Origin: Squalus acanthias
Lineage: Eukaryota
Length of the DNA stretch: 64,000 nt
NCBI GenBank assembly: GCA_030390025.1
Contig: CM059432.1
Coordinates: 10,354,001 to 10,418,000 of the forward strand
Direction: 5' to 3'
Below the pieces are notes generated by a model. It had not been told where the DNA came from and ran no database searches. It worked only from the letters and a program-made list of their open reading frames with translations. Position numbers and translations under genes: made by a program. This document shows positions 1 through 64,000 of this stretch, piece after piece. Every line of letters starts with the position of its first letter. Positions within the stretch are counted from its first letter, which is position 1.

Positions 1-290
1 CTACCTTCTGTAAGAGGTGATCTCCGCCCCAGCCAGAAACAGGTCCAGCTCTCGCTAGAAGGAATTCAGCGAGTCCGCGTCCACCGCACGAGACGACAGC
101 CTGTTCCCGAGGTCCACTATTCTCTGGGAAAAGAACCACCTCCTGAAATCTAACCTAGCTCTGGCCTTACACAACTGAAAATTGTAACCGTGGTCCTCCC
201 TAACCTATTTATTGGAACAAACTGTCAACTGGAACACAATCTATTCCCTTCATTATCTTATAAACCTCAATCAGATCACCTCTAAGTCTA
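1..290 (-). mobile_element. CR1 LINE 3' fragment (resumes at about 1741-1804 after a Penelope insertion)
   Basis: Minus strand reads RLRGDLIEVYKIMKG..., the typical CR1 ORF2 C-terminus. CACCTCTAAGTCTA is duplicated at 277-290 and 1727-1740. Confidence 0.8.
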
Positions 291-1726
291 GATGTCACTT
301 TAATTCTCCGCACCATTCCCACTCAGACCTCACCGTCCTCGGCCTCTTGCATTGTTCCACTGAAGCTCAGCGTAAGCTCGAGGAACAGCAGCTCATCTTT
401 CGATTAGGCCCTTTAGAGCCTTCTGGACTCAACATAGAGTTCAACAATTTCAGATCATAACCTCGGCCCTATCATATATATATTTTTTATCCACACTTTT
501 TGTTTGTGCTCTGTTCTTCTCTCCCACATGGCAGCTGTCTTTCATTCTGCCAGCGCAATTTACACTTCATCTGAGCCATCCTTTGTTTCTTAACCTGTCC
601 CATTACCATCCCCTATTGCCTTGAATATCTCTCAATGTCTCTTAACCTCTCCTGCCTTCTATCCTATCACAGACCTTCCCTTTTGTTCTTTCATCCCCTC
701 TCCCCTTTCCCAGCCCCTACACTTGCTTAAAAATCTGTTCCATTTCCTGCTTATTTCCAGTTCTGACGAAAGGTCATCGACCTGAAACGTTGGGCAGAAT
801 TTTCATTGAGCCGTGGAGGCGGGTTTGGAGGCGGGACTGGATTGAAAATAGCAGATTCGGGGGTCCCGACCCCATCCCGCCCCTAACCCGCCTCCATGCC
901 AGTTTCACAGGAGGCGGGTACCCGACCTGTGCTGGGACCCGCCTCCCCGAGGCGGGAAGGGGATTAGTGCCAATTAACTGCCTGTTAACAGGTAGTTAAC
1001 AGGCAGTTTTTTGCCTAATCCCTATTTTTATGCCTGAAATGTGGGCTCTCTGACAGGTCCCAACCACGCCGGTTTAGCGAGGCGGACCGTGGGTCTGCAG
1101 GGGTTGGAGGGGTCGATATATCCGGTGGGCAGGTGAGTGATGGGTGCATGTGTGCAGAGGTAGGTGTGTAAGGTAAGTGTAAAGTGTGGAAAAAAGTTTT
1201 ACTTACCTTAACTTCCTCCTGCAGGTGTCAGCCCTTCAGGTCTCGGGAGTCAGAAATCTCACTGGCACAGAAAGCAGAATGGCCGTTAAGCTGTCAAAAG
1301 CTGCAGCCTCTGCTTTTTGTTCTGCAGAGATCTCTAAATCAGCCTGAGAGGAAGGAATTAACTTAGAGGACAGACTGTCAGTGTTTGACAGCTTCAAGGA
1401 GCTGTCAAACGCTGATATTTCATCTGTCAAAAGCTCTTGACAGATGAAATGTCAATCTGTGACGTCACCTGTTGCCGGGTGGCCCTTGATTGGCCTGCTA
1501 AGCCCGCTGGGCGGGCTCAACAAGGTCAATCAAGTGAAAATACAGTGGGTTGGCCACAAGTCGATGGAGGCGGGACTACAACCCAAAAAGTGGGAGTCCC
1601 GCCTCCATCACGTCCCCAGTTTCAAAATCTGTTTCTCTCTTCACAGATGCTGCCTGACCTGCTGAGTATCTCCAGAATTTTCTGTTTTTATTTCAGATTT
1701 CCAGCATCTGCAGCATTTTCTTTTTG
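291..1726 (+). mobile_element. 5'-truncated Penelope-like element, interrupted by a MITE at 792-1631
   Basis: ORF 212..460 ends HFNS...RKLEEQQLIFRLG..EPSGLNIEF (GIY-YIG C-terminus). The tail is shared with copies at 22.2 and 58.3 kb. Flanked by a 14-bp direct repeat. Confidence 0.8.
792..1631. mobile_element. Non-autonomous Harbinger-type MITE (family A), right TIR eroded
   Basis: Starts GGGCAGAATTTT, is similar over its whole length to 8779-9622, and splits a Penelope tail. Confidence 0.75.
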
Positions 1727-2004
1727 CACCTCTAAGTCTACGTTTCTCTAAAGTGTAGAGTCCCAACTCTTTTAGCCTATCTTGACAACTAAGATGCTTT
1801 AGACATCATGACGAACTGCGCCCAATCAGCGCAAGCCACCTAAAACAGGCATTAGGCCCCCTGAAGATGTTAATTTGGGGCCTAACACCTGGCGAAGGAT
1901 CCTCGTGTAAAATTAGTTACCGATAAGCAGGGAAGGCTTCAGGTCTCCGTCGCTCAGGATTCTTCAGTGGCTCCCATGGCCGCCAACTGCAGGTAAGTCT
2001 TATT

Positions 2005-3570
2005 TTAAGAGCAAGAGGGACATCATTTTCCCCAGCAATGGGAAGGAAGAAACCTACGGCTCTCACCAAGAAGGCGTGGTTGGAGGTAGCTGAGGAGATG
2101 AGCAGCAGGAGTGTTGTGCCCCGGTCTTGGACGCAAGTGTAGTAAGCGGTCTAATGACCTAACCAGGTCAGGAAAAGTGAGTACATTTGCTGATTAACCT
2201 ACATCTTTGGAATTCTCTGCCCCAGAGGGCTGTGGATGCTCAGTCGATGAGTATATTCAAGGCTGAGATCGATAGATTCTTGGGCACTAAGGGAATCAAG
2301 GGATATGGAGATAGTGCGGTAAAGTGGAGTTGATGTCGAAGGTCAGCCATGATCTATTGAATGGTGGAGCAGGCTCGAGGGGCCGATGGCCTACTCCTGC
2401 TCCTATTTCTTATGCTCTTCTGTTTAAGGCCCCATCCTTCATTCTGTCTTGTCAAGCGTTCTCCATCACATCTCTCCTCACACCCACTCACATTTCAGCA
2501 CCACCCAGCCTTCACTATCTACGCACTCCATCGCTTCCCCATTTATCCACCCATGTTGCCACTCACCCCAATCCTTATGCAATGTGATGCATCTTGTCTC
2601 ATAGTCACCCTCGCCGAATGCACTGCCTCCATCGGGTGAATACCTCGTCTTTGCTCACTCACAGGTCTGTTTTTTCTCCCCTTGTAGGAGAGAGAGAGAG
2701 AGAGAGGAGTGGAGATGGCCCACCACTAAAAGTCCAGCTCACTGATGCTGAGGAAGAGGCCCTGGAGGTAAGTGGCACAGCTGCATCCCTCTCTATCGGA
2801 GATGGAGAGAAAGGGAGATCACAGATAGCTGGTGACAGAATAACAAATATCTCTGACACACATATGCTGACGTTATTTCATCAATGACTGAACTAGGAGA
2901 AGACTGAGTATGGTGATTGTCAAGATCGTTACTTTGCTACAACGAAATCATATCCCTTTCTTTTGTCTTCCAGGGCCTTCGCACATACAGCAAGTGTCGC
3001 AGGACATCCATGAGGCCGACTCCTCGGAGGACCTCATTCCTTTTGAAGTTGCACGATCGCAGGACGTACAGCCAAGCACCAGCACAAATATTTGCACTTC
3101 AACGAGTCCAGTTAGAGAGTTAGTTGGGTTTTCACCTGGTGATTCACACCTCACAAGTGAGCAGGAGCAGACACTGGTGGCAGGGACCGCTGTGGAGCGT
3201 CCGTGTCGGGGGACGCAATCCTCTCCAAGCTTTGCTCAGCTGGACACAGGTGCTGAACCCCGGGGGGCCATCGTTGAGAAGGAGAATGCTAGAGGTGCAT
3301 CAGCAACTTAGCCAGGTACTGACAGACGTGCCACCCACACTCTCCACAACAGCAGAGAGGATGGAGGAGTCCAACTCGATCGCTGGTGGATTGGTGGCGC
3401 AGGGAATTGCGAGAATGTCTGCCATGGAGAGGGTGGCCGCCTCCATGGACGCCTCAAGCACGGCTCTCAAATGTGTCCATGCAGACCGTGACCACGGCAG
3501 TGCAGACTTTGGATGCCAACCTGTCTGCCGCCTTAAACAGGATGACAGATGCCTTATCCGTGGCTCTGAA
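2005..3570 (+). pseudogene. Decayed Harbinger Myb/SANT-like gene (3 exons; CR1 tail inserted in intron 1)
   Basis: Exon-1 remnant reads KKAWLEVAEEMSSRSVVPRSW..C.KR.NDLTRSGK followed by GTGAGT. Further acceptors lie near 2687 and 2972. Same layout as 52130-54114, but frameshifted. Confidence 0.7.
2206..2420 (+). mobile_element. CR1 LINE 3' end
   Basis: LWNSLPQRAV motif followed by the CR1 3' UTR and tail. Confidence 0.8.
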
Positions 3571-3645
3571 ACCCAGAGGGCGAAGCTTGGTGCTGGTAGT
3601 GGGAGAGGGCTGGAGGATTTCATTTGTGATGTTTTCCTGTGTGAG

Positions 3646-4144
3646 TCAACACCAACTGAACCTTCGAGCTATTAGGGCATCCCTGGCATCCCGGGCAGCA
3701 ATGTACGTGGCTGGTCTGGCGATGGGTGCCTCATCTTCATATTCCTCCTCCTCTTCAATGTTCTCCTCATCCGACGATGAGTGATGAGCGCCTCCGTCCT
3801 CCTCAACCCGCAATCCTCGCTGCTGCGTAATGTTGTCCAGGACGCAGTTCACCACTATGATTCTGGAGACCCTCGCTGTCGAGTACTGAAGAGCGCCTCC
3901 AGACCTGTCTAGGTTCCTGAAGCGCATCATGAACATTCCGAGGGCTTGCTCTTTGAATCTCCAGGTGGTCAACTGGCTCTGGTTGCTGCGCCTCATTGGT
4001 GGGGTTCCTCACAGGTGTCATGAGCCAAGTTTGAAGGGGGTATTTCTTGTCTGCTGTGAGCCAGCCCTTAAGTCTGCTTCCTGGGTTCGAACAGATCTGG
4101 GATACTGGACAGCCGCAGTATGAATCTATCATGACAGTTCCCAA
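3646..4144 (-). pseudogene. Decayed Harbinger (HARBI1-like) transposase C-terminus
   Basis: GWLTADKKYPLQTWLMTPVRNP and RFRNLDRSGGALQYS..., then an acidic patch and LIARRF, split over two frames. Parallels ORF 50675..51835 and is convergent with the Myb remnant. Confidence 0.85.
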
Positions 4145-4182
4145 GGAATCTGCCGCACCCCAGCGTGAACCTCTTCTTGTGA

Positions 4183-5418
4183 TTTTTTTTTATTTGTTCA
4201 TGGGATGTGGGCGTCGCTGGCAAGGCCAGCATTTATTGCCCATCCCTAATTGCCCTCGAGAAGGTGGTGGTGAGCCGCCTTCTTGAACCGCTGCAGTCCG
4301 TGTGGTGAAGGTACTCCCACAGTGCTGTTAGGGAGGGAGTTCCAGGATTTTGACCCAGCAACGATGAAGGATCGGCAATATACTTCTAAGTCAGGATGGT
4401 GTGTGACTTGGAGGGGAACCTGGAGGTGGTGGTGTTCTCATGCGCCTGCTGCCCTTGTCCTTCTAGGTGGAAGAGGTCACGGGTTTGGGAGGTGCTGCCA
4501 AAGAAGCCTTGGCGAGTTGCTGCAGTGCATCTTGTAGATGGTACACACTGCAGCCACGGTACGCCGGTGGTGGAGGGAATGAATGTTTAAGGTGGTGGAT
4601 AGGGTGACAATCAAGCGGGCTGCTTTGTCCTGGATGGTGTCGAGCTTCTTGAGTGTTGTTGGAGCTGCACTCATCCAGGCAAGTGGAGAATATTCCATCA
4701 CACTCCTTACTTGTGCCTTGTAGATGGTGGAAAGGTTTTGGGGAGTCAGGAGGTGAGACACTTGCCACAGAATACCTAGCCTCTGAGCTGCTCTTGTTGC
4801 CACAGTATTTATGTGGCTGTTCCAGTTAAGTTTCTGGTCAATGGTGAACCCCAGGATGTTGATGGTGGGGGATTCGGCGATGGTAATGCTGTTGAATGTC
4901 AAGGGGTGGTGGTTAGACTCTCGCTTGTTGGAGATAGTCATTGACTGGCACTTCTGTGGCGCGAATGTTACCTGCCACTTTTTTGCCCAAGCCTGAACGT
5001 CGTCCAGGTCTTGTTGCATGCGGGCATGGACTGCTTCATTATCTGAGGAGTTGTGAATGGTGCTGAACACTGTGCAGTCATCAGTGAGCATCCCCATTTC
5101 TGACCTTATGTTGAGGGAAGGTCATTGATGAAGCAGCTGAAGATGGTTGGGCCTAGGACACTGCCCTGTGGAACTCCTACAGCGATGTCCTGCGGCTGTG
5201 ATGATTGACCTTCAACCACCACAACCATCTTCCTTTGTGCTCGGTATGACTCCAGCCAGTGGAGAGTTTTCCCCCCGATTCCCATTGACTTCAGTTTTAC
5301 TAGGGCTCCTTGATGCCACACTCGGTCAAATGCTGCCTTGATGTCAAGGGCAGTCACTCTCACCTCACCTCTGGAATTCAGCTCCTTTGGTCCAAGGCTG
5401 TAATGAGGTCGGGAGCCA
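4183..5418 (-). mobile_element. 5'-truncated CR1/L2-group LINE (RT C-terminal half and 3' UTR)
   Basis: ALDIKAAFDRVWHQG, VPQGSVLGP, degenerate (F/L)xDD and YKAQVRSVMEY motifs in ORFs 5106..5525 and 4477..5097. A-rich tail near 4183-4195. Confidence 0.9.
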
Positions 5419-5869
5419 AGTTTGTGCACTAGCTGTGCATTGATGGACGAATATCTCTTGCATGGTGAGTTGCTGTCGCACTCTGGATAGAGGAGCTGTG
5501 CTTTATTTCTGATTTTATTTATCATTATTCTGAAGCAAAATTCATGACTTCAGCATAAAAAATTGTGGTAAAATATATGCAGGTTATTGAAGTAAATCAA
5601 TTGTGAGCAGCTGTTTGTGTTAAAATAAACCACCTCATGTTCTGCATCATTTCCATCTTTATGAGAATAATGATGATGAAGCCCCATGAGCTGTTGTCAT
5701 CTCATTATTTCATTTCAGGAAACACGTTACTTCCTGGGCCCTATAAACAAGGTTCGGGTGGAGAATGTGGAATGTGTGCGCCATAATATGAGATCAGCTA
5801 CATTTAATAAATGTGTTCGTTGCTGGGATGTGGGCAATCCCAGGAACGGTTTTTAAAAATGTAGACATC

Positions 5870-6897
5870 GGGGGTGATTTCCCCGGCTACTTTAGGCTCT
5901 AAAGAGCCTCCGAAGTGGCCAAGATGGGGGTCTTAAGCCGCAACGCTGGTTTAGCCCGCGTTCAGCGCAAGACGCCATCTTGGTAAAAGAGTTGAAGCTT
6001 GCGCTAGGAATGGCCGCCCGGAGGATCTTTAAAGGGGCTGATTGCCACTTAAATTGCCTGCTAGCGCTCATTAACGAGGTTGTACGGTATTTTGGTGGCT
6101 AGCACTTGAACTAACGCCCTCTCCTAACAGCGACCTGCTGATTGGGAGTAAACTAGTCATTGCTGAGGATTTCGAGCGTTACTTAAAGGTATATCACCTT
6201 TTACTGTTCACTTGCTGCTGGAGGTTTGAAGAGGACTTTTGAAACACGTCGGGAGACTTTCTGGGACATTTTGTCAAGACCTCACCAACACTCTATTGAC
6301 ATTTATTCAGGAAATTCTCTGAGGACTTCACCTGAAAGGAGTGAGTGCTGTGCTGCTCGACCTTATTGGAGACCTTATAGGAGTCACTAGGAGAAAGTGA
6401 TTGCTTGGTCATCGTATCTTGCTCGGGGTCCCCCCTTGGTCTGCAGGAGGAATGAGAGGAGGACATGAGGCCAGGCAGAGCAGCACCAGCTGCTGCAGGA
6501 GAGAGGGACAGGAGGGCGAGGTGGGCTCTGCCATCCCTGTGGGTACAGGACATCCCTCCTCCTCTGGACCTCCAGTGCCACGTCCGAGAATCCGTGCGTC
6601 CGCTCCCTCGGTCCCCGAGACATTCTTCGACGTTGGCTTCTCTCCCAGCCAGCGCACTCCACACCTTCAGCGGAAGTGGGTGAGCGCAGGCAACATATCC
6701 AGCTCCTAATGTGTCTAATCAGCGCTCGACCGCTAAAACCGCAGTTGTTGGTTTCAGCGCCTGCAGGCACGCTTAAGTCAAGGTAATCATCAATTAGCCC
6801 GAAAATTGTGTGCTAAAGCCACACTTTCAAACAGGTGTTTCTTATTAGCACAGCACCCATTTAGCGCCTGTTTTCACCTTTGGCCAAAATAACCCTC
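5870..6897. mobile_element. Internally deleted Harbinger derivative (family B)
   Basis: Ends GGGGGTGATTT / AAAATAACCCTC. Minus strand keeps the Myb N-terminus RERTHGFSDVALEVQRRRDVLYP. Homologous to 60813-61859. Confidence 0.75.
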
Positions 6898-7004
6898 CTT
6901 AGTTTCCAATGCCTAACGGTATGGTGCGATGGGACAGTGCCAGGATAGCAGGGGTCATAGGGCACCAGCAGCTGTTAAAGGGATGATCGCTTTTTAAAAA
7001 ATAA

Positions 7005-7320
7005 TGGACTGGCAGGAGGGTCAGTCATCAGAGGACACAGATTTAAGGTAATTGACAAAAGAGGCGAAATGAGGAGAATTTTTTTTTTGCAGCGAGTTGT
7101 TGTGATCTGGAACGCGCTGCCTGAAAGGGCGGTGGAAGCAAATTCAACAGTAACTTTCAAAAGGGGAATTGGATAAATACTTGAAAAGGAAAAATTTGCA
7201 GGGCTCTGGGGAAAGAGCAGGGGAGTGAGACTAATTGGATAGCTCTTTCAAAGAGCCGGCACAGGCACGATGGGCGGAATGGCCTCCTTCTGTGCTGTAT
7301 CATTCGATGATTCTATGATG
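7005..7320 (+). mobile_element. CR1 LINE 3' end
   Basis: RGHRFKVI and RVVVIWNALPERAV motifs; GATTCTAT tail. Confidence 0.85.
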
Positions 7321-8430
7321 ATGCTACCTTGCTATCTTCAGTGGAGAACGGTATCCTCGAGGATTTTGAAGTCAGCACGATGAAGGTATTAATATCTCGG
7401 GGGACTTGCAAATCCTCCAGATCAGATTATGATTTTATATTTATATATATAAATGTAAACGTGCTGCAGGACACCAGGGAGGGAAATGTATTGTTCACTG
7501 GCTGTCGTCAAGGAAGGATCAGTGCGCACTCATGTGGTTCAGTGGATCTGGAAGCACATAAAGGTAGTACCGATATTTATAAAGAATCAGAAGCTCACCT
7601 TGGCAACACATCAACAGCATCAACAACAGGTAAGCTAACAGTTACCTGAGTGCCAGACTACAGGAGCTCTTCAACAACAATAACCCTCAGAGTGGATTTT
7701 GAAAGAGAAGATCTTGCTGGATGTTACAGATAAAGTAGACACTGGAACGCCCATTGACACAAGTTAGTTTCGTTTTTCAGCTAGATTTTCATACAAAAAC
7801 GTTCCATATAAAAGACGTGGAAACTGAAAGCCACAAAAATGCGAGGGTAAATCAAAGAGCTGGATATGAAATACATTAATAGCCCAATTTTCCTCAGTGC
7901 CCCGCACCCAGGCAATGCAGGCAATGTGCCAGCGTGGAACAGGCCAATCTCTCCGAAGGCTTTAATGGTCCGAATCTTCTTTTCTGCTTTACCTGAAGTG
8001 TCAGCCGTGGCTCAGTGGGTAGCACCCTTGCCTCTGAGTCCCACTCCAGAGACTTGAGCACAAAAAAATCTAAACTGACACTCCAGTGCAGTGCTGAGGG
8101 AGCGCTGCACTGTCGGAGGTGCCGTCTTTCAGATGAGACGTTAAACCGAGGCCCCGTCTGCTCTCTCAGGTGGACATAAAAGGTCCCGTGGCACTATGTT
8201 GAAGAAAAGCAGGGGGAGTTATCCCCCGGTGTCCTGGCCAATATTTATCCCTCAATCAACATCACTAAACAGATATCTGGCCATTATCTCATTGCTGTTT
8301 GTGGGAGCTTGCTGAGCGCTAATTGGCTGCCACGTTTCCTACATTACAACAGTGACGACACTTCAAAAAAAATAGTATTTCATTGGCTGTAAAGTGCTTT
8401 GGGACGTTGGGTGGTCATGAAAAGTGCTAT

Positions 8431-9838
8431 AACCAAAGCTGCCTCCGCAAGATCCTGCAAATCCATTGGCAGGATAGGCACACCAACGTCAGTGTTCTTG
8501 CTCAGGCCAACATCCCCAGCATCGAAGCTCTGACCACGCTCGATCAGCTCCGATGGACGGGTCACATCGTCCGCATGCCCGATACGAGACTCCCAAAACA
8601 AGCGCTCTACTCGGAGCTCCGACACGGGAAGAGAGCCCCAGTTGGGCAGAGGAAACGCTTCAAGGACACCCTCAAAGCCTCCTTGAAAAAGTGCAACATC
8701 CCCACCGACACCTGGGAATCCCTGGCCCAAGACTGCACAAAGTGGAGGAGAAGCATCCGGGAAGGCGCCGAATACCTCGGGCTCAATTTTCATTGAGCCG
8801 TGGAGGCAGGTTTGGAGGTGTGTGGGGTGTGAAAATTGCAGATTCGGGGGTCCCGAACCTATCCCGCCCCCAACCCACCTCCATGCCAGTTTCCCAGGAG
8901 GCGGGTGCCCGACCTGTGCTGGGACCCACCTCCCCGAGGCGGGAAGGGGATTAGTGCCAATAAACTGCCTGTTAACAGGTAGTTAACAGGCAGTTTTTTG
9001 CCTAATCCCTATTTTTAGCCCTAAAGTGTGGGCTTCCCGACAGGTCCGAACCACGCCGATTTAGCGAGGCGGCCCGTCGGTCTGGAGGGCTTGGAGGGGT
9101 CGAGATGTCCGGTGTGCAGGTGAGTGATGGGTGCATGAGTGCAGAGGTAAGTGTGTTTGGTGTGTGTGAAGTGTTTTAAGAACTTTTACTTACCTTAACT
9201 TTGTCATGCAGGCTAGCTTCCTTAAGGTGTCGGGAGTCCCTCACATCCACGGCACAGAAAGCAGAATGGCCGCGGAGCTGTCAAAAGCTGCAGTCTCTGC
9301 TTTCTGTGCTGGATTGATTTCTAACTGAGTCTAAGTACAGGGACTCAAGTTAGAAATCATATTGTCAGTGTTTGACAGCTTCACAGAGCTGTCAAACACT
9401 GAAATTTAATCTGTCAAAAGCTCTTGACAGATGAAATTTCAATGGCTGATGTCACCTGTATCCAAGGGACCCTTGATTGGCCTGCTCAGCCCGCTGGGCG
9501 GGCTTAACAAGGTCAATCAAGGGAAAATACAGTGGGTTGGCCACAAGTCGATGGAGGCGGGACTACAACCCAAAAAGTGGGAGTCCCGCCTCCATCACGT
9601 CCCCATTGACAAAATCCAGCCCATAGAGTCTCTTCGCTGGGAGCAAGCGGAAGCCAAGCGCAAACAGTGGAAGGAGCGCACGTCAACCCAAGCACCCCAC
9701 CCACCCGCCCCTTCAACCACCATCTGCCCCACCTGTGACAGAGACTGTAGGTCCCGCATTGGACTCATCAGTCACCTGAGAAATCATTTTTAATGTGGAA
9801 GCAAGTCATCCTCGGTTCCGAGGGACTGCCTAAGAAGG
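8431..9838 (+). mobile_element. RTE-clade LINE 3' fragment, split by the MITE at 8779-9622
   Basis: CLRKILQIHWQD...QLRWTGHIVRMPDTRLPKQALYSEL...KRFKDTLK, continuing after the MITE with a CPTC..C.SRIGLISHLRNH zinc finger. Confidence 0.9.
8779..9622. mobile_element. Non-autonomous Harbinger-type MITE (family A)
   Basis: TIRs GGGCTCAATTTT / AAAATCCAGCCC; cleanly interrupts the RTE ORF; second copy of 792-1631. Confidence 0.8.
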
Positions 9839-9964
9839 GAGACTGAGATATAAATGCAAGTCTTTCTTTCATTTCTTTCTTTCTTCCTTTCTTTCCCTTA
9901 CCAATAAATAGACCCCCTTGTTCAAATAGCTTTCGATCAAAAAGTGACATCGGAATGGAGGTGT

Positions 9965-10240
9965 CATAGAAACATAGAAACATAGAATCTAGGAGTAGGA
10001 GTAGGCCATTCGGCCCGTCGAGCCTGCTCCACCATTCAATACGATCATGGCTGATCATCCAAATCCAGTACCCTGTCCCTGCTTTAATCCCCACAGTACA
10101 CATATCCCACCCTACCCCCGTAACCCCACGTATTTAATTCCCCCTAACATATCCCATCCTATCCCCATATTTAATCCCCCCCTAACACTAAGGGTCAATT
10201 TATCATAGCCAAATCAACCTAACCCGCACATTTTTGGACG
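9965..10240 (-). mobile_element. CR1 tail followed by an HE1/V-SINE-like fragment
   Basis: CATAGAAA repeats and CR1 3' UTR; TAAGGGTCAATTTA..CAACCTAACCCGCACATTTTTGGAC resembles the shark V-SINE domain from memory. Confidence 0.55.
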
Positions 10241-10879
10241 GGTGTCACGGGTGGAAGGAGTGTCCAACCACCGCACCACCCCTCTTCCGTCGGAAAATCT
10301 CAACAAAGCGAGTAAGAGGCAGAGGTGCAGCGGGAATGAGTTGCAGGCCTACTTCGTGCCTCTCTGCTCCCCGTCTCTGCCAGATTTCTGCTCCCAAAAA
10401 AGAATTCAGGGCTGCCGCTTATTAGTCAACTATTCCAAAATTTGAAGGGGGCTGATACAGAAGGTCACTTTTCAGGTCTATCAGATTCACTTCACAAAAT
10501 TAGCTTTCATCCAAACATCGCACCCTTCTGGTTTATAGGAACATAGGGACAGGAGGAGGCCATTCGGCCCCTCGAGCCTGTTCCGCCATTCAATTAGATC
10601 ATGGCTGATCTGTATCTTAACCCCATCGACCTGCCTTAATAGCCTTGTCCAACAAAAATCTATCAATCTCAGTTTTGAAATTTTCAAGTTTCTTCGCACA
10701 AGACAAGCAGGGGTTCTTTCTGCATTGAGCCACGCATGGATTCCCAATTGCAACGCACTACACATTTCTTCTCCAATGCCGCCTTCAATGTTTTTGTTAG
10801 TTAGTTGCTTGTACACTTCAGATACTTGAAAAGTAAAGTTCCAACTCCAGGGGATGAAAATTATTTTTTTTTCTCATCA

Positions 10880-11445
10880 TATAAAACACAGCTGGAGTAT
10901 TGTGTCCAATTCTGGGCACCACACTTTAGGGAGGATGTCGAGGCCTTGGAGAGGGTGCAGAGGAGATTTGCTAGAATGGTACCAGGGATGAAGGACTTCA
11001 GTTACGTGGAGAGACTGGAGAAGCTGGGGCTTGTTCTCCTTAGAGCAGAGAAGGGTAAGAGAAGATTTGTTAGAGGTGTTCAAAATCATGAATGGTTTTG
11101 ATAGAGTAAATAAAGAGAATCTGTTTCCAGTGGTAGAAGGGTGGGTAACCAGAGGACACCGATTTAAGGTGATTGGCAACAGAACCGGAGGCGACATGAG
11201 GAAACTTTTTTTTACGCCGCGAGTTGTTGTGATCTGGAATGCACTGCCTGAAAGGGTGGTAGGAGCAGCTTCAGGAGTAACCTCCAAAAGGGAATTGAAG
11301 GTAAAACATTTGCAGGGTTATGGGGAAAGAGCAGGGGGGAGTGGGACTAATTGAATAGCTCTACCAAAGAGCCGGCACAGGCACGATGGGCCAAACGGCC
11401 TCCTTCTGTGCTGTATCATTCGATGATTCTGTGATTCTATGATCA
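10880..11445 (+). mobile_element. CR1 LINE 3' fragment
   Basis: LEYCVQFWAPH, LERVQRRF and TRGHRFKV motifs; GATTCT tail. Confidence 0.9.
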
Positions 11446-12039
11446 ACTCCCCACCACTCCTCTCCTCTAGGGAACCCTGCTGAGCACCTACCTTAGGAGT
11501 ACGCATTATCTTTCTAGCTTGTGGCCCATAAAACCACAGTAATTCTAATGCCAGCACTGCCACCTTGACTGAACAGACTGAACATAAGAACATTTATAAT
11601 GCTTGCATTCTCGACTAATGCAAAACCGAGCAATGCAGAGGTAAAGCTTTCCAATTAATGTTTAATTTTGAATTTTCGATTCGTCTTAAACAGAGCACAA
11701 AGAAATCTTCTTGTTAGCTGCCGCTAAACTGATTCCAATTAAACCCTCTAGATATGCTCCAGCTGTTAATCCACCCAGAATAGAACTGAACACAGATGAG
11801 TTTTCTGAAGCATTCAAAGTCAAAACTCCCATGGACATAAACATTTACTCTGTGCTACACTGTTCAACTGAGTATCCTAGAATACTTATCAGTTTACATA
11901 ACCTCTGCTTTGACATTCATATCAGGATTATTTAAAGGAGTAGTTTGCCCTAATTGTCATTGCGATTGATAGTACGATCTCCTTTATTTCATTCCAGTTT
12001 TCTCCTCCTGTCTCCTCTCTGTCCTGAAAGTGTTGATTC

Positions 12040-12720
12040 ATGTCTCTCCTCTCAGGCAGATGTAAAAGATCCCGTGGCACTATTTTGAAGAAGAGCAGGG
12101 GAGTTATCCCCGGTGTCCTGGCCAATACTTATCCCTCAATCAACACCATTAAAACAGATCTGGTCATTTATCACATTGCTGTTTGTGGGAGCTTGCTGTG
12201 TGCAAATTGGCTGCCTCGTTTCCCACGTTACAGCAGTGATTACACTTCAAAAGTACTTCATTGGCTGTAAAGCCCTTTGGGACGTCCTGAGGTCATGAAA
12301 GAAGCGATATAAATGTTCAAATCCCACTCCAGAGACTTGAGCACAAAGATCTAGGCTGACTCTTCAATACAGTACTGAGGGAGTGCTGCACTGTCGGAGG
12401 TGCCGTCTTTCGGATGAGACGTTAAGCTGAGGTCCCGTCTGCTCTCTCAGGTGGACGTAAAAGATCCCATTTCAAAATTTCGAAGGCGAGTAGGGGAGTT
12501 ATCCCCGGTGTCCTGGCCAATATTTATCCCTCAACCAACATCACTAAAAAACAGATTATCTGGTCATTTATCACATTGCTGTTTGTGGGACCTTGCTGTG
12601 CGCAAATTGGCTGCCGCGTTTCCCTACATTTCACTTCAAAAGTACTTCACTGGCTGTAAAGCGCTTTGGGACGTCCTGAGGTTGTGAAAGGCGCTATAGA
12701 AATGCAAATCTTTCTTTTTG
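12040..12720 (+). mobile_element. Two tandem partial Deu-domain SINEs
   Basis: Two matches to the core and tail of the SINE at 8001. Confidence 0.85.
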
Positions 12721-13159
12721 GGCATGATGCCGGCAACCCTTTGCTACCTCACGGCGAGTTAGGGGACAAAAAAGGAGTGTTGGTGAGTTATTGCACCATG
12801 GGGATCATCACAGGCAGCCCTCAGCCAAGATCCACACATGCACACTTTTCAGCACAGATCACTGCAAAGCTGAATTGGGAGCGGATTTTTCCCTTTGCTA
12901 GTCTGGGGGGATCTGTCATCAATTATAACTCTCCGTCTACCGTCCAAGCTCAGATCAGCTGACTTGGCACAGTCGTAGGATCTCCAATAATGTGAATCCA
13001 ACGCCCAATTTATCACAGGTTTTTTTTTGAAGATCTGATTGTATAGATAAAGGAACTGCAGTAGATGTAATATATATGGATTTTTTTTTTTAGAATGTGT
13101 TTAATAACATGTCTCACAGAAGGCTTGTTCTAAAAATTCAGATGCATGGCTTTAGAGAA

Positions 13160-13412
13160 AACGATTTTAACCCTACTCGCTCAGCAGTAACCTGGCGGGT
13201 GGGCAGTTAAAATCTTCCTGGCTCTTACCTGCCCAAAAGCCGTCATGATCGCAATTTTAACCTGCTCTCCTGAGCAGGCAGTAAGGACACGCGCCCGGAG
13301 TCAACAGGGTCCTTCTTTACATATGCATGTGTCGGCCCGATGACATCATTGAGACCCGACTGTAATTTTAACTCAGGCCTGAGCGGGGAATCCTCCTGGA
13401 GTTAAAATTCGG
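13160..13412. mobile_element. Short MITE (same family as 17231-17808, opposite orientation)
   Basis: GATTTTAAC / GTTAAAAT repeats at both ends and shared internal sequence. Confidence 0.6.
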
Positions 13413-13599
13413 TGTTCTTTTTATTTATGTACTAGCATATCTCCCATGCCATTGTTCATGGGGATTCAGAGGTTATGCAGTTTCATGTAAGGCGCAGGAC
13501 CGTGGAGCTAGAGGAGGGTTGCACATCTCCAGTGAAAGGATTTGAAAAGAAGTTTGTGAGGGAACTCTCCAGAGGCGGTCAAGAAAAGGTTTTTTGCTT

Positions 13600-14255
13600 A
13601 GAATCATAGAACCATACAGCACAGAAAGAGGCCTTTTGGCCCATCATGCCTGTGCCAGCTCTTTGAAGGCAATATCCAATTAGTCCCACTCCCCCGCTCT
13701 TTTTTCATGGTTGGCAGATAGGAAGCTAAGGGTTCGGGTTAGTAGGTGTTACTCAGATTGGGGAAGGGTTAGAAGTGATGGCGGGCGCGATTTGAAGCAG
13801 AGAACTGTGAGGTAATACATTTTGGGAGGAAAAACAAGGAATGGGAATATCAACTCGATGAGAGATCCTGAAGGGGGTGAAGGAACTCACATTGCGAGGG
13901 GCGCCGGCGCAAATACACATTTCCCTGAAAGGGTGAATGCGGTTAGATAGTGCCACAAAAAGGCCAATAGCATGGCATTATAAATAGGGCACAGACTACA
14001 AGAGCAAGGAGGTTATGATAAATTTGTACAAAGCAATGGTTAGGCTGCGGTTGGAGTACTATGTGCAGTTTTGGGAACCCCCAATATAGATAGGATATTC
14101 AAGTCAATGAGAGTGTACAGCATAGATTCAACAGAATGATACCAGGGATGAGAAATTATAGTTGTGAAGAGACACATGAGATAATGGGACTATTTCCACT
14201 GGAGCAGAGATGGTTACAAGAATATTTATTAATAGAGCTTTTTAAAACCATGAAG
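13600..14255. mobile_element. CR1 fragments (minus-strand tail, then degenerate plus-strand ORF2 pieces)
   Basis: CR1 3' UTR on the minus strand; LEYYVQFW and MIPGMR motifs on the plus strand. Confidence 0.7.
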
Positions 14256-14257
14256 TG

Positions 14258-15040
14258 GAGACCTCCCCAGCTCTTCTTCGAAATAGTGCCATGGCATCTT
14301 TTCTGTCCACCTGGGAGAGCAGACGGGGCCTCGGTTCAGCGTCTCAGCTGAAAGACGGCACCTCCGACAGTGCAGCACTCCCTCAGCACTGCACTGGGAG
14401 TGTCAGCCTAGATTATGGGCTCAAGTCTCTGGAGTGGGGCTTGAACCCATAGGCCTTTGACTCAGAGACGAGAGTGCTAGCCACTGAGCCCTGGAAGTGG
14501 CGGGCATATGTGGCTCATGAATAATACCCCAAACCAAATTAAAATCCAATAATGAACGATTTTGAATGAAAGAAAAAAGAAAGACTCGCATTCCTATAGC
14601 GTCTTTCACAACCTCAGGACGTCCCAAAGCACTTTACAGCCAATGAAGTACTTTTTGAAGTGTAGTCACTGTTGTAATGTAGGAAACGGGGCAGCCAATT
14701 CTGCGCACAGCAAGCTCCCACAAACAGCAATGTGATAATCACCTGATAATCTGCTTTTTTAATGATGTTGATGGAGGGATAAATATTGTCCAGGACACCA
14801 GGGATAACTCCCCTGCTCCTTTTCAAAATAGTGGCCATGGGATCTTTTACGTCCACCTGAGAGAGCAGTCGGGGCCTCGGTTTAATGTCTCATCCGAAAG
14901 ACGGCACCTCCGACAGTGCAGCGCTCTCTCAGCACTGGGAGTGTCAGCCTAGATTTTTATGCTCAAGCCTCTGGAGTGGGACTTAAACCCACAGCCTTCT
15001 GTGTGGCGAGAGAGCTACCCACTGAGCCACAGCTGACACT
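14258..15040 (-). mobile_element. Two Deu-domain SINEs (one partial, one full length)
   Basis: Reverse-complement matches to the SINE family, including tRNA-like heads. Confidence 0.85.
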
Positions 15041-15684
15041 GTGTCACAATAAGCTGAGATTTTCTGCTGAAACTCAACTGTGAAATGGTCGACTGTATGT
15101 TCATTGCTAAAACCCCACTGAAGGACGAAATATTGCCAATGCAGTCTGGTGGATTCCTTTAGTGACGAAGTAATCACTTTAGTTTCCCAAAAGCCAGTTT
15201 GCATCTGTGTCTCTGATAGACAATCTAATGCACTGATACTAAGGTGTATTCTCTCAGGGAAGGTGTTCGGATGGATCAGTCCTGGAGTGTGAAAGAAGAT
15301 TTATTGCTTTTAATGGAAGACCTTTAAAATCAAACTATGTATAGTGCTGTCTGGTCATGACTGGAACAGGTCATAAAATGGCTTGGGTGCCAATGCTCTT
15401 GAGATGCCTCATTTCATCCCTGACTTAATAACGGTGACTATTAGCACTTTTAAATCATTATTGTCTACAGGTGATTCATGACCCAGACTGGTATAGAGAC
15501 AAGCAAGTGCTGCCATTGTCGAACAGATTTATGAACCAGACCAGTTGCAGCATGTGACTGTGAAATGAAATCTGCTCTGGGTGTTTTTTTACCTATAGAA
15601 AAGGACGTTTGATTCACAATGCATTATATCATTTTAATCATATTACCAAAATGGTGGCGATAGTATCATTGCAATTTGGGCGGA

Positions 15685-16025
15685 GGGCTGCGATATGGAA
15701 AAATCTGCACCCTTACCTGAGGGCTCCCGGGAGGCGCAGAGTTCCGTTGCTGGGCCTCATCAAACTCCAAGTGCGCAGGGTCCACGTATCCCAGAGGCAC
15801 AGGCGGTTCGCAGTGTCCCTGGGAACACGTGGGCCCTGGGGAGCCAATCACAGAAGGGAATCTCCCTTCATACATTTGACAGGAAGACCTATAAAATATA
15901 TGAATGGAGATCACCCCAAAAACATAGTAAAACTTTAAATACATTTTTTTTTAAATCACATTTTTAAAATGACTTGAAATTACAATAAATTAAGTATTTT
16001 AAACAAAAATTTAATTTTTTGGTTT
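15685..16025. mobile_element. Left part of a MITE (family C, as 27281-28751)
   Basis: CTTACCTGAGGGCTCCC...CACGTGGGCC..GGGAGCCAATCA..GAAGGGAATCTCCCTTCATACA is shared with 27.3 kb. Confidence 0.7.
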
Positions 16026-16034
16026 TCAGCGCAT

Positions 16035-16650
16035 GGTCTGGGGAGGTCTCGATTGTGGGATCTGATGGTGGTCTGGGGGGGGCTCCCGATTGTGGGATCT
16101 GATGGTGGTCTGGGGGGGTCCCAATTGTGGGGTCTGATGGGGGTTTGGGGGGGTCCTGATTGTTGGCTTTGATGGTGGTCTGGGGGGGTCCCGATTGTGG
16201 GGTCTGATGGTAGTCTGGGGGGGGGGGTCCCGATTGTGGGGTCTGATGGGGGTCTGGGGGGGTCCCGATTGTGGGGTCTGATGGGGGTCTGGGGGGGTCC
16301 CGATTGTGGGGTCTGATGGTAGTCTGGGGGTGTCCCGATTGTGGGGTCTGATGGTGGTCTGGGGGGTTCCCGATTGTGGGGTCTGATGGTGGTCTGGGGG
16401 GGTCCCGATTGTGGGGTCTGATGGCGGTCTGGGGGGGGGGTCCCGATTGTGGGGTCTGATGGTGGTCTGGGGGGGTCCCGATTGTGGGGTCTGATGGGGG
16501 TCTGGGGGGGTCCCGATTGTGGGGTCTGATGGTGGTCTGGGGGGGGGGGGTCCCGATTGTGGGGTCTGATGGTGGTCTGGGGGGTGGGGGTCCCGATTGC
16601 GGGGCATGCTCTGATGGTGATCTGGGGGGGTCCGATGGTGGTCGGGGGGG
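16035..16650. repeat. G-rich minisatellite, about 35-bp unit, about 16 copies
   Basis: Unit GGGGGGGTCCCGATTGTGGGGTCTGATGGTGGTCT with variable G-run length. Confidence 0.95.
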
Positions 16651-17230
16651 GAGAGTAGACAGATCGTGGGGGTGGGGGGTGTTTAACTTGCTAGCTTGTT
16701 GGGCCTGGAGGAAACACTCCTGCTCCTCCTGGCCCACAAGCAGTGCTGTAAAGGCACTTACCTCATGGATTCAGCCCTTCTCTCCTCCTTTCAGCTGCCG
16801 AGTTTCCCAAAGCTCGGGAAACCCGGCCGCCTGTAGTTAAAGATAGAAGCACTGTTAAAATGAAGGCAGGCAGCCTCATTATAATATTTAAATGACCAAG
16901 CTGCTTCCTGCAAGCGAATTGGTCGCCCATCCCTCATCCCACCTCCGTTAAAACCAGGAGTGAGCGGGTTCGGTTCCTGTTTCAGATTTTTTACATATTA
17001 ACCTCAACTTTTTGGGAGTTAAGATTCATTACTCCCAGCCTACTGAGGATGTGTTAACTGAGGGTTAAAATATTTGCCTGTTTTTTTTAATGCTCTATCA
17101 TGATAACCAGATTTAATTCTCTACGCATTCTGTCGGATGGGGTGCATTGCATTGAGAACTCACCTGAGGAGCCAATCAGAAAGCACTTACAATAAAACAA
17201 AATGCTTAATACTGTGGATGCTGGGTATTT

Positions 17231-17808
17231 GGCCCTGATTTTAACTCCAGGTGGATTCCCCGCTCAGGCCTGAGTTAAAATTACAGTCGGGTCTCAATGA
17301 TGTCATCGGGTTGCAACATGCCATCCTGCCTCCATCCTGCTTATGTCGGCTTTGTCCCTCCATGGGACCCCTGACTTTGACTCTGGTCTCCCGACTGGAA
17401 TCTCCAACCTATTCCCTGCTACTACCGTGTCAATTGCAGATAAGGCCATCTCTGACTACTTCCTCGTATCGCTCTCCACCCACATCCCCCTTTCCCCCTC
17501 CCCGCCCCCCCACCTCCCCCCCCACACCCCCCAACCCTACTTCCTTCTGTGTCCGCCCCTGGAGAAAAACTCTCTCCCAACTCTCTTACAACTGCACTTA
17601 TGTCCAGCCTTCGGCCTTCCATTCACCATGACATTTCTGCAGCTACCGATCTGCTCAACCACACACTCACCACCACCTTTGAAGCCCTAGTCCCTATTAA
17701 ATTTGCAGATGTTGCGATCATGGCGGCTTTCCGACAGGTAAGAGCCAGGGCGATTTTAACTGCCCGCCCGCCGGGTTTCTGCTGAGCCAGTAGGGTTAAA
17801 ATCGCCCC
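17231..17808. mobile_element. MITE containing an L2-like fragment (about 17330-17695)
   Basis: Ends GGCCCTGATTTTAAC / GTTAAAATCGCCC; the insert encodes IADKAISDYFLVS, an endonuclease-end SDH-like motif. Confidence 0.6.
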
Positions 17809-17961
17809 AGAAAATGCTGGAAACACTCGGCAGCTCAGGCAACATCTGTGGAGAGAGGTAGGTAGGGTTAACATTTCCGTTAAAGCTACCTTCCTCTCTC
17901 CACAGATACCGCCTGATCTGCTGAGTGTTTCCAGCATTTTTTCTTTTTATTAGCACTTATT

Positions 17962-18673
17962 GGGCTAAAAATTGAGTAGCGCTCCCTTTGGAGCGGTAAC
18001 TTCGCCCTGGAAAAATTAGCGCCCCCGCGACGGAAATTGAGTGGTAGCGCCTCAAGAGGGAAGTGGAGCGCTACTGGAAGCGCCCCGCTACCCTCTTGGG
18101 GCGCTGCGAGGGAATATCGCGGCGCGACGTGCCGCGGTAATGCAGGCCTTCCTCCCCTTCTTAAAGGGGAGGGGCCTTGCGCAGCGCGACCCTGGGCCCC
18201 CGGGGATCGGGAGTGCCGGCAAAAGAGCCCGGCACTCAAGAGAAGTGCCGGGCTCATGGAACACAGCCGGCACACCGCGGGGGAGCGGGTAAGGAGGCCG
18301 GGGACGGGAGCGGAGGCAGATGCCGGCAGGCGGCCAGCAACAAAAATGGCCGCCCCGCACCTCGCCTTTAAATAGCGCCTCCCTGGCCGCAGGTAGGCCC
18401 CCCTGACCCCGTCGGACATAGCGTCCGGCGGTAAGTCAGGGGGCGCTCCTGAAGATCGTGGTCGGGGCACGAGCGTGGCGCTGCGCATGGCGATGACGTC
18501 ATCGCCGGCAGCGCAGCGCCGCGGGGCACTAACGGTTAGCGCCGCCACTAACCTCCCGCTGAATTTCGCAGGAGGTGTTGGCGGCGCTGCGCCCGGGCGC
18601 TAGTTGCTTTGCGCCCCGTTAGCGCCCTCTTAGGGTGCTAATGGGAGGCGCAAAGCAACCCAATTTTTCTCCC
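17962..18673. mobile_element. GC-rich Harbinger-type MITE
   Basis: TIRs GGGCTAAAAATTG / CAATTTTTCTCCC; TSD ATT; right end shares the TTAGCGCC..GGTGCTAATGGGAGGCGCAA block with the autonomous element. Confidence 0.85.
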
Positions 18674-18813
18674 ATTATTTTTATTAGCATGTCCTGGCCA
18701 ATATTTATCCCTCAACCAACATAACAAAAACAGATTATCTGGTCATTATCACATTGCTGTTTGTGGGACCTTGCTGTGCGCAAATTGGCTGCTGCCGCGT
18801 TTCCTACATTACA

Positions 18814-19178
18814 AAGTCTAACGAATATCCTCCCCCCTTAAACTCGTTTCTTAGGCTAGACCACTTTTGTTCCCATATTTTTCCGAAGGTGGATAGGGCG
18901 GTATCTTTCTGTTTCGTATGATTTTTATTAATTATCCATTCTGCCATATCTGTGAGGTTCAAGGGTATTGGTCGCAGAGGTATTCCTCTTTTCATATGGG
19001 TAGGAATATGGCTACATACCCAACAGGCATTTATCCCACTTTTTTTGGCATACTTATATGACATATACAAAGAGGTGTTCATATGTAATTCTCGTTTCTT
19101 TCGGGGTTCTTTTCCTCTCCCTTGGCAGGCTATACATATCAGTCCGATTAGTAGGTAAAACGTAAATAACAGCTTCAT
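18814..19178 (-). pseudogene. env: Retroviral env N-terminus (truncated)
   Basis: Hydrophobic signal peptide, RKKR and a CWVC (CXXC) motif, starting directly after the pol stop. Confidence 0.8.
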
Positions 19179-19199
19179 TGTTTAAGTCTTTTCAAATTC

Positions 19200-19957
19200 A
19201 AATTCAACTGTCCTTATCTGATACTTTCTTGCAATGGGATGCGTGGATCCAAGTAGGTCTTTCCTTGACCTTTACAGCTGTATTTGTTGTCAAGAGTACT
19301 TGATATGGCCCTTCAAAGCGTGGCTGCAGACCGTTCTTCCTCTTAAAGACCTTTACGTAGACGTCATCTCCTGGTTCCAAGTTATGGCACTTTCCTTCAG
19401 CCGGTTCCGTTTGAGCTTCCTTTACCTGTTGGTGAAAGCTGGAAATACATCTAGTTAATGCAATAGTTTAGCATACTTTCATCCATTTTATGAATGTCCA
19501 TTTGTTTAACCGTAAAGGGTGCTGAGAATGGCAGCCTTTGGGGTCGTCCCATAACAATCTCATGTGGCGACAGTCCAGTTGTCCTGTTAGTTGCTGCTCG
19601 CATTACCATCAATACTAAGGGTAACAGTTCAACCCATTTTAGTCCAGTTTCATTGCAAAGTTTAGAAAGTTTATTCTTCAGCATTCCGTTATATCTTTCT
19701 ACTAATCCCGCGGATTGCGGATGATAACTGCAGTGGAAATGCTGATTAATCTGCAAAGCCTTACATAGTTCCTTTATGATCATTCCAGTAAAATGTGATC
19801 CGTTGTCGCATGAAAGTTGCATAGGTATTCCAAATCTTGGTATGATTTCTTTTAACAAACACTTTGCAACTGTTACAGCATCATTCTTTTTACATGGAAA
19901 AGCTTCAACCCATCTTGAAAACATATCTATGATTACCAACACGTATAAGTCCTTCAA
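19200..19957 (-). pseudogene. pol: Gamma/epsilon-like retroviral integrase (core and C-terminus, one frameshift)
   Basis: IIDMFSRWVEAFP, IIPRFGIP..SCDNGSHF, YHPQSAGLVERYN; a second frame gives [12 protein letters not shown]...WIHASHCKK. Confidence 0.92.
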
Positions 19958-22164
19958 AATTTAATTTTTTTAAAACTTTTTTTCTCTGTCTATTACCCCC
20001 CACCCTGTGTTGTTTTGCAGTTTATTATTCTCTTATCACTTCTATTTGTCTTTTGATGCTTGATATTCGACCTTGCTGGCATTTCTGCTATCTGTTCCTG
20101 GCTGCATGTTGTCAGTCTCTGTTCTAAGAATTAAAACCCATCTTTGAATCTAACAGCTATTTCTTACAATTCCCTTCTTTGAGAAGGAAATAACCCTTAT
20201 TGACTTCTCACAATCGGCTCTTGACTAATCTAGCTGGTTCTTATTGCTCTCTCTCAACTTGGGCATTAGTTAGTAGGGAGTCTTGAAGATTTCTCCCTTC
20301 TAATAGTCCATTCCGGTGTTCCAATTCTGCCCCGCCTGGGGTATCCTCTGTTTCTTCTATCTTCCTGATGTTATCCCGCCTGGGGTGTCCTCTAGACATG
20401 TAATTCTTCTTTTCTTAGTAAAGTTTTAATTATACTAGGCACTCTTCTTCTTCTAAATCCCAAGTTTTACCCTTTACCCCCTTACGATTATTTCTGACCA
20501 TCCAATTATATTACAAGATGATAACAAGAACTAACAACAATCAAGACAATTATAAGTAATGCAAAAAAAAACCAAATAGGCAAACAAATCAAATAATTAA
20601 ACATTTAACCTTATACTTTAAACTAAACAAATAGTCAATTCTCAGTTTTGCATTGTTCTTCATTACAAACTGAGTCCTTAACATTTAACTTATACTCTAT
20701 ACTCTGCCGTGAGATTCTCAATAGTCATTTACTGATTTTGTGATAGTCAATTTTCAGTTATTCTTCTTTTCCTCACGGCTCAAGGGTCCCACCCTTGATA
20801 CTGCAGTTTTATCTCCTGGTACCTTTTATCTCCTGGTACCTTTTATCTCCTGGTACCTTTAATCTCCTGGTAGCTTTTATCCTGCAGCTTTCGCTGCTCA
20901 AGGGCAAGGGACCCACCCTTGAGACTGCAGTTTTAATCCGGGATACAACCCTGTCGACTTTTTCCCTTGCCTTCTTTGCCCAACAGTTTTTTTTAAATTT
21001 CCTTCCCTTTTTTTTTTCCAATTTACTGATTTTTTTTTTCCAATTTGTCTAAATCAAAAGCTACAAGATTCAACTCAAATCTAAACAAAAGTCTTAACAA
21101 TCGCAGTGTACCTGTCGGAAGAAACAGACATACATCATTCAGGATCTAATGAGAAATCCCTTTTTTTTTGTGATAAAAAATCACTGTGGCCATAGGATTT
21201 GTCACTAGAAATTCATGATGCCTTGTCCGTGACTTACCGAAAGATAGCAAGCGATCTCGGTGGAACCTCCAAGAAACTGTCGAAGTTTGACTTCCGATTA
21301 AAGACTCTTGTAAACAATATCGTCAAAGAAGGCTTTTTATTATATTTTACTTGCAAGGAGACTGCAACCATAGCCCAATTAGCTATGATGACAGACTGCC
21401 GAATCACAGAAAATGGAGTATTCTTATACAGTATAATATCACATGACATGTTGTTTAAGGTAAGCTAAGTTAACAATTAGAAAAAACACATTAGAAATGC
21501 CTTACAATGAGACTAGCTAATCTCTATAAAATGGAGTCTATCTATTTTACTTCTCGCACCAAGGCCAAGGCGACTGGTGTGTTTACTTTACTAGCCCTTG
21601 GTTATCTCAATATTAAGCCTGTTTTCTTTTGTGCAGGCAGTCTTTTGCTGACAGCATAGTCTAAGAATTTAAAGTTATTTTCAGAAAAGAACATAACAAT
21701 GGATTTTTTTCCTTTTCCACACAAGTCAGAGTCGGCCATTTTATTAGTTTAAATTCAAGGACACCATTTTGTCCGAGACAAAAACTGCACTTCCACAACT
21801 TCAAAAAGTACTTCATTGGCTGTAAAGCGCTTTGGGTGGTCGTGAAAGGCGCTATAAAAATGCAAGTCTTTCTTTCTTACAATATTGCCGGTGAGTCACT
21901 GGTTGAGCTGCTAATGAGGCATTTAATGAGCTGAATTCTTCAATACCTCGCTAGTGCAGCACAAGACTGCTGTGCCACTAGAGCTTTTTCTTTTTCTGAT
22001 TGTCTGTGGGGATGTAACCAGAGGCCCTGCATTTGCTCTGCCCCTTAAAGGCAACTCCTCTGCTTTGTACAAGTAGGTTCAAATGATTGTTGAGAGAGGG
22101 AGGTAAGGTTAATGGTTCAGATCGATGATCTTTCGGGCAAACCCTTTAATCCATGTGAAATCCA

Positions 22165-22460
22165 CACTTCTTTCAGCCTTAACCTGTCACATTAACACCA
22201 CCTCTTGCCTTGAATATCTCTTAATGTCTCTTAATGTCTCTTAATCTCTCCTTTTGTTATTTCATCCTCTCCCCCTTTTCCCAGCTTTATCCTTGCCTTA
22301 AATCTATTTGATTTCCGGCTGTTTCCAGTTCTGACGAAAGGTCATCGACCTGAAACGTTAACTCTGTTTCTCTCTCCACGGATGCTGCCTCGCCTGCTGA
22401 GTTTTTCCAGCGTTTTCTGTTGTTATTTCGGATTTCCAGCATCTGCAGTATTTTGCTAAT
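22165..22460 (+). mobile_element. Penelope-like tail
   Basis: Matches 560-790 and 1631-1726. Confidence 0.75.
22327..22363 (+). ncRNA. Minimal type I hammerhead ribozyme motif
   Basis: AGTT-CTGACGA-a-AGGTC atc GACCT-GAAA-C GTT-AACT: conserved CUGANGA and GAAA cores, stem II, short stem I and palindromic stem III. Confidence 0.7.
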
Positions 22461-22593
22461 GTACTTGAAGGGGACTGATTTGCAGGGTTATGAGGGAGAA
22501 AACTTGGGAGTGGGACTAATTGGATCGCTCTCTCAAAGAGCCGACACAGGCACAATGGTCCGAATAGCCTCCTTCTATGCTGTAAGATTCTAT

Positions 22594-23477
22594 GGGGGAG
22601 AAATTCAGTATCGCCCCATTTGGGGCGCAATTATCGGCCGGGCGCAAAGATTAGCGCCTGGCGCTAATTATCGCCACCGACTGCAAACTTGATTTTTATC
22701 GCCCCTGGAGGTGATTGGAGCGCTAAATCAAGTGCTTCACACCTGTCTTAAGGCGCAAAGGCCGAGGAGCGAGGCGTTAACTCAGAGCGCTAGCGAAGCT
22801 CATGTGATGTCAGTCAGCAATGGAACACATACACAATGGCACCGGCCAGTCCTTAAAGGGGATGGTTGATCTTGCTTTCCATCCACATCCTGCTCATTGC
22901 AGCCTTGAATCCCGGCCTGGAGAGACCTGCACATCAAATCTGCTGGAAAGAACAATGGAGAGTACCAGCTTAGAGTGCAGCCCCCACAGTCTCTTCTAAA
23001 TCGATACAAGGAATGGCAAATCAAAATGAACCTGCAAAGTGCTGCTCAGTACCCAAAACTCCTTCACACAGCGTTGAATCTCTCCAGAAGTCTCTCTCTC
23101 TCTCTCTCAGAATGCGTGGTTCAAAAATGTCACCAACAATAAAAGGCAGGAAGCGTTCACCTTTAAATAGCGCTCACCCAGTCCCTTCATGACTGCAAAA
23201 CGCTCCCCTCAACCTGTCATTGCTAGCGGCAGGCAGTAAGGCAGGGGCACCACTCAATATCCGCTCCGGGACGATACTGGGGCGTTGAGCACTCGACTGA
23301 CGTCACGATCTGCCGGCGCAGGAGATCGTGGCGGTAGTGTATAGCACTGCCACAAAATGTCTAGTTAATTTCGCGAGCGGCGCAAACATCGCCGCGCCTG
23401 GGCGCTAGATGCTTTGCGCCCCATTAGCGCCCTCTTAAGGCGCTAATGGGAGGCGCAACCAACTGAATTTTTCCCCC
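22594..23477. mobile_element. Non-autonomous Harbinger derivative (family D)
   Basis: TIRs GGGGGAGAAATTCAGT / ACTGAATTTTTCCCCC; TSD TAT; homologous to 47539-48424; inserted in a CR1 tail. Confidence 0.9.
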
Positions 23478-23539
23478 TATGATTCTAGAACTTCTTCAAG
23501 GTGGGCAGTCCTGGAAGAGAAGTGGCAGAGAATTAAACA

Positions 23540-23985
23540 ATAAAACAACAAACAAAATACCGTGGATTCTGGAAATCTAAATCAAAAAACAGAAATCGCT
23601 GGAAATGCTCAGCAGGACAGGTCACATCTGTGGCGAGAGCAAGGTAAGAGTTAAGGTCATCCACCTGAAACGTTAACTCTGTTTCTCTCTCCACAGATGC
23701 TGCCTGACCTGCTGAGTATTTCCAGCATTTGTCCTGGGACCATATTTGTCCCTCAATCAACATCACTAAAACAGATTGCTGTTTGTGGACTTTGCTGTGC
23801 ACAAATTGGCTGCTGCATTTCCTACATTACAACAGCGACTACACTTAAAAAAGTACGTCATTGGCTGGAAAGCGCTTTGGGATGTCCGGTGGCCGTGAAA
23901 GGCGCTATTTAAATGCAAGTCTTTTCTTTACTTTCATTTTCTGTTTTTATTTCAGATTTCCAGCATCCGCAGTATTTTGCTTTCT
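23540..23985. repeat. Inverted pair of Penelope tails, with a partial Deu-SINE (about 23730-23930) in the right arm
   Basis: The left arm is the reverse complement of the Penelope tail and the right arm is the forward tail. Confidence 0.7.
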
Positions 23986-24254
23986 ATTAAAACTATTGTT
24001 TGGCGCTGTTCTCCTCGCTGTCCATCTGATCAAGTGTAGCGCTCCTATATACATGTCGTCAACTCCTGGAACAGGATAGAACTCAGAGGAGCAAATCGCG
24101 TCGCACGCCTCAAGTGGAATCATACATTAGCAGTGGCAAGTTGTGCAGGGTGACACAGAGAAAATGTGCCTCCGAAATGAGGGATGTCTTAAAGAGCACA
24201 TATACATATCGTAAAAATGTCCATTATTTTTTCCAGCCAGTACTGTTCGCTTGA

Positions 24255-24635
24255 ATTATGAAAGATTATGAAAAATTTTGATAGAGTGGATACAGAGAGA
24301 GTGTTTCCACTTGTGGGGAAGAGCATAACTAGAGGCCATCAATATAAGATAGTCACCAAGAAATCCAATAGGGAATTCAGAATGAACTTCTTTACCCAGA
24401 GAGTGGTGAGAATGTGGAACTCGCTACCACAGGGAGTGGTTGAAGTGAACAGTATAGATGCATTTAAGGGGAGGCTAGACAAGCATATGTGGGGAAAGGA
24501 AATAGAGGGTTATGCTGATAGATTTAGATGAGCAAAGACGGGAGGAGGCTGGTGTGGAGCATAAACGCAAGCAGGGTCTGGTTGGGCCAAATAGCCTGTT
24601 TCTGTGCCGTATATCCTGTGGAATGTAATCCTATG
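24255..24635 (+). mobile_element. CR1 LINE 3' end
   Basis: TRGHQYK and FFTQRVVRMWNSLPQ motifs. Confidence 0.9.
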
Positions 24636-25012
24636 AATTGAATGGTTAGTACAAAGAGGATTAATTGCAACAAATGCAACAACAAGGCACATTGATAGAG
24701 CGTCTTTAACATAGGAAAAACAATTATTTTCCGTTGAGGTGAACAGAGAGTAAAACCCTGCGGATTGTATTATGGGTGTCTGCTCCCATCACTTCATTTT
24801 CCCACTGGACGGGTTAAGTTAAAATGCCCCCCCCCCCCCCCCCCCCAGGAGCGTGGGTAGAAGGATGCAAACACTGCATTCATGCTAACACACCAAATTG
24901 CTCAGTCTTAGCAGCGTTCAGCACACACTTTGCCTACACCACACAAAGCCATTTTCTCCCCAAAAACTATCCAATTGGTACCGAGGTAGTTCTGCAATTC
25001 AGCAAAGGCTCT

Positions 25013-25788
25013 GGGCTGGATTTTGTCTTGGGGTCGGGTTGGGGTCGTGTCATCCGCATTTCGTGTTTCCCCCCCGACTCCAGATTAATGTGGATGAATG
25101 ATGCAATTTTCACTTAATTGGGCAATTGAGTTCCAGCATGTGGGAACCCATGAACTAATTAGTGTTTTCAGTCTGAAAGTCGCCTCTGATGATGTCATCA
25201 TTGCTGACTGCCTAGTCTCAGAGACTGTTGGTGAGAGAGGACCTGCGTGGCTTGCTTTTGATGTGAGTGGACCTGGATGCAAAAATGGGGGGGGGGGGGG
25301 AGAGAGAGAGAGAGAGAGAGAGAAAGAATTTTTTTGCATCCAAGTCCTCTCACAGCAAAGGCCAGGCAGTCTCTGAACACATTCAATGCAGCAGCATCAG
25401 AGGTGACTTTCAGACCTAATACTACTACTACCTTCATCACATCTCCGTTGTAATAGTGGACCTGCAGCTCATAGTCAGCTATCCACTTGTGCTCCCGCCA
25501 GGTTTCACTGGAGTGTTTCACACCAGGCGTACTTCACGTCAGAAAAGGGTTAAACTAGCTAAAACATTTCAAAATGGCATTACAGAGCCAATTTAGGGCT
25601 TGTTAAGGGCTTTAATGGCCTCTCCCGCCTCTTGGAGGCGGGACGGAGTCGGGAACCCCGCGACTGATTTTGTCAAAATTGTGTGGAGGTGGGATGGAGT
25701 CGGGATGGGGTCGGGACCCCCGACCCCGCAAATTTAACCCCCCACACGCCTCCAAACCCGACTCCATGGGTCATTCAAAATCCAGCCC
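25013..25788. mobile_element. Harbinger-type MITE related to family A at its ends
   Basis: Perfect 12-bp TIR GGGCTGGATTTT / AAAATCCAGCCC; TSD TCT. Confidence 0.85.
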
Positions 25789-25809
25789 TCTGTATTTCTG
25801 GTAAAATTG

Positions 25810-26630
25810 TGTAAGAATGAGCCATTTGCTGTAAATTTTGCTGTCACTTGACCAAACTTAAAAGTTGACCACCTTTAATGTACCAGCATGCTTCAAGAGG
25901 CTGAGAGGTTGGTTCCTGTGGGAACTTTGCACGAAAACTGTTCACAGACAAAGAAGAATGTGGACAGGAACAGAGACTTTCTGCTGGAATGTAGAACAGT
26001 CTGCTACGGTTGTAAGTTGTAAAGGCTGCCAGCTGCCTTTTAACAGATAAGGGAAACAGACCTTGAGAGTTCTGTGGAGAAGAAGCTATTGAACTGTTAA
26101 GGCGTTGCAAAAACAGGAATATCCTCGGACTTTGGAATGTAACCGGCCTTGCGGCCCACTGACTGACTGACGGACCACTGATAAGAAGGAGAGAAAAACA
26201 ACTACTGACTATTCTTTGTATAAGTTCGGGACACGTATACGGTGGGCAGGTTGCCAGGTTTTAAGGTATAAAAGATGCTGTAAGAAGACGCTCGGGGCTG
26301 CAGCCGGGCAAACTGGTCAGTTGCCAGTTAAAGTCGTACGTCTAGTTATCGCCGAACTGCTGGTGTTGGTACGTATGTAGTGTTGGCTTATTATCGCTTG
26401 ATCCTAAAGTAAGGGCATAAACCTGTGTAGTCTAAAGTATAATTGGGAGTATTATATACAACAGTTTTGTGTGAGCTTACTTGTAACCTCTTGCTGATTT
26501 TAAAGTAAAGGAATTTATTCCTGAATCCTTGGGCTTTGTGTTGTCTGTTTGACGGGTCTGGACTTTGGAAACTGTTGAACGGGTTAAAGGACAAGGGTGA
26601 ATTTGAACATCTTCCGATTGTCATTATAAC
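25810..26630 (+). mobile_element. Possible solo LTR
   Basis: Starts TGTAAG, has GGTATAAAAG near 26265 and AGTAAA near 26504. No clear CA end or TSD found. Confidence 0.35.
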
Positions 26631-27280
26631 TGCAGCAATATTATGCCCTGCAGTGTTGTGATTGTTTTGCACAACTAAATGGCTTGCTCGGCCACTTCCG
26701 AGGCATTAAGGGGGGAGTTTTAACCCCCCCCAAGGGTGGGTGAGGGATTAAAAATAAAATACCTGGCCCGGATTTTGTGGTAGGAATAAAGGTGAGGCTA
26801 TCAGCGCTCACCGTTAATAAAGAGTAAATCGGACAGCAACTTCCAGCTTCCACACATGCACAGTTAAAATCAGGAAGTTGCTGTGTGAGTTGCCCTACAC
26901 CTCCTGAAGCTGGGCTATACCGACCGGTGTAATTGCCGAGAAATTCGCCATTCAAACACATCCAACAGCATGAGATTGCAATGCTTACCCACTAAACATG
27001 CCAGAAAAAGTTAGGGCTTGTCCATTCAAACATAAGTAAATTTTTAACAGCATGATAAGTCTTAATTATGGCCAAACAACCTCTCTGGCACTGAAAATTA
27101 ACTTCTACAAGTGTGGAGTTTCATTCTTTCAGATTTGAATTATTGTTGGAGATTTTAAAAACATAAAAAATTTCAATACTTATTTTTTGTAAGTTTTCTT
27201 TCTGTCTCTTTTCTCTCTCTCTTTTAATCCCATCTTTCTCTCCCTCTCTTTATTTTGCTTTCTCTACCTGATTTGACATT

Positions 27281-28751
27281 GGGCCGTATTTTCGAATAAA
27301 AATCTATGCACTTACCTGAGGGCTCCCGAGGTGTGTACAGTTCCGATGCTGGGCCTCTCCAACTCCAAGTGCGCAGGGCCCACATATCCCAGGGGCGCAT
27401 GCAGTTCGCAAGCGTCCCTGGGATCACGTGGGCCATGGGGAGCCAATCAAAGAAGGGAATCTCCCTTCATACACTTGACAGATAGACCTGTCAAATATAT
27501 GAATGGAAATCAATGAAAAAACATAGTGGCCCAGAAATTCGTCTCTCCGGCTTGCTGCGGGGGTAAGGATCGTGCGCGCTCTTACCTACCGCGCCTGCCG
27601 TTGTGTTTTGGGCCCACGGGAACTTCGGGTCCTGGGCCTCTCCCAACTGCCGGCGCGCAGTGCTTGCGTGTTCCAGGGGCGCAGTTAGTGTGATGCGACC
27701 CCTGGGATCACGTGGGCCATGGAGAGCCAATGGCAGCAGACCATCTTTCATTCATAAATTTGACAGGAGACCTGTCAAATCTGTGAATTGAAATCGGCCC
27801 CAAAAGGACAGCTAAACATAAAATATTTTTTTTTTAAAAACCATCACATTTATAAAATAACTATAGTTAAATAAATTAACCACTTTAAAGAAAAATTAAA
27901 ATTTTTGAAAAAATTAAAATACTTTTTAAAAGTGATAAAAATAAACTTACCTTTCTTTAAAGTATCTAAAAAAGATAAAACTGTTGAAAAAAAATTTAAA
28001 TTATACTTAATTAACTACTTACCTTGTTGAAAACGGGTCTTGCGCCTCCTTTTCATTAGCGTAGTTTCTTCAATACTTACCCTCGCGTAGAAACCTGAAA
28101 AAAAATCTAAGTGTGCTGCGTGCGCGCAGCCTCTACCGCGCACGCGGTTCACCTAGGAACCGCCCCCTTCACCAGACCGGAAGTTCCGGTTTCCCGCGCA
28201 TGCGCAGTGCATGCAGGAAACCGACACTTTGGGACGTCTTACGGGTGAGTACACAGTGTGTACTCACGCGGGAAGGGCCGAATTTTTGGCCCAGTAAAAC
28301 TTTAAATAATTTTTTTTAAAAACCATCACCTTTTTAAAATTAGTTGAAATTACAATAAACCAAATATTTTAAACAAAAATTTAATTTTTGGAAAAAAATT
28401 AAAGTTTTTTACCGGGCTAAAAATAAACGTAACTTTTTTAAAGTATTTTTTAATGAAAAATGACTGAAAATTTTTTTTTACTTTTTTCAACTTTTATCCT
28501 GGTAAAAGCAGGCCTTACACCTGCTTTTACCAGGCGTAAGATTCTAGAAGGTTTTCTGCGGGCGGAGGTTCTGCAGAAAGCGGAACTATCCGCCCGCAGA
28601 GGCCCTTCTCCAGGGCAGGCGTCTGATCTGTCAAGAGCATTCTTGACAGATCGGAAATGCCAGTTTTCAGTGCATACACTGTGCATGCCTGAAACCGGCA
28701 TTTCCGATGTCCCTACGGGTGGGTACGCGCTGTGTACGGAATATACAACCC
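27281..28751. mobile_element. Middle MITE (family C)
   Basis: TIRs GGGCCGTATTTTC / GAATATACAACCC; TSD ATT. Confidence 0.75.
27528..28292. mobile_element. Inner MITE (family E)
   Basis: TIRs GGCCCAGAAATTC / GAATTTTTGGCCC; TSD AGT; the empty site AACATAGTAAAAC is seen at 15921. Confidence 0.85.
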
Positions 28752-29741
28752 ATTGAATTAAATATTCTAATTGACACTTCCTCTGGTTCAGACCCTGTGC
28801 TGCTCATTAACGATTCTTCAATCTGATTGGTTAAGGAGATACACAGTTGCTTACCCCGTTCGCACAGGTCCCAGATGCCCTGCAGAGGGCGCCACGCCGA
28901 AATGGCTCTCTAATTTTACCGCAAGTTCCAGTGCAAAAGTTTGTGGGCAAGTGTAAGGGTAATGAATGACTAGCACCGTTCGTTCGCCGCTGACCGCAAA
29001 ATCCGGGCTGACGTCTAATATTACCAATACATTGAGTAAATGTCGTGAAAAGATTCAGGTAGCACCACAGGAATAGGGCTGTGCGCTTATAAGGGCAATT
29101 TCTTATATGAAAAAAAATGTGACTGGATGATAATTCAATGAGTAAGCTGGTTCTTGGAAACAAAACAGTCGGCACATCATCATTGATCCGCTTTAGCAAA
29201 TGTGCAGGCCTCTGCCGTACCCTTGGGCATTTATATGTGTTTTTGGATGACTGTGCACCTCAACCCTGCATGTTTCTTCTCAGTGCATTTAAATACTATT
29301 CATCTCGTACTGTTAATTTCGCATTAGACCATGAGAAAGAAAATCAATACAGGTGAATGTCATTCGCAAGGGCAAACAACAATAGACTCATTACATCTTG
29401 GGCTCGTTATAGCTTATGTGTGACACTGACTGCAAAAACATTTGGCGTTCAACAAGGTGTACTCTCGAGGGAATATAATAGTTCTTCACATCTTCTGTGT
29501 TCTTTCATCAACACGCACATCTCTGCTTCAGATATCAGACCGCAGGGGTTTCTGTTGCTCTCAGTGCTCGTCCACCGTAGCATAAATCCACCAGATGTTG
29601 CCAACCGCTGCATTAAATGGGCAGATCTCAGGTGATATTTAAAAATCTGTGCTGAAGCGTTATTAAAATAATTCATCAGCGAAGCACTTCAAAGAGGGGG
29701 TTACTGAAGGCAACGCTTTCACATTGTAATTCTGCCCAGGA

Positions 29742-30330
29742 AAAAAGAAAGACTTGCATTCATATAGCGCCTTTCACAACCAACGGACGTCTCAAAGCGC
29801 TTTACAGCCAATGAAGTACTTTTGGAGTGTGGTCACTGTTGTAATGTGGGAAACGCGGCAGCCAATTTGCGCACAGCAAGCCCCCACAAACAGCAATGTG
29901 ATAGTGACCAGATAATCTGTTTTTGTTATGTTGATTGAGGGATAAATATTGGCCAGGACACCAGGGAGAACTCCCCTGCTCTTCTTCGAAATAGTGGCCA
30001 TGGGATCTTTTACGTTCACCTGAGAGGGCAGACGGGGCCTCGGTTTAACGTCTCATCCGAAAGACGGATGTAACATCGAATGTGCTTCACTGTACTTGGC
30101 AGTGTACTTGGGAAGAAAGAAGGAAAGAAGGAAAAAAAGAGAGAAGGAGACAAAAGAGAGTAAAAGAGAAAAAGAGAAAAAGAAAGAGAGAAAGGAAAGA
30201 AGAAAGAAAAGGAAGGAAGGATGGTAGGAATTGCATTTATATAGCACCTTTCACGACCTCAGGACATCCCAAAGAGCTTTACAGCCAATGAAGTACTTTT
30301 GAAGTGTAGTCACTGTTGCAATGAAGGAAG
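29742..30330 (-). mobile_element. Two partial Deu-SINEs separated by a purine-rich tract (about 30110-30225)
   Basis: Reverse-complement SINE core and tail; GAAA/GGAA low-complexity sequence. Confidence 0.8.
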
Positions 30331-30574
30331 GAAGACATTGGAATCCAATATTACAGTCACACAAATCAATATGGCCACACTATAAGACAAGCAAAAGTGA
30401 AAGTCCAGCTTGTCAGAGACCACTAATCTGAAATGAAGAAAAAGAAAACATTTCTACAATACTCTGGAAACCATTATCACTGATCCCAGTGTGAGTACCA
30501 CAAGAAAAACAACATACTGGTAAAATAGGACAACTAACACTCAACAACAAAGGTTGACGCCAACATTTTGTACC

Positions 30575-32370
30575 ATCCCTATCGCTCTAATCTCCTCCAG
30601 CCCTACAACCCTCTGCGATCTCTGCACTCCTCCAATTCTGGCCTCTTGCACATCCCTGATTTTAATCGCTCCACCATTGGCGGCCATGCCTTCAGCTGCC
30701 AAGGCCCAAAGCTCTGGAATTCCCTCCCTAAACCTCTCCACCTCTCTACCTCTCTCTCCTCCTTTAAGACACTCCTTAAAACCTACCTCTGTCTGCCCTA
30801 ATATCTCCTTACGTGGCTCGGTTGAAGGGATAATTACAAGTCCTAGCCCTTTCGGACGACCCCAGATCAGGCGTATTCCCCAAACGTTCACCTTCAACTA
30901 AAGTTAGTGGTAGCCGAATCCTAGAGATGCTTAATTGGGTCTAAAGGTCAGACTACCTCTCCCTAAAGGAAAGAAACGGCCTGAAGATGTTACCGTCCTC
31001 TGGATAGCACATTTAACAAGTTGAACTAGACTGTAACCTTCCGGATATTATGAGGGTCCGGAAAACCCCCCAGAATTCTGCAACTCCTTTCTAAAGAGTA
31101 TACAGAAATTTAGTTTGCGAGGTTGATACAGAAATACTCTTTGAGACAATTTAAAAAATATATAGATTTATTAAAGAACTGACATTTAGTTAACAGCTGG
31201 TATGGCAATCGCAACTTTAACTGTTCAAAATACAAATAGCTTACATTTCTTATCAGAGATCCTTATTCTCAAATCTTAACTTCATTACATTTCCACACTT
31301 CTACTTATTTCTTAATCCAGAATATCCACCAAAATCAAATACCTTGATTACCCGAGACTCAGAGTTGTAGGCCTACAGAGTGGTTCTGAAGGCGAGAATC
31401 ACTCTGCCCCTCCAGCGACTTCTGACTCTCTATCTGAAAAGCTCTATTTTTATACCTTTTTTTAGTGGTATTTTCTTTGAAGGTTCCTGCTGATGTAAGC
31501 TAATTATCTCTAGTGATTCTTTATTGAATTCTTTTCTATTCTTACTGTCATTTCGGCTGCCAACTTTTAGAATTCTGTCTCTACCTTTAGGTGTTTCAAA
31601 AACTATCATAAAATGGTTATTACAGATTTATCTTTTTGATGCCATTCTTAGGAAGTCTTTCTATTGAATTCTTAATATCACTTAACTGCTTGTAAGCCAG
31701 ACGTCGTGACTCCATGGTGTTCCAAGTTCAATACAAGCACAATGTAATTGCTTGGTGTCATCTATTGATATTATATCTTCAAAGTTTTCTGTAGGTTTCT
31801 GTTACTTGTAAATCAAAAACACTTCAACCAGGGTGTTTTTTGCATTTCTTAGCTATTTCAATTGGTTGCCTATTTAATCATGTTTCCTGTTTCTAAGTTT
31901 AACATAAAACTATTTTACGGCAGCTATTTCTTTTACTTGATGTCATTTTTTCAAAGGCACTTGGTTCTTTTAATGTTCTGTGCACCTGTTCGACATGTTA
32001 GATTTTGACACTTTACTTGGGTCATTCCATTGTGTTTCTCCCAAACTCCAGACCTTCTGGAAGTGCCAATGGTTTGCTTCAATAGGGGCATTGTTTTTGT
32101 GTTTACAACCATCTCCCATTTCAAAGCTTGTGGTGTTTTACAGCTTTTGTTAACACTTCACCTTATCTCAGAAGCCTGTACTGTGTTTGCAGCCTGTGTC
32201 GCCGAGGCTTTCCAGACTTTTAAACCCAGTATGTCATGTATTAATAATATCAAAATCTGTTTATAGGATGGTGTATTTCTTGGAATATGGCTTATTCCAT
32301 TACACGGTGTCATGTTTTGTTTGATAACCACGCCTTGGGACGTTTTACTACGTTAAAGGCGCTATATAAA
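30575..32370 (+). mobile_element. L2 LINE 3' end, split by a solo LTR
   Basis: NLLQPYNPLRSLHSS...GGHAFS..GPKLWNSLP..SFKTLLKT; tail resumes at 32305. Confidence 0.85.
30823..32304 (-). mobile_element. Solo LTR, 1482 bp
   Basis: TG...CA ends; 4-bp TSD CGGT; minus-strand TATAAAA (about 31447-31454) and AATAAA (31167-31172). Confidence 0.8.
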
Positions 32371-32929
32371 TGCTGGCCTTGCCAGCGACACCCACATCCC
32401 ATCAACGAATAAAAAAATATATAAAAACAAGTTGTTGTCGTGTTAAAAGTTCCCATTCAGAGAGTCCATTAGGATGGCTGACACGAGATACGGGAAAAAT
32501 CATATGCATTCATGGAATGCATTGGACATCTTCTGAGGTCCCAGTTCAATAAGTGTTGTTTCTGGTACAAAGCAGATGGCGCTCGATGATGCATCTTATT
32601 GTTCTGTACCTGACTACGATGCTCACAAATATAATTGGTGCTCCATTCCTCCATTCTGGCATCCTTAACTTAAAGGAGCGGAAAATGCTTAACAAAAAAG
32701 GCTAAAGAATAGATAAATATTCGTAGAAAGGCTGGGATTATACAGCTAGCGATGAATCAACAGTGACTTGAAAGTGAATATTTTCACTGCAGTTTTCACA
32801 GACCTGCAAGTACATAATAAACGCTCCCACATATAACCGAAAGCTCTTGTTTGCAATAAAATCAAGACAGACCAAACACTACAGACAACTTGGTGTGTAT
32901 GGTCTCTAGAATGCCTGATGGTATTTCTT

Positions 32930-33340
32930 TAGAGTTTGTTTTCTTTGGAACAGAGGAGGCTGAGGGGAGACCTTGTTGAGGTGTATGAAATTATGAGGGG
33001 CCTAGATAGAGTGAATTGGAAGGACCTATTTCCCTTAGCAGAGAGGTCAATAATCAGAGGGCAGAGATTTAAAGTAATTGGTAGAAGGATTAGAGGGGAG
33101 TTGAAGAGAACTTTTGAGGGTGGTGGGGGTCTGGAACTCACTGCCTGAAAGGGTGGTAGAGGCAGAAACCCTCACCACATTTAAAAAATACTTGGATGTG
33201 CACTTGATGTACAGGGCTACTGACCAAGAGCTGGAAAGTGGGATTAGGCTGGATAGCTCTTTGTCGGCCGGTGCGGACACAATGGGCCGAAATGGCTTCC
33301 TTCCGTGCTGTAAATTTCTATGATTCTATGATTCTATGAT
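32930..33340 (+). mobile_element. CR1 LINE 3' end
   Basis: FSLEQRRLRGDLVEVY motif; TTCTATGA tail repeats. Confidence 0.9.
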
Positions 33341-33949
33341 TTAGTCCTGAGCTGTGAGCTGAATATTTGTACCGGGCTCATGGTACATGCATAGGGGAGA
33401 GCAACATGCATTTGCTTTTGTCCATTTATTCACCCTGCAACTTACATTGAACCACCGTGTACCAGGCTGACTTCACCAGCAACAGCTTTCAGCCATCATT
33501 ATGCTCTTGACGTTTGATAAGTTAGAATCATGGAATAGTACAGCACAGAAGGAGGCCATTCAGCCCATCAAGTCTTCGCCGGCTCTTTCGAAAAGCAATC
33601 CAGTTAGTCCCACTCTCCCCGGCTCTTTCCCCATCTCTCTGCAATGTTTTCTCCTTCAAGTATTTATCCAAGTCCCTTTTGAATCATAGAATCATAAAAT
33701 CATAGAATGGTTAAAGTGTTGAGGCTGCCGCGAAACACGAAAGGAGGCTGAATCCATATGTGGAAAACAAGAAACTTTTATTCACTGCATGGCACACAAA
33801 AATGTCTGAGAAAGCTGCTCCCAGAATTCTCTGGAAAAAACTCCCAGAATTCTCTGGGTAAAACCTGAGGCCCCGCCCCCTTCTGCCTTAAAGGTAATGT
33901 GCCTTAAAGGGGAAGGTGCTGGAAATTTGTCCACAGACGGAAGAGTGGA

Positions 33950-36490
33950 TTATGCCCGTTTTAGGTGGCGATCCGCCACACAGCTCCCCCCAGAATCCGC
34001 TTGGAAGGTGTGGACGAGACGGTGCAGCGGTCTGATAGGCCGGCCGGAGCGGCTCTTGTAGGACGCCGGTGGACGTGGAACGGCCGGGCGTGGAGCAGCC
34101 GGGTGAACCGGCTTGAGGGCAGGTCGGCCGCGTGGAGGTGGACGAGCTACAGGGACCTGCTCCCCGGGCTCCGAGTGTGCTGGCTTGAGTCGGTCCACCG
34201 ACACTTTTTCGGTCCTGTCGCCCACTTGCAGGGTGAAAAATTTGTCCCCAGCCTGTAGCACCTTGTAGGGCCCGTCGTACGGGGGTTGAAGGGGTCCGCG
34301 GTGGGCATCGTGCTGGACGAAAACAAACCGTGCCTGGTGCAGGCTTAGTGGGACGTGTGAGGTGGATTCGCCGTGTCGGGCAATGGGCACCGGGGCGAAC
34401 TGCAGCGCCGGTGAGGCGAAGTCGTGGCGTTGCTGGTCGGCTGACCAGGGTGTCGTGGCGGTGGGCAGGAACTCGCCGGGTACGCGCAGCGGCTGACCGT
34501 ACACGAGCTCTGCTGCCGATGCGTGGAGGTCTTCTTTAACCATGGTGCGCAGGCCGAGGAGGACCCACGGAAGTCGGTCGGTCCAGGCGCCGTCTTGGAG
34601 GCTGGCTCGAAGAGATGCCTTCAAGGATCTGTGGAACCGCTCACACAGTCCGTTGGCTTGGGGGTGGTATGCTGTGGTGCGGTGAATGGTCACCCCGAGA
34701 TTGCGTGCGATGGCGGTCCAGAGTTCAGAGGTAAATTGCGGACCTCTGTCCGACGTCATGTCGGAGGGGACGCCGAACCGTGCGACCCAGGTGCTGACGA
34801 AGGCTCTGGCGATGTCGGCGGTGGTGGTAGAGGTCAGTGGAATTGCCTCAGGCCAGCGTGTGGTGCGGTCAACGATGGTCAGCAAGTGCGTGTGGCCTTG
34901 CGACGGCGGCAGGGGCCCGACGATGTCCACATGGATGTGGTCGAATCTCCGCGAGGGGACGGTAAACTCCTCGAGGGGTGCTTTCGTGTGTTGCTGTACC
35001 TTGGCCCGTTGGCAGGCTAGGCAGGAGTTGGCCCAAGTACGCACATCCTTGCGAAGGCCGCGCCAGACAAAGCGGTTGGCTACCAATTTGATGGATGCGC
35101 GGGCGCCGGGGTGGGAGAGGTTGTGGAGAATGTCGAATACCCGGCGGCGCCAGGACGCTGGGACAACGGGCCGAGGTTGACATAGGGATATGTCACACTT
35201 GACCATGACTGCGGTCGGGCCACAGGCGACGTCGGCCAGGCGTAGCCCTGGTAGGTTGGTGGGTGCGGAGAGCAGATCAGGGTCGGTGATCTGGTCTGCT
35301 GCGAGTTGAGCGTAGTCGACTGCTAGGTGTGCGGCGTGGATGGCGGGGTGGGAGAGGCAGTCGGCTACCACATTGTCTCGGCCGGAGACGTGTTGGATGT
35401 CCGTGGTGAACTCGGACACTGCCGCGAGTTGGCGCTGCTGCCTGGCGGACCAGGGGTCGGTTGTCTTTGCCATTGCGAATGTCAGGGGCTTGTGGTCGAC
35501 AAACGCAGTGAAGGGGTGGCCCTCAAGCAAAAAACGGAAATGGCGGACCGCCAGGAACAGCGCGAGGAGCTCGCGGTCGAAGGTGCTGTACTTGACCTCC
35601 GGGGGGCGTAGTTGGCGGCTGAAGAAGGCAAGTGGTTGCCAGGCGCCGTCGACCCACTGCTCATACACGGCGCCGACCGCGTGGTCGGAGGCGTCCGTGG
35701 TGAGCGCTACCCTGGCATTGGGCCGTGGGTGCGCGAGCAGGGTGGCATTGGCGAGCGCGGTCTTGGTGGAATCGAAGGCGGCGGACGTGTCTGCCGTCCA
35801 TTCGACCGCCATCTTGCCGCTCCTGCCCCGGATGGCTTCATACAGGGGCCTCATGAGGGACGCCGCTTTGGGGATGAAGCGGTTATAGAAATTCACCATC
35901 CCGAGGAACTCCTGGAGGCCTTTGATGGTGGTGGGGCGGGGAAATTGTTGGATGGCCTGCACCTTGGTGGGCAGGGGAATGGCCCCAGCATGGGTGATGT
36001 GGTGGCCGAGGAAGTCGATCTTGTCCAGGCCGAACTGGCATTTGGCTGGGCTGAGGATGAGCCCGTGGTCGCTGAGGCGCCCGAACAGGATGCGAAGGTG
36101 TTCGAGGTGTTCCTGCTTGGAGGAACTGGCTACCAGGATGTCGTCCAGGTAGACGAACAGGAACTTCAGGTCCCGAAGGACCGAGTCCATGAGCCGTTGG
36201 AATGCCTGGGCCGCGTTTTTGAGGCCGAAGGGCATCCGCAGGAACTCGAACAGGCCGAAGGGGGTGATTACGGCCGTCTTGGGGACGTCCGCGGGGTGGA
36301 CGGGGACTTGGTGGTAGCCGCGCACCAGGTCGACCTTGGAAAAGACTGAGCGGCCGGCCAGTCTAGCCGAGAATTCGTGAATGTGCGGCACGGGGTACCA
36401 ATCAGGGGTGGTGGCGTCATTGAGGCAGCGGTAATCCCCACAGGGGCGCCAACCTCCGCCTGGTTTGGGGGCGATGTGGAGTGGGGATGA
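33950..36490 (-). pseudogene. pol: Gypsy pol: RT - RNase H - integrase
   Basis: [26 protein letters not shown] zinc finger, DIVGP..SDRG..ERFH and GPY motifs. Out of frame with the upstream protease because of a deletion. Confidence 0.93.
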
Positions 36491-37682
36491 AGTGTTCCAC
36501 CCCGTGTTTGGCGGCCTCCGCGGAGAAGGTCGGATTGGTAAGGGCCGGGAATTCGGCCAGGAGTGCCGAGTAGTCATCCGTGGCCCGGGCGTGGCACTGT
36601 GACGCCATGTCGGCGGGTTGACGAGGGACCATGGCGCCCAGGATGGGGGACATGGTGTTCATGTCCACGAGGCGGTGACGAGGGATGTCTACCAGTAAGC
36701 CATGGGCACACAGGAAATCTGCGCCGATGAGGGGGGAGAGCACCTTGGCAGTGATGAACTCCCATCGGTAGCGGTGACCAGCGAGGTCGAGGGTGACTGT
36801 CCGGGTGCCATACGTCCGGATTTCCGAGCCGTTAGCAGCAGCCAGCGCCGGTCCTCGTTCGCCCATTTGGATGTCGAGGGAGGAGGCCGGGATGATGCTG
36901 TGCTGAGCCCCAGTGTCGCACAGGAACCGGCGGCCGGTTTTGTCATCCGTGACAAACAGCAGGGAGCCCGCGTGGCCCATGGCCATCGTGGGGGCTGGAA
37001 CGGGGGCGGACTTGAAAGAGCAGGGAGGTGTGCACCGTTGTGCCCTGGCGCCGAACCGTGCGTGGTAGTAACAGTGGCCCGGGTTAGTGGGGCGTGAAGG
37101 CCCCGTGGGCCTGGTGACAGGCCCTTGTGGCCATGTGCTGGATGGTGAGGGGCGCGCCCAGGCATTGGCTGCCAGGTCCGGAGTGACGTCGCGGCTGGAG
37201 TGAGCGGACAGCAGCTTGTTGGCCTCATCGGCCAGAGCTTCCAGGTTCGTGAGGCCGGACGCCACGATCGCTGGGCGGATGCTGAGAGGGAGCTGGCGGA
37301 TGAACAGCGTGCGGAAGAGGGATCCGGGTGGGCTCTCGTGGGTGAGGGAGAGCATGTGGGAGAGGAGGTCTGACGGTGAGGCATCACCGAGGCCTGGAAG
37401 GTCGAGGAGGTGGCAGTTTCGCTGATATGCCGAGGCCGTAAATTTTTTAAGGAGCGCCGTTCTGAGATGTGCGTACTTGCCTTCCTCTGGTGGGTTCTGC
37501 AGCGTTGTCCAAACCTTGGAAACTGCGGCGCTACTGAGTGATGTGACGAGATAGTCGTACTTCGTCCCATCTGTGGTGCTATTTCACAGCCGGAAGCGAG
37601 ATTCAGCTTGGAGAAACCAGGCTTCGGGCTGGTTTTCCCAAAACTCCGGCAGTTTCACGGAAACTGCGTTCGTATCCGCCAT
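36485..37682 (-). pseudogene. gag: Gypsy gag-protease (premature stop and frameshift)
   Basis: MADTNAVSVKLPEFWENQPEAWFLQAESRF then TGA; CYYHARFG..AQRC.PPC zinc knuckle; FLCDTGA protease motif. Confidence 0.85.
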
Positions 37683-37707
37683 TGCAGTGCTCGGAATACG
37701 TTCTGAG

Positions 37708-37721
37708 CGTCGGGGTCACCA
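37708..37721 (-). promoter_or_regulatory. Primer binding site complementary to the tRNA-Trp 3' end
   Basis: TGGTGACCCCGACG, 1 nt after the 5' LTR. Confidence 0.85.
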
Positions 37722-37986
37722 ATGTTGAGGCTGCCACGAAACACGAATGGAGGCTGAATCCATATGTGGAAAACAAGAAACTTTTATTCACTGCATGGCA
37801 CACAAAAATGGCTGAAAAAGCTGCTCCCAGAATTCTCTGGAAAAAACTCCCAGAATTCTCTGGGTAAAACCTGAGGCCCCGCCCCCTTCTGCCTTAAAGG
37901 TAATGTGCCTTAAAGGGGAAGGTGCTGGAAATTTGTCCACAGACGGAAGAGTGGATTATGCCCGTTTTAGGTGGCGATCCACCACA

Positions 37987-39830
37987 ACAGCATGTATCAC
38001 TTTACATTTTTCTGCGTTAAATTTCATCTGCCACGTGTCCACCCATTTCACCAGCTTGTCTATGTCTTCTTGAAGTCTATCACTATCCTCCTCACTGTTC
38101 GCTATACTTCCAAGATTTGTGTCATCTGCAAATTTTGAAATTGTGCCCTGTACACCCATGTCCAAGTCATTAATACATATCAAGAAAAGCAGTGGTCCTA
38201 GAACCAGCCCCTGGGGAACACCACTGAATACCTTCCTCCAGTCCGAAAAACAACCGTTCACCACTACTCTCTGTTTCCTGTCACTTAGCCAATTCCGTAT
38301 CCATGCTGCCACTGTCCCTTTTATTCCTTGGGCTTCAACTTGCCTATTATGTGGCACTTTGTCGAAAGCCTTTTGAAAATCCATGTACACCACGTCAACT
38401 GCATTACCCTCATCAACCCTCTCTGTTACCTCATCAAAGAACGCAATCAAATTAGTTAAACACAATTTGCCTTTAACAAATCCATGCTGGCTTTCCTTAA
38501 TTAATCCACACCTATCCAAGTGACAGTTAATTTTGTCCCTGATTACTGTTTCTAAAAGCTTCCCCACTACCGAGGTAAAACTGACTGGCCTGTAGTTGCT
38601 GGGTTTATCTTTACATCCTTTTTTGAACAATGGTGTAACATTTGCAATTCTCTCGTCCTCTGGCACCACCCCTGTATCTAAGGAGGATTGGAATATTATG
38701 GTCAGTACCTCCACGATTTCCTCCCTCAATTCCCTCAGCATCCTAGGATGCATCCCATCCGCTCCTGGTGATTTATCTACTTTAAGTGCAGCCAGCCTTT
38801 CTGATACCTCCTCTTTATCAATTTTTATCCGATCAAGTATCTCCACTACCTCCTCCTTTACTATGTCTATGGCAGCATCCTCTTCCTTGGTGAAGACAGA
38901 TGCAATGTACTCATTTAGTACCTCAGCCATACCCTCTGCCTCCATGCATAGGTCTCCTTTTTGATCCCTAATCGGCCCCACCCCTCCTCTTACTACCCTT
39001 TTACTATTTATATGCCTATAGAAGACTTTTGGATAACATTTTATGTTGGCTGCCATTCTATTCTCATACCCTCTCTTTGCCCCTCTTATTTTCTTTTTCA
39101 CTTCTCCTCTGACCTTTCTAAATATAGCCTGATTCTCAGATGTATTTGCAAACTGACATCTGTCATACGCGCTCTTTTTCTGCTTCATCTTACTTTCTAT
39201 CTCTTTCATCATCCAGGGAGCCCTGACTTTAGTTGCCCTGCCTTTCCCACTAGTGGGAATGTACCTCGACTGTACCTGAACTATTTCCTCTTTAAAGGCA
39301 GCCCATTGTTCCATTCTAGTTTTGCCTGCCAATCTTTGATTCCAGTTTACCCGGGCCAGATCCGTTCTCATCCCACTGAAATTGGCCTTCCCCCAGTTAA
39401 ACATTTTTACTCTAGATTGCTCCCTGTCCTTTTGCTTAGCTAATCTAAACCTTATGATACTATGATCACTGTTCCCTAAATGTTCACCTACTGACACTTG
39501 CTCCACTTGACCCACCTGATTCCCCAGAACCAGATCCAGCAATGCCTACTTCCTCGTTGGGCCGGAAACACACTGATCAAGAAAATTCTCCTGAACACAC
39601 TTCAGAAATTCTTCGCCCTCTCTGCCCTTAACACTATTACTATCCCAGTCTATATTAGGATAGTTGAAGTCCCCCATTATCACTACTCTATAGTTCTTGC
39701 AGCTCTCTGTAATTTCTCTGCAAATTTGCTCCTCCATATCTTTCCCACTATTTGGTGGCCTATAGAATACACCTAGTAGTTTAAAGGCACCTCTATTATT
39801 TCTTAACTCTAGCCATATAGATTCTGTCTT
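37987..39830 (-). mobile_element. CR1 ORF2 fragment (endonuclease end and RT); continues at 44091-44197
   Basis: GDFNYPNIDW, SDH, NYRPVS, DFQKAFDKVPH, VPQG and FADD motifs. Confidence 0.95.
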
Positions 39831-40124
39831 CCTGGCTGCAATGCTCCATCTCACCCTCAGTAAGCTCCCCGCTGGAGTGGAGCTAATCTACAGCAGCAAC
39901 AGCGGCGGCAGCAGTGCGGACCTGGGAGGAGCGGCGAGGCGGCGGCGGTGGTACCAACTCAACACCGGCAGAATTTGCAAAGAGTGACGTCAGAAGTCAA
40001 AAGTGACGTCGGCACAAGGGGAGGGAGCTGATTGGTGAATATTTGATATGTGTTTTTACTTGGCTTTCTTAAAGTTTTTAAGTTTATTCCAGCTAGGTTA
40101 GTAAATAGTCTGTTAATTAGAGGT

Positions 40125-41075
40125 ATGGCAGGGCAGCTCACACCCGTGGAATGCACATCCTGTGCCAGGTGGGAAGTCCTGGACACCTCCCGTGGTCTGG
40201 ACGACCACATGTGCGGGAAGTGTCGCCAGCTACAGCAGCTCGAGCACCGGGTTACGGAGCTTGAGCGGCGGCTGCAGTCACGGCTGTGCATCCGCGAGGC
40301 TGAGAGCTACGTGGATAGCACGTTTCAGGAGGTGGTCACCCCACAGCTTAAGAGTGTGCAGGCAGAAAGGGAATGGGTGACCGTCAGATAGAAGAGGAGG
40401 ACCAAGCAGGTAGTGCAGGAGTCCCCTGAGCCCATCTTGCTCACCAACCAGTATTCGGTGCTGAGTACTGGTGAGGGCGATGGTTCCTCTGGGGAGTGCA
40501 CCCAGAGCCAAGTCCACAGCACCATGGAAGGCTCAGCTGCACAGGCGAGGGGGAAGAGGAGAGGGAGAGCAATAGTGATAGGGGATTCAATAGTTAGGGG
40601 AGCAGGCAGGCGTTTCTGCGGCCGCAGACGTGACTCCAGGTTGGTATGTTGCCTCCCTGGTTCCAGGGTCAAGGATGTCACTGAGCAGCTGCAGGGCATT
40701 CTGAGGGGGGAGGGTGAACAGCCACAGGTCATGGTCTATATCGTTACCAACGACATAGGTACGAAGAGGGATGAGGTCCTGCAGGCAGAGTTTAGGGAGC
40801 TAGGAAAGAGGTTAAAAAGCAGAACCTCAAAGGTAGTAATCTCCGGATTACTACCAGTGCCACGTGCTAGTGAGTTCAGAAATAGGAAGATAGAGCAGAT
40901 GAATGTGTGGCTGGAGAGATGGTGTAGGAGGGGGGGCTTTAGATTCCTGAGGAATTGGAACCGTTTCTGGGAGAGGTGGGACCTCTACAAGCCAGACGGG
41001 TTGCACCTCAACGGGAACGGGACCAATATCCTTGCGGGAGGGTTTGCTAGTGCTGTTGGGGAGGGTTTAAACTAG
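40125..41075 (+). pseudogene. CR1 ORF1 (CxxC..CxxC zinc finger, coiled coil, SGNH esterase-like domain), one internal stop at 40389-40391
   Basis: CTSC...CGKC, then VIGDSIVR, TND and DGLHLN motifs. Confidence 0.9.
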
Positions 41076-44006
41076 CTTGGCAGGGGGATGGGAACCTAAG
41101 TATAGAGTCAATAGGGAGGGAAGAAAAACTGGAATTGGAAAGCAAAAACGTAGAAAGTAAATTGGAAGGACAGAGGAATAAAGGGCTAGATAGTAGTCAA
41201 CAAGGAGGTTTGCCTGTACTAAATGGTATATACTTCAATGCAAAGAGTATAGCGAACAAGGCAGAAGAGCTGAGGGCACAGGTACATACTTGGGACTATG
41301 ATATTATAGCTATTACAGAGACATGGCTGAAAGAGGGGCAGGTATGGCAGCTCAACATTCCTGGTTACAGGATTTTCAGACGGGATAGAGAGGGAGGTAA
41401 AAAGGGAGGGGGGGTCACGGTATTGATTAAATAAACTATTACAGCTGTGAGGAGGGATGATATGTTGGAGGGATCATCAAACGAAGCCATATGGGTCGAA
41501 TTGAAAAACAAAAAAGGGGTGATCACACTGCTGGGAGTGTACTACAGACCCCCAAACAGTGAGAGGGAGATAGAAGAACAAATATGGAGACAAATTTCTG
41601 AGAAGTGCAAAAACTATAGGGCAGTAATAGTAGGGGATTTCAACTACCCCAATATTAACTGGGATAAAATTAGTGTGAAGGGTATAGAAGGTGCGGAATT
41701 CCTAAAATGCATCCAGGAGAACTTTTTTAGCCAGTATGTAGCAAGCCCAACAAGGGAGGGGGTGGTTCTGGACTTAGTTTTAGGGAATGAAGCTGGGCAG
41801 GTAGAAGGCGTATCAGTGGGGGAGCATTTTGGTGCTAGTGACCATAAGGTAGTTATGGAAAAGGAAAAGGATAGACCAGGAATAAAAATTCTAAATTGGG
41901 GAAAAGCAAATTTTGCTAAGCTCAGAGGGGATTTAGCCATAGTGGACTGGAAACAGCTACTTGAAGGTAAATCAGTGTCAGAGCAGTGGGAGGCATTCAA
42001 GGAGGAGATCCGGAGGGTTCAGACCAAATATGTGCCCTTAAAGAAAAAAGGTGGGACTAACAAATCTAGAGCCCCCTGGATGTCTAGGGACATACAGGGT
42101 AGGATAAAGAAAAAAAGGCAGGCATATGACAGATACCAAGGGCTAAATACTCCAGAATCTTTAGAGGAGTACAGAAAGTGCAGGGGTGCAATTAAAAATG
42201 ATATTAGGAAAGCAAAGAGAGAGCATGAAAAATTCTTGGCAAGTAAATTCAAGGAAAACCCAAAGATGTTTTATAAATATAATAAGAGTAAGAGGATAAC
42301 TAAAGAAAGGGTAGGGCCTATTAGAGATCATGAAGGTAATCTGTGTGTGGAGGCGGGAGACGTTGGTAGGGTTCTTAATGAATACTTTGTGTCTGTTTTC
42401 ACAAAGGAGAGGGGAGAAGCAGACATTGCTATCAGGGGGGAGAAGTGTGAAATATTAGATGAAATAAACTATTGAGAGAGGAAGTATTAAGGGGTTTAGC
42501 AGCTTTAAAAGTGGATAAATCCCCAGGCCCGGATGAAATGTATCCCAGGCTGTTAAGCGAAGCAAAAGAGGAAATAGCAGAGGCCCTCACCATCATTTTT
42601 CAATCCTCTCTGGCATCAGGTGTGGTGCCGGAGGACTGGAGGTCTGCTAATGTGGTACCCTTGTTTAAAAAGGGAGAAAAGGGTAGACCGAGTAATTACA
42701 GGCCAGTCAGCATAACCTCGGTGGTGGGAAAATTATTGGAAAGAATTCTGAAGGACAGGATAAATCTTCATTTAGAAAGACACGGATTAATCAAGGATAG
42801 TCAGCACGGATTTGTAAAGGGAAGGTCGTGTCTGACAAAATTGATTGAAATTTTTGAGGCGGTAACAAGGAGGGTAGATGAGGGTAGTGCATTTGATGTA
42901 GTGTATATGGACTTTAGCAAGGCTTTTGATAAGGTTCCACTTGGCAGACTGGTCACGAAGTTAAAAGCCCATGGGATCCAGGGCAAAGTGTCAAGTTGGA
43001 TTCAAAACTGGCTCGGAGACAGTAAACAGAGGGTAATGGTTGATGGATGTGTTTGTGACTGGAAGGCTGTTTCCAGTGGGGTTCCGCAGGGCTCAGTACT
43101 AGGTCTCTTGCTTTTTGTGGTATATATCAACGATCTTGACTTGAATATAGGGGGTATGATTAAGAAGTTTGCAGATGATACTAAAATCGGCTGTGTGGTT
43201 GATACTGAAGAAGGAAGCTGTAGACTGCAGGAAGATATCAATAAATTGGTCAGGTGGGCAGAACAGTGGCAAATGGAATTCAATCCGGAGAAGTGTGAGG
43301 CAATGCATTTGGGGAGGGCTAACAAAGAAAGGGAATACACATTAAATGGTAGGACACTGAGTAATGTAGAGCAACAAAGGAACCTTGGAGTGCATGTCCA
43401 CAGATCCCTGAAGGTAGCAGGCCAAGTAGATAAGGTGGTTAAGAAGGCATATGGAATGCTTGCCTTTATTAACCGTGGCATAGAATACAAGAGCAGGGGG
43501 GTTATGCTTCAACTGTATAAAACACTAGTTAGGCCTCAGCTAGAGTACTGCGTGCAGTTCTGGTCACCACATTACAGGAAAGATGTGATTGTACTCGAGA
43601 GGGTACAGAGGAGATTTACAAGGATGTTGCTGGGAGTAGAGAATCTTAGCTATGAGGAAAGACTGGATAGGCTGGATCTGTTTTCCTTGGAACAGAGGAG
43701 GTGAGGGGAGACCTTATTGAGGTGTATAAAATTATGAGGGGCCTAGATAAAGTGGATAGAAAGGACCTATTTCCCTTAGCAGAGGGGTCAAAAACCAGGG
43801 GGCACAGATTTAAAGTAATTGGGGGAAGGTTTAGAGGGAATTTGAGGGGAAATTTCTTCACCCAGAGGGTTGTGGGGGTCTGGAACTCACTGCCTGAGAG
43901 GGTGGTAGAAACAGGAACCCTAACCACATTTAAAAAGTACTTGGATGTGCACTTGGGATGCTGTAACCTGCAGGGCTACGGACCAAGAGCTGGGAAGTGG
44001 GATTAG
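41076..44006 (+). pseudogene. CR1 ORF2 (APE endonuclease and RT) with one stop and two frameshifts
   Basis: ORF pieces 41135, 41447, 42472 and 43701 carry ITETWL, GDFN, SDH, VPQGS and FADD. Confidence 0.95.
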
Positions 44007-44514
44007 GCTGGATAGCACTTTGTTGGCCGGCGCGGACACAATGGGCTGAAATGACCTCCTTCCGTGCTGTAACTTTCTATGATTCTATGACCCCTCCAGA
44101 ACATCCTCCCTCTCCAGCACTGTAACATTCTGCTTGACCAATACTGCCACACCGCCTCCTATCTTTCCTTCCCTATCTTTCCTGAACACTTTATATTGAA
44201 TCAGTATCCACCACCCTACCAGGCAGTGCATTCCAACTCCTAACCATTGAAAACTTCTGATCAACAGAACTCGTATTCCTTTCTCTGCATCGCTCCGTCA
44301 AGTGTTTAAACCTTCTAACAATGATTGTTGCTGCCTCCCAAATCCTGGACACATTTTCCCCATTCTCTTCATCCAGTTAAAATCACCAACTTAACACTTT
44401 GTGTACCAGGACATCTCCATTTCTAACTTTCCCCACTTATTTTTTTAAGCCTGCAAAATACTTTGGTGATATGAATGTTTAACATGTTTGGATGCCATTG
44501 TTTTGCCTTTTTTT

Positions 44515-44940
44515 TTAAGTTATTCATTCACAGGCCAGCATTTATTGCCCATCCCTAATTGCCCTTGAGAAGGTGGTGGTGAGCCACCTTCTTGAACCGC
44601 TGCAGTCCATCATAGCAGGGTTTTTTTTGGCCATTTCAGCGGGCAGTTAAGAGTCAACCACATTGCTGTGGGTCTGGAGTCACATATAGGCCAGACCGGG
44701 TAAGGGCAGCAGATTTCTTTCCCTGAAGGGGCATTAGTGAACCAGATAGTTTTTTTACAACAATCCAGAAGTTTCATGGTCACCATTACTGATACTAGCT
44801 TTTTATTCCAGATTTATTTAATCAACTGAATTTAAATTCCCTAGTTGCCGTGGTGGGCATTATGAACTCGTGTCTCTGGATCATTAGTCCAGCCTCTGGA
44901 TTACTAGTCCAGTAACATAACCACTACGCTACCGTACCCG
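44515..44940 (-). mobile_element. SINE sharing its 3' tail with the 4183-5418 LINE (other copies about 56775-57090 and 62570-62940 on +)
   Basis: Shared core AAAAGCT.GT.TCAGTAATGGTGACCATGAA..GGTTCACTAATG and tail GGGCAATTAGGGATGGGCAATAAATGCTGGCC. Confidence 0.75.
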
Positions 44941-47538
44941 CATTATTTTAATGGAGACATGAACCCATTTAACAAAAACAACAACATCAACTTGTATTGA
45001 AATAACACCTTTAACGTAGTAAAACGTCCCAAGGCGCTGTGCAGGAGCGATATAAAACAAAATTTGACATCGAGCCACAGAAGGAGAAATTAGGGCAGAT
45101 GACCAAAAGCTTGGTCAAAGAGGTAGGTTATAAGGAGCGTCTTAAAGGAGGAAAGAGAGGTAGAGAGGCGGAGAGGTTTAGGCAGGGAATTCCAGAGCTT
45201 AGGGCCTAGGCAGCTGAAGGCACGGCCACCAATGGTTGAACGATTAAGAATATAAGAACATAAGAAGTAAGAGCAGGAGTAGGCCATACGGCCCCTCGAG
45301 CCTGCTCCGCCATTCAATAAGATCATGGCTGATCATCGACCTCAACTCCATTTTCCCGCCCGATCTCCATATCCCTTGATTCCCCTAGAGTCCAAAAATC
45401 TATCGATCTCAGCCTTGAATATACTCAACGACTCAGCATCCACAGGACTCTAGGGTAGAGAATTCGAAAGATTCACAACCCTCTGAGTGAAGAAATTCTT
45501 CCTCATCTCAGTCTTAAATGACCTCAGGGATGCTCAAGAGACCAGAATTAGAGGAGCGCAGATATCTCGTGGGGTTGTGGGGCTGGAGGATATTACAGAG
45601 ATAGGAAGGGGCGAGACCATGGAGGGATTTGAAAACAAGGATGAGAATTTTGAAATCAAGGCGATGCTTTACCGGGATCCAATGTAGGTCAGCGAGCACG
45701 GGGGTGATGGGTGAACGGGACTTGGTGCGAGTTAGGACACGGGCAGCCTGTAGGGTTTGGCCGGTGCCAACATCAGTGGGTTCATGTGCCTCAAGGATTT
45801 TTGGACTTTTATAATGGATATGTACCCTTTTAAAATGGAGACGGTAGGGGGTGGTGGTTTGTGTCAGCTTTGCCTCTGACTTCTGAGCGGTTCGAATCGC
45901 TCCCACTCCCTTGGTTCTAGACCTTGGACTTATTTGGGGGTTGTGATACAAAGGTGCAGCAGACAACTGAGTTTGATGAAAGAACTTCAATCTTTATTAA
46001 AAAGGTAAGACACAAATAATAACACTCTTAACACTCTAAAGGTGGGGAACACTTCGGTACAAGCGAGGGAAATAACAGTAGAACAATACTTCACCCCTCC
46101 CAACCCCACTTTACTAGCTAAGTTAGGTTTTGAAGGACCAGGGATAATGCTCACCAATCCTTTGACAGTTGGGCTAAATCGCAGTTTTGGGGTTCGCTGT
46201 TTATGGCGGTTAGTGTCTGCTGTACCCCGTACGCGCTAGAGGACTTCACCTGGGCCTCTGGTCAGTCTTCGCGAGTCCGCTGATGCGGTAGGATGTCGTT
46301 ATGGATTTATCTGGTGAGTACCCAATTTCTTTGGTTTAGCTTAGAGTCTTTGGGGAAAATCTTACCCAGGGGTAAGTCAGGAGTAGTTTGTAATGTGGAA
46401 ACTTTGCGGTTCTTCGGGTTTTCTTCCCTGGAGTTGGTCTTTGTTGGTCGCGGTGGCCTGCTATTACCCGGTCAGTTGGGGGTAATGCGCGGTTGTTGGT
46501 TTCGTGAGGCCTTTGGTTTCCGCGATGGCTTTAGGCCTTGGTTGGTGTGTCGGTCGACCTTGTGGAGCCGTCAATGTCTTCTTGCTGCTTGTTGCTCCGG
46601 GTGACTGTGTTGGGACCGTTGTTGGAGGTCCGTCGAGGTGGTATCTTCACGGGCTGGACTCAGGTGTGTCTGAGTGGTGAGCGATGCCGAATCGCTTCCA
46701 GCTCGGGTTTTCTTCTTCCTGGTTTCTTCTTCTTCTGATGACCACCGGTTGCGACTGACGACTCGACCTTGAACTGCTTGATGGGCCTTCAATTATACTA
46801 AATTGAAGTGGCCTTATCTACCTGCCAAATCTACTCAGTTCATTGTCTGGTTTTTGGCGGGCTCGTAAATCGGTAACGACTTACTAGCACGTTAACTGGG
46901 TTTTTAACAGGCCTTCAATCTCACCCATTGAACATGGCCTTATCTACCCACTAAATCTACTCAGTTCATTGTCTGAATTTTGGCGGGCCTGTTACCAGTA
47001 ACTGCTCTGTAAGTGTCAAATGGGTTTTGGGATGGCTTGCATCCTGTCGATCTCCTTGGTTGATCACTGGTGATTGGTTTCGTGTTTTGGGTTTCTAGGC
47101 TGGACTCGGTCTTTTCTATAGAATGGTCCCGAGTGGGTTTTATTATGCATGTTTCTGATGGGCCCTGTAATCGGTTTGATGGGGCCTGTATTTTGGGTGG
47201 GACTGTCTTTTCCCAGGGTCTATTGTTCAAATGTTAATGTCTGCTGGGGCTTGAGTGAGGTCATCCCGGTTCCCCAGACAGTGCAATTAACGGCAATAAC
47301 CAAACTGCTTTTACAGAGGTCGAACCCCCCTCCTTGTCCCTTTACAGACCCAGACATAGTTTTAAAATGCCAAAACTTGGTTTTTGGTCTCAAATTCCTT
47401 AGGTTAGGCCCAAATGCAATTTTATCACTCTGAGGTAGTTCCAAAGTCCTTTTTCATTAAGTTTTGGGGATCTGCAAATTTTGGAAACCTTACAAGACGC
47501 AGGTGGGCTGCATTTTAAAAATGGAGTTTGGACTTTTG

Positions 47539-48424
47539 GGGGTAAAAATTAGGTCGCGCCCCATTTGGGCCGCAAATATCGTCTGGACGCAAATATTAGC
47601 GCCTGGCGCTAATTATCGGCACTGACTGGAAACTTCACTTTTACCGCCCCGGGAGGTGAGTGGAGCGCTAAATCAGGCGCTGCACACCTGTCTTAAGGCG
47701 CAAAGGCCAAGGAGTGAGGCGCTAACTCAGAGCGCTGGCGAAGCTCATGTAATGTCAGTCAGCAATGGAACACACACACAATGGCACGGGCCAGTTCTTA
47801 AAGGGGATGGTTAATCTTGCTTTCCATCCACATCCTGTTCATTGCAGCCTTGAATCTCGGCCTGGAGAGACTTGCACATCAAATGTGCTGGAAAGAACAA
47901 TGGAGAATACCAGGCAAAGAGCTCAGAGTGCAGCTCCCACAGTCTCTGCTAAATCGATACAAGGAATGGCAAATCAAAATGAACCTGCAAAGTGCTGCTC
48001 AGTACCCAAAACTCCTTCACACAACGTTGAATCTCTCCAGAAGTCTCTCCCTCTCTCTCTCAGAATGCGTAATTCAAAAATGCCACCAACAATAAAAGAC
48101 AGGAAGAGGCCCCCTTTAAATAGCGCCCCCCCCCCCCCAGCCCCACAGCGATTGATAGCGTTCCAGTCTTCTGGTCGTTGGATGCGCCAGGCGGCGCCAC
48201 TCGATTTCCGCTCCGGGGCGCCACAAGGGCGTTGCACCATGGAATGATGTCACAATCTGCGCGCGCAGGTGGTCGCAGCGGTAAAGTTTAGTGCCGCCAC
48301 ACAATCTCTAGTTAAGTTCCCGAGCGGCGCAAACATCGCTGCGCCCGGGCGTTAGCGGCTTTGCGCCCCATTAGCGCCCTCTTAAGGCGCTAACGGGAGG
48401 CGCAACCAACTGAATTTTTACCCC
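47539..48424. mobile_element. Non-autonomous Harbinger derivative (family D), ends nearly identical to the autonomous element
   Basis: TIRs GGGGTAAAAATT / AATTTTTACCCC; TSD TTG. Confidence 0.92.
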
Positions 48425-50674
48425 TTGGACTTTAAAAGAGACTGCCTGTTGGTTTCTGTGAAGATAGCAGGAACTGTCTGTCTTTTGGATTGCCATGGGA
48501 CCTGTCTCAATGCTGACGTCATGAAAGGCAGGAGCCTTTTCATATTCGAACTTGTGTGATTTGGGGAAAACCACCTTTTGTCCATGGAGCCAGGATGCCT
48601 GGATGGACAATGAGGTTTGCAGGCCAAAAGTAACACCTCTGGACTCTTTCAATGATGGAGCAGTCAAGAACTTAACAGTTAGCAATTTGAGAACTGCTCA
48701 TCTACAGTAATGGCCTACCATTGTTTTCTTCAAGATGATGAATCCAAGACAGAGACATCACCAGGTAAACCAACTAGCATCTCAGCGACCATGGTAACCA
48801 GGAATCGCCCAGCAAGTTTTGTGTATTGCACGGGGTATAAACATGCTGAACTTTGGGGATGCAGGGCTTGCTTGCTTTTCTCTACCATCTGTAATGGGGG
48901 TTCTCCGCGTAACTACGCGTCTGTCAACTCTCCAGGAACGCCCGAAGTGAGTGCCTCGTCGTACCGCCTGAACGTAACTCTCTAGGCCTCATCGCATGCC
49001 TCTGTTAGGCACAGTTTTGTCTCTGGAGTCGAACGGAGCCGGGACCGCGTGAATCAACGACAAGGGCTGGTAATTATATCCAGCATACACCTCTAGAAAT
49101 CCCCAGGACGCCCGCTTGTTTTGCTGCTGAGGAACTGCAAGTGTCCAAGACGCAGGCTAACACGTGTGTGTGTGTGAGGAGGCTTCCAAGTGTGGGTTCT
49201 GACCAAACCGGGAGAGGGGTTTAGTTAGAAGGGTTTTTCCCTTATCTAGGCTTAGATTCTGGGAAGGGGTTGGTTCGGCGTAACCAACAGGGTGGGTATT
49301 TTATTCTAAAGTTATAAGCTAGTGTCCACGGTCACCTATTCGTTCTGCCATAAGCGAGAGGAGTAGGGATTGTCATTTTTGTGAATGTAATAAAAGGAAT
49401 CGATCTTTGACCAACCTGAACCATTTTGTTTTGCCTGAATCATTTATAATGGCCCGAAAATTAGACCTAATACGCGAGAGTACGCACTGTGTACTCTCGC
49501 GTTTTAGGTCTCCAATTGCCGGTTTCCTGCATGCACTGCGCATGCGCGGGAAACCGGCACTTCTTGAATTCAAAAGGGGGCGGTTCCTAAGTGAACCGCG
49601 TGCCCACTACAGGCTGTGCGCACGCAGTGCACTTAGTGCTTTGAACGCGCAGGTAAGCATGGAAGATTTTACACATAAAGAAAGGAGGCGTAAGAGCCTC
49701 TTTTAACAAGGTAAGTAGTTAATTAAGTATTATTTTAAATTTTTTTCAACAGGTTTATCTTTTTTAGAGACTTTAAAGAAAGGTAAGTTTATTTTTATAA
49801 CTTTTAAAAAGATTTTAAATTTTTTCAAAAATTTAATTTTTTGTTTAATGTGGTTAATTTATTTAACTATACTTATTTTATTAATGTGATGGTTTTTTTT
49901 AAAATTTAATTGAGGTTTAGCTGTTCTTTTGGGGGTGTGTAGGATTCATAGCTTTCACAGCCCTTGCTGTTAAAGCTATGAATGAAAGATGGTGTGCTGC
50001 CATTGACTCTAACTGAATCACGTGATCCCAGAGCTCGCACGAACTAATTGCGTCTCTGGGTCACGCAAGCACTGCACAGCTGCAGCCTTGAAACTAAAGT
50101 TCGTGTGGGCCCGGAGGAAAAAGGTAGGTGCGGAGTGAGATATCGCGGGGAAGCCTTACCCCGGGATAAAAATTCACTTGGTTGCGCCTCCCGTTAGCGC
50201 CTTAAGAGGGCGCTAATGGGGCGTTAAGCCGCTAACGCCCGGGCGTAGCGATGTTTGCGCCGCTCGAGAACTTAACTTGAGATTGTGCGGCGGCGCTAAA
50301 ACTTACCGCTGCGACCACCTGCGCGCGCAGATTGTGACGTCATTCCATGGTGCAACGCCCTTGGGGCGCCCCGGAGCGGAAATTGAGTGGCGCCCCCTGC
50401 CTTACCGCCTGGCGCTTCCAACGACCGGAAGACTGGAACGTTATCAATCGGTGTGGGGCTGGGGGGGGCGCTATTTAAAGGGGGCCTCTTCCTGTCTTTT
50501 TCTGTGGTCGACATTTATGCACCACTCGTTCTGAGAGAGAGAGAGAGATTCGGAGAGAGAGAGAGAGAGACTTCTACATTGACTCAACGCTTTGTGAGGT
50601 AGTTTTGCCTAGTTCATCCTAACTTTGTTGCTACTTTAGTTGCTGTACCTCATTACTTTTCTGGCAAAGAGAAT

Positions 50675-51835
50675 ATGGGGGCTGCAATGATTGGGGGCGT
50701 CGTCCTGCTCCAGCTGAATCGGAGGATAGTGAGACGCAGACAGAGAGTGGCAATGATGGCCAGACGGAGGAGGGCCATCAGGCGCATGTACAGGAGAGCT
50801 TACCCTCCCAGGGTATATCGTGAACAGCTCTCCTACATCCATATGTCCGAGGAGCTGTGTTTGCGAAGGCTGCGATTCAGCAAGGAGGTGGTCACTGAGC
50901 TCTGCCACCTGCTGCAGCCAGATCTGCAGCCTCAGCTGAGGTCCAGGACGTCTCTGTCGGTGGCAGTGAAGGTCACAGTGGCTTTGAACTTCTACGCCAC
51001 TGGCTCATTCCAAGCTGCTGTTGGGGACCTCGCCAATATCTCCCAGTTTGCGGTGCATCGCTGCATCCGGCAGGTCACCAATGCCCTCTTCAGAAGGAGA
51101 CGAGACTCCATCTCTTTCCCTATGACCCCAGACAAGCAGCGTGACTGTGCTCTGGGCTTTGCGAGGGTAGCGGGCTTCCCCATGGTGCAGGGCGCCATTG
51201 ACTGCACGCATGTGGCTTTGCGTGCTCCGCGAGAGAATGCAGAGGAATTCAGGAACAGGAAGGGGTTCCATTCCTTGAATGTGCAGTTGGTCTGTGACCA
51301 CAGACAGGTGATACTCGCTGTCAATGCCCACTATCCGGGCAGCTGCCACGATGCTTTCATCCTGCGCCAGACTACTGTGGCAGAAGTTTTCGAGGCACCG
51401 CATCAGCCAGTTGGTTGGCTTCTGGGGGACAAGGGGTACGCATTGAGCACCTGGCTGATGACACCGCTCCGTACGCCAAACACCCCTGCTGAGCTGCGGT
51501 ACAATGAAAGCCATCAAGCAACCAGGAACATTATTGAGCGCACAATCGGCGTGCTGAAACAACGGTTCCGCTGTCTGGACCATTCCGGAGGAGCCCTGCA
51601 GTACTCGCCTGAGCAAGTTTCGAACTTCGTAGTCGTGTGCTGCATGTTGCACAACATGGCAATCCTCAGGACCCAGCCAATGCCACCAGGCCTTGTAGCA
51701 CCACCAGAGGAGGAGGAGGAAGAGGAGGAAGAGGACGAGGACGATGATCATCAGCAGCACCAAGGCAGGAGGGCGGCCCACAATGGTCAAACTGCAAGGG
51801 CCGTCCGTCAACGACTAATAGCAAGCCGCTTCTAG
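50675..51835 (+). CDS. Harbinger DDE transposase (HARBI1-like), 386 aa
   Basis: Uninterrupted ORF with GAIDCTH, NRKGFHSLNVQLVCD, PGSCHD, LLGDKGY and RNIIERTIG; TATTTAAA upstream near 50472. Confidence 0.95.
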   Translation: MGAAMIGGVVLLQLNRRIVRRRQRVAMMARRRRAIRRMYRRAYPPRVYREQLSYIHMSEELCLRRLRFSKEVVTELCHLLQPDLQPQLRSRTSLSVAVKVTVALNFYATGSFQAAVGDLANISQFAVHRCIRQVTNALFRRRRDSISFPMTPDKQRDCALGFARVAGFPMVQGAIDCTHVALRAPRENAEEFRNRKGFHSLNVQLVCDHRQVILAVNAHYPGSCHDAFILRQTTVAEVFEAPHQPVGWLLGDKGYALSTWLMTPLRTPNTPAELRYNESHQATRNIIERTIGVLKQRFRCLDHSGGALQYSPEQVSNFVVVCCMLHNMAILRTQPMPPGLVAPPEEEEEEEEEDEDDDHQQHQGRRAAHNGQTARAVRQRLIASRF

Positions 51836-52129
51836 GGCCCCTGCCATTGCTACAAACACTAATCAACCCAGCACGCAACCCCTAAGCCGGCCAAGGCACC
51901 AATAATTCCAACCACCAGCCATGTATATTTTGAATACAGAAACTTATTTATTTTACAAACTCTGTGTGTGTCAATTCCTCATGACAAACTCATAGAAATA
52001 AACACAAAAAAACAGTCAATAACATAACTGGTTCTCACAACCTGGAGATAATGTCCAAAACACTAAACAAAAGTTGGACCATGAACCTCGGCCTTTAATA
52101 AAAAAATGACCAGTATTTTGGCACACCTC

Positions 52130-54114
52130 CTACTTTTTGCCCTTCGAGGGTGATCTCCTTCCCTTGCGCACTTCCCCCCTTCTAACCCTACTGCTCCTCC
52201 GTAATGGGACCTCAGTGGCTGCAGCAAGGCTGGTGGAAGGCTGCTGCTCGTCAGACCCTGACACTGCAGATGCCCCTGAAGGACGGCCTCGACCACTTCT
52301 GGGCCTGGAGGGCCCGGCTGCAGACTGCACCAACTCTGCATGGGCGGCAGCAGTCTGTCCTACAGGCGGTGGCAAGTGCAGTGGAGAAGTGACAGTGTTG
52401 GCAGCAGGAATGCTGTCATCGTGAGAGAGGACAGCAACTCCCTGCTCGCCCGACACACTGGCACTCCCACGGGGCAGCACTTCAGCATCCGGAGCAATTT
52501 GCCGGAGAACAGATTGCTGGCCTGCTGCGGCGCGGTGACAGCCCCGGGGACATGTGCACGAACCATCGAGGATGGCAGCAGTCAGTGCTCGCGTGGCCTC
52601 AATCTGAGTCTGCATGAGAGCAGTCTCAGATGGGTTCCTGGCAGCCAGTGACTGAATTGCAGCACTAAGCTTTAGTGTGGCATCCGCCTGTGCTACAGCG
52701 AAGTGCTCCACACTCCTTGCCAGTGACTCAATGCATTCGGGCACCCTTCCCACTGCACCCATGAGCTCAGTGTGCATGCCCACCGCCTGGCTGTTCATTT
52801 CTGCAATCAGCCGCTCCTCCTCTGCGTCCATTGCAGTAGGAGTGTCTGGCATACTCTCCCTCTGGGGAGAAGGCCCCCGTTCTTCCCTCCCCCCCCAATG
52901 GCGTTGCTGCAGCCCGCTGGGTCCTGGAGCTTCACCATCATCAGCCCCTTCCCCCCTGCTCCCCTCCGGGGAAGGCGTGTTCCCAGTGTGGGCATGGGTT
53001 TCCTCGGGAGAGGGTGGCACTGATGCTCCGGCTTCCTCTTCCTCCTCAGCTGCAGCATCACTCCCAGTGGCAGCTTCAGGGCCCGTCTCCTCAGCTGGTG
53101 AATCACCATCTGAAAGCAGGGAGGTACAAGAGTGGCTTTAGCGTGAGGACAGGGTGGCAGTAAGGGAGGAATAAGTGCAGCGAGTTAGCAAGTTGGATTG
53201 AAAGTGTCAACGGCTGGTATTGTGAGGGACAAGTGGAAGGACAGAGGACAAAAAGGTGATGACCTTACCATTGCTGTCCACAACGGGGTCGGCGTCTCCA
53301 GTGGCGACGGGACCGATCACCCGGCTTGCCACAATCCTGTGGACGCGCTCCTCCAGATCGCTGAGGGGTTGCAGCTGAAGCCGCCCTCCACCCGTCCGTT
53401 GCTGCTGTCTCCGATTATGAGCCAGCTTAGCCTGCAAGAAAAAGGACAGCATCTGAGTAAATATACAGCCATGGTCTTGCCTGATGTGCCTCCCATAGGT
53501 GAATAGCCCTTACAATATACAGCCATGGTCTTGCCTGATGTGCCTCCCATAGGTGAATAGCCCTTACAATATACAGCCATGGTCTTGCCTGATGTGCCTC
53601 CCATAGGTGAATAGCCCTTACTGTATGCAGCCATGGTCTTGCCTGATGTGCCTCCCATAGGTGAATAGCCCTTACTGTATACAGCCATGGTCTTGCCTGA
53701 TGTGCCTCCCATAGGTGAATAGCCCTTACTGTATGCAAAGTGTGGAATGTGTGTGTGTGTTTGATGAAAGGGCCATAGGTGTTGGATGAGTGTTGTGCAT
53801 TGGGGTTTTAAGACCCTCTGGCCATAGAGTGAGGTTGAGATGGAGGGATGGAGAGGTATTGAGAAAAAGCCACTCACCCTGACGACCCGAGTGAGGTCGT
53901 TGAACTTTTTGCGGCATTGAACATGGGTCCTGGGCACCATGCTCCTGGAGGAGACGCTCTGAGCCACCTCCCTCCACACTCTTCTGAACTCGCGTGGCAA
54001 AGGCCTCCTGCCACTCTCCGGGAACAGCATGCATCGTCTGCGCTCCACTGCGCCAACCAGAGCATCCAAGGCCCGCTCGGTGAAGCGATGAGCGCGTTCT
54101 CTCACCCTCTCCAT
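52130..54114 (-). CDS. Harbinger Myb/SANT-like DNA-binding protein; exons 54114-53878, 53431-53269, 53109-52130 (459 aa predicted)
   Basis: RFTERALDALV...W.EVA..V...RT..QCRKKFNDL trihelix domain; GT-AG junctions of phase 0 and 1 give one open frame ending in a basic tail. Confidence 0.88.
53462..53733. repeat. 54-bp tandem repeat, 5 copies, in Myb intron 1
   Basis: Unit TATACAGCCATGGTCTTGCCTGATGTGCCTCCCATAGGTGAATAGCCCTTAC(AA/TG). Confidence 0.95.
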
Positions 54115-55831
54115 GCTTGGCAGCAAAATGGATTACAGGTCTCTCCAGGCTGAGATTCAAGGCTGCAATGAGCAGGGTGTGGCTGGGGAGCAAGTGGCCC
54201 CCCCCGCTTTAAGAAGTGTCCGGCGCCATTGTGTCTGTGTTCCCTCGCTAACTGGCAGCACCTGCGCTGCGCTCGCGTGCTGAGTTAGCGCCTCACTCCT
54301 TGGCCTTTGCGCCTTAAGAGAGGTGTGCAGCGCCTAATTTAGCGCTCCACTCACCTCCCGGGGCGGTAAAAGTGAAGTTTCCTGTCCGTGCCGATAATTA
54401 GCGCCAGGCGCTAATATTTGCGTCCGGACGATATTTGCGCCCCAAATGGGGCGCGACCTAATTTCTACCCCTGAAGTGTTTAATTTCTGGGCCATTCTAT
54501 CCATAGTAACTCCTTGGGTCTGAACTTGGGGGTTGTGGGGCTTATGGTTCGCGGTATAATTCGGAAGACCAACCGGGTGGCATCCGGTCACGGCCGGGTT
54601 ACACAGTAATCCCGCTGGGGATGCTGCGCATCGGGTATAGGAGAAGACCTATTTGGCCTTGGTCTCTCTCTCTGTGGGATTACCCGCTAATCGACGGGCT
54701 GGGCAGGGACTATTGGCATAAGCTCCTGCCGTCCAAGGGAAACAACCCAAACCGGGGAGTTTTTGTGGCACAGGTCGACTCAAGGGAGAGTCATAGAAAC
54801 ACGAGGCACGCAAAAACACCCTACAAGCCGAGTTTTGGATGACTTCAAGTTTACGTAGGGTAGAAGGTGGGAGGCCAGCCAGGAGTGCATTGGAATAGTC
54901 AAGTCTAGAGGTAACAAAGGCATCGACGAGGGTTTCAGCAGCAGATGAGCTGAGGCAGGGGCGGAGACGGGCGATGTTACGGAGGTGGAAATAGGCGGTC
55001 TTAGTTATGCTGCAGATATGTGGTCGGAAGCTCAGTTCAGGGTCAAATATAACACCAAGGTTGCGAACAGTGTGGTTCAGACTCAGACAGATGCCAGGGA
55101 GAGGGATGAAGTCAGTGGCTAGGGAACGGAGTTCGTGGCGCAGACCAAAAACAATGGCTTCAGTCTTTCCAATATTTAATTGGAGAAAATTTCTGCTCAT
55201 CCAGTACTGGATGTCGGACAAGCAGCATGACAATTTAGAGGCAGTGGCTGGGTCGAGAGAGGTGGGGAGGAGATAGAGCTGAGTGTCATCAGCGTACATA
55301 TGGAAACTGAGGCTGTGTTTTCAGATGATGTCGCCAAGGGGCAGCATGTAGATGAGAAACAGGAGGGGGCCAAGGATAGATCCTTGGGGGACACCAGAGG
55401 TAACAATGCGGGAGTGGGAAGAAAAGCCATTGCAGGTAATTCTCTGGCTGCGATTAGATAGATAAGAATGGAACCAGGCGAGTGCAGTCCCACCCAGCTG
55501 GACGACGGTGGAGAGGCTTTGGAGGAGGATGGAGTGGTCAACCGTGTCAAAGGCTGCAGACTGGTCGAGAAGGACGAGTTTACCTTTGTCACAGTCACAA
55601 AGGATGTCATTTGTGACTTTGATGAGAGCCGTTTCGGTACTGTGGCAGGGGCGGAAACCTGATTGGAGGGATTCAAACATGGCGTTCTGGGAAAGATGGG
55701 CACGGATTTCGGAGGTGACAGCACGTTCAAGGACTTTGGAGAGGAAGGGGATGGGGCAGTAGTTTGCAAGGACAGAGGGGTCAAGGGTTGGTTTTTTGAG
55801 GAGACGGGTGATAACGGCAGATTTGAAGGAG

Positions 55832-56295
55832 AGAAAGACTTGCATTTATATAGCGCCTTTCACAACCACCGGACGTCTCAAAGCACTTTATAGTCAATGA
55901 CATACTTTTGAAGTGGAGTCACTGTTGTAATGTGGGAAACGCAGCAGCCATTTTGCGCACAGCAAGCTCCCACAAACAGCAATGTGATTATGACCAGATA
56001 ATCTGTTTTTGTTATGTTGGTTGAGGGATAAATATTGGCCCAGGACACCGGGGATAACTTCCCCTGCTCTTCTTCAAAATAGTGCCATGGGATATCTTTT
56101 ACGTCCACCTGAGAGGGCAGACGGGGCCTCGGTTTAACATCTCATCTGAAAGACAGCACCTCGGACAGTGCAGCACTCCCTCAGCACTGCACTGGAGTGT
56201 CAGTCCTAGCTTTACAGGCTCCAGTCTCTGGAGTGGGGCTTGAACCCACAGCCTTCTGACTCAGAGGCAAGTGAGCTACCCACTGAGCCACAGCC
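55832..56295 (-). mobile_element. Full-length Deu-domain SINE inside L2
   Basis: Reverse-complement match including the tRNA-like head. Confidence 0.88.
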
Positions 56296-57126
56296 ACAGA
56301 GGGGGACAGTACCTGAGGAGAGAGAACCGTTAACAATATCAGCTAACATGGGAGCCAGAAAATGAAGCTGGGTAGGTCAGCAGTTTAGTGGGAATAGGGT
56401 TGAGGGAGCAGGAAGTGGATCTCATGGACAAGATTATCGCGAGAGGTCATGAGGGGAGCTCGGAGAGAAACTGGAGAAAGATGCAAGTTCAGGGCTAGGG
56501 CAGGGGAGGAACCTTGGAGGAAGTTTGGCCCGTGGGCTAAGGGAAGAAAGGGAAGTGGCCAGAGGCAGCTGATCGGATGGTCTCAACCTTGGAGACAAAG
56601 AAATTGGGTCAATGCCAATACCTTGGATTTGTATAGCATCATTAACCAAATAAAATGTCCCAACGAATTTCACATAGGACAGAGCGGACTGAGTGGTAGT
56701 ACAAGAATTAGAAGAGTTGACCACTGAAAAGATTGTGAGGAAGACGGCAAAGGAAGCAGCAAAAGGTGAGTTTAGGACCCACCAAAAATCTGGAAATAAA
56801 AAGCTGGTATCAGTAATGGTGACCATGAAGATGGTGGTTTGTTGTAAAAACCCAACTGGTTCACTAATGTAGCTTTAGAGAAGAAAACCTGCCGTCTTTA
56901 CTTAGTCAGGCCTATATGTGACTCCAGTCCCACACCAATGTGGTTGACTCTGAAGTGGCCTAGCAAGCCGCTCAGTTATATCAAACCGTTAGAAACATAG
57001 AAGGCCCACCACCACCTTCTCAGGGCAACCAGCGTTGGGCAATAAATGCCGATCTGGTCAGCGACACCTAAATCCCGAGAATGAATTTTTTTTAAACTCT
57101 CTCCCTTCTTTGAAAAGCCTCTTGAG

Positions 57127-57252
57127 CACTTGTCCCTTCAATCTTAAACACTTGTCCCTTCAATCTTAAACACTTGTCCCTTCAATCTTAAACACTTGTC
57201 CCTTCAATCTTAAACACTTGTCCCTTCAATCTTAAAAACTTGTCCTTTAATC
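57127..57252. repeat. 22-bp tandem repeat, 5 full copies plus a partial
   Basis: Unit CACTTGTCCCTTCAATCTTAAA. Confidence 0.95.
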
Positions 57253-57914
57253 TTTCCCATCTCTTGATCAACGTACTTCTAGCCTCTTGTAAAGCACTCT
57301 GAGACGATTTGCACGTGAGGCTACTATATAATTGCGGGTTCTTGATCTTGTGTTCGATTTACCAAAATTTCTTGCTAAATTTTGCACTTCACAATTTTTT
57401 TTAGAAAAGAAAGCCTGTGGAGTGTTTCCTACAACCAGCACAATTCAGATGCAGTTGATTGATTTGAAAAGTTGTGTGAGATTTCCTCAAAATATCCATG
57501 AATGTGGATAGAGCAACAGGTAGTTTATACACACATATCGGACTGTCAGCAATCCCCATTCAACTTGAAGCGAGACTGGAAGTTAAAAGGATCAGTCCTT
57601 CCTCCGACATTGAAAGGTCAGAATGATTCACATTACCGGTTGTCAGTGTATTTCAAACACACAATCAAAGGAATCTGCAATGACCGCCAAGCCACAAGGA
57701 AGTACACCACAGTTCAAGAGATGGATATTGCAGCTTAGCTTAGCTTGACATCAATTGTCAATTGAAATACATTTTGTCTCCATCAATTAACCCTCTAACT
57801 GAACCCCCAGCACCCTTGATCTTAGCAATTCAGTTACACGGGAAATTCTGTAAAAATATCTCAACAATGGGAGACCACATTCACACTTGTAAAGTTTAAC
57901 GGTGGCATTTTGTG

Positions 57915-58840
57915 ATAGAATCATAGAATGATACAGCACAGAAGGAGGCCATTCGGCCCATCGTGCCTGTGCCGGCTCTTTGTAAGAGCTCTCCAATTAA
58001 TTCCACTCCCCTGCTCTTTCCCCCACAGCCCTGCAAATTTTTCCTCTTCACGTTTTTATCCAATTCCATTTTGAAAGTTATTATTGAATCTGCTTCTCCC
58101 GCCCTTTCAGACAGCGCGCTCCAGATCACAACTCGCTGTGTAAATTATTTTTCCTCCCGTCGCCTCTGGTCCTTTTGCCAATTATCTTAAATTTATGTCC
58201 TCTGGTTACCGCCCTAATTGCCACTGGAAACAGTTTCTCCTTATTTACTCTGTCAAAACCCTTCAAGATTTTGAACACCTCTATCAAATCTCCCCTTAAC
58301 TCTTACACTGTTCCAATGCAGCTCAACGTAAGCTCGAGGAACAGCACCTCATCTTTCGATTCGGCACTTTACAGCCTTCTGGACTCAACATCGAGTTCAA
58401 CAATTTCAGACCATAACCTCGGCCCCTATCATTTTTTTTCTCTCTCTCACATGGCAGTTGTCGATCATTCTGCCATTGCCATTTACACTTCATCTAGAGT
58501 CATCTTTTGTTTCTTAACTTGTCCCATTACCATCTCCTTTTGCCTTGCACCATCATCCCTTTTGTCTCTTAATCTCTCCTGCCTTCCATCCTATCACAGA
58601 CCTTCCCTTTTGTTCTTTCCTCCACGCCCCCCCCCCCCCACTTTCCCTGCCCCTACACTTGATTAAAAACCTGTTACATCTCCAACTTTTTCCAGTTCTG
58701 ACGAAGGGTCATCGACCTGAAACGTTAACTCTGTTTCTCTCTCTCCACAGATGCTGCCTGACCTGCTGAGTATTTCCAGCATTTTCTGTTTTAACTCCCC
58801 TTTGCTTTCTCTGCTCTAAGGAGAACAACCCCAGTTTCTC
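57915..58840. mobile_element. Minus-strand CR1 3' end, split by a plus-strand Penelope fragment (about 58300-58795)
   Basis: CR1 tail; the insert encodes AQRKLEEQHLIFRFGTLQPSGLNIEFNNFR. Confidence 0.82.
58694..58730 (+). ncRNA. Minimal type I hammerhead ribozyme motif
   Basis: AGTT-CTGACGA-a-GGGTC atc GACCT-GAAA-C GTT-AACT; stem II keeps pairing through a G-U. Confidence 0.68.
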
Positions 58841-59019
58841 TGATATTTTCTTATACAAAAGGCAGCAGGGTTATCTGAGGGAGAAAGAAAATGCAAATAC
58901 CCATGTTCTGAAATAATTCTTATTCCAAATCTTTTCACCAAGCTGCCAAGGATTTACACCCTTGGTCCTCCATGGTTTCTAGGTCTACGTTGCCGTGTGA
59001 ATGTGGCGGGCCTCCACTA

Positions 59020-59450
59020 CAAAGGTTGAGCAGGTTGGGCCTATACTCACTGGAGTTTAGAAGAATGAGAGGTGATCTTATTGAAACATATAAGATTCTG
59101 AGGGGGTTGGACAGAGCAGATGCAGGGAGGATGTTTCCCCTCGTGGGGGAATCTAGAACGAGGGGGCATAGTTTCAGAATAAGGGGTCGCCCATTTAAGA
59201 TGGAGATGAGGAGGAATTTCTTCTCTCAGAGGGTCGTGAATCTTTGGAATTCTCTACCACAGAGAGCTGTGGAGGCGGATTCATTGAATATATTCAAGGC
59301 GGAGATAGACAGATTTTTGAGCTACAGGGGAGTCAAGGGTTATGGGGTTGAGGCCAAGATCGGATCTGCCATGATCTTATTGAATGGCGGAGCAGGCTTG
59401 AGGGGCCGAATGGCCCACTCCTGCTCCGATTTCTTATGTTTCTTATGGTT
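59020..59450 (+). mobile_element. CR1 LINE 3' end
   Basis: LGLYSLEFRRMRGDLIETYK...QRVVNLWNSLPQ. Confidence 0.9.
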
Positions 59451-60812
59451 CTTATTACAGACCTGTCAGACGTGGGATAGAATTTATTGGGAACCGGCTG
59501 AAAATTACTAATTTCGTTGGGTGCATTTGAATACAAGCCTCCCACCCAGGTGTCAAGCCTGTAATCATCGGAGTGTGAGGCGTGCACCACAGAGCGACTT
59601 CTCCAATTAAGCAACTCACAGAGACTGAGCTTCTGTCAAGTAATGGGCTCCTTATTAAAACTATCATTTTCAAAGGGCTATGTCCTGTCTAAATATATTT
59701 TAATGTTCTATGCTGTCCGTGGGCTGCTTCACTGATGATTTTCTAATCGTGCCAAATTTCAGTCCCCCAAGGTTGAATATTTTAAACTTTCAGCTCCAAC
59801 ACAATAATCTAATATAGCATTTATTAATACGGTAATATAGCTACTCCAGATCTGTAATATTTTATCTCCGAAGAGTAAGACACTTATGATTTCAAATAAA
59901 AATAAACAATGATAAGCATGTCACTCTTGCTCCTTCTGTCTTTCCTCTCTTCCTTCTTTTCTTTATTATTTCTATTTCTGTGCTGGTACTTTAATTTTTG
60001 TTCTATTTAATATAATTTCTATCCCATCTAATGCTTTAATTTTTCTGTCTTTTTTTGCTGAAAACACATTATAGAATTAAACAGCACAGAAGGAGGCCGT
60101 TCGGCCCATCGTGCCTGTGTCGGCTCTTTGGTCGAGCTATCCAATTAGTCCCACTCCCCCCTGCTCTTTCCCCACAGCCCTGTCATTTTCTCCCCTCCAA
60201 GTTTATGTCCAATTCCCTTTTTGAAAGTTACTGTTGAATCTGCTTCCACCGCCCTTTCAGGCAGCGCATTCCAACTTGTTTTTCTCCAGCTCCAATGTGG
60301 AGTTGGGCCCTTACTTCCAAAAAGGTAGCCTCTGATTGTCTGAAACTCTGAAGGGAATTCTTTTCAACCAATCAAGTCTTAAGCACTCTGATGATTGACG
60401 TGGTTATGTCATCAGTGCAGCCAGGTCTATCTTTGATGTGATTTTCTGATGTCATATGGGCACGGCTACTTCTCAATGTGTCATCCCTTTAGTAACCTAA
60501 AAGGCGAGATTACAATCTGAAAAAACAACCCATTGCATTAAGAGTTAAGTCAGACTCCAGCCGTGTCCTGTTCAACTTATACAATCAGTAAAACTGCTAA
60601 GTTGACAACAAAATATGCAGCTTGATTTTGGCAATAAGGTAGAAAAGACTTGTATTTAATCAGCACCTTATCATGTTCTCAGAAGCATCTTAATGTGCCT
60701 CGCAGACAATGAGTGATTTTAAAGTGTAACCCCTGTTGTTATGTGAGCAAGTACAGCAGCCATTTTGAGCACATTGTGATCCCACAAAACAGCAATAAAA
60801 TTCAACACGAGG

Positions 60813-61859
60813 GGAGGCCGATTTTCCCCTGATACATTAGGCGCCAAAGAGCCTCCGAGATGGCCAAGATGGGGTCTTAAGCTGAAACGCCGGTTCAGCC
60901 CACATTTAGCGCAAGACGCCATCTTGGTAAAGGAGTTGAAGGGCGGGCTAGGAACGGCCGCCCAGAGGATCGTTAAACAGCTGATTGCCACTTAAAATGC
61001 CTGCTAGCGCTCATTAAGGAGGCAGCACGGTATTTTAGTGGCTAGCACTTGGCCTAACGCCCTCTCCTAACAGCGACCAGCTGATGGGGAGTAAACTAGT
61101 CGTTACAGACCATTTCGAGCGCTACTTAAAGGTATATCACCTTTGACTGTTCACTTGCTGCTGGAGGTTTGAAGAGGACTTTTGAAACACATTGGGAGAT
61201 TTTCTGGGACACTTTGTCAAGGCTTCACCGACACTCTAACAGCATTTATTCAGGAAATTCTCTGAGGACTTCACCTGAAAGGAGTGAGCACTGTGCTACT
61301 CTACCTTATTGGAGACCTTATAGGAGGCACTAGGAGAAAGTGAGATCTTGGTCATCAGCATCTTGCTCGGGGTTCCCCCCTTGGTCTGCAGGAGGAATGA
61401 GAGGAGGACACGAGGCCAGGCAGAGCAGCACCATCTGCTGCAGGAGAGAGGGACAGGAGTGCGAGGTGGGCGTCATTCTCCCCATGCGGGTACAGATCAT
61501 CCCTCCTCCTCTGGACCTCCTCCACCAGGACATCCAGTGCCACGTCCGAGAATCCGTGCATATTCTCACTCGGTCCCTGAGCCATCGTGAAACCTGCCGT
61601 TGTGTGTCAGCCAGCGCACTTCAGTGGAAGTGGGTGAGCGGAGCCCACATACACTGCACCACGAAAATTGCGTCTAATCAGCGCTTGAGGCTAAACCTGC
61701 AGGAGTCTCTGTTCTAGCACCTCCAGGCAAATTCAAATTATGGTAATCTGCAATTAAGACCAAAATTGTGTGATAAAACCAGACTTTCAAACAGGCATGT
61801 CTTATTAGCACAGCACCCATTCAGTGCCAGTTTTCACCCTTTCACCAAAATAACCCCCC
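60813..61859. mobile_element. Internally deleted Harbinger derivative (family B)
   Basis: Ends GGAGGCCGATTTT / AAAATAACCCCCC; TSD AGG; minus strand reads HGFSDVALDVLVEEVQRRRDDLYP. Confidence 0.82.
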
Positions 61860-61874
61860 AGGATCTTTTCTAGG

Positions 61875-62255
61875 AAGGAACATAGGAACAGGAGGAGGCC
61901 ATTCAGCCCCTTGAGCCTGTTCCACCATTCACTTAGAGCGAGGCTGATCTGTATCTTAATTCCATCTACCCGCCTTGGTTCCATAACAAACACATCAATC
62001 TCAGTTTTGAAATTTTCAATTGACCCCCCCAGCCTCAACAGCTTTTTGGGGGGAGAGAGTTCCTGATTTCCACCACCCTTTGTGTGAAGAAATGTTTCGT
62101 GACATCGCCCCCTGAACGGCCTGGCTCTAATTTTAAGGTTATGCCTTATTCTGGACCTCCCCACCAGAGGAAACAGTTTCTCTCTGTCCACCCTATCAAC
62201 TCCTTTAATTGTCTTATACACTTCAATTAGATCACCCCTTAATCTTCTATACTCA
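61875..62255 (-). mobile_element. CR1 LINE 3' end
   Basis: YKTIKGVDRVDREKLFPLV motif and CR1 3' UTR. Confidence 0.85.
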
Positions 62256-63431
62256 TATTAAATATGTACAACTTGGAACAAGAAAAGTCTGAACAGCTGA
62301 ATTTTCCTACAGGTCAGTGTTGGAACCCGACAGACAGTCAACAGTTAACCCTACACAAACCCCAACTCTGAACATGCATTGAAACCAGTTACTGTGGAAG
62401 ATTTGTGGAAGCAACATGAAATGATATCACTGGTCAGAAAGCCAGCATCTCGAGATCAACTCACAACTTTGAAGTGATTGAAGTGGGTGGAGACAGAAGG
62501 CTGCTCTGTGTCAACTGGGTTTTGTCAGAAATTAATCTTCGCTTCGCGATGGTCTAATATCGGGAACGGTGGCAGAGAACGGTTATGTTACTGGACTGGT
62601 AATCCAGAGACCTGGACTAATGATCCGGAGAAACAAGGGTTCAAATTCCACCACAGCAGCTGTGGAATTTAAATTCAGTTAATTAAATAAATCTGGACTA
62701 AAAAGCTAGTGTCAGTAATGGTGACCATGAAACTACAGGATTGTCGTAAAAACCCAACTGGTTCACTAATGTCCTTTAGGGAAGGAAATCTGCCGTCCTT
62801 CCCCGATCTGGCCAATATGTGACTCCAGACCCACAGCAAATGTGGTTGACTCTTAACTGCCCTCTGAAATGGCCTAGAAAGGCAATTAGGGATGGGCAAT
62901 AAATGCTGGCCACATCCCGTGGACGAATTAAAAAAAACTGCTGAAATTTATAGTTTAATCGCTAAATGTAGCTGTCCAGAGAACAACTGAGAGATATAAC
63001 ATTCCCATTTTATTCCGAAAACCAAGAAGGTCTCCCAGTCAAAGTACAAGCCTAGTCTGTGCAACCTGTCCTCATTATTTAACCCCTTCAGCTCTGGGCA
63101 ATGTCACTCAAACAATGAATTATAATAGTTGACTAACAATAGCAACCAATAATGAATCGAACAATTAGCTGCCTGAGTTTTAAAATGACGCCATCTGCTT
63201 TACTTGTCCCTGATGTTTCAATAATAGCAGTCGGGAAAATGAAAGGTAGGCGGAATGGTTAGGGGATAGAAAGCAACCGTAAAAAAAACCCGAACAATAT
63301 AACAAAGCAAAGAAACAGAAGGGCAGCGTTAGATTAGAAAAGAATGAGACATGAGACTGACCGACTCTGGAAATGGATGAATAGCCGTGGCACTGAAAAA
63401 AGTAAAAGAAAGAAAGACTTGCCTTTATATC

Positions 63432-64000
63432 ACAATCACTATCACTAGAGAAAAAGTACTAGTCAAACTTATGGGTCTAAAGGCTGACAAGTCCCCTGGA
63501 CCTGATGGCCTGCATCCGAGGGTCTTAAAAGAAGTGGCTGCAGAGGTAGTGGATGCATTGGTTGTAATCTTCCAAAATTCCCTCGACTCTGGAAAAGTCC
63601 CAGCGGATTGGAAAACCGCAAATGTAACGCCCTTCTTCAAAAAAGGAGGGAGACAGAAAGCAGGAAACTATAGGCCAGGTAGCCTAACATCTATCAAATG
63701 CTAGAATCCATTATTAAGGAAGTAGCAGCAGGACATTTAGAAATTCAAAATACAAACAGAGTCAGCATGGTATTATGAAGGGGAAAAATCATGTTTGACA
63801 AATCTATTAGAGTTCTTTGAGGAGCTAACGAGCAGGGTGGATAAAGGGGAACCAGTAGATGTGGTGTATTTGGATTTCAAAAAGGCATTCGACAAGGTGC
63901 CACATAAAAGGTTACTGCATAAGATGAGAGCTCATGGTGTTGGGGGTAATATATTAGTATGGATAGAGGATTGGCTAACTAACAGAAAACAGAGGGCTGG
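63432..64000 (+). mobile_element. CR1 ORF2 RT fragment, runs off the window
   Basis: DKSPGPDGLHPRVLKE, DWKTANVTP, NYRP and DFKKAFDKVPH motifs. Confidence 0.92.

Follow-up and report, generated by a model that had tools for sequence, protein, structure and literature searches.

Zebrafish Harbinger3_DR, a consensus reconstruction reported to transpose in human cells, makes a CWG TSD within a defined 15-bp target (PMC2836001, PMC3016246) and, like rice Ping, is described as needing both of its proteins for transposition (PMC2836001). Studies of mPing report that altered TSDs lower transposition and that non-matching TSDs drastically cut excision-site repair (PMC4561436), and that one mutated TIR is not necessarily immobilising (PMC9921582). 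Harbinger-Snek, according to the report that describes it, is present in 269 intact copies in L. colubrina and in one in L. laticaudata, entered sea kraits horizontally during the past 15-25 My, and has RNA reads covering both genes of the intact copy (PMC8437027). A 2022 survey found no Harbinger in elephant shark and urged checking other cartilaginous fish (PMC9179366); a 2025 genome paper goes no further than naming Harbinger among the common DNA transposon types (PMC12498223).

The window analysed here, a 64,000-nucleotide stretch of Squalus acanthias DNA, contains a complete two-gene Harbinger element of 4309 bp at 50163..54471. It is a known type of element, intact and transcribed vertebrate Harbingers having already been published. 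As described for zebrafish Harbinger3_DR and Harbinger3N_DR (PMC2836001, PMC3016246), there is a transposase with a Myb-like protein, short TIRs, a 3-bp TSD and non-autonomous derivatives, whereas the TSDs of the end-sharing shark relatives are TTG and TAT and not CWG. The rice Ping/Pong/mPing elements likewise combine a Myb-like ORF1 and a TPase with MITE derivatives and a dependence on TIRs and TSDs (PMC2836001, PMC9921582, PMC4561436); for these plant elements present-day activity is reported as demonstrated, whereas the shark element and its family are known from sequence. The family resembles Harbinger-Snek, as reported, in being a vertebrate Harbinger with transposase and DNA-binding genes and a large expansion. 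Unlike Harbinger-Snek, its nearest proteins are shark paralogs (60-66% identity) and the junction of the window copy is damaged.

Ends and genes of the element

The PIF/Harbinger assignment rests on a DDE_Tnp_4 transposase, a separate Myb/SANT gene, short TIRs, and 3-bp TSDs within the family. The left TIR core, GGGATAAAAATT (50163..50174, plus strand), has A at position 4, where the other five ends of the family in the window have G, and the right core, GGGGTAGAAATT (54460..54471, read on the minus strand), is intact. The two 12-bp cores agree at 10 of 12 positions, and the same cores are found on MITEs. Both the short TIRs at the two ends and the GGGA-for-GGGG change on the left had been described in an earlier, sequence-only reading, and both stand. 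Sister families in the window have C or A at TIR position 4.

The transposase gene is intronless and lies on the plus strand (50675..51835), with an ATG at 50675, a TAG at 51835 and no internal stops in its 386 aa. Pfam DDE_Tnp_4 (PF13359) matches residues 175-327 (E 2.7e-39). D176, D226, D252 and E288 are all present, and D176, D252 and E288 are each the most frequent residue of their alignment columns among homologs. In 500 shuffles of the element, no stop-free run reached 386 codons, the longest being 316. The stop-free transposase with DDE residues that the sequence-only reading proposed is confirmed on these grounds. An AlphaFold model of the protein has a mean pLDDT of 83. A PDB sequence search returned nothing below E 0.03, and a Foldseek search of PDB structures found nothing at E <=0.001, the best (3.6e-3) being among weak DDE transposase/integrase rows; because there is no close PDB structure match, residues 145 and 158 are not placeable on a solved relative.

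The Myb gene runs convergently on the minus strand in three exons. Exon 1 (53878..54114) encodes a Myb/SANT-like DNA-binding domain (PF13873, E 4.7e-9; also PF13837), and a homolog search with it found 1 of 171. The 446-bp GT-AG intron 1 (53432..53877) contains a 54-bp tandem repeat in 5.1 copies (53462-53734), and its support is from homology: exon 2 (53269..53431) is a gapless continuation of exon 1 relative to homologs P0008 and P0122. After the 159-bp GT-AG intron 2 (53110..53268), exon 3 (52130..53109) encodes an acidic, low-complexity region and a basic C-terminal tail, and is longer at 52895, by 3 bp and in frame, than most of the depth in sequencing runs X9 and X19. Exon 3 has no Pfam match and no homolog among 8000 candidates. 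A GT-AG scan of ranges around the expected junctions left a single combination, giving 459 aa with one terminal stop, in agreement with the convergent, spliced 459-aa frame of the sequence-only reading. Between the stops of the two genes lies an AT-rich spacer (51836..52129) in which a motif scan marks polyadenylation-like hexamers at 51997 and 52097 on the plus strand and at 51947 and 52094 on the minus strand.

Intron 2 is spliced at the level of the family. The joint 53109-53269 has a depth of 367 in X18 and 622 in X19, and is present in both RNA-type runs versus neither of the DNA runs X2 and X9 (0 of 2). No listed run is recorded as RNA; X18 and X19 are guessed to be, the spliced joint being the sole sign. 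The intron 1 joint lies outside the 15 of 47 joints listed, which says nothing either way, so that only one of the two predicted junctions gains support from these runs.

An abundant family with non-autonomous relatives

The ends of the element match those of two non-autonomous relatives in the window, both on the minus strand. One, of 886 bp (47539..48424), is bounded by matching 12-bp TIRs and keeps an intact TTG TSD; its two ends share 216 of 230 and 189 of 200 positions with the element. The other (22594..23477) has a TAT TSD and agrees at 185 of 230 and 171 of 200. The 3-bp TSD of the family is thus seen as TTG/TTG and TAT/TAT on these two end-sharing relatives. An extended target preference of 9-15 bp was considered by eye over six sites.

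Contigs matching the stretch number 65,069 in X2, a count that includes the host MITE and flanks: 15,065 at >=99% identity, 24,401 at 95-99% and 25,603 at 90-95%. They do not resolve loci, and their summed depth is unsuitable as a copy number. Long X9 contigs are close to the window copy: seven of the eight listed pieces, together 2522 bp, show 20 differences. The remaining piece, with 13 differences in about 200 bp, represents a second variant of a stretch that overlaps and was excluded from this count. For sharks, a mutation rate of 7e-10 per bp per generation is reported (PMC10587355), and because it is so low, low divergence need not indicate a recent origin. In simulated neutral decay, both frames and the splice sites remained intact in 48%, 31%, 14% and 11% of copies at divergences of 0.3, 0.5, 0.8 and 1.0%, respectively. 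Where a family is abundant and its lineage mutates slowly, open frames are a weak sign of activity.

The element is present in 20 of the 24 listed runs, from 8 coded organisms and 12 studies. Horizontal transfer was set aside: in the runs analysed from organisms B and D, both the host MITE and the left flanking repeat are present as well, and this suggests related or shared genomic DNA. Chondrichthyan models named 'putative nuclease HARBI1' (Pristiophorus japonicus, Heptranchias, Narcine, Mobula and others) fall in the same transposase clade, and one HARBI1-type model, P0008, also encodes a Myb domain, with 47% identity across 109 aa and colinear across intron 1. D/D/E is kept in only 52 of the 108 homologs that cover all three sites. 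Since the best match is 66% identical, the exact family is absent from named proteins.

Departures of the window copy from its family

The element interrupts an older non-autonomous Harbinger-type element, whose left part occupies 49451..50162 and whose right end, with its TIR, occupies 54472..54493, both on the plus strand; the host's own TSD is AAT/ATT. The host matches an uninterrupted copy at 27528-28292 at about 80%, and the empty-site joint 49449-54496 is found in X2, X18 and X19. From the insertion point to the host-MITE end there are 32 letters in the uninterrupted copy versus 22 in the interrupted one, a net 10 bp missing at the left junction. At the junction, 13-15 letters stand in the host copies of X2 and X18, where the window retains 3-5. 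The element is flanked by CCC and TGA, so the absence of a TSD noted by the sequence-only reading is real, and it is explained by the loss of these 10 bp. That reading had overlooked both the nesting inside a MITE and the deletion of host sequence. Of the non-autonomous Harbinger-type elements in the window, five were checked, and all have 3-bp TSDs (four exact, one with one mismatch); the window copy does not have undamaged junctions with matching TSDs. To read the four left-end letters as a host-MITE remnant would need two deletions.

Two transposase residues also depart from the family. Residue 145 is S in the window copy and F in the family (position 51108), the F codon accounting for 156,250 of 156,284 units of X2 depth (99.98%) and for all X18, X19 and X9 depth; among 116 homologs, 106 have Y or F in this column. 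Residue 158 is C, with an R codon at 51146 in 99.8% of X2 depth. Its column among 119 homologs holds R 65, W 14, Q 10, H 9 and C 7, and because the position varies, C158 may be tolerated. The list of lesions was drawn from 40 of 220 difference rows and is incomplete in both directions. The sequence-only reading had named substitution at an invariant residue as counting against activity; S145 lies in a near-invariant column, and conserved positions of the transposase are substituted at S145 and C158. At 51108 and 51146 the X18 and X19 contigs have the letters of the family and not those of the window copy, and in the transposase core the contigs of RNA-type runs differ from this copy at 11 letters in 164 and at 7-8 in about 210. 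Given these family letters, we attribute expression to the family. Of the two-gene element with intact genes described earlier, the open frames and catalytic acids hold and the left junction does not.

Activity of the copy and of the family

We consider it probable that the window copy is a full-length Harbinger of an abundant shark family, inside an older MITE, that has likely decayed beyond autonomous movement with its frames still open. By analogy with Harbinger3_DR and mPing, the Myb/SANT protein would bind the element ends and carry the DDE transposase into the nucleus, where the transposase would excise the element using 3-bp TSDs and reinsert it elsewhere, and the same proteins would mobilise the 0.9-kb non-autonomous relatives in trans. 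The element inserted into the older MITE and has probably decayed since: the left-junction lesions may impair excision in cis, S145 and C158 may impair catalysis or folding, and the open frames could be chance survivors in a family with many copies and a lineage that mutates slowly. Points against decay are that this copy retains both frames, all four GT-AG sites, D176/D226/D252/E288 and an intact right TIR.

The sequence-only reading had suggested that the copy may be functional or close to it, and this is not borne out in view of S145, the left-junction loss, the missing TSD and the differing letters in the RNA-type runs. That it is a working autonomous element, with S145 and C158 tolerated and ends still excisable, is quite unlikely. 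Open frames, kept catalytic residues, a confident AlphaFold model and a divergence within about 1% from long family contigs over most of the element would suit such a copy, but it has no TSD and a 10-bp loss at its left junction, S145 stands in a Y/F column, and the RNA-run contigs show the family letters at 51108 and 51146. It is also unlikely that an immobile copy supplies a working Myb helper, perhaps with a weak transposase, in trans. The gene has canonical splice sites, lesions have so far turned up in the junction and the transposase, and an X9 contig covers most of exon 1 (53878-54024), with one difference over 53708-54024; against this, most of the family depth disagrees with the copy at Myb residue 295, and no contig links a transcript to the locus, contigs being unable to assign expression to a copy.

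Assembly errors at a truly pristine locus are very improbable. Positions 52114, 49339 and 49385 do differ from essentially all X2 depth, and the junction falls in a C/G run between repeats. However, about 34 units of X2 depth at 51108 are without the family letter (the alternative letter is unlisted), which resembles the depth of long X2 pieces (17-33, in 7 of the 8 listed) and is in keeping with a genuine variant of low copy number; the TSD of the host MITE is mutated too, and contigs drop rare variants. Domesticated Harbinger-derived genes (HARBI1, NAIF1, MSANTD) are single copy and without TIRs. Database homologs named 'putative nuclease HARBI1' and two open frames could suggest such a gene pair here, but the element has TIRs at both ends, shares those ends with MITEs and is nested in another element, its diverged contigs number in the tens of thousands, and in a tree of 73 proteins the transposase groups with many Pristiophorus paralogs (support 0.85), apart from cross-species conserved genes. 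A domesticated pair is hardly credible, being effectively refuted by the multi-copy state.

Spliced Myb contigs in runs of two coded organisms and the many contigs at >=99% identity are pointers to ongoing transposition. We regard it as doubtful that transposition of the family continues in shark germ lines and that the window copy is only a few changes from a natural working two-component Harbinger. If true, it would offer a non-reconstructed cartilaginous-fish system for Myb-assisted cut-and-paste and target choice, with the relative at 47539-48424 ready as donor, and an active family would give studies of mechanism and structure a naturally occurring two-protein transposon from a vertebrate. 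The significance at this point is modest: a large, transcribed and spliced Harbinger family is documented in a shark.

Coding capacity of the two genes

The transposase gene of the two-gene PIF/Harbinger element (50163–54471) is a plus-strand frame of 386 amino acids without stops at 50675–51835, matching Pfam DDE_Tnp_4 (E 2.7e-39); in 500 shuffles no frame reached 386 codons. D176, D226, D252 and E288, which we take to be the metal ligands, are all present, confirming the stop-free transposase and DDE residues proposed from the sequence alone. The element was compared with family contigs from DNA runs (X2, X9) and RNA-type runs (X18, X19; type guessed, the spliced joint being the only sign). 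Among the 40 of 220 difference rows listed, 14 lie in the transposase, eight of them synonymous with each letter taken singly, and 3 in the Myb frame. Three sites in these rows differ from at least 99% of X2 depth and all X18, X19 and X9 depth: 51108 (S145 for the family's F), 51146 (C158 for R) and the silent 51259. Homologs have Y or F at column 145 in 106 of 116; at column 158, 65 of 119 have R and most of the others W, Q, H or C, a spread we interpret as the pattern CpG decay would be expected to leave. Eleven of the 14 transposase rows are common to part of X2 depth, and 7 of these eleven are synonymous, which fits subfamilies diverged under selection, while changes peculiar to the element look like decay, both on small numbers. 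AlphaFold predicts the fold with confidence (mean pLDDT 83), but its model, built on the family alignment, is uninformative on the effect of S145; searching a structure database by sequence and by fold found no close solved structure. The transposase frame is open without being pristine.

The Myb/SANT gene lies on the minus strand, its exons (54114–53878, 53431–53269 and 53109–52130) joining by GT-AG into 459 codons with a Myb/SANT domain (PF13873) in exon 1, as had been predicted. Splicing was checked in 4 runs chosen from 24 listed, compared with 49300–54700. A joint excising intron 2 (159 bp) exactly occurs at depth 367 in X18 and 622 in X19, from two coded organisms, and in neither DNA run; X18 also has unspliced contigs spanning intron 2 and the intron 1 donor. 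None of the 15 joints listed, out of 47, is that of intron 1, and two homologous proteins align ungapped across the predicted joint (P0008, 51/109 identical; P0122, 42/81). Of the two predicted junctions, the RNA-type runs thus uphold that of intron 2, and homologs speak for the other. This evidence makes the gene model very likely correct and shows transcription of the Myb gene in the family; from contigs one can read neither the strand nor the amount of transposase RNA, nor the copy that is transcribed. Intron 1 contains a 54-bp tandem repeat (53462–53734; 5.1 copies, 98% identity), and an X9 contig departs into different sequence at 53730, so the repeat is perhaps confined to a copy or a subfamily.

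A damaged left junction

Both ends carry the 12-bp TIR cores of the non-autonomous relatives at 47539–48424 and 22594–23477, so the TIRs seen by the sequence-only reading are real, as are its GGGA for GGGG and its missing TSD. The element sits in an older non-autonomous element of Harbinger type, the host MITE (49451–50162 and 54472–54493). From insertion point to host end, an uninterrupted relative (27528–28292) has 32 letters against 22 in the window, and host copies in X2 and X18 have 13–15 where the window has 3–5 (12 of 32 rows listed). The left junction has therefore lost some 10 bases of host sequence, and with them the left TSD, if there was one, which explains its absence. TIR position 4, adjoining this gap, is A in the element's left end and G at the other five family ends in the window; sister families there have C or A. 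Each of the five non-autonomous elements examined carries a 3-bp TSD (TTG, TAT, ATT and AGT exact; the host MITE's, AAT/ATT, has one mismatch). For mPing, altered TSDs are reported to lower transposition and non-matching ones to impair repair (PMC4561436), and one changed TIR reportedly need not abolish movement (PMC9921582).

In the host family (49451–50162, 27528–28292), an AT-rich core is accompanied by several conserved motifs resembling 5' splice sites. Its flanks (49300–49450 and 54494–54700) are themselves repeats, with X2 depth in the thousands; three short frames nearby had no Pfam match, and an empty-site joint occurs in 3 of 4 runs.

Family size and age

Homologs of the transposase number 396 among 3589 candidates; the best 120 are led by chondrichthyan gene models, Pristiophorus japonicus first (60–66% identity), which points to a shark as the host. 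X2 places 65,069 contigs on the stretch at 90–100% identity, a count that includes host MITE and flanks, and a run of just 9 million letters contains 57% of the element's words, so the family is large and heterogeneous. X9 differs from the element at 20 of 2522 positions (0.8%) over 7 of its 8 long pieces; the eighth overlaps one of these and has 13 differences. Listed pieces diverge by 2.2% in X18 and 4.7% in X19. Divergence peaks at 51030–51470, a patchiness that suggests subfamilies or mosaic copies.

At the reported shark mutation rate of 7e-10 per bp per generation (95% CI 1.4–14.1e-10; PMC10587355), 0.8% amounts to about 11 million generations, which overstates insertion age because it includes subfamily differences; counting instead the four near-private sites over 4309 bp yields, by hand arithmetic, roughly 1.3 million. 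When neutral decay was simulated under assumed rates for CpG sites and indels, 48% of copies kept both frames at 0.3% divergence and 14% did so at 0.8%, so many dead copies are expected to have open frames.

Mobility of the element and its neighbours

By analogy with Harbinger3_DR and Ping, as described in PMC2836001, the Myb protein would bind the element's ends and bring the transposase into the nucleus; the transposase would excise the element, reinsert it with a 3-bp TSD, and move MITEs in trans as well, which would explain those in the window. A Harbinger-type MITE at 17962–18673 (712 bp, ATT TSD) has a right end resembling the element's left end; that at 22594–23477 (TAT TSD) sits within an octamer repeat resembling 33316–33341. 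The MITE at 47539–48424 is inverted relative to the element, so that two same-type ends face inward over 6.9 kb; the unit 47539–54471 (inverted arms 336 nt, 88%) could in principle be mobilisable, and its outer flanks, TTG and TGA, form no TSD. The window also holds a frameshifted minus-strand Harbinger transposase remnant (3829–4196; tblastn E 3e-21) and a minus-strand LTR retrotransposon (33717–37991; LTRs 33717–33984 and 37723–37991, 97.8% identical) with gag-like (DUF7041) and 902-aa RT-RNaseH-integrase frames, in a domain order of Ty3/Gypsy type. A LINE RT frame (37956–39545) adjoins it, and tandem arrays lie at 16034–16584 (35-bp unit, 15.3 copies) and 57120–57254 (22-bp unit, 6.2 copies).

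The suggestion that this copy is functional or nearly so is not supported, given the damaged left junction without TSD and the S145 and C158 departures. We think it likely that excision in cis is impaired and the transposase probably weakened. A helper-only copy and a working copy are both unlikely. That assembly error produced the apparent lesions is very improbable, and domestication least probable of all.

Intact, transcribed two-gene vertebrate Harbingers are already published: Laticauda colubrina has 269 intact copies, and L. laticaudata shows RNA across both genes of its single one, as reported in PMC8437027. Expression is described as widespread in fish Harbingers (PMC9179366), and in the grey reef shark no DNA transposons are reported to be more common than Harbinger and Tourist types (PMC12498223). 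Among the papers that our searches listed we found no detailed characterisation of a shark Harbinger family, though subscription papers, repeat libraries or supplements may hold one, and, in the incomplete coverage searched, no vertebrate Harbinger whose natural activity an assay had demonstrated. The testable features of the superfamily are present at family level, and the element itself fell short in two tests of an intact active copy: it is a real, well-preserved but worn copy.
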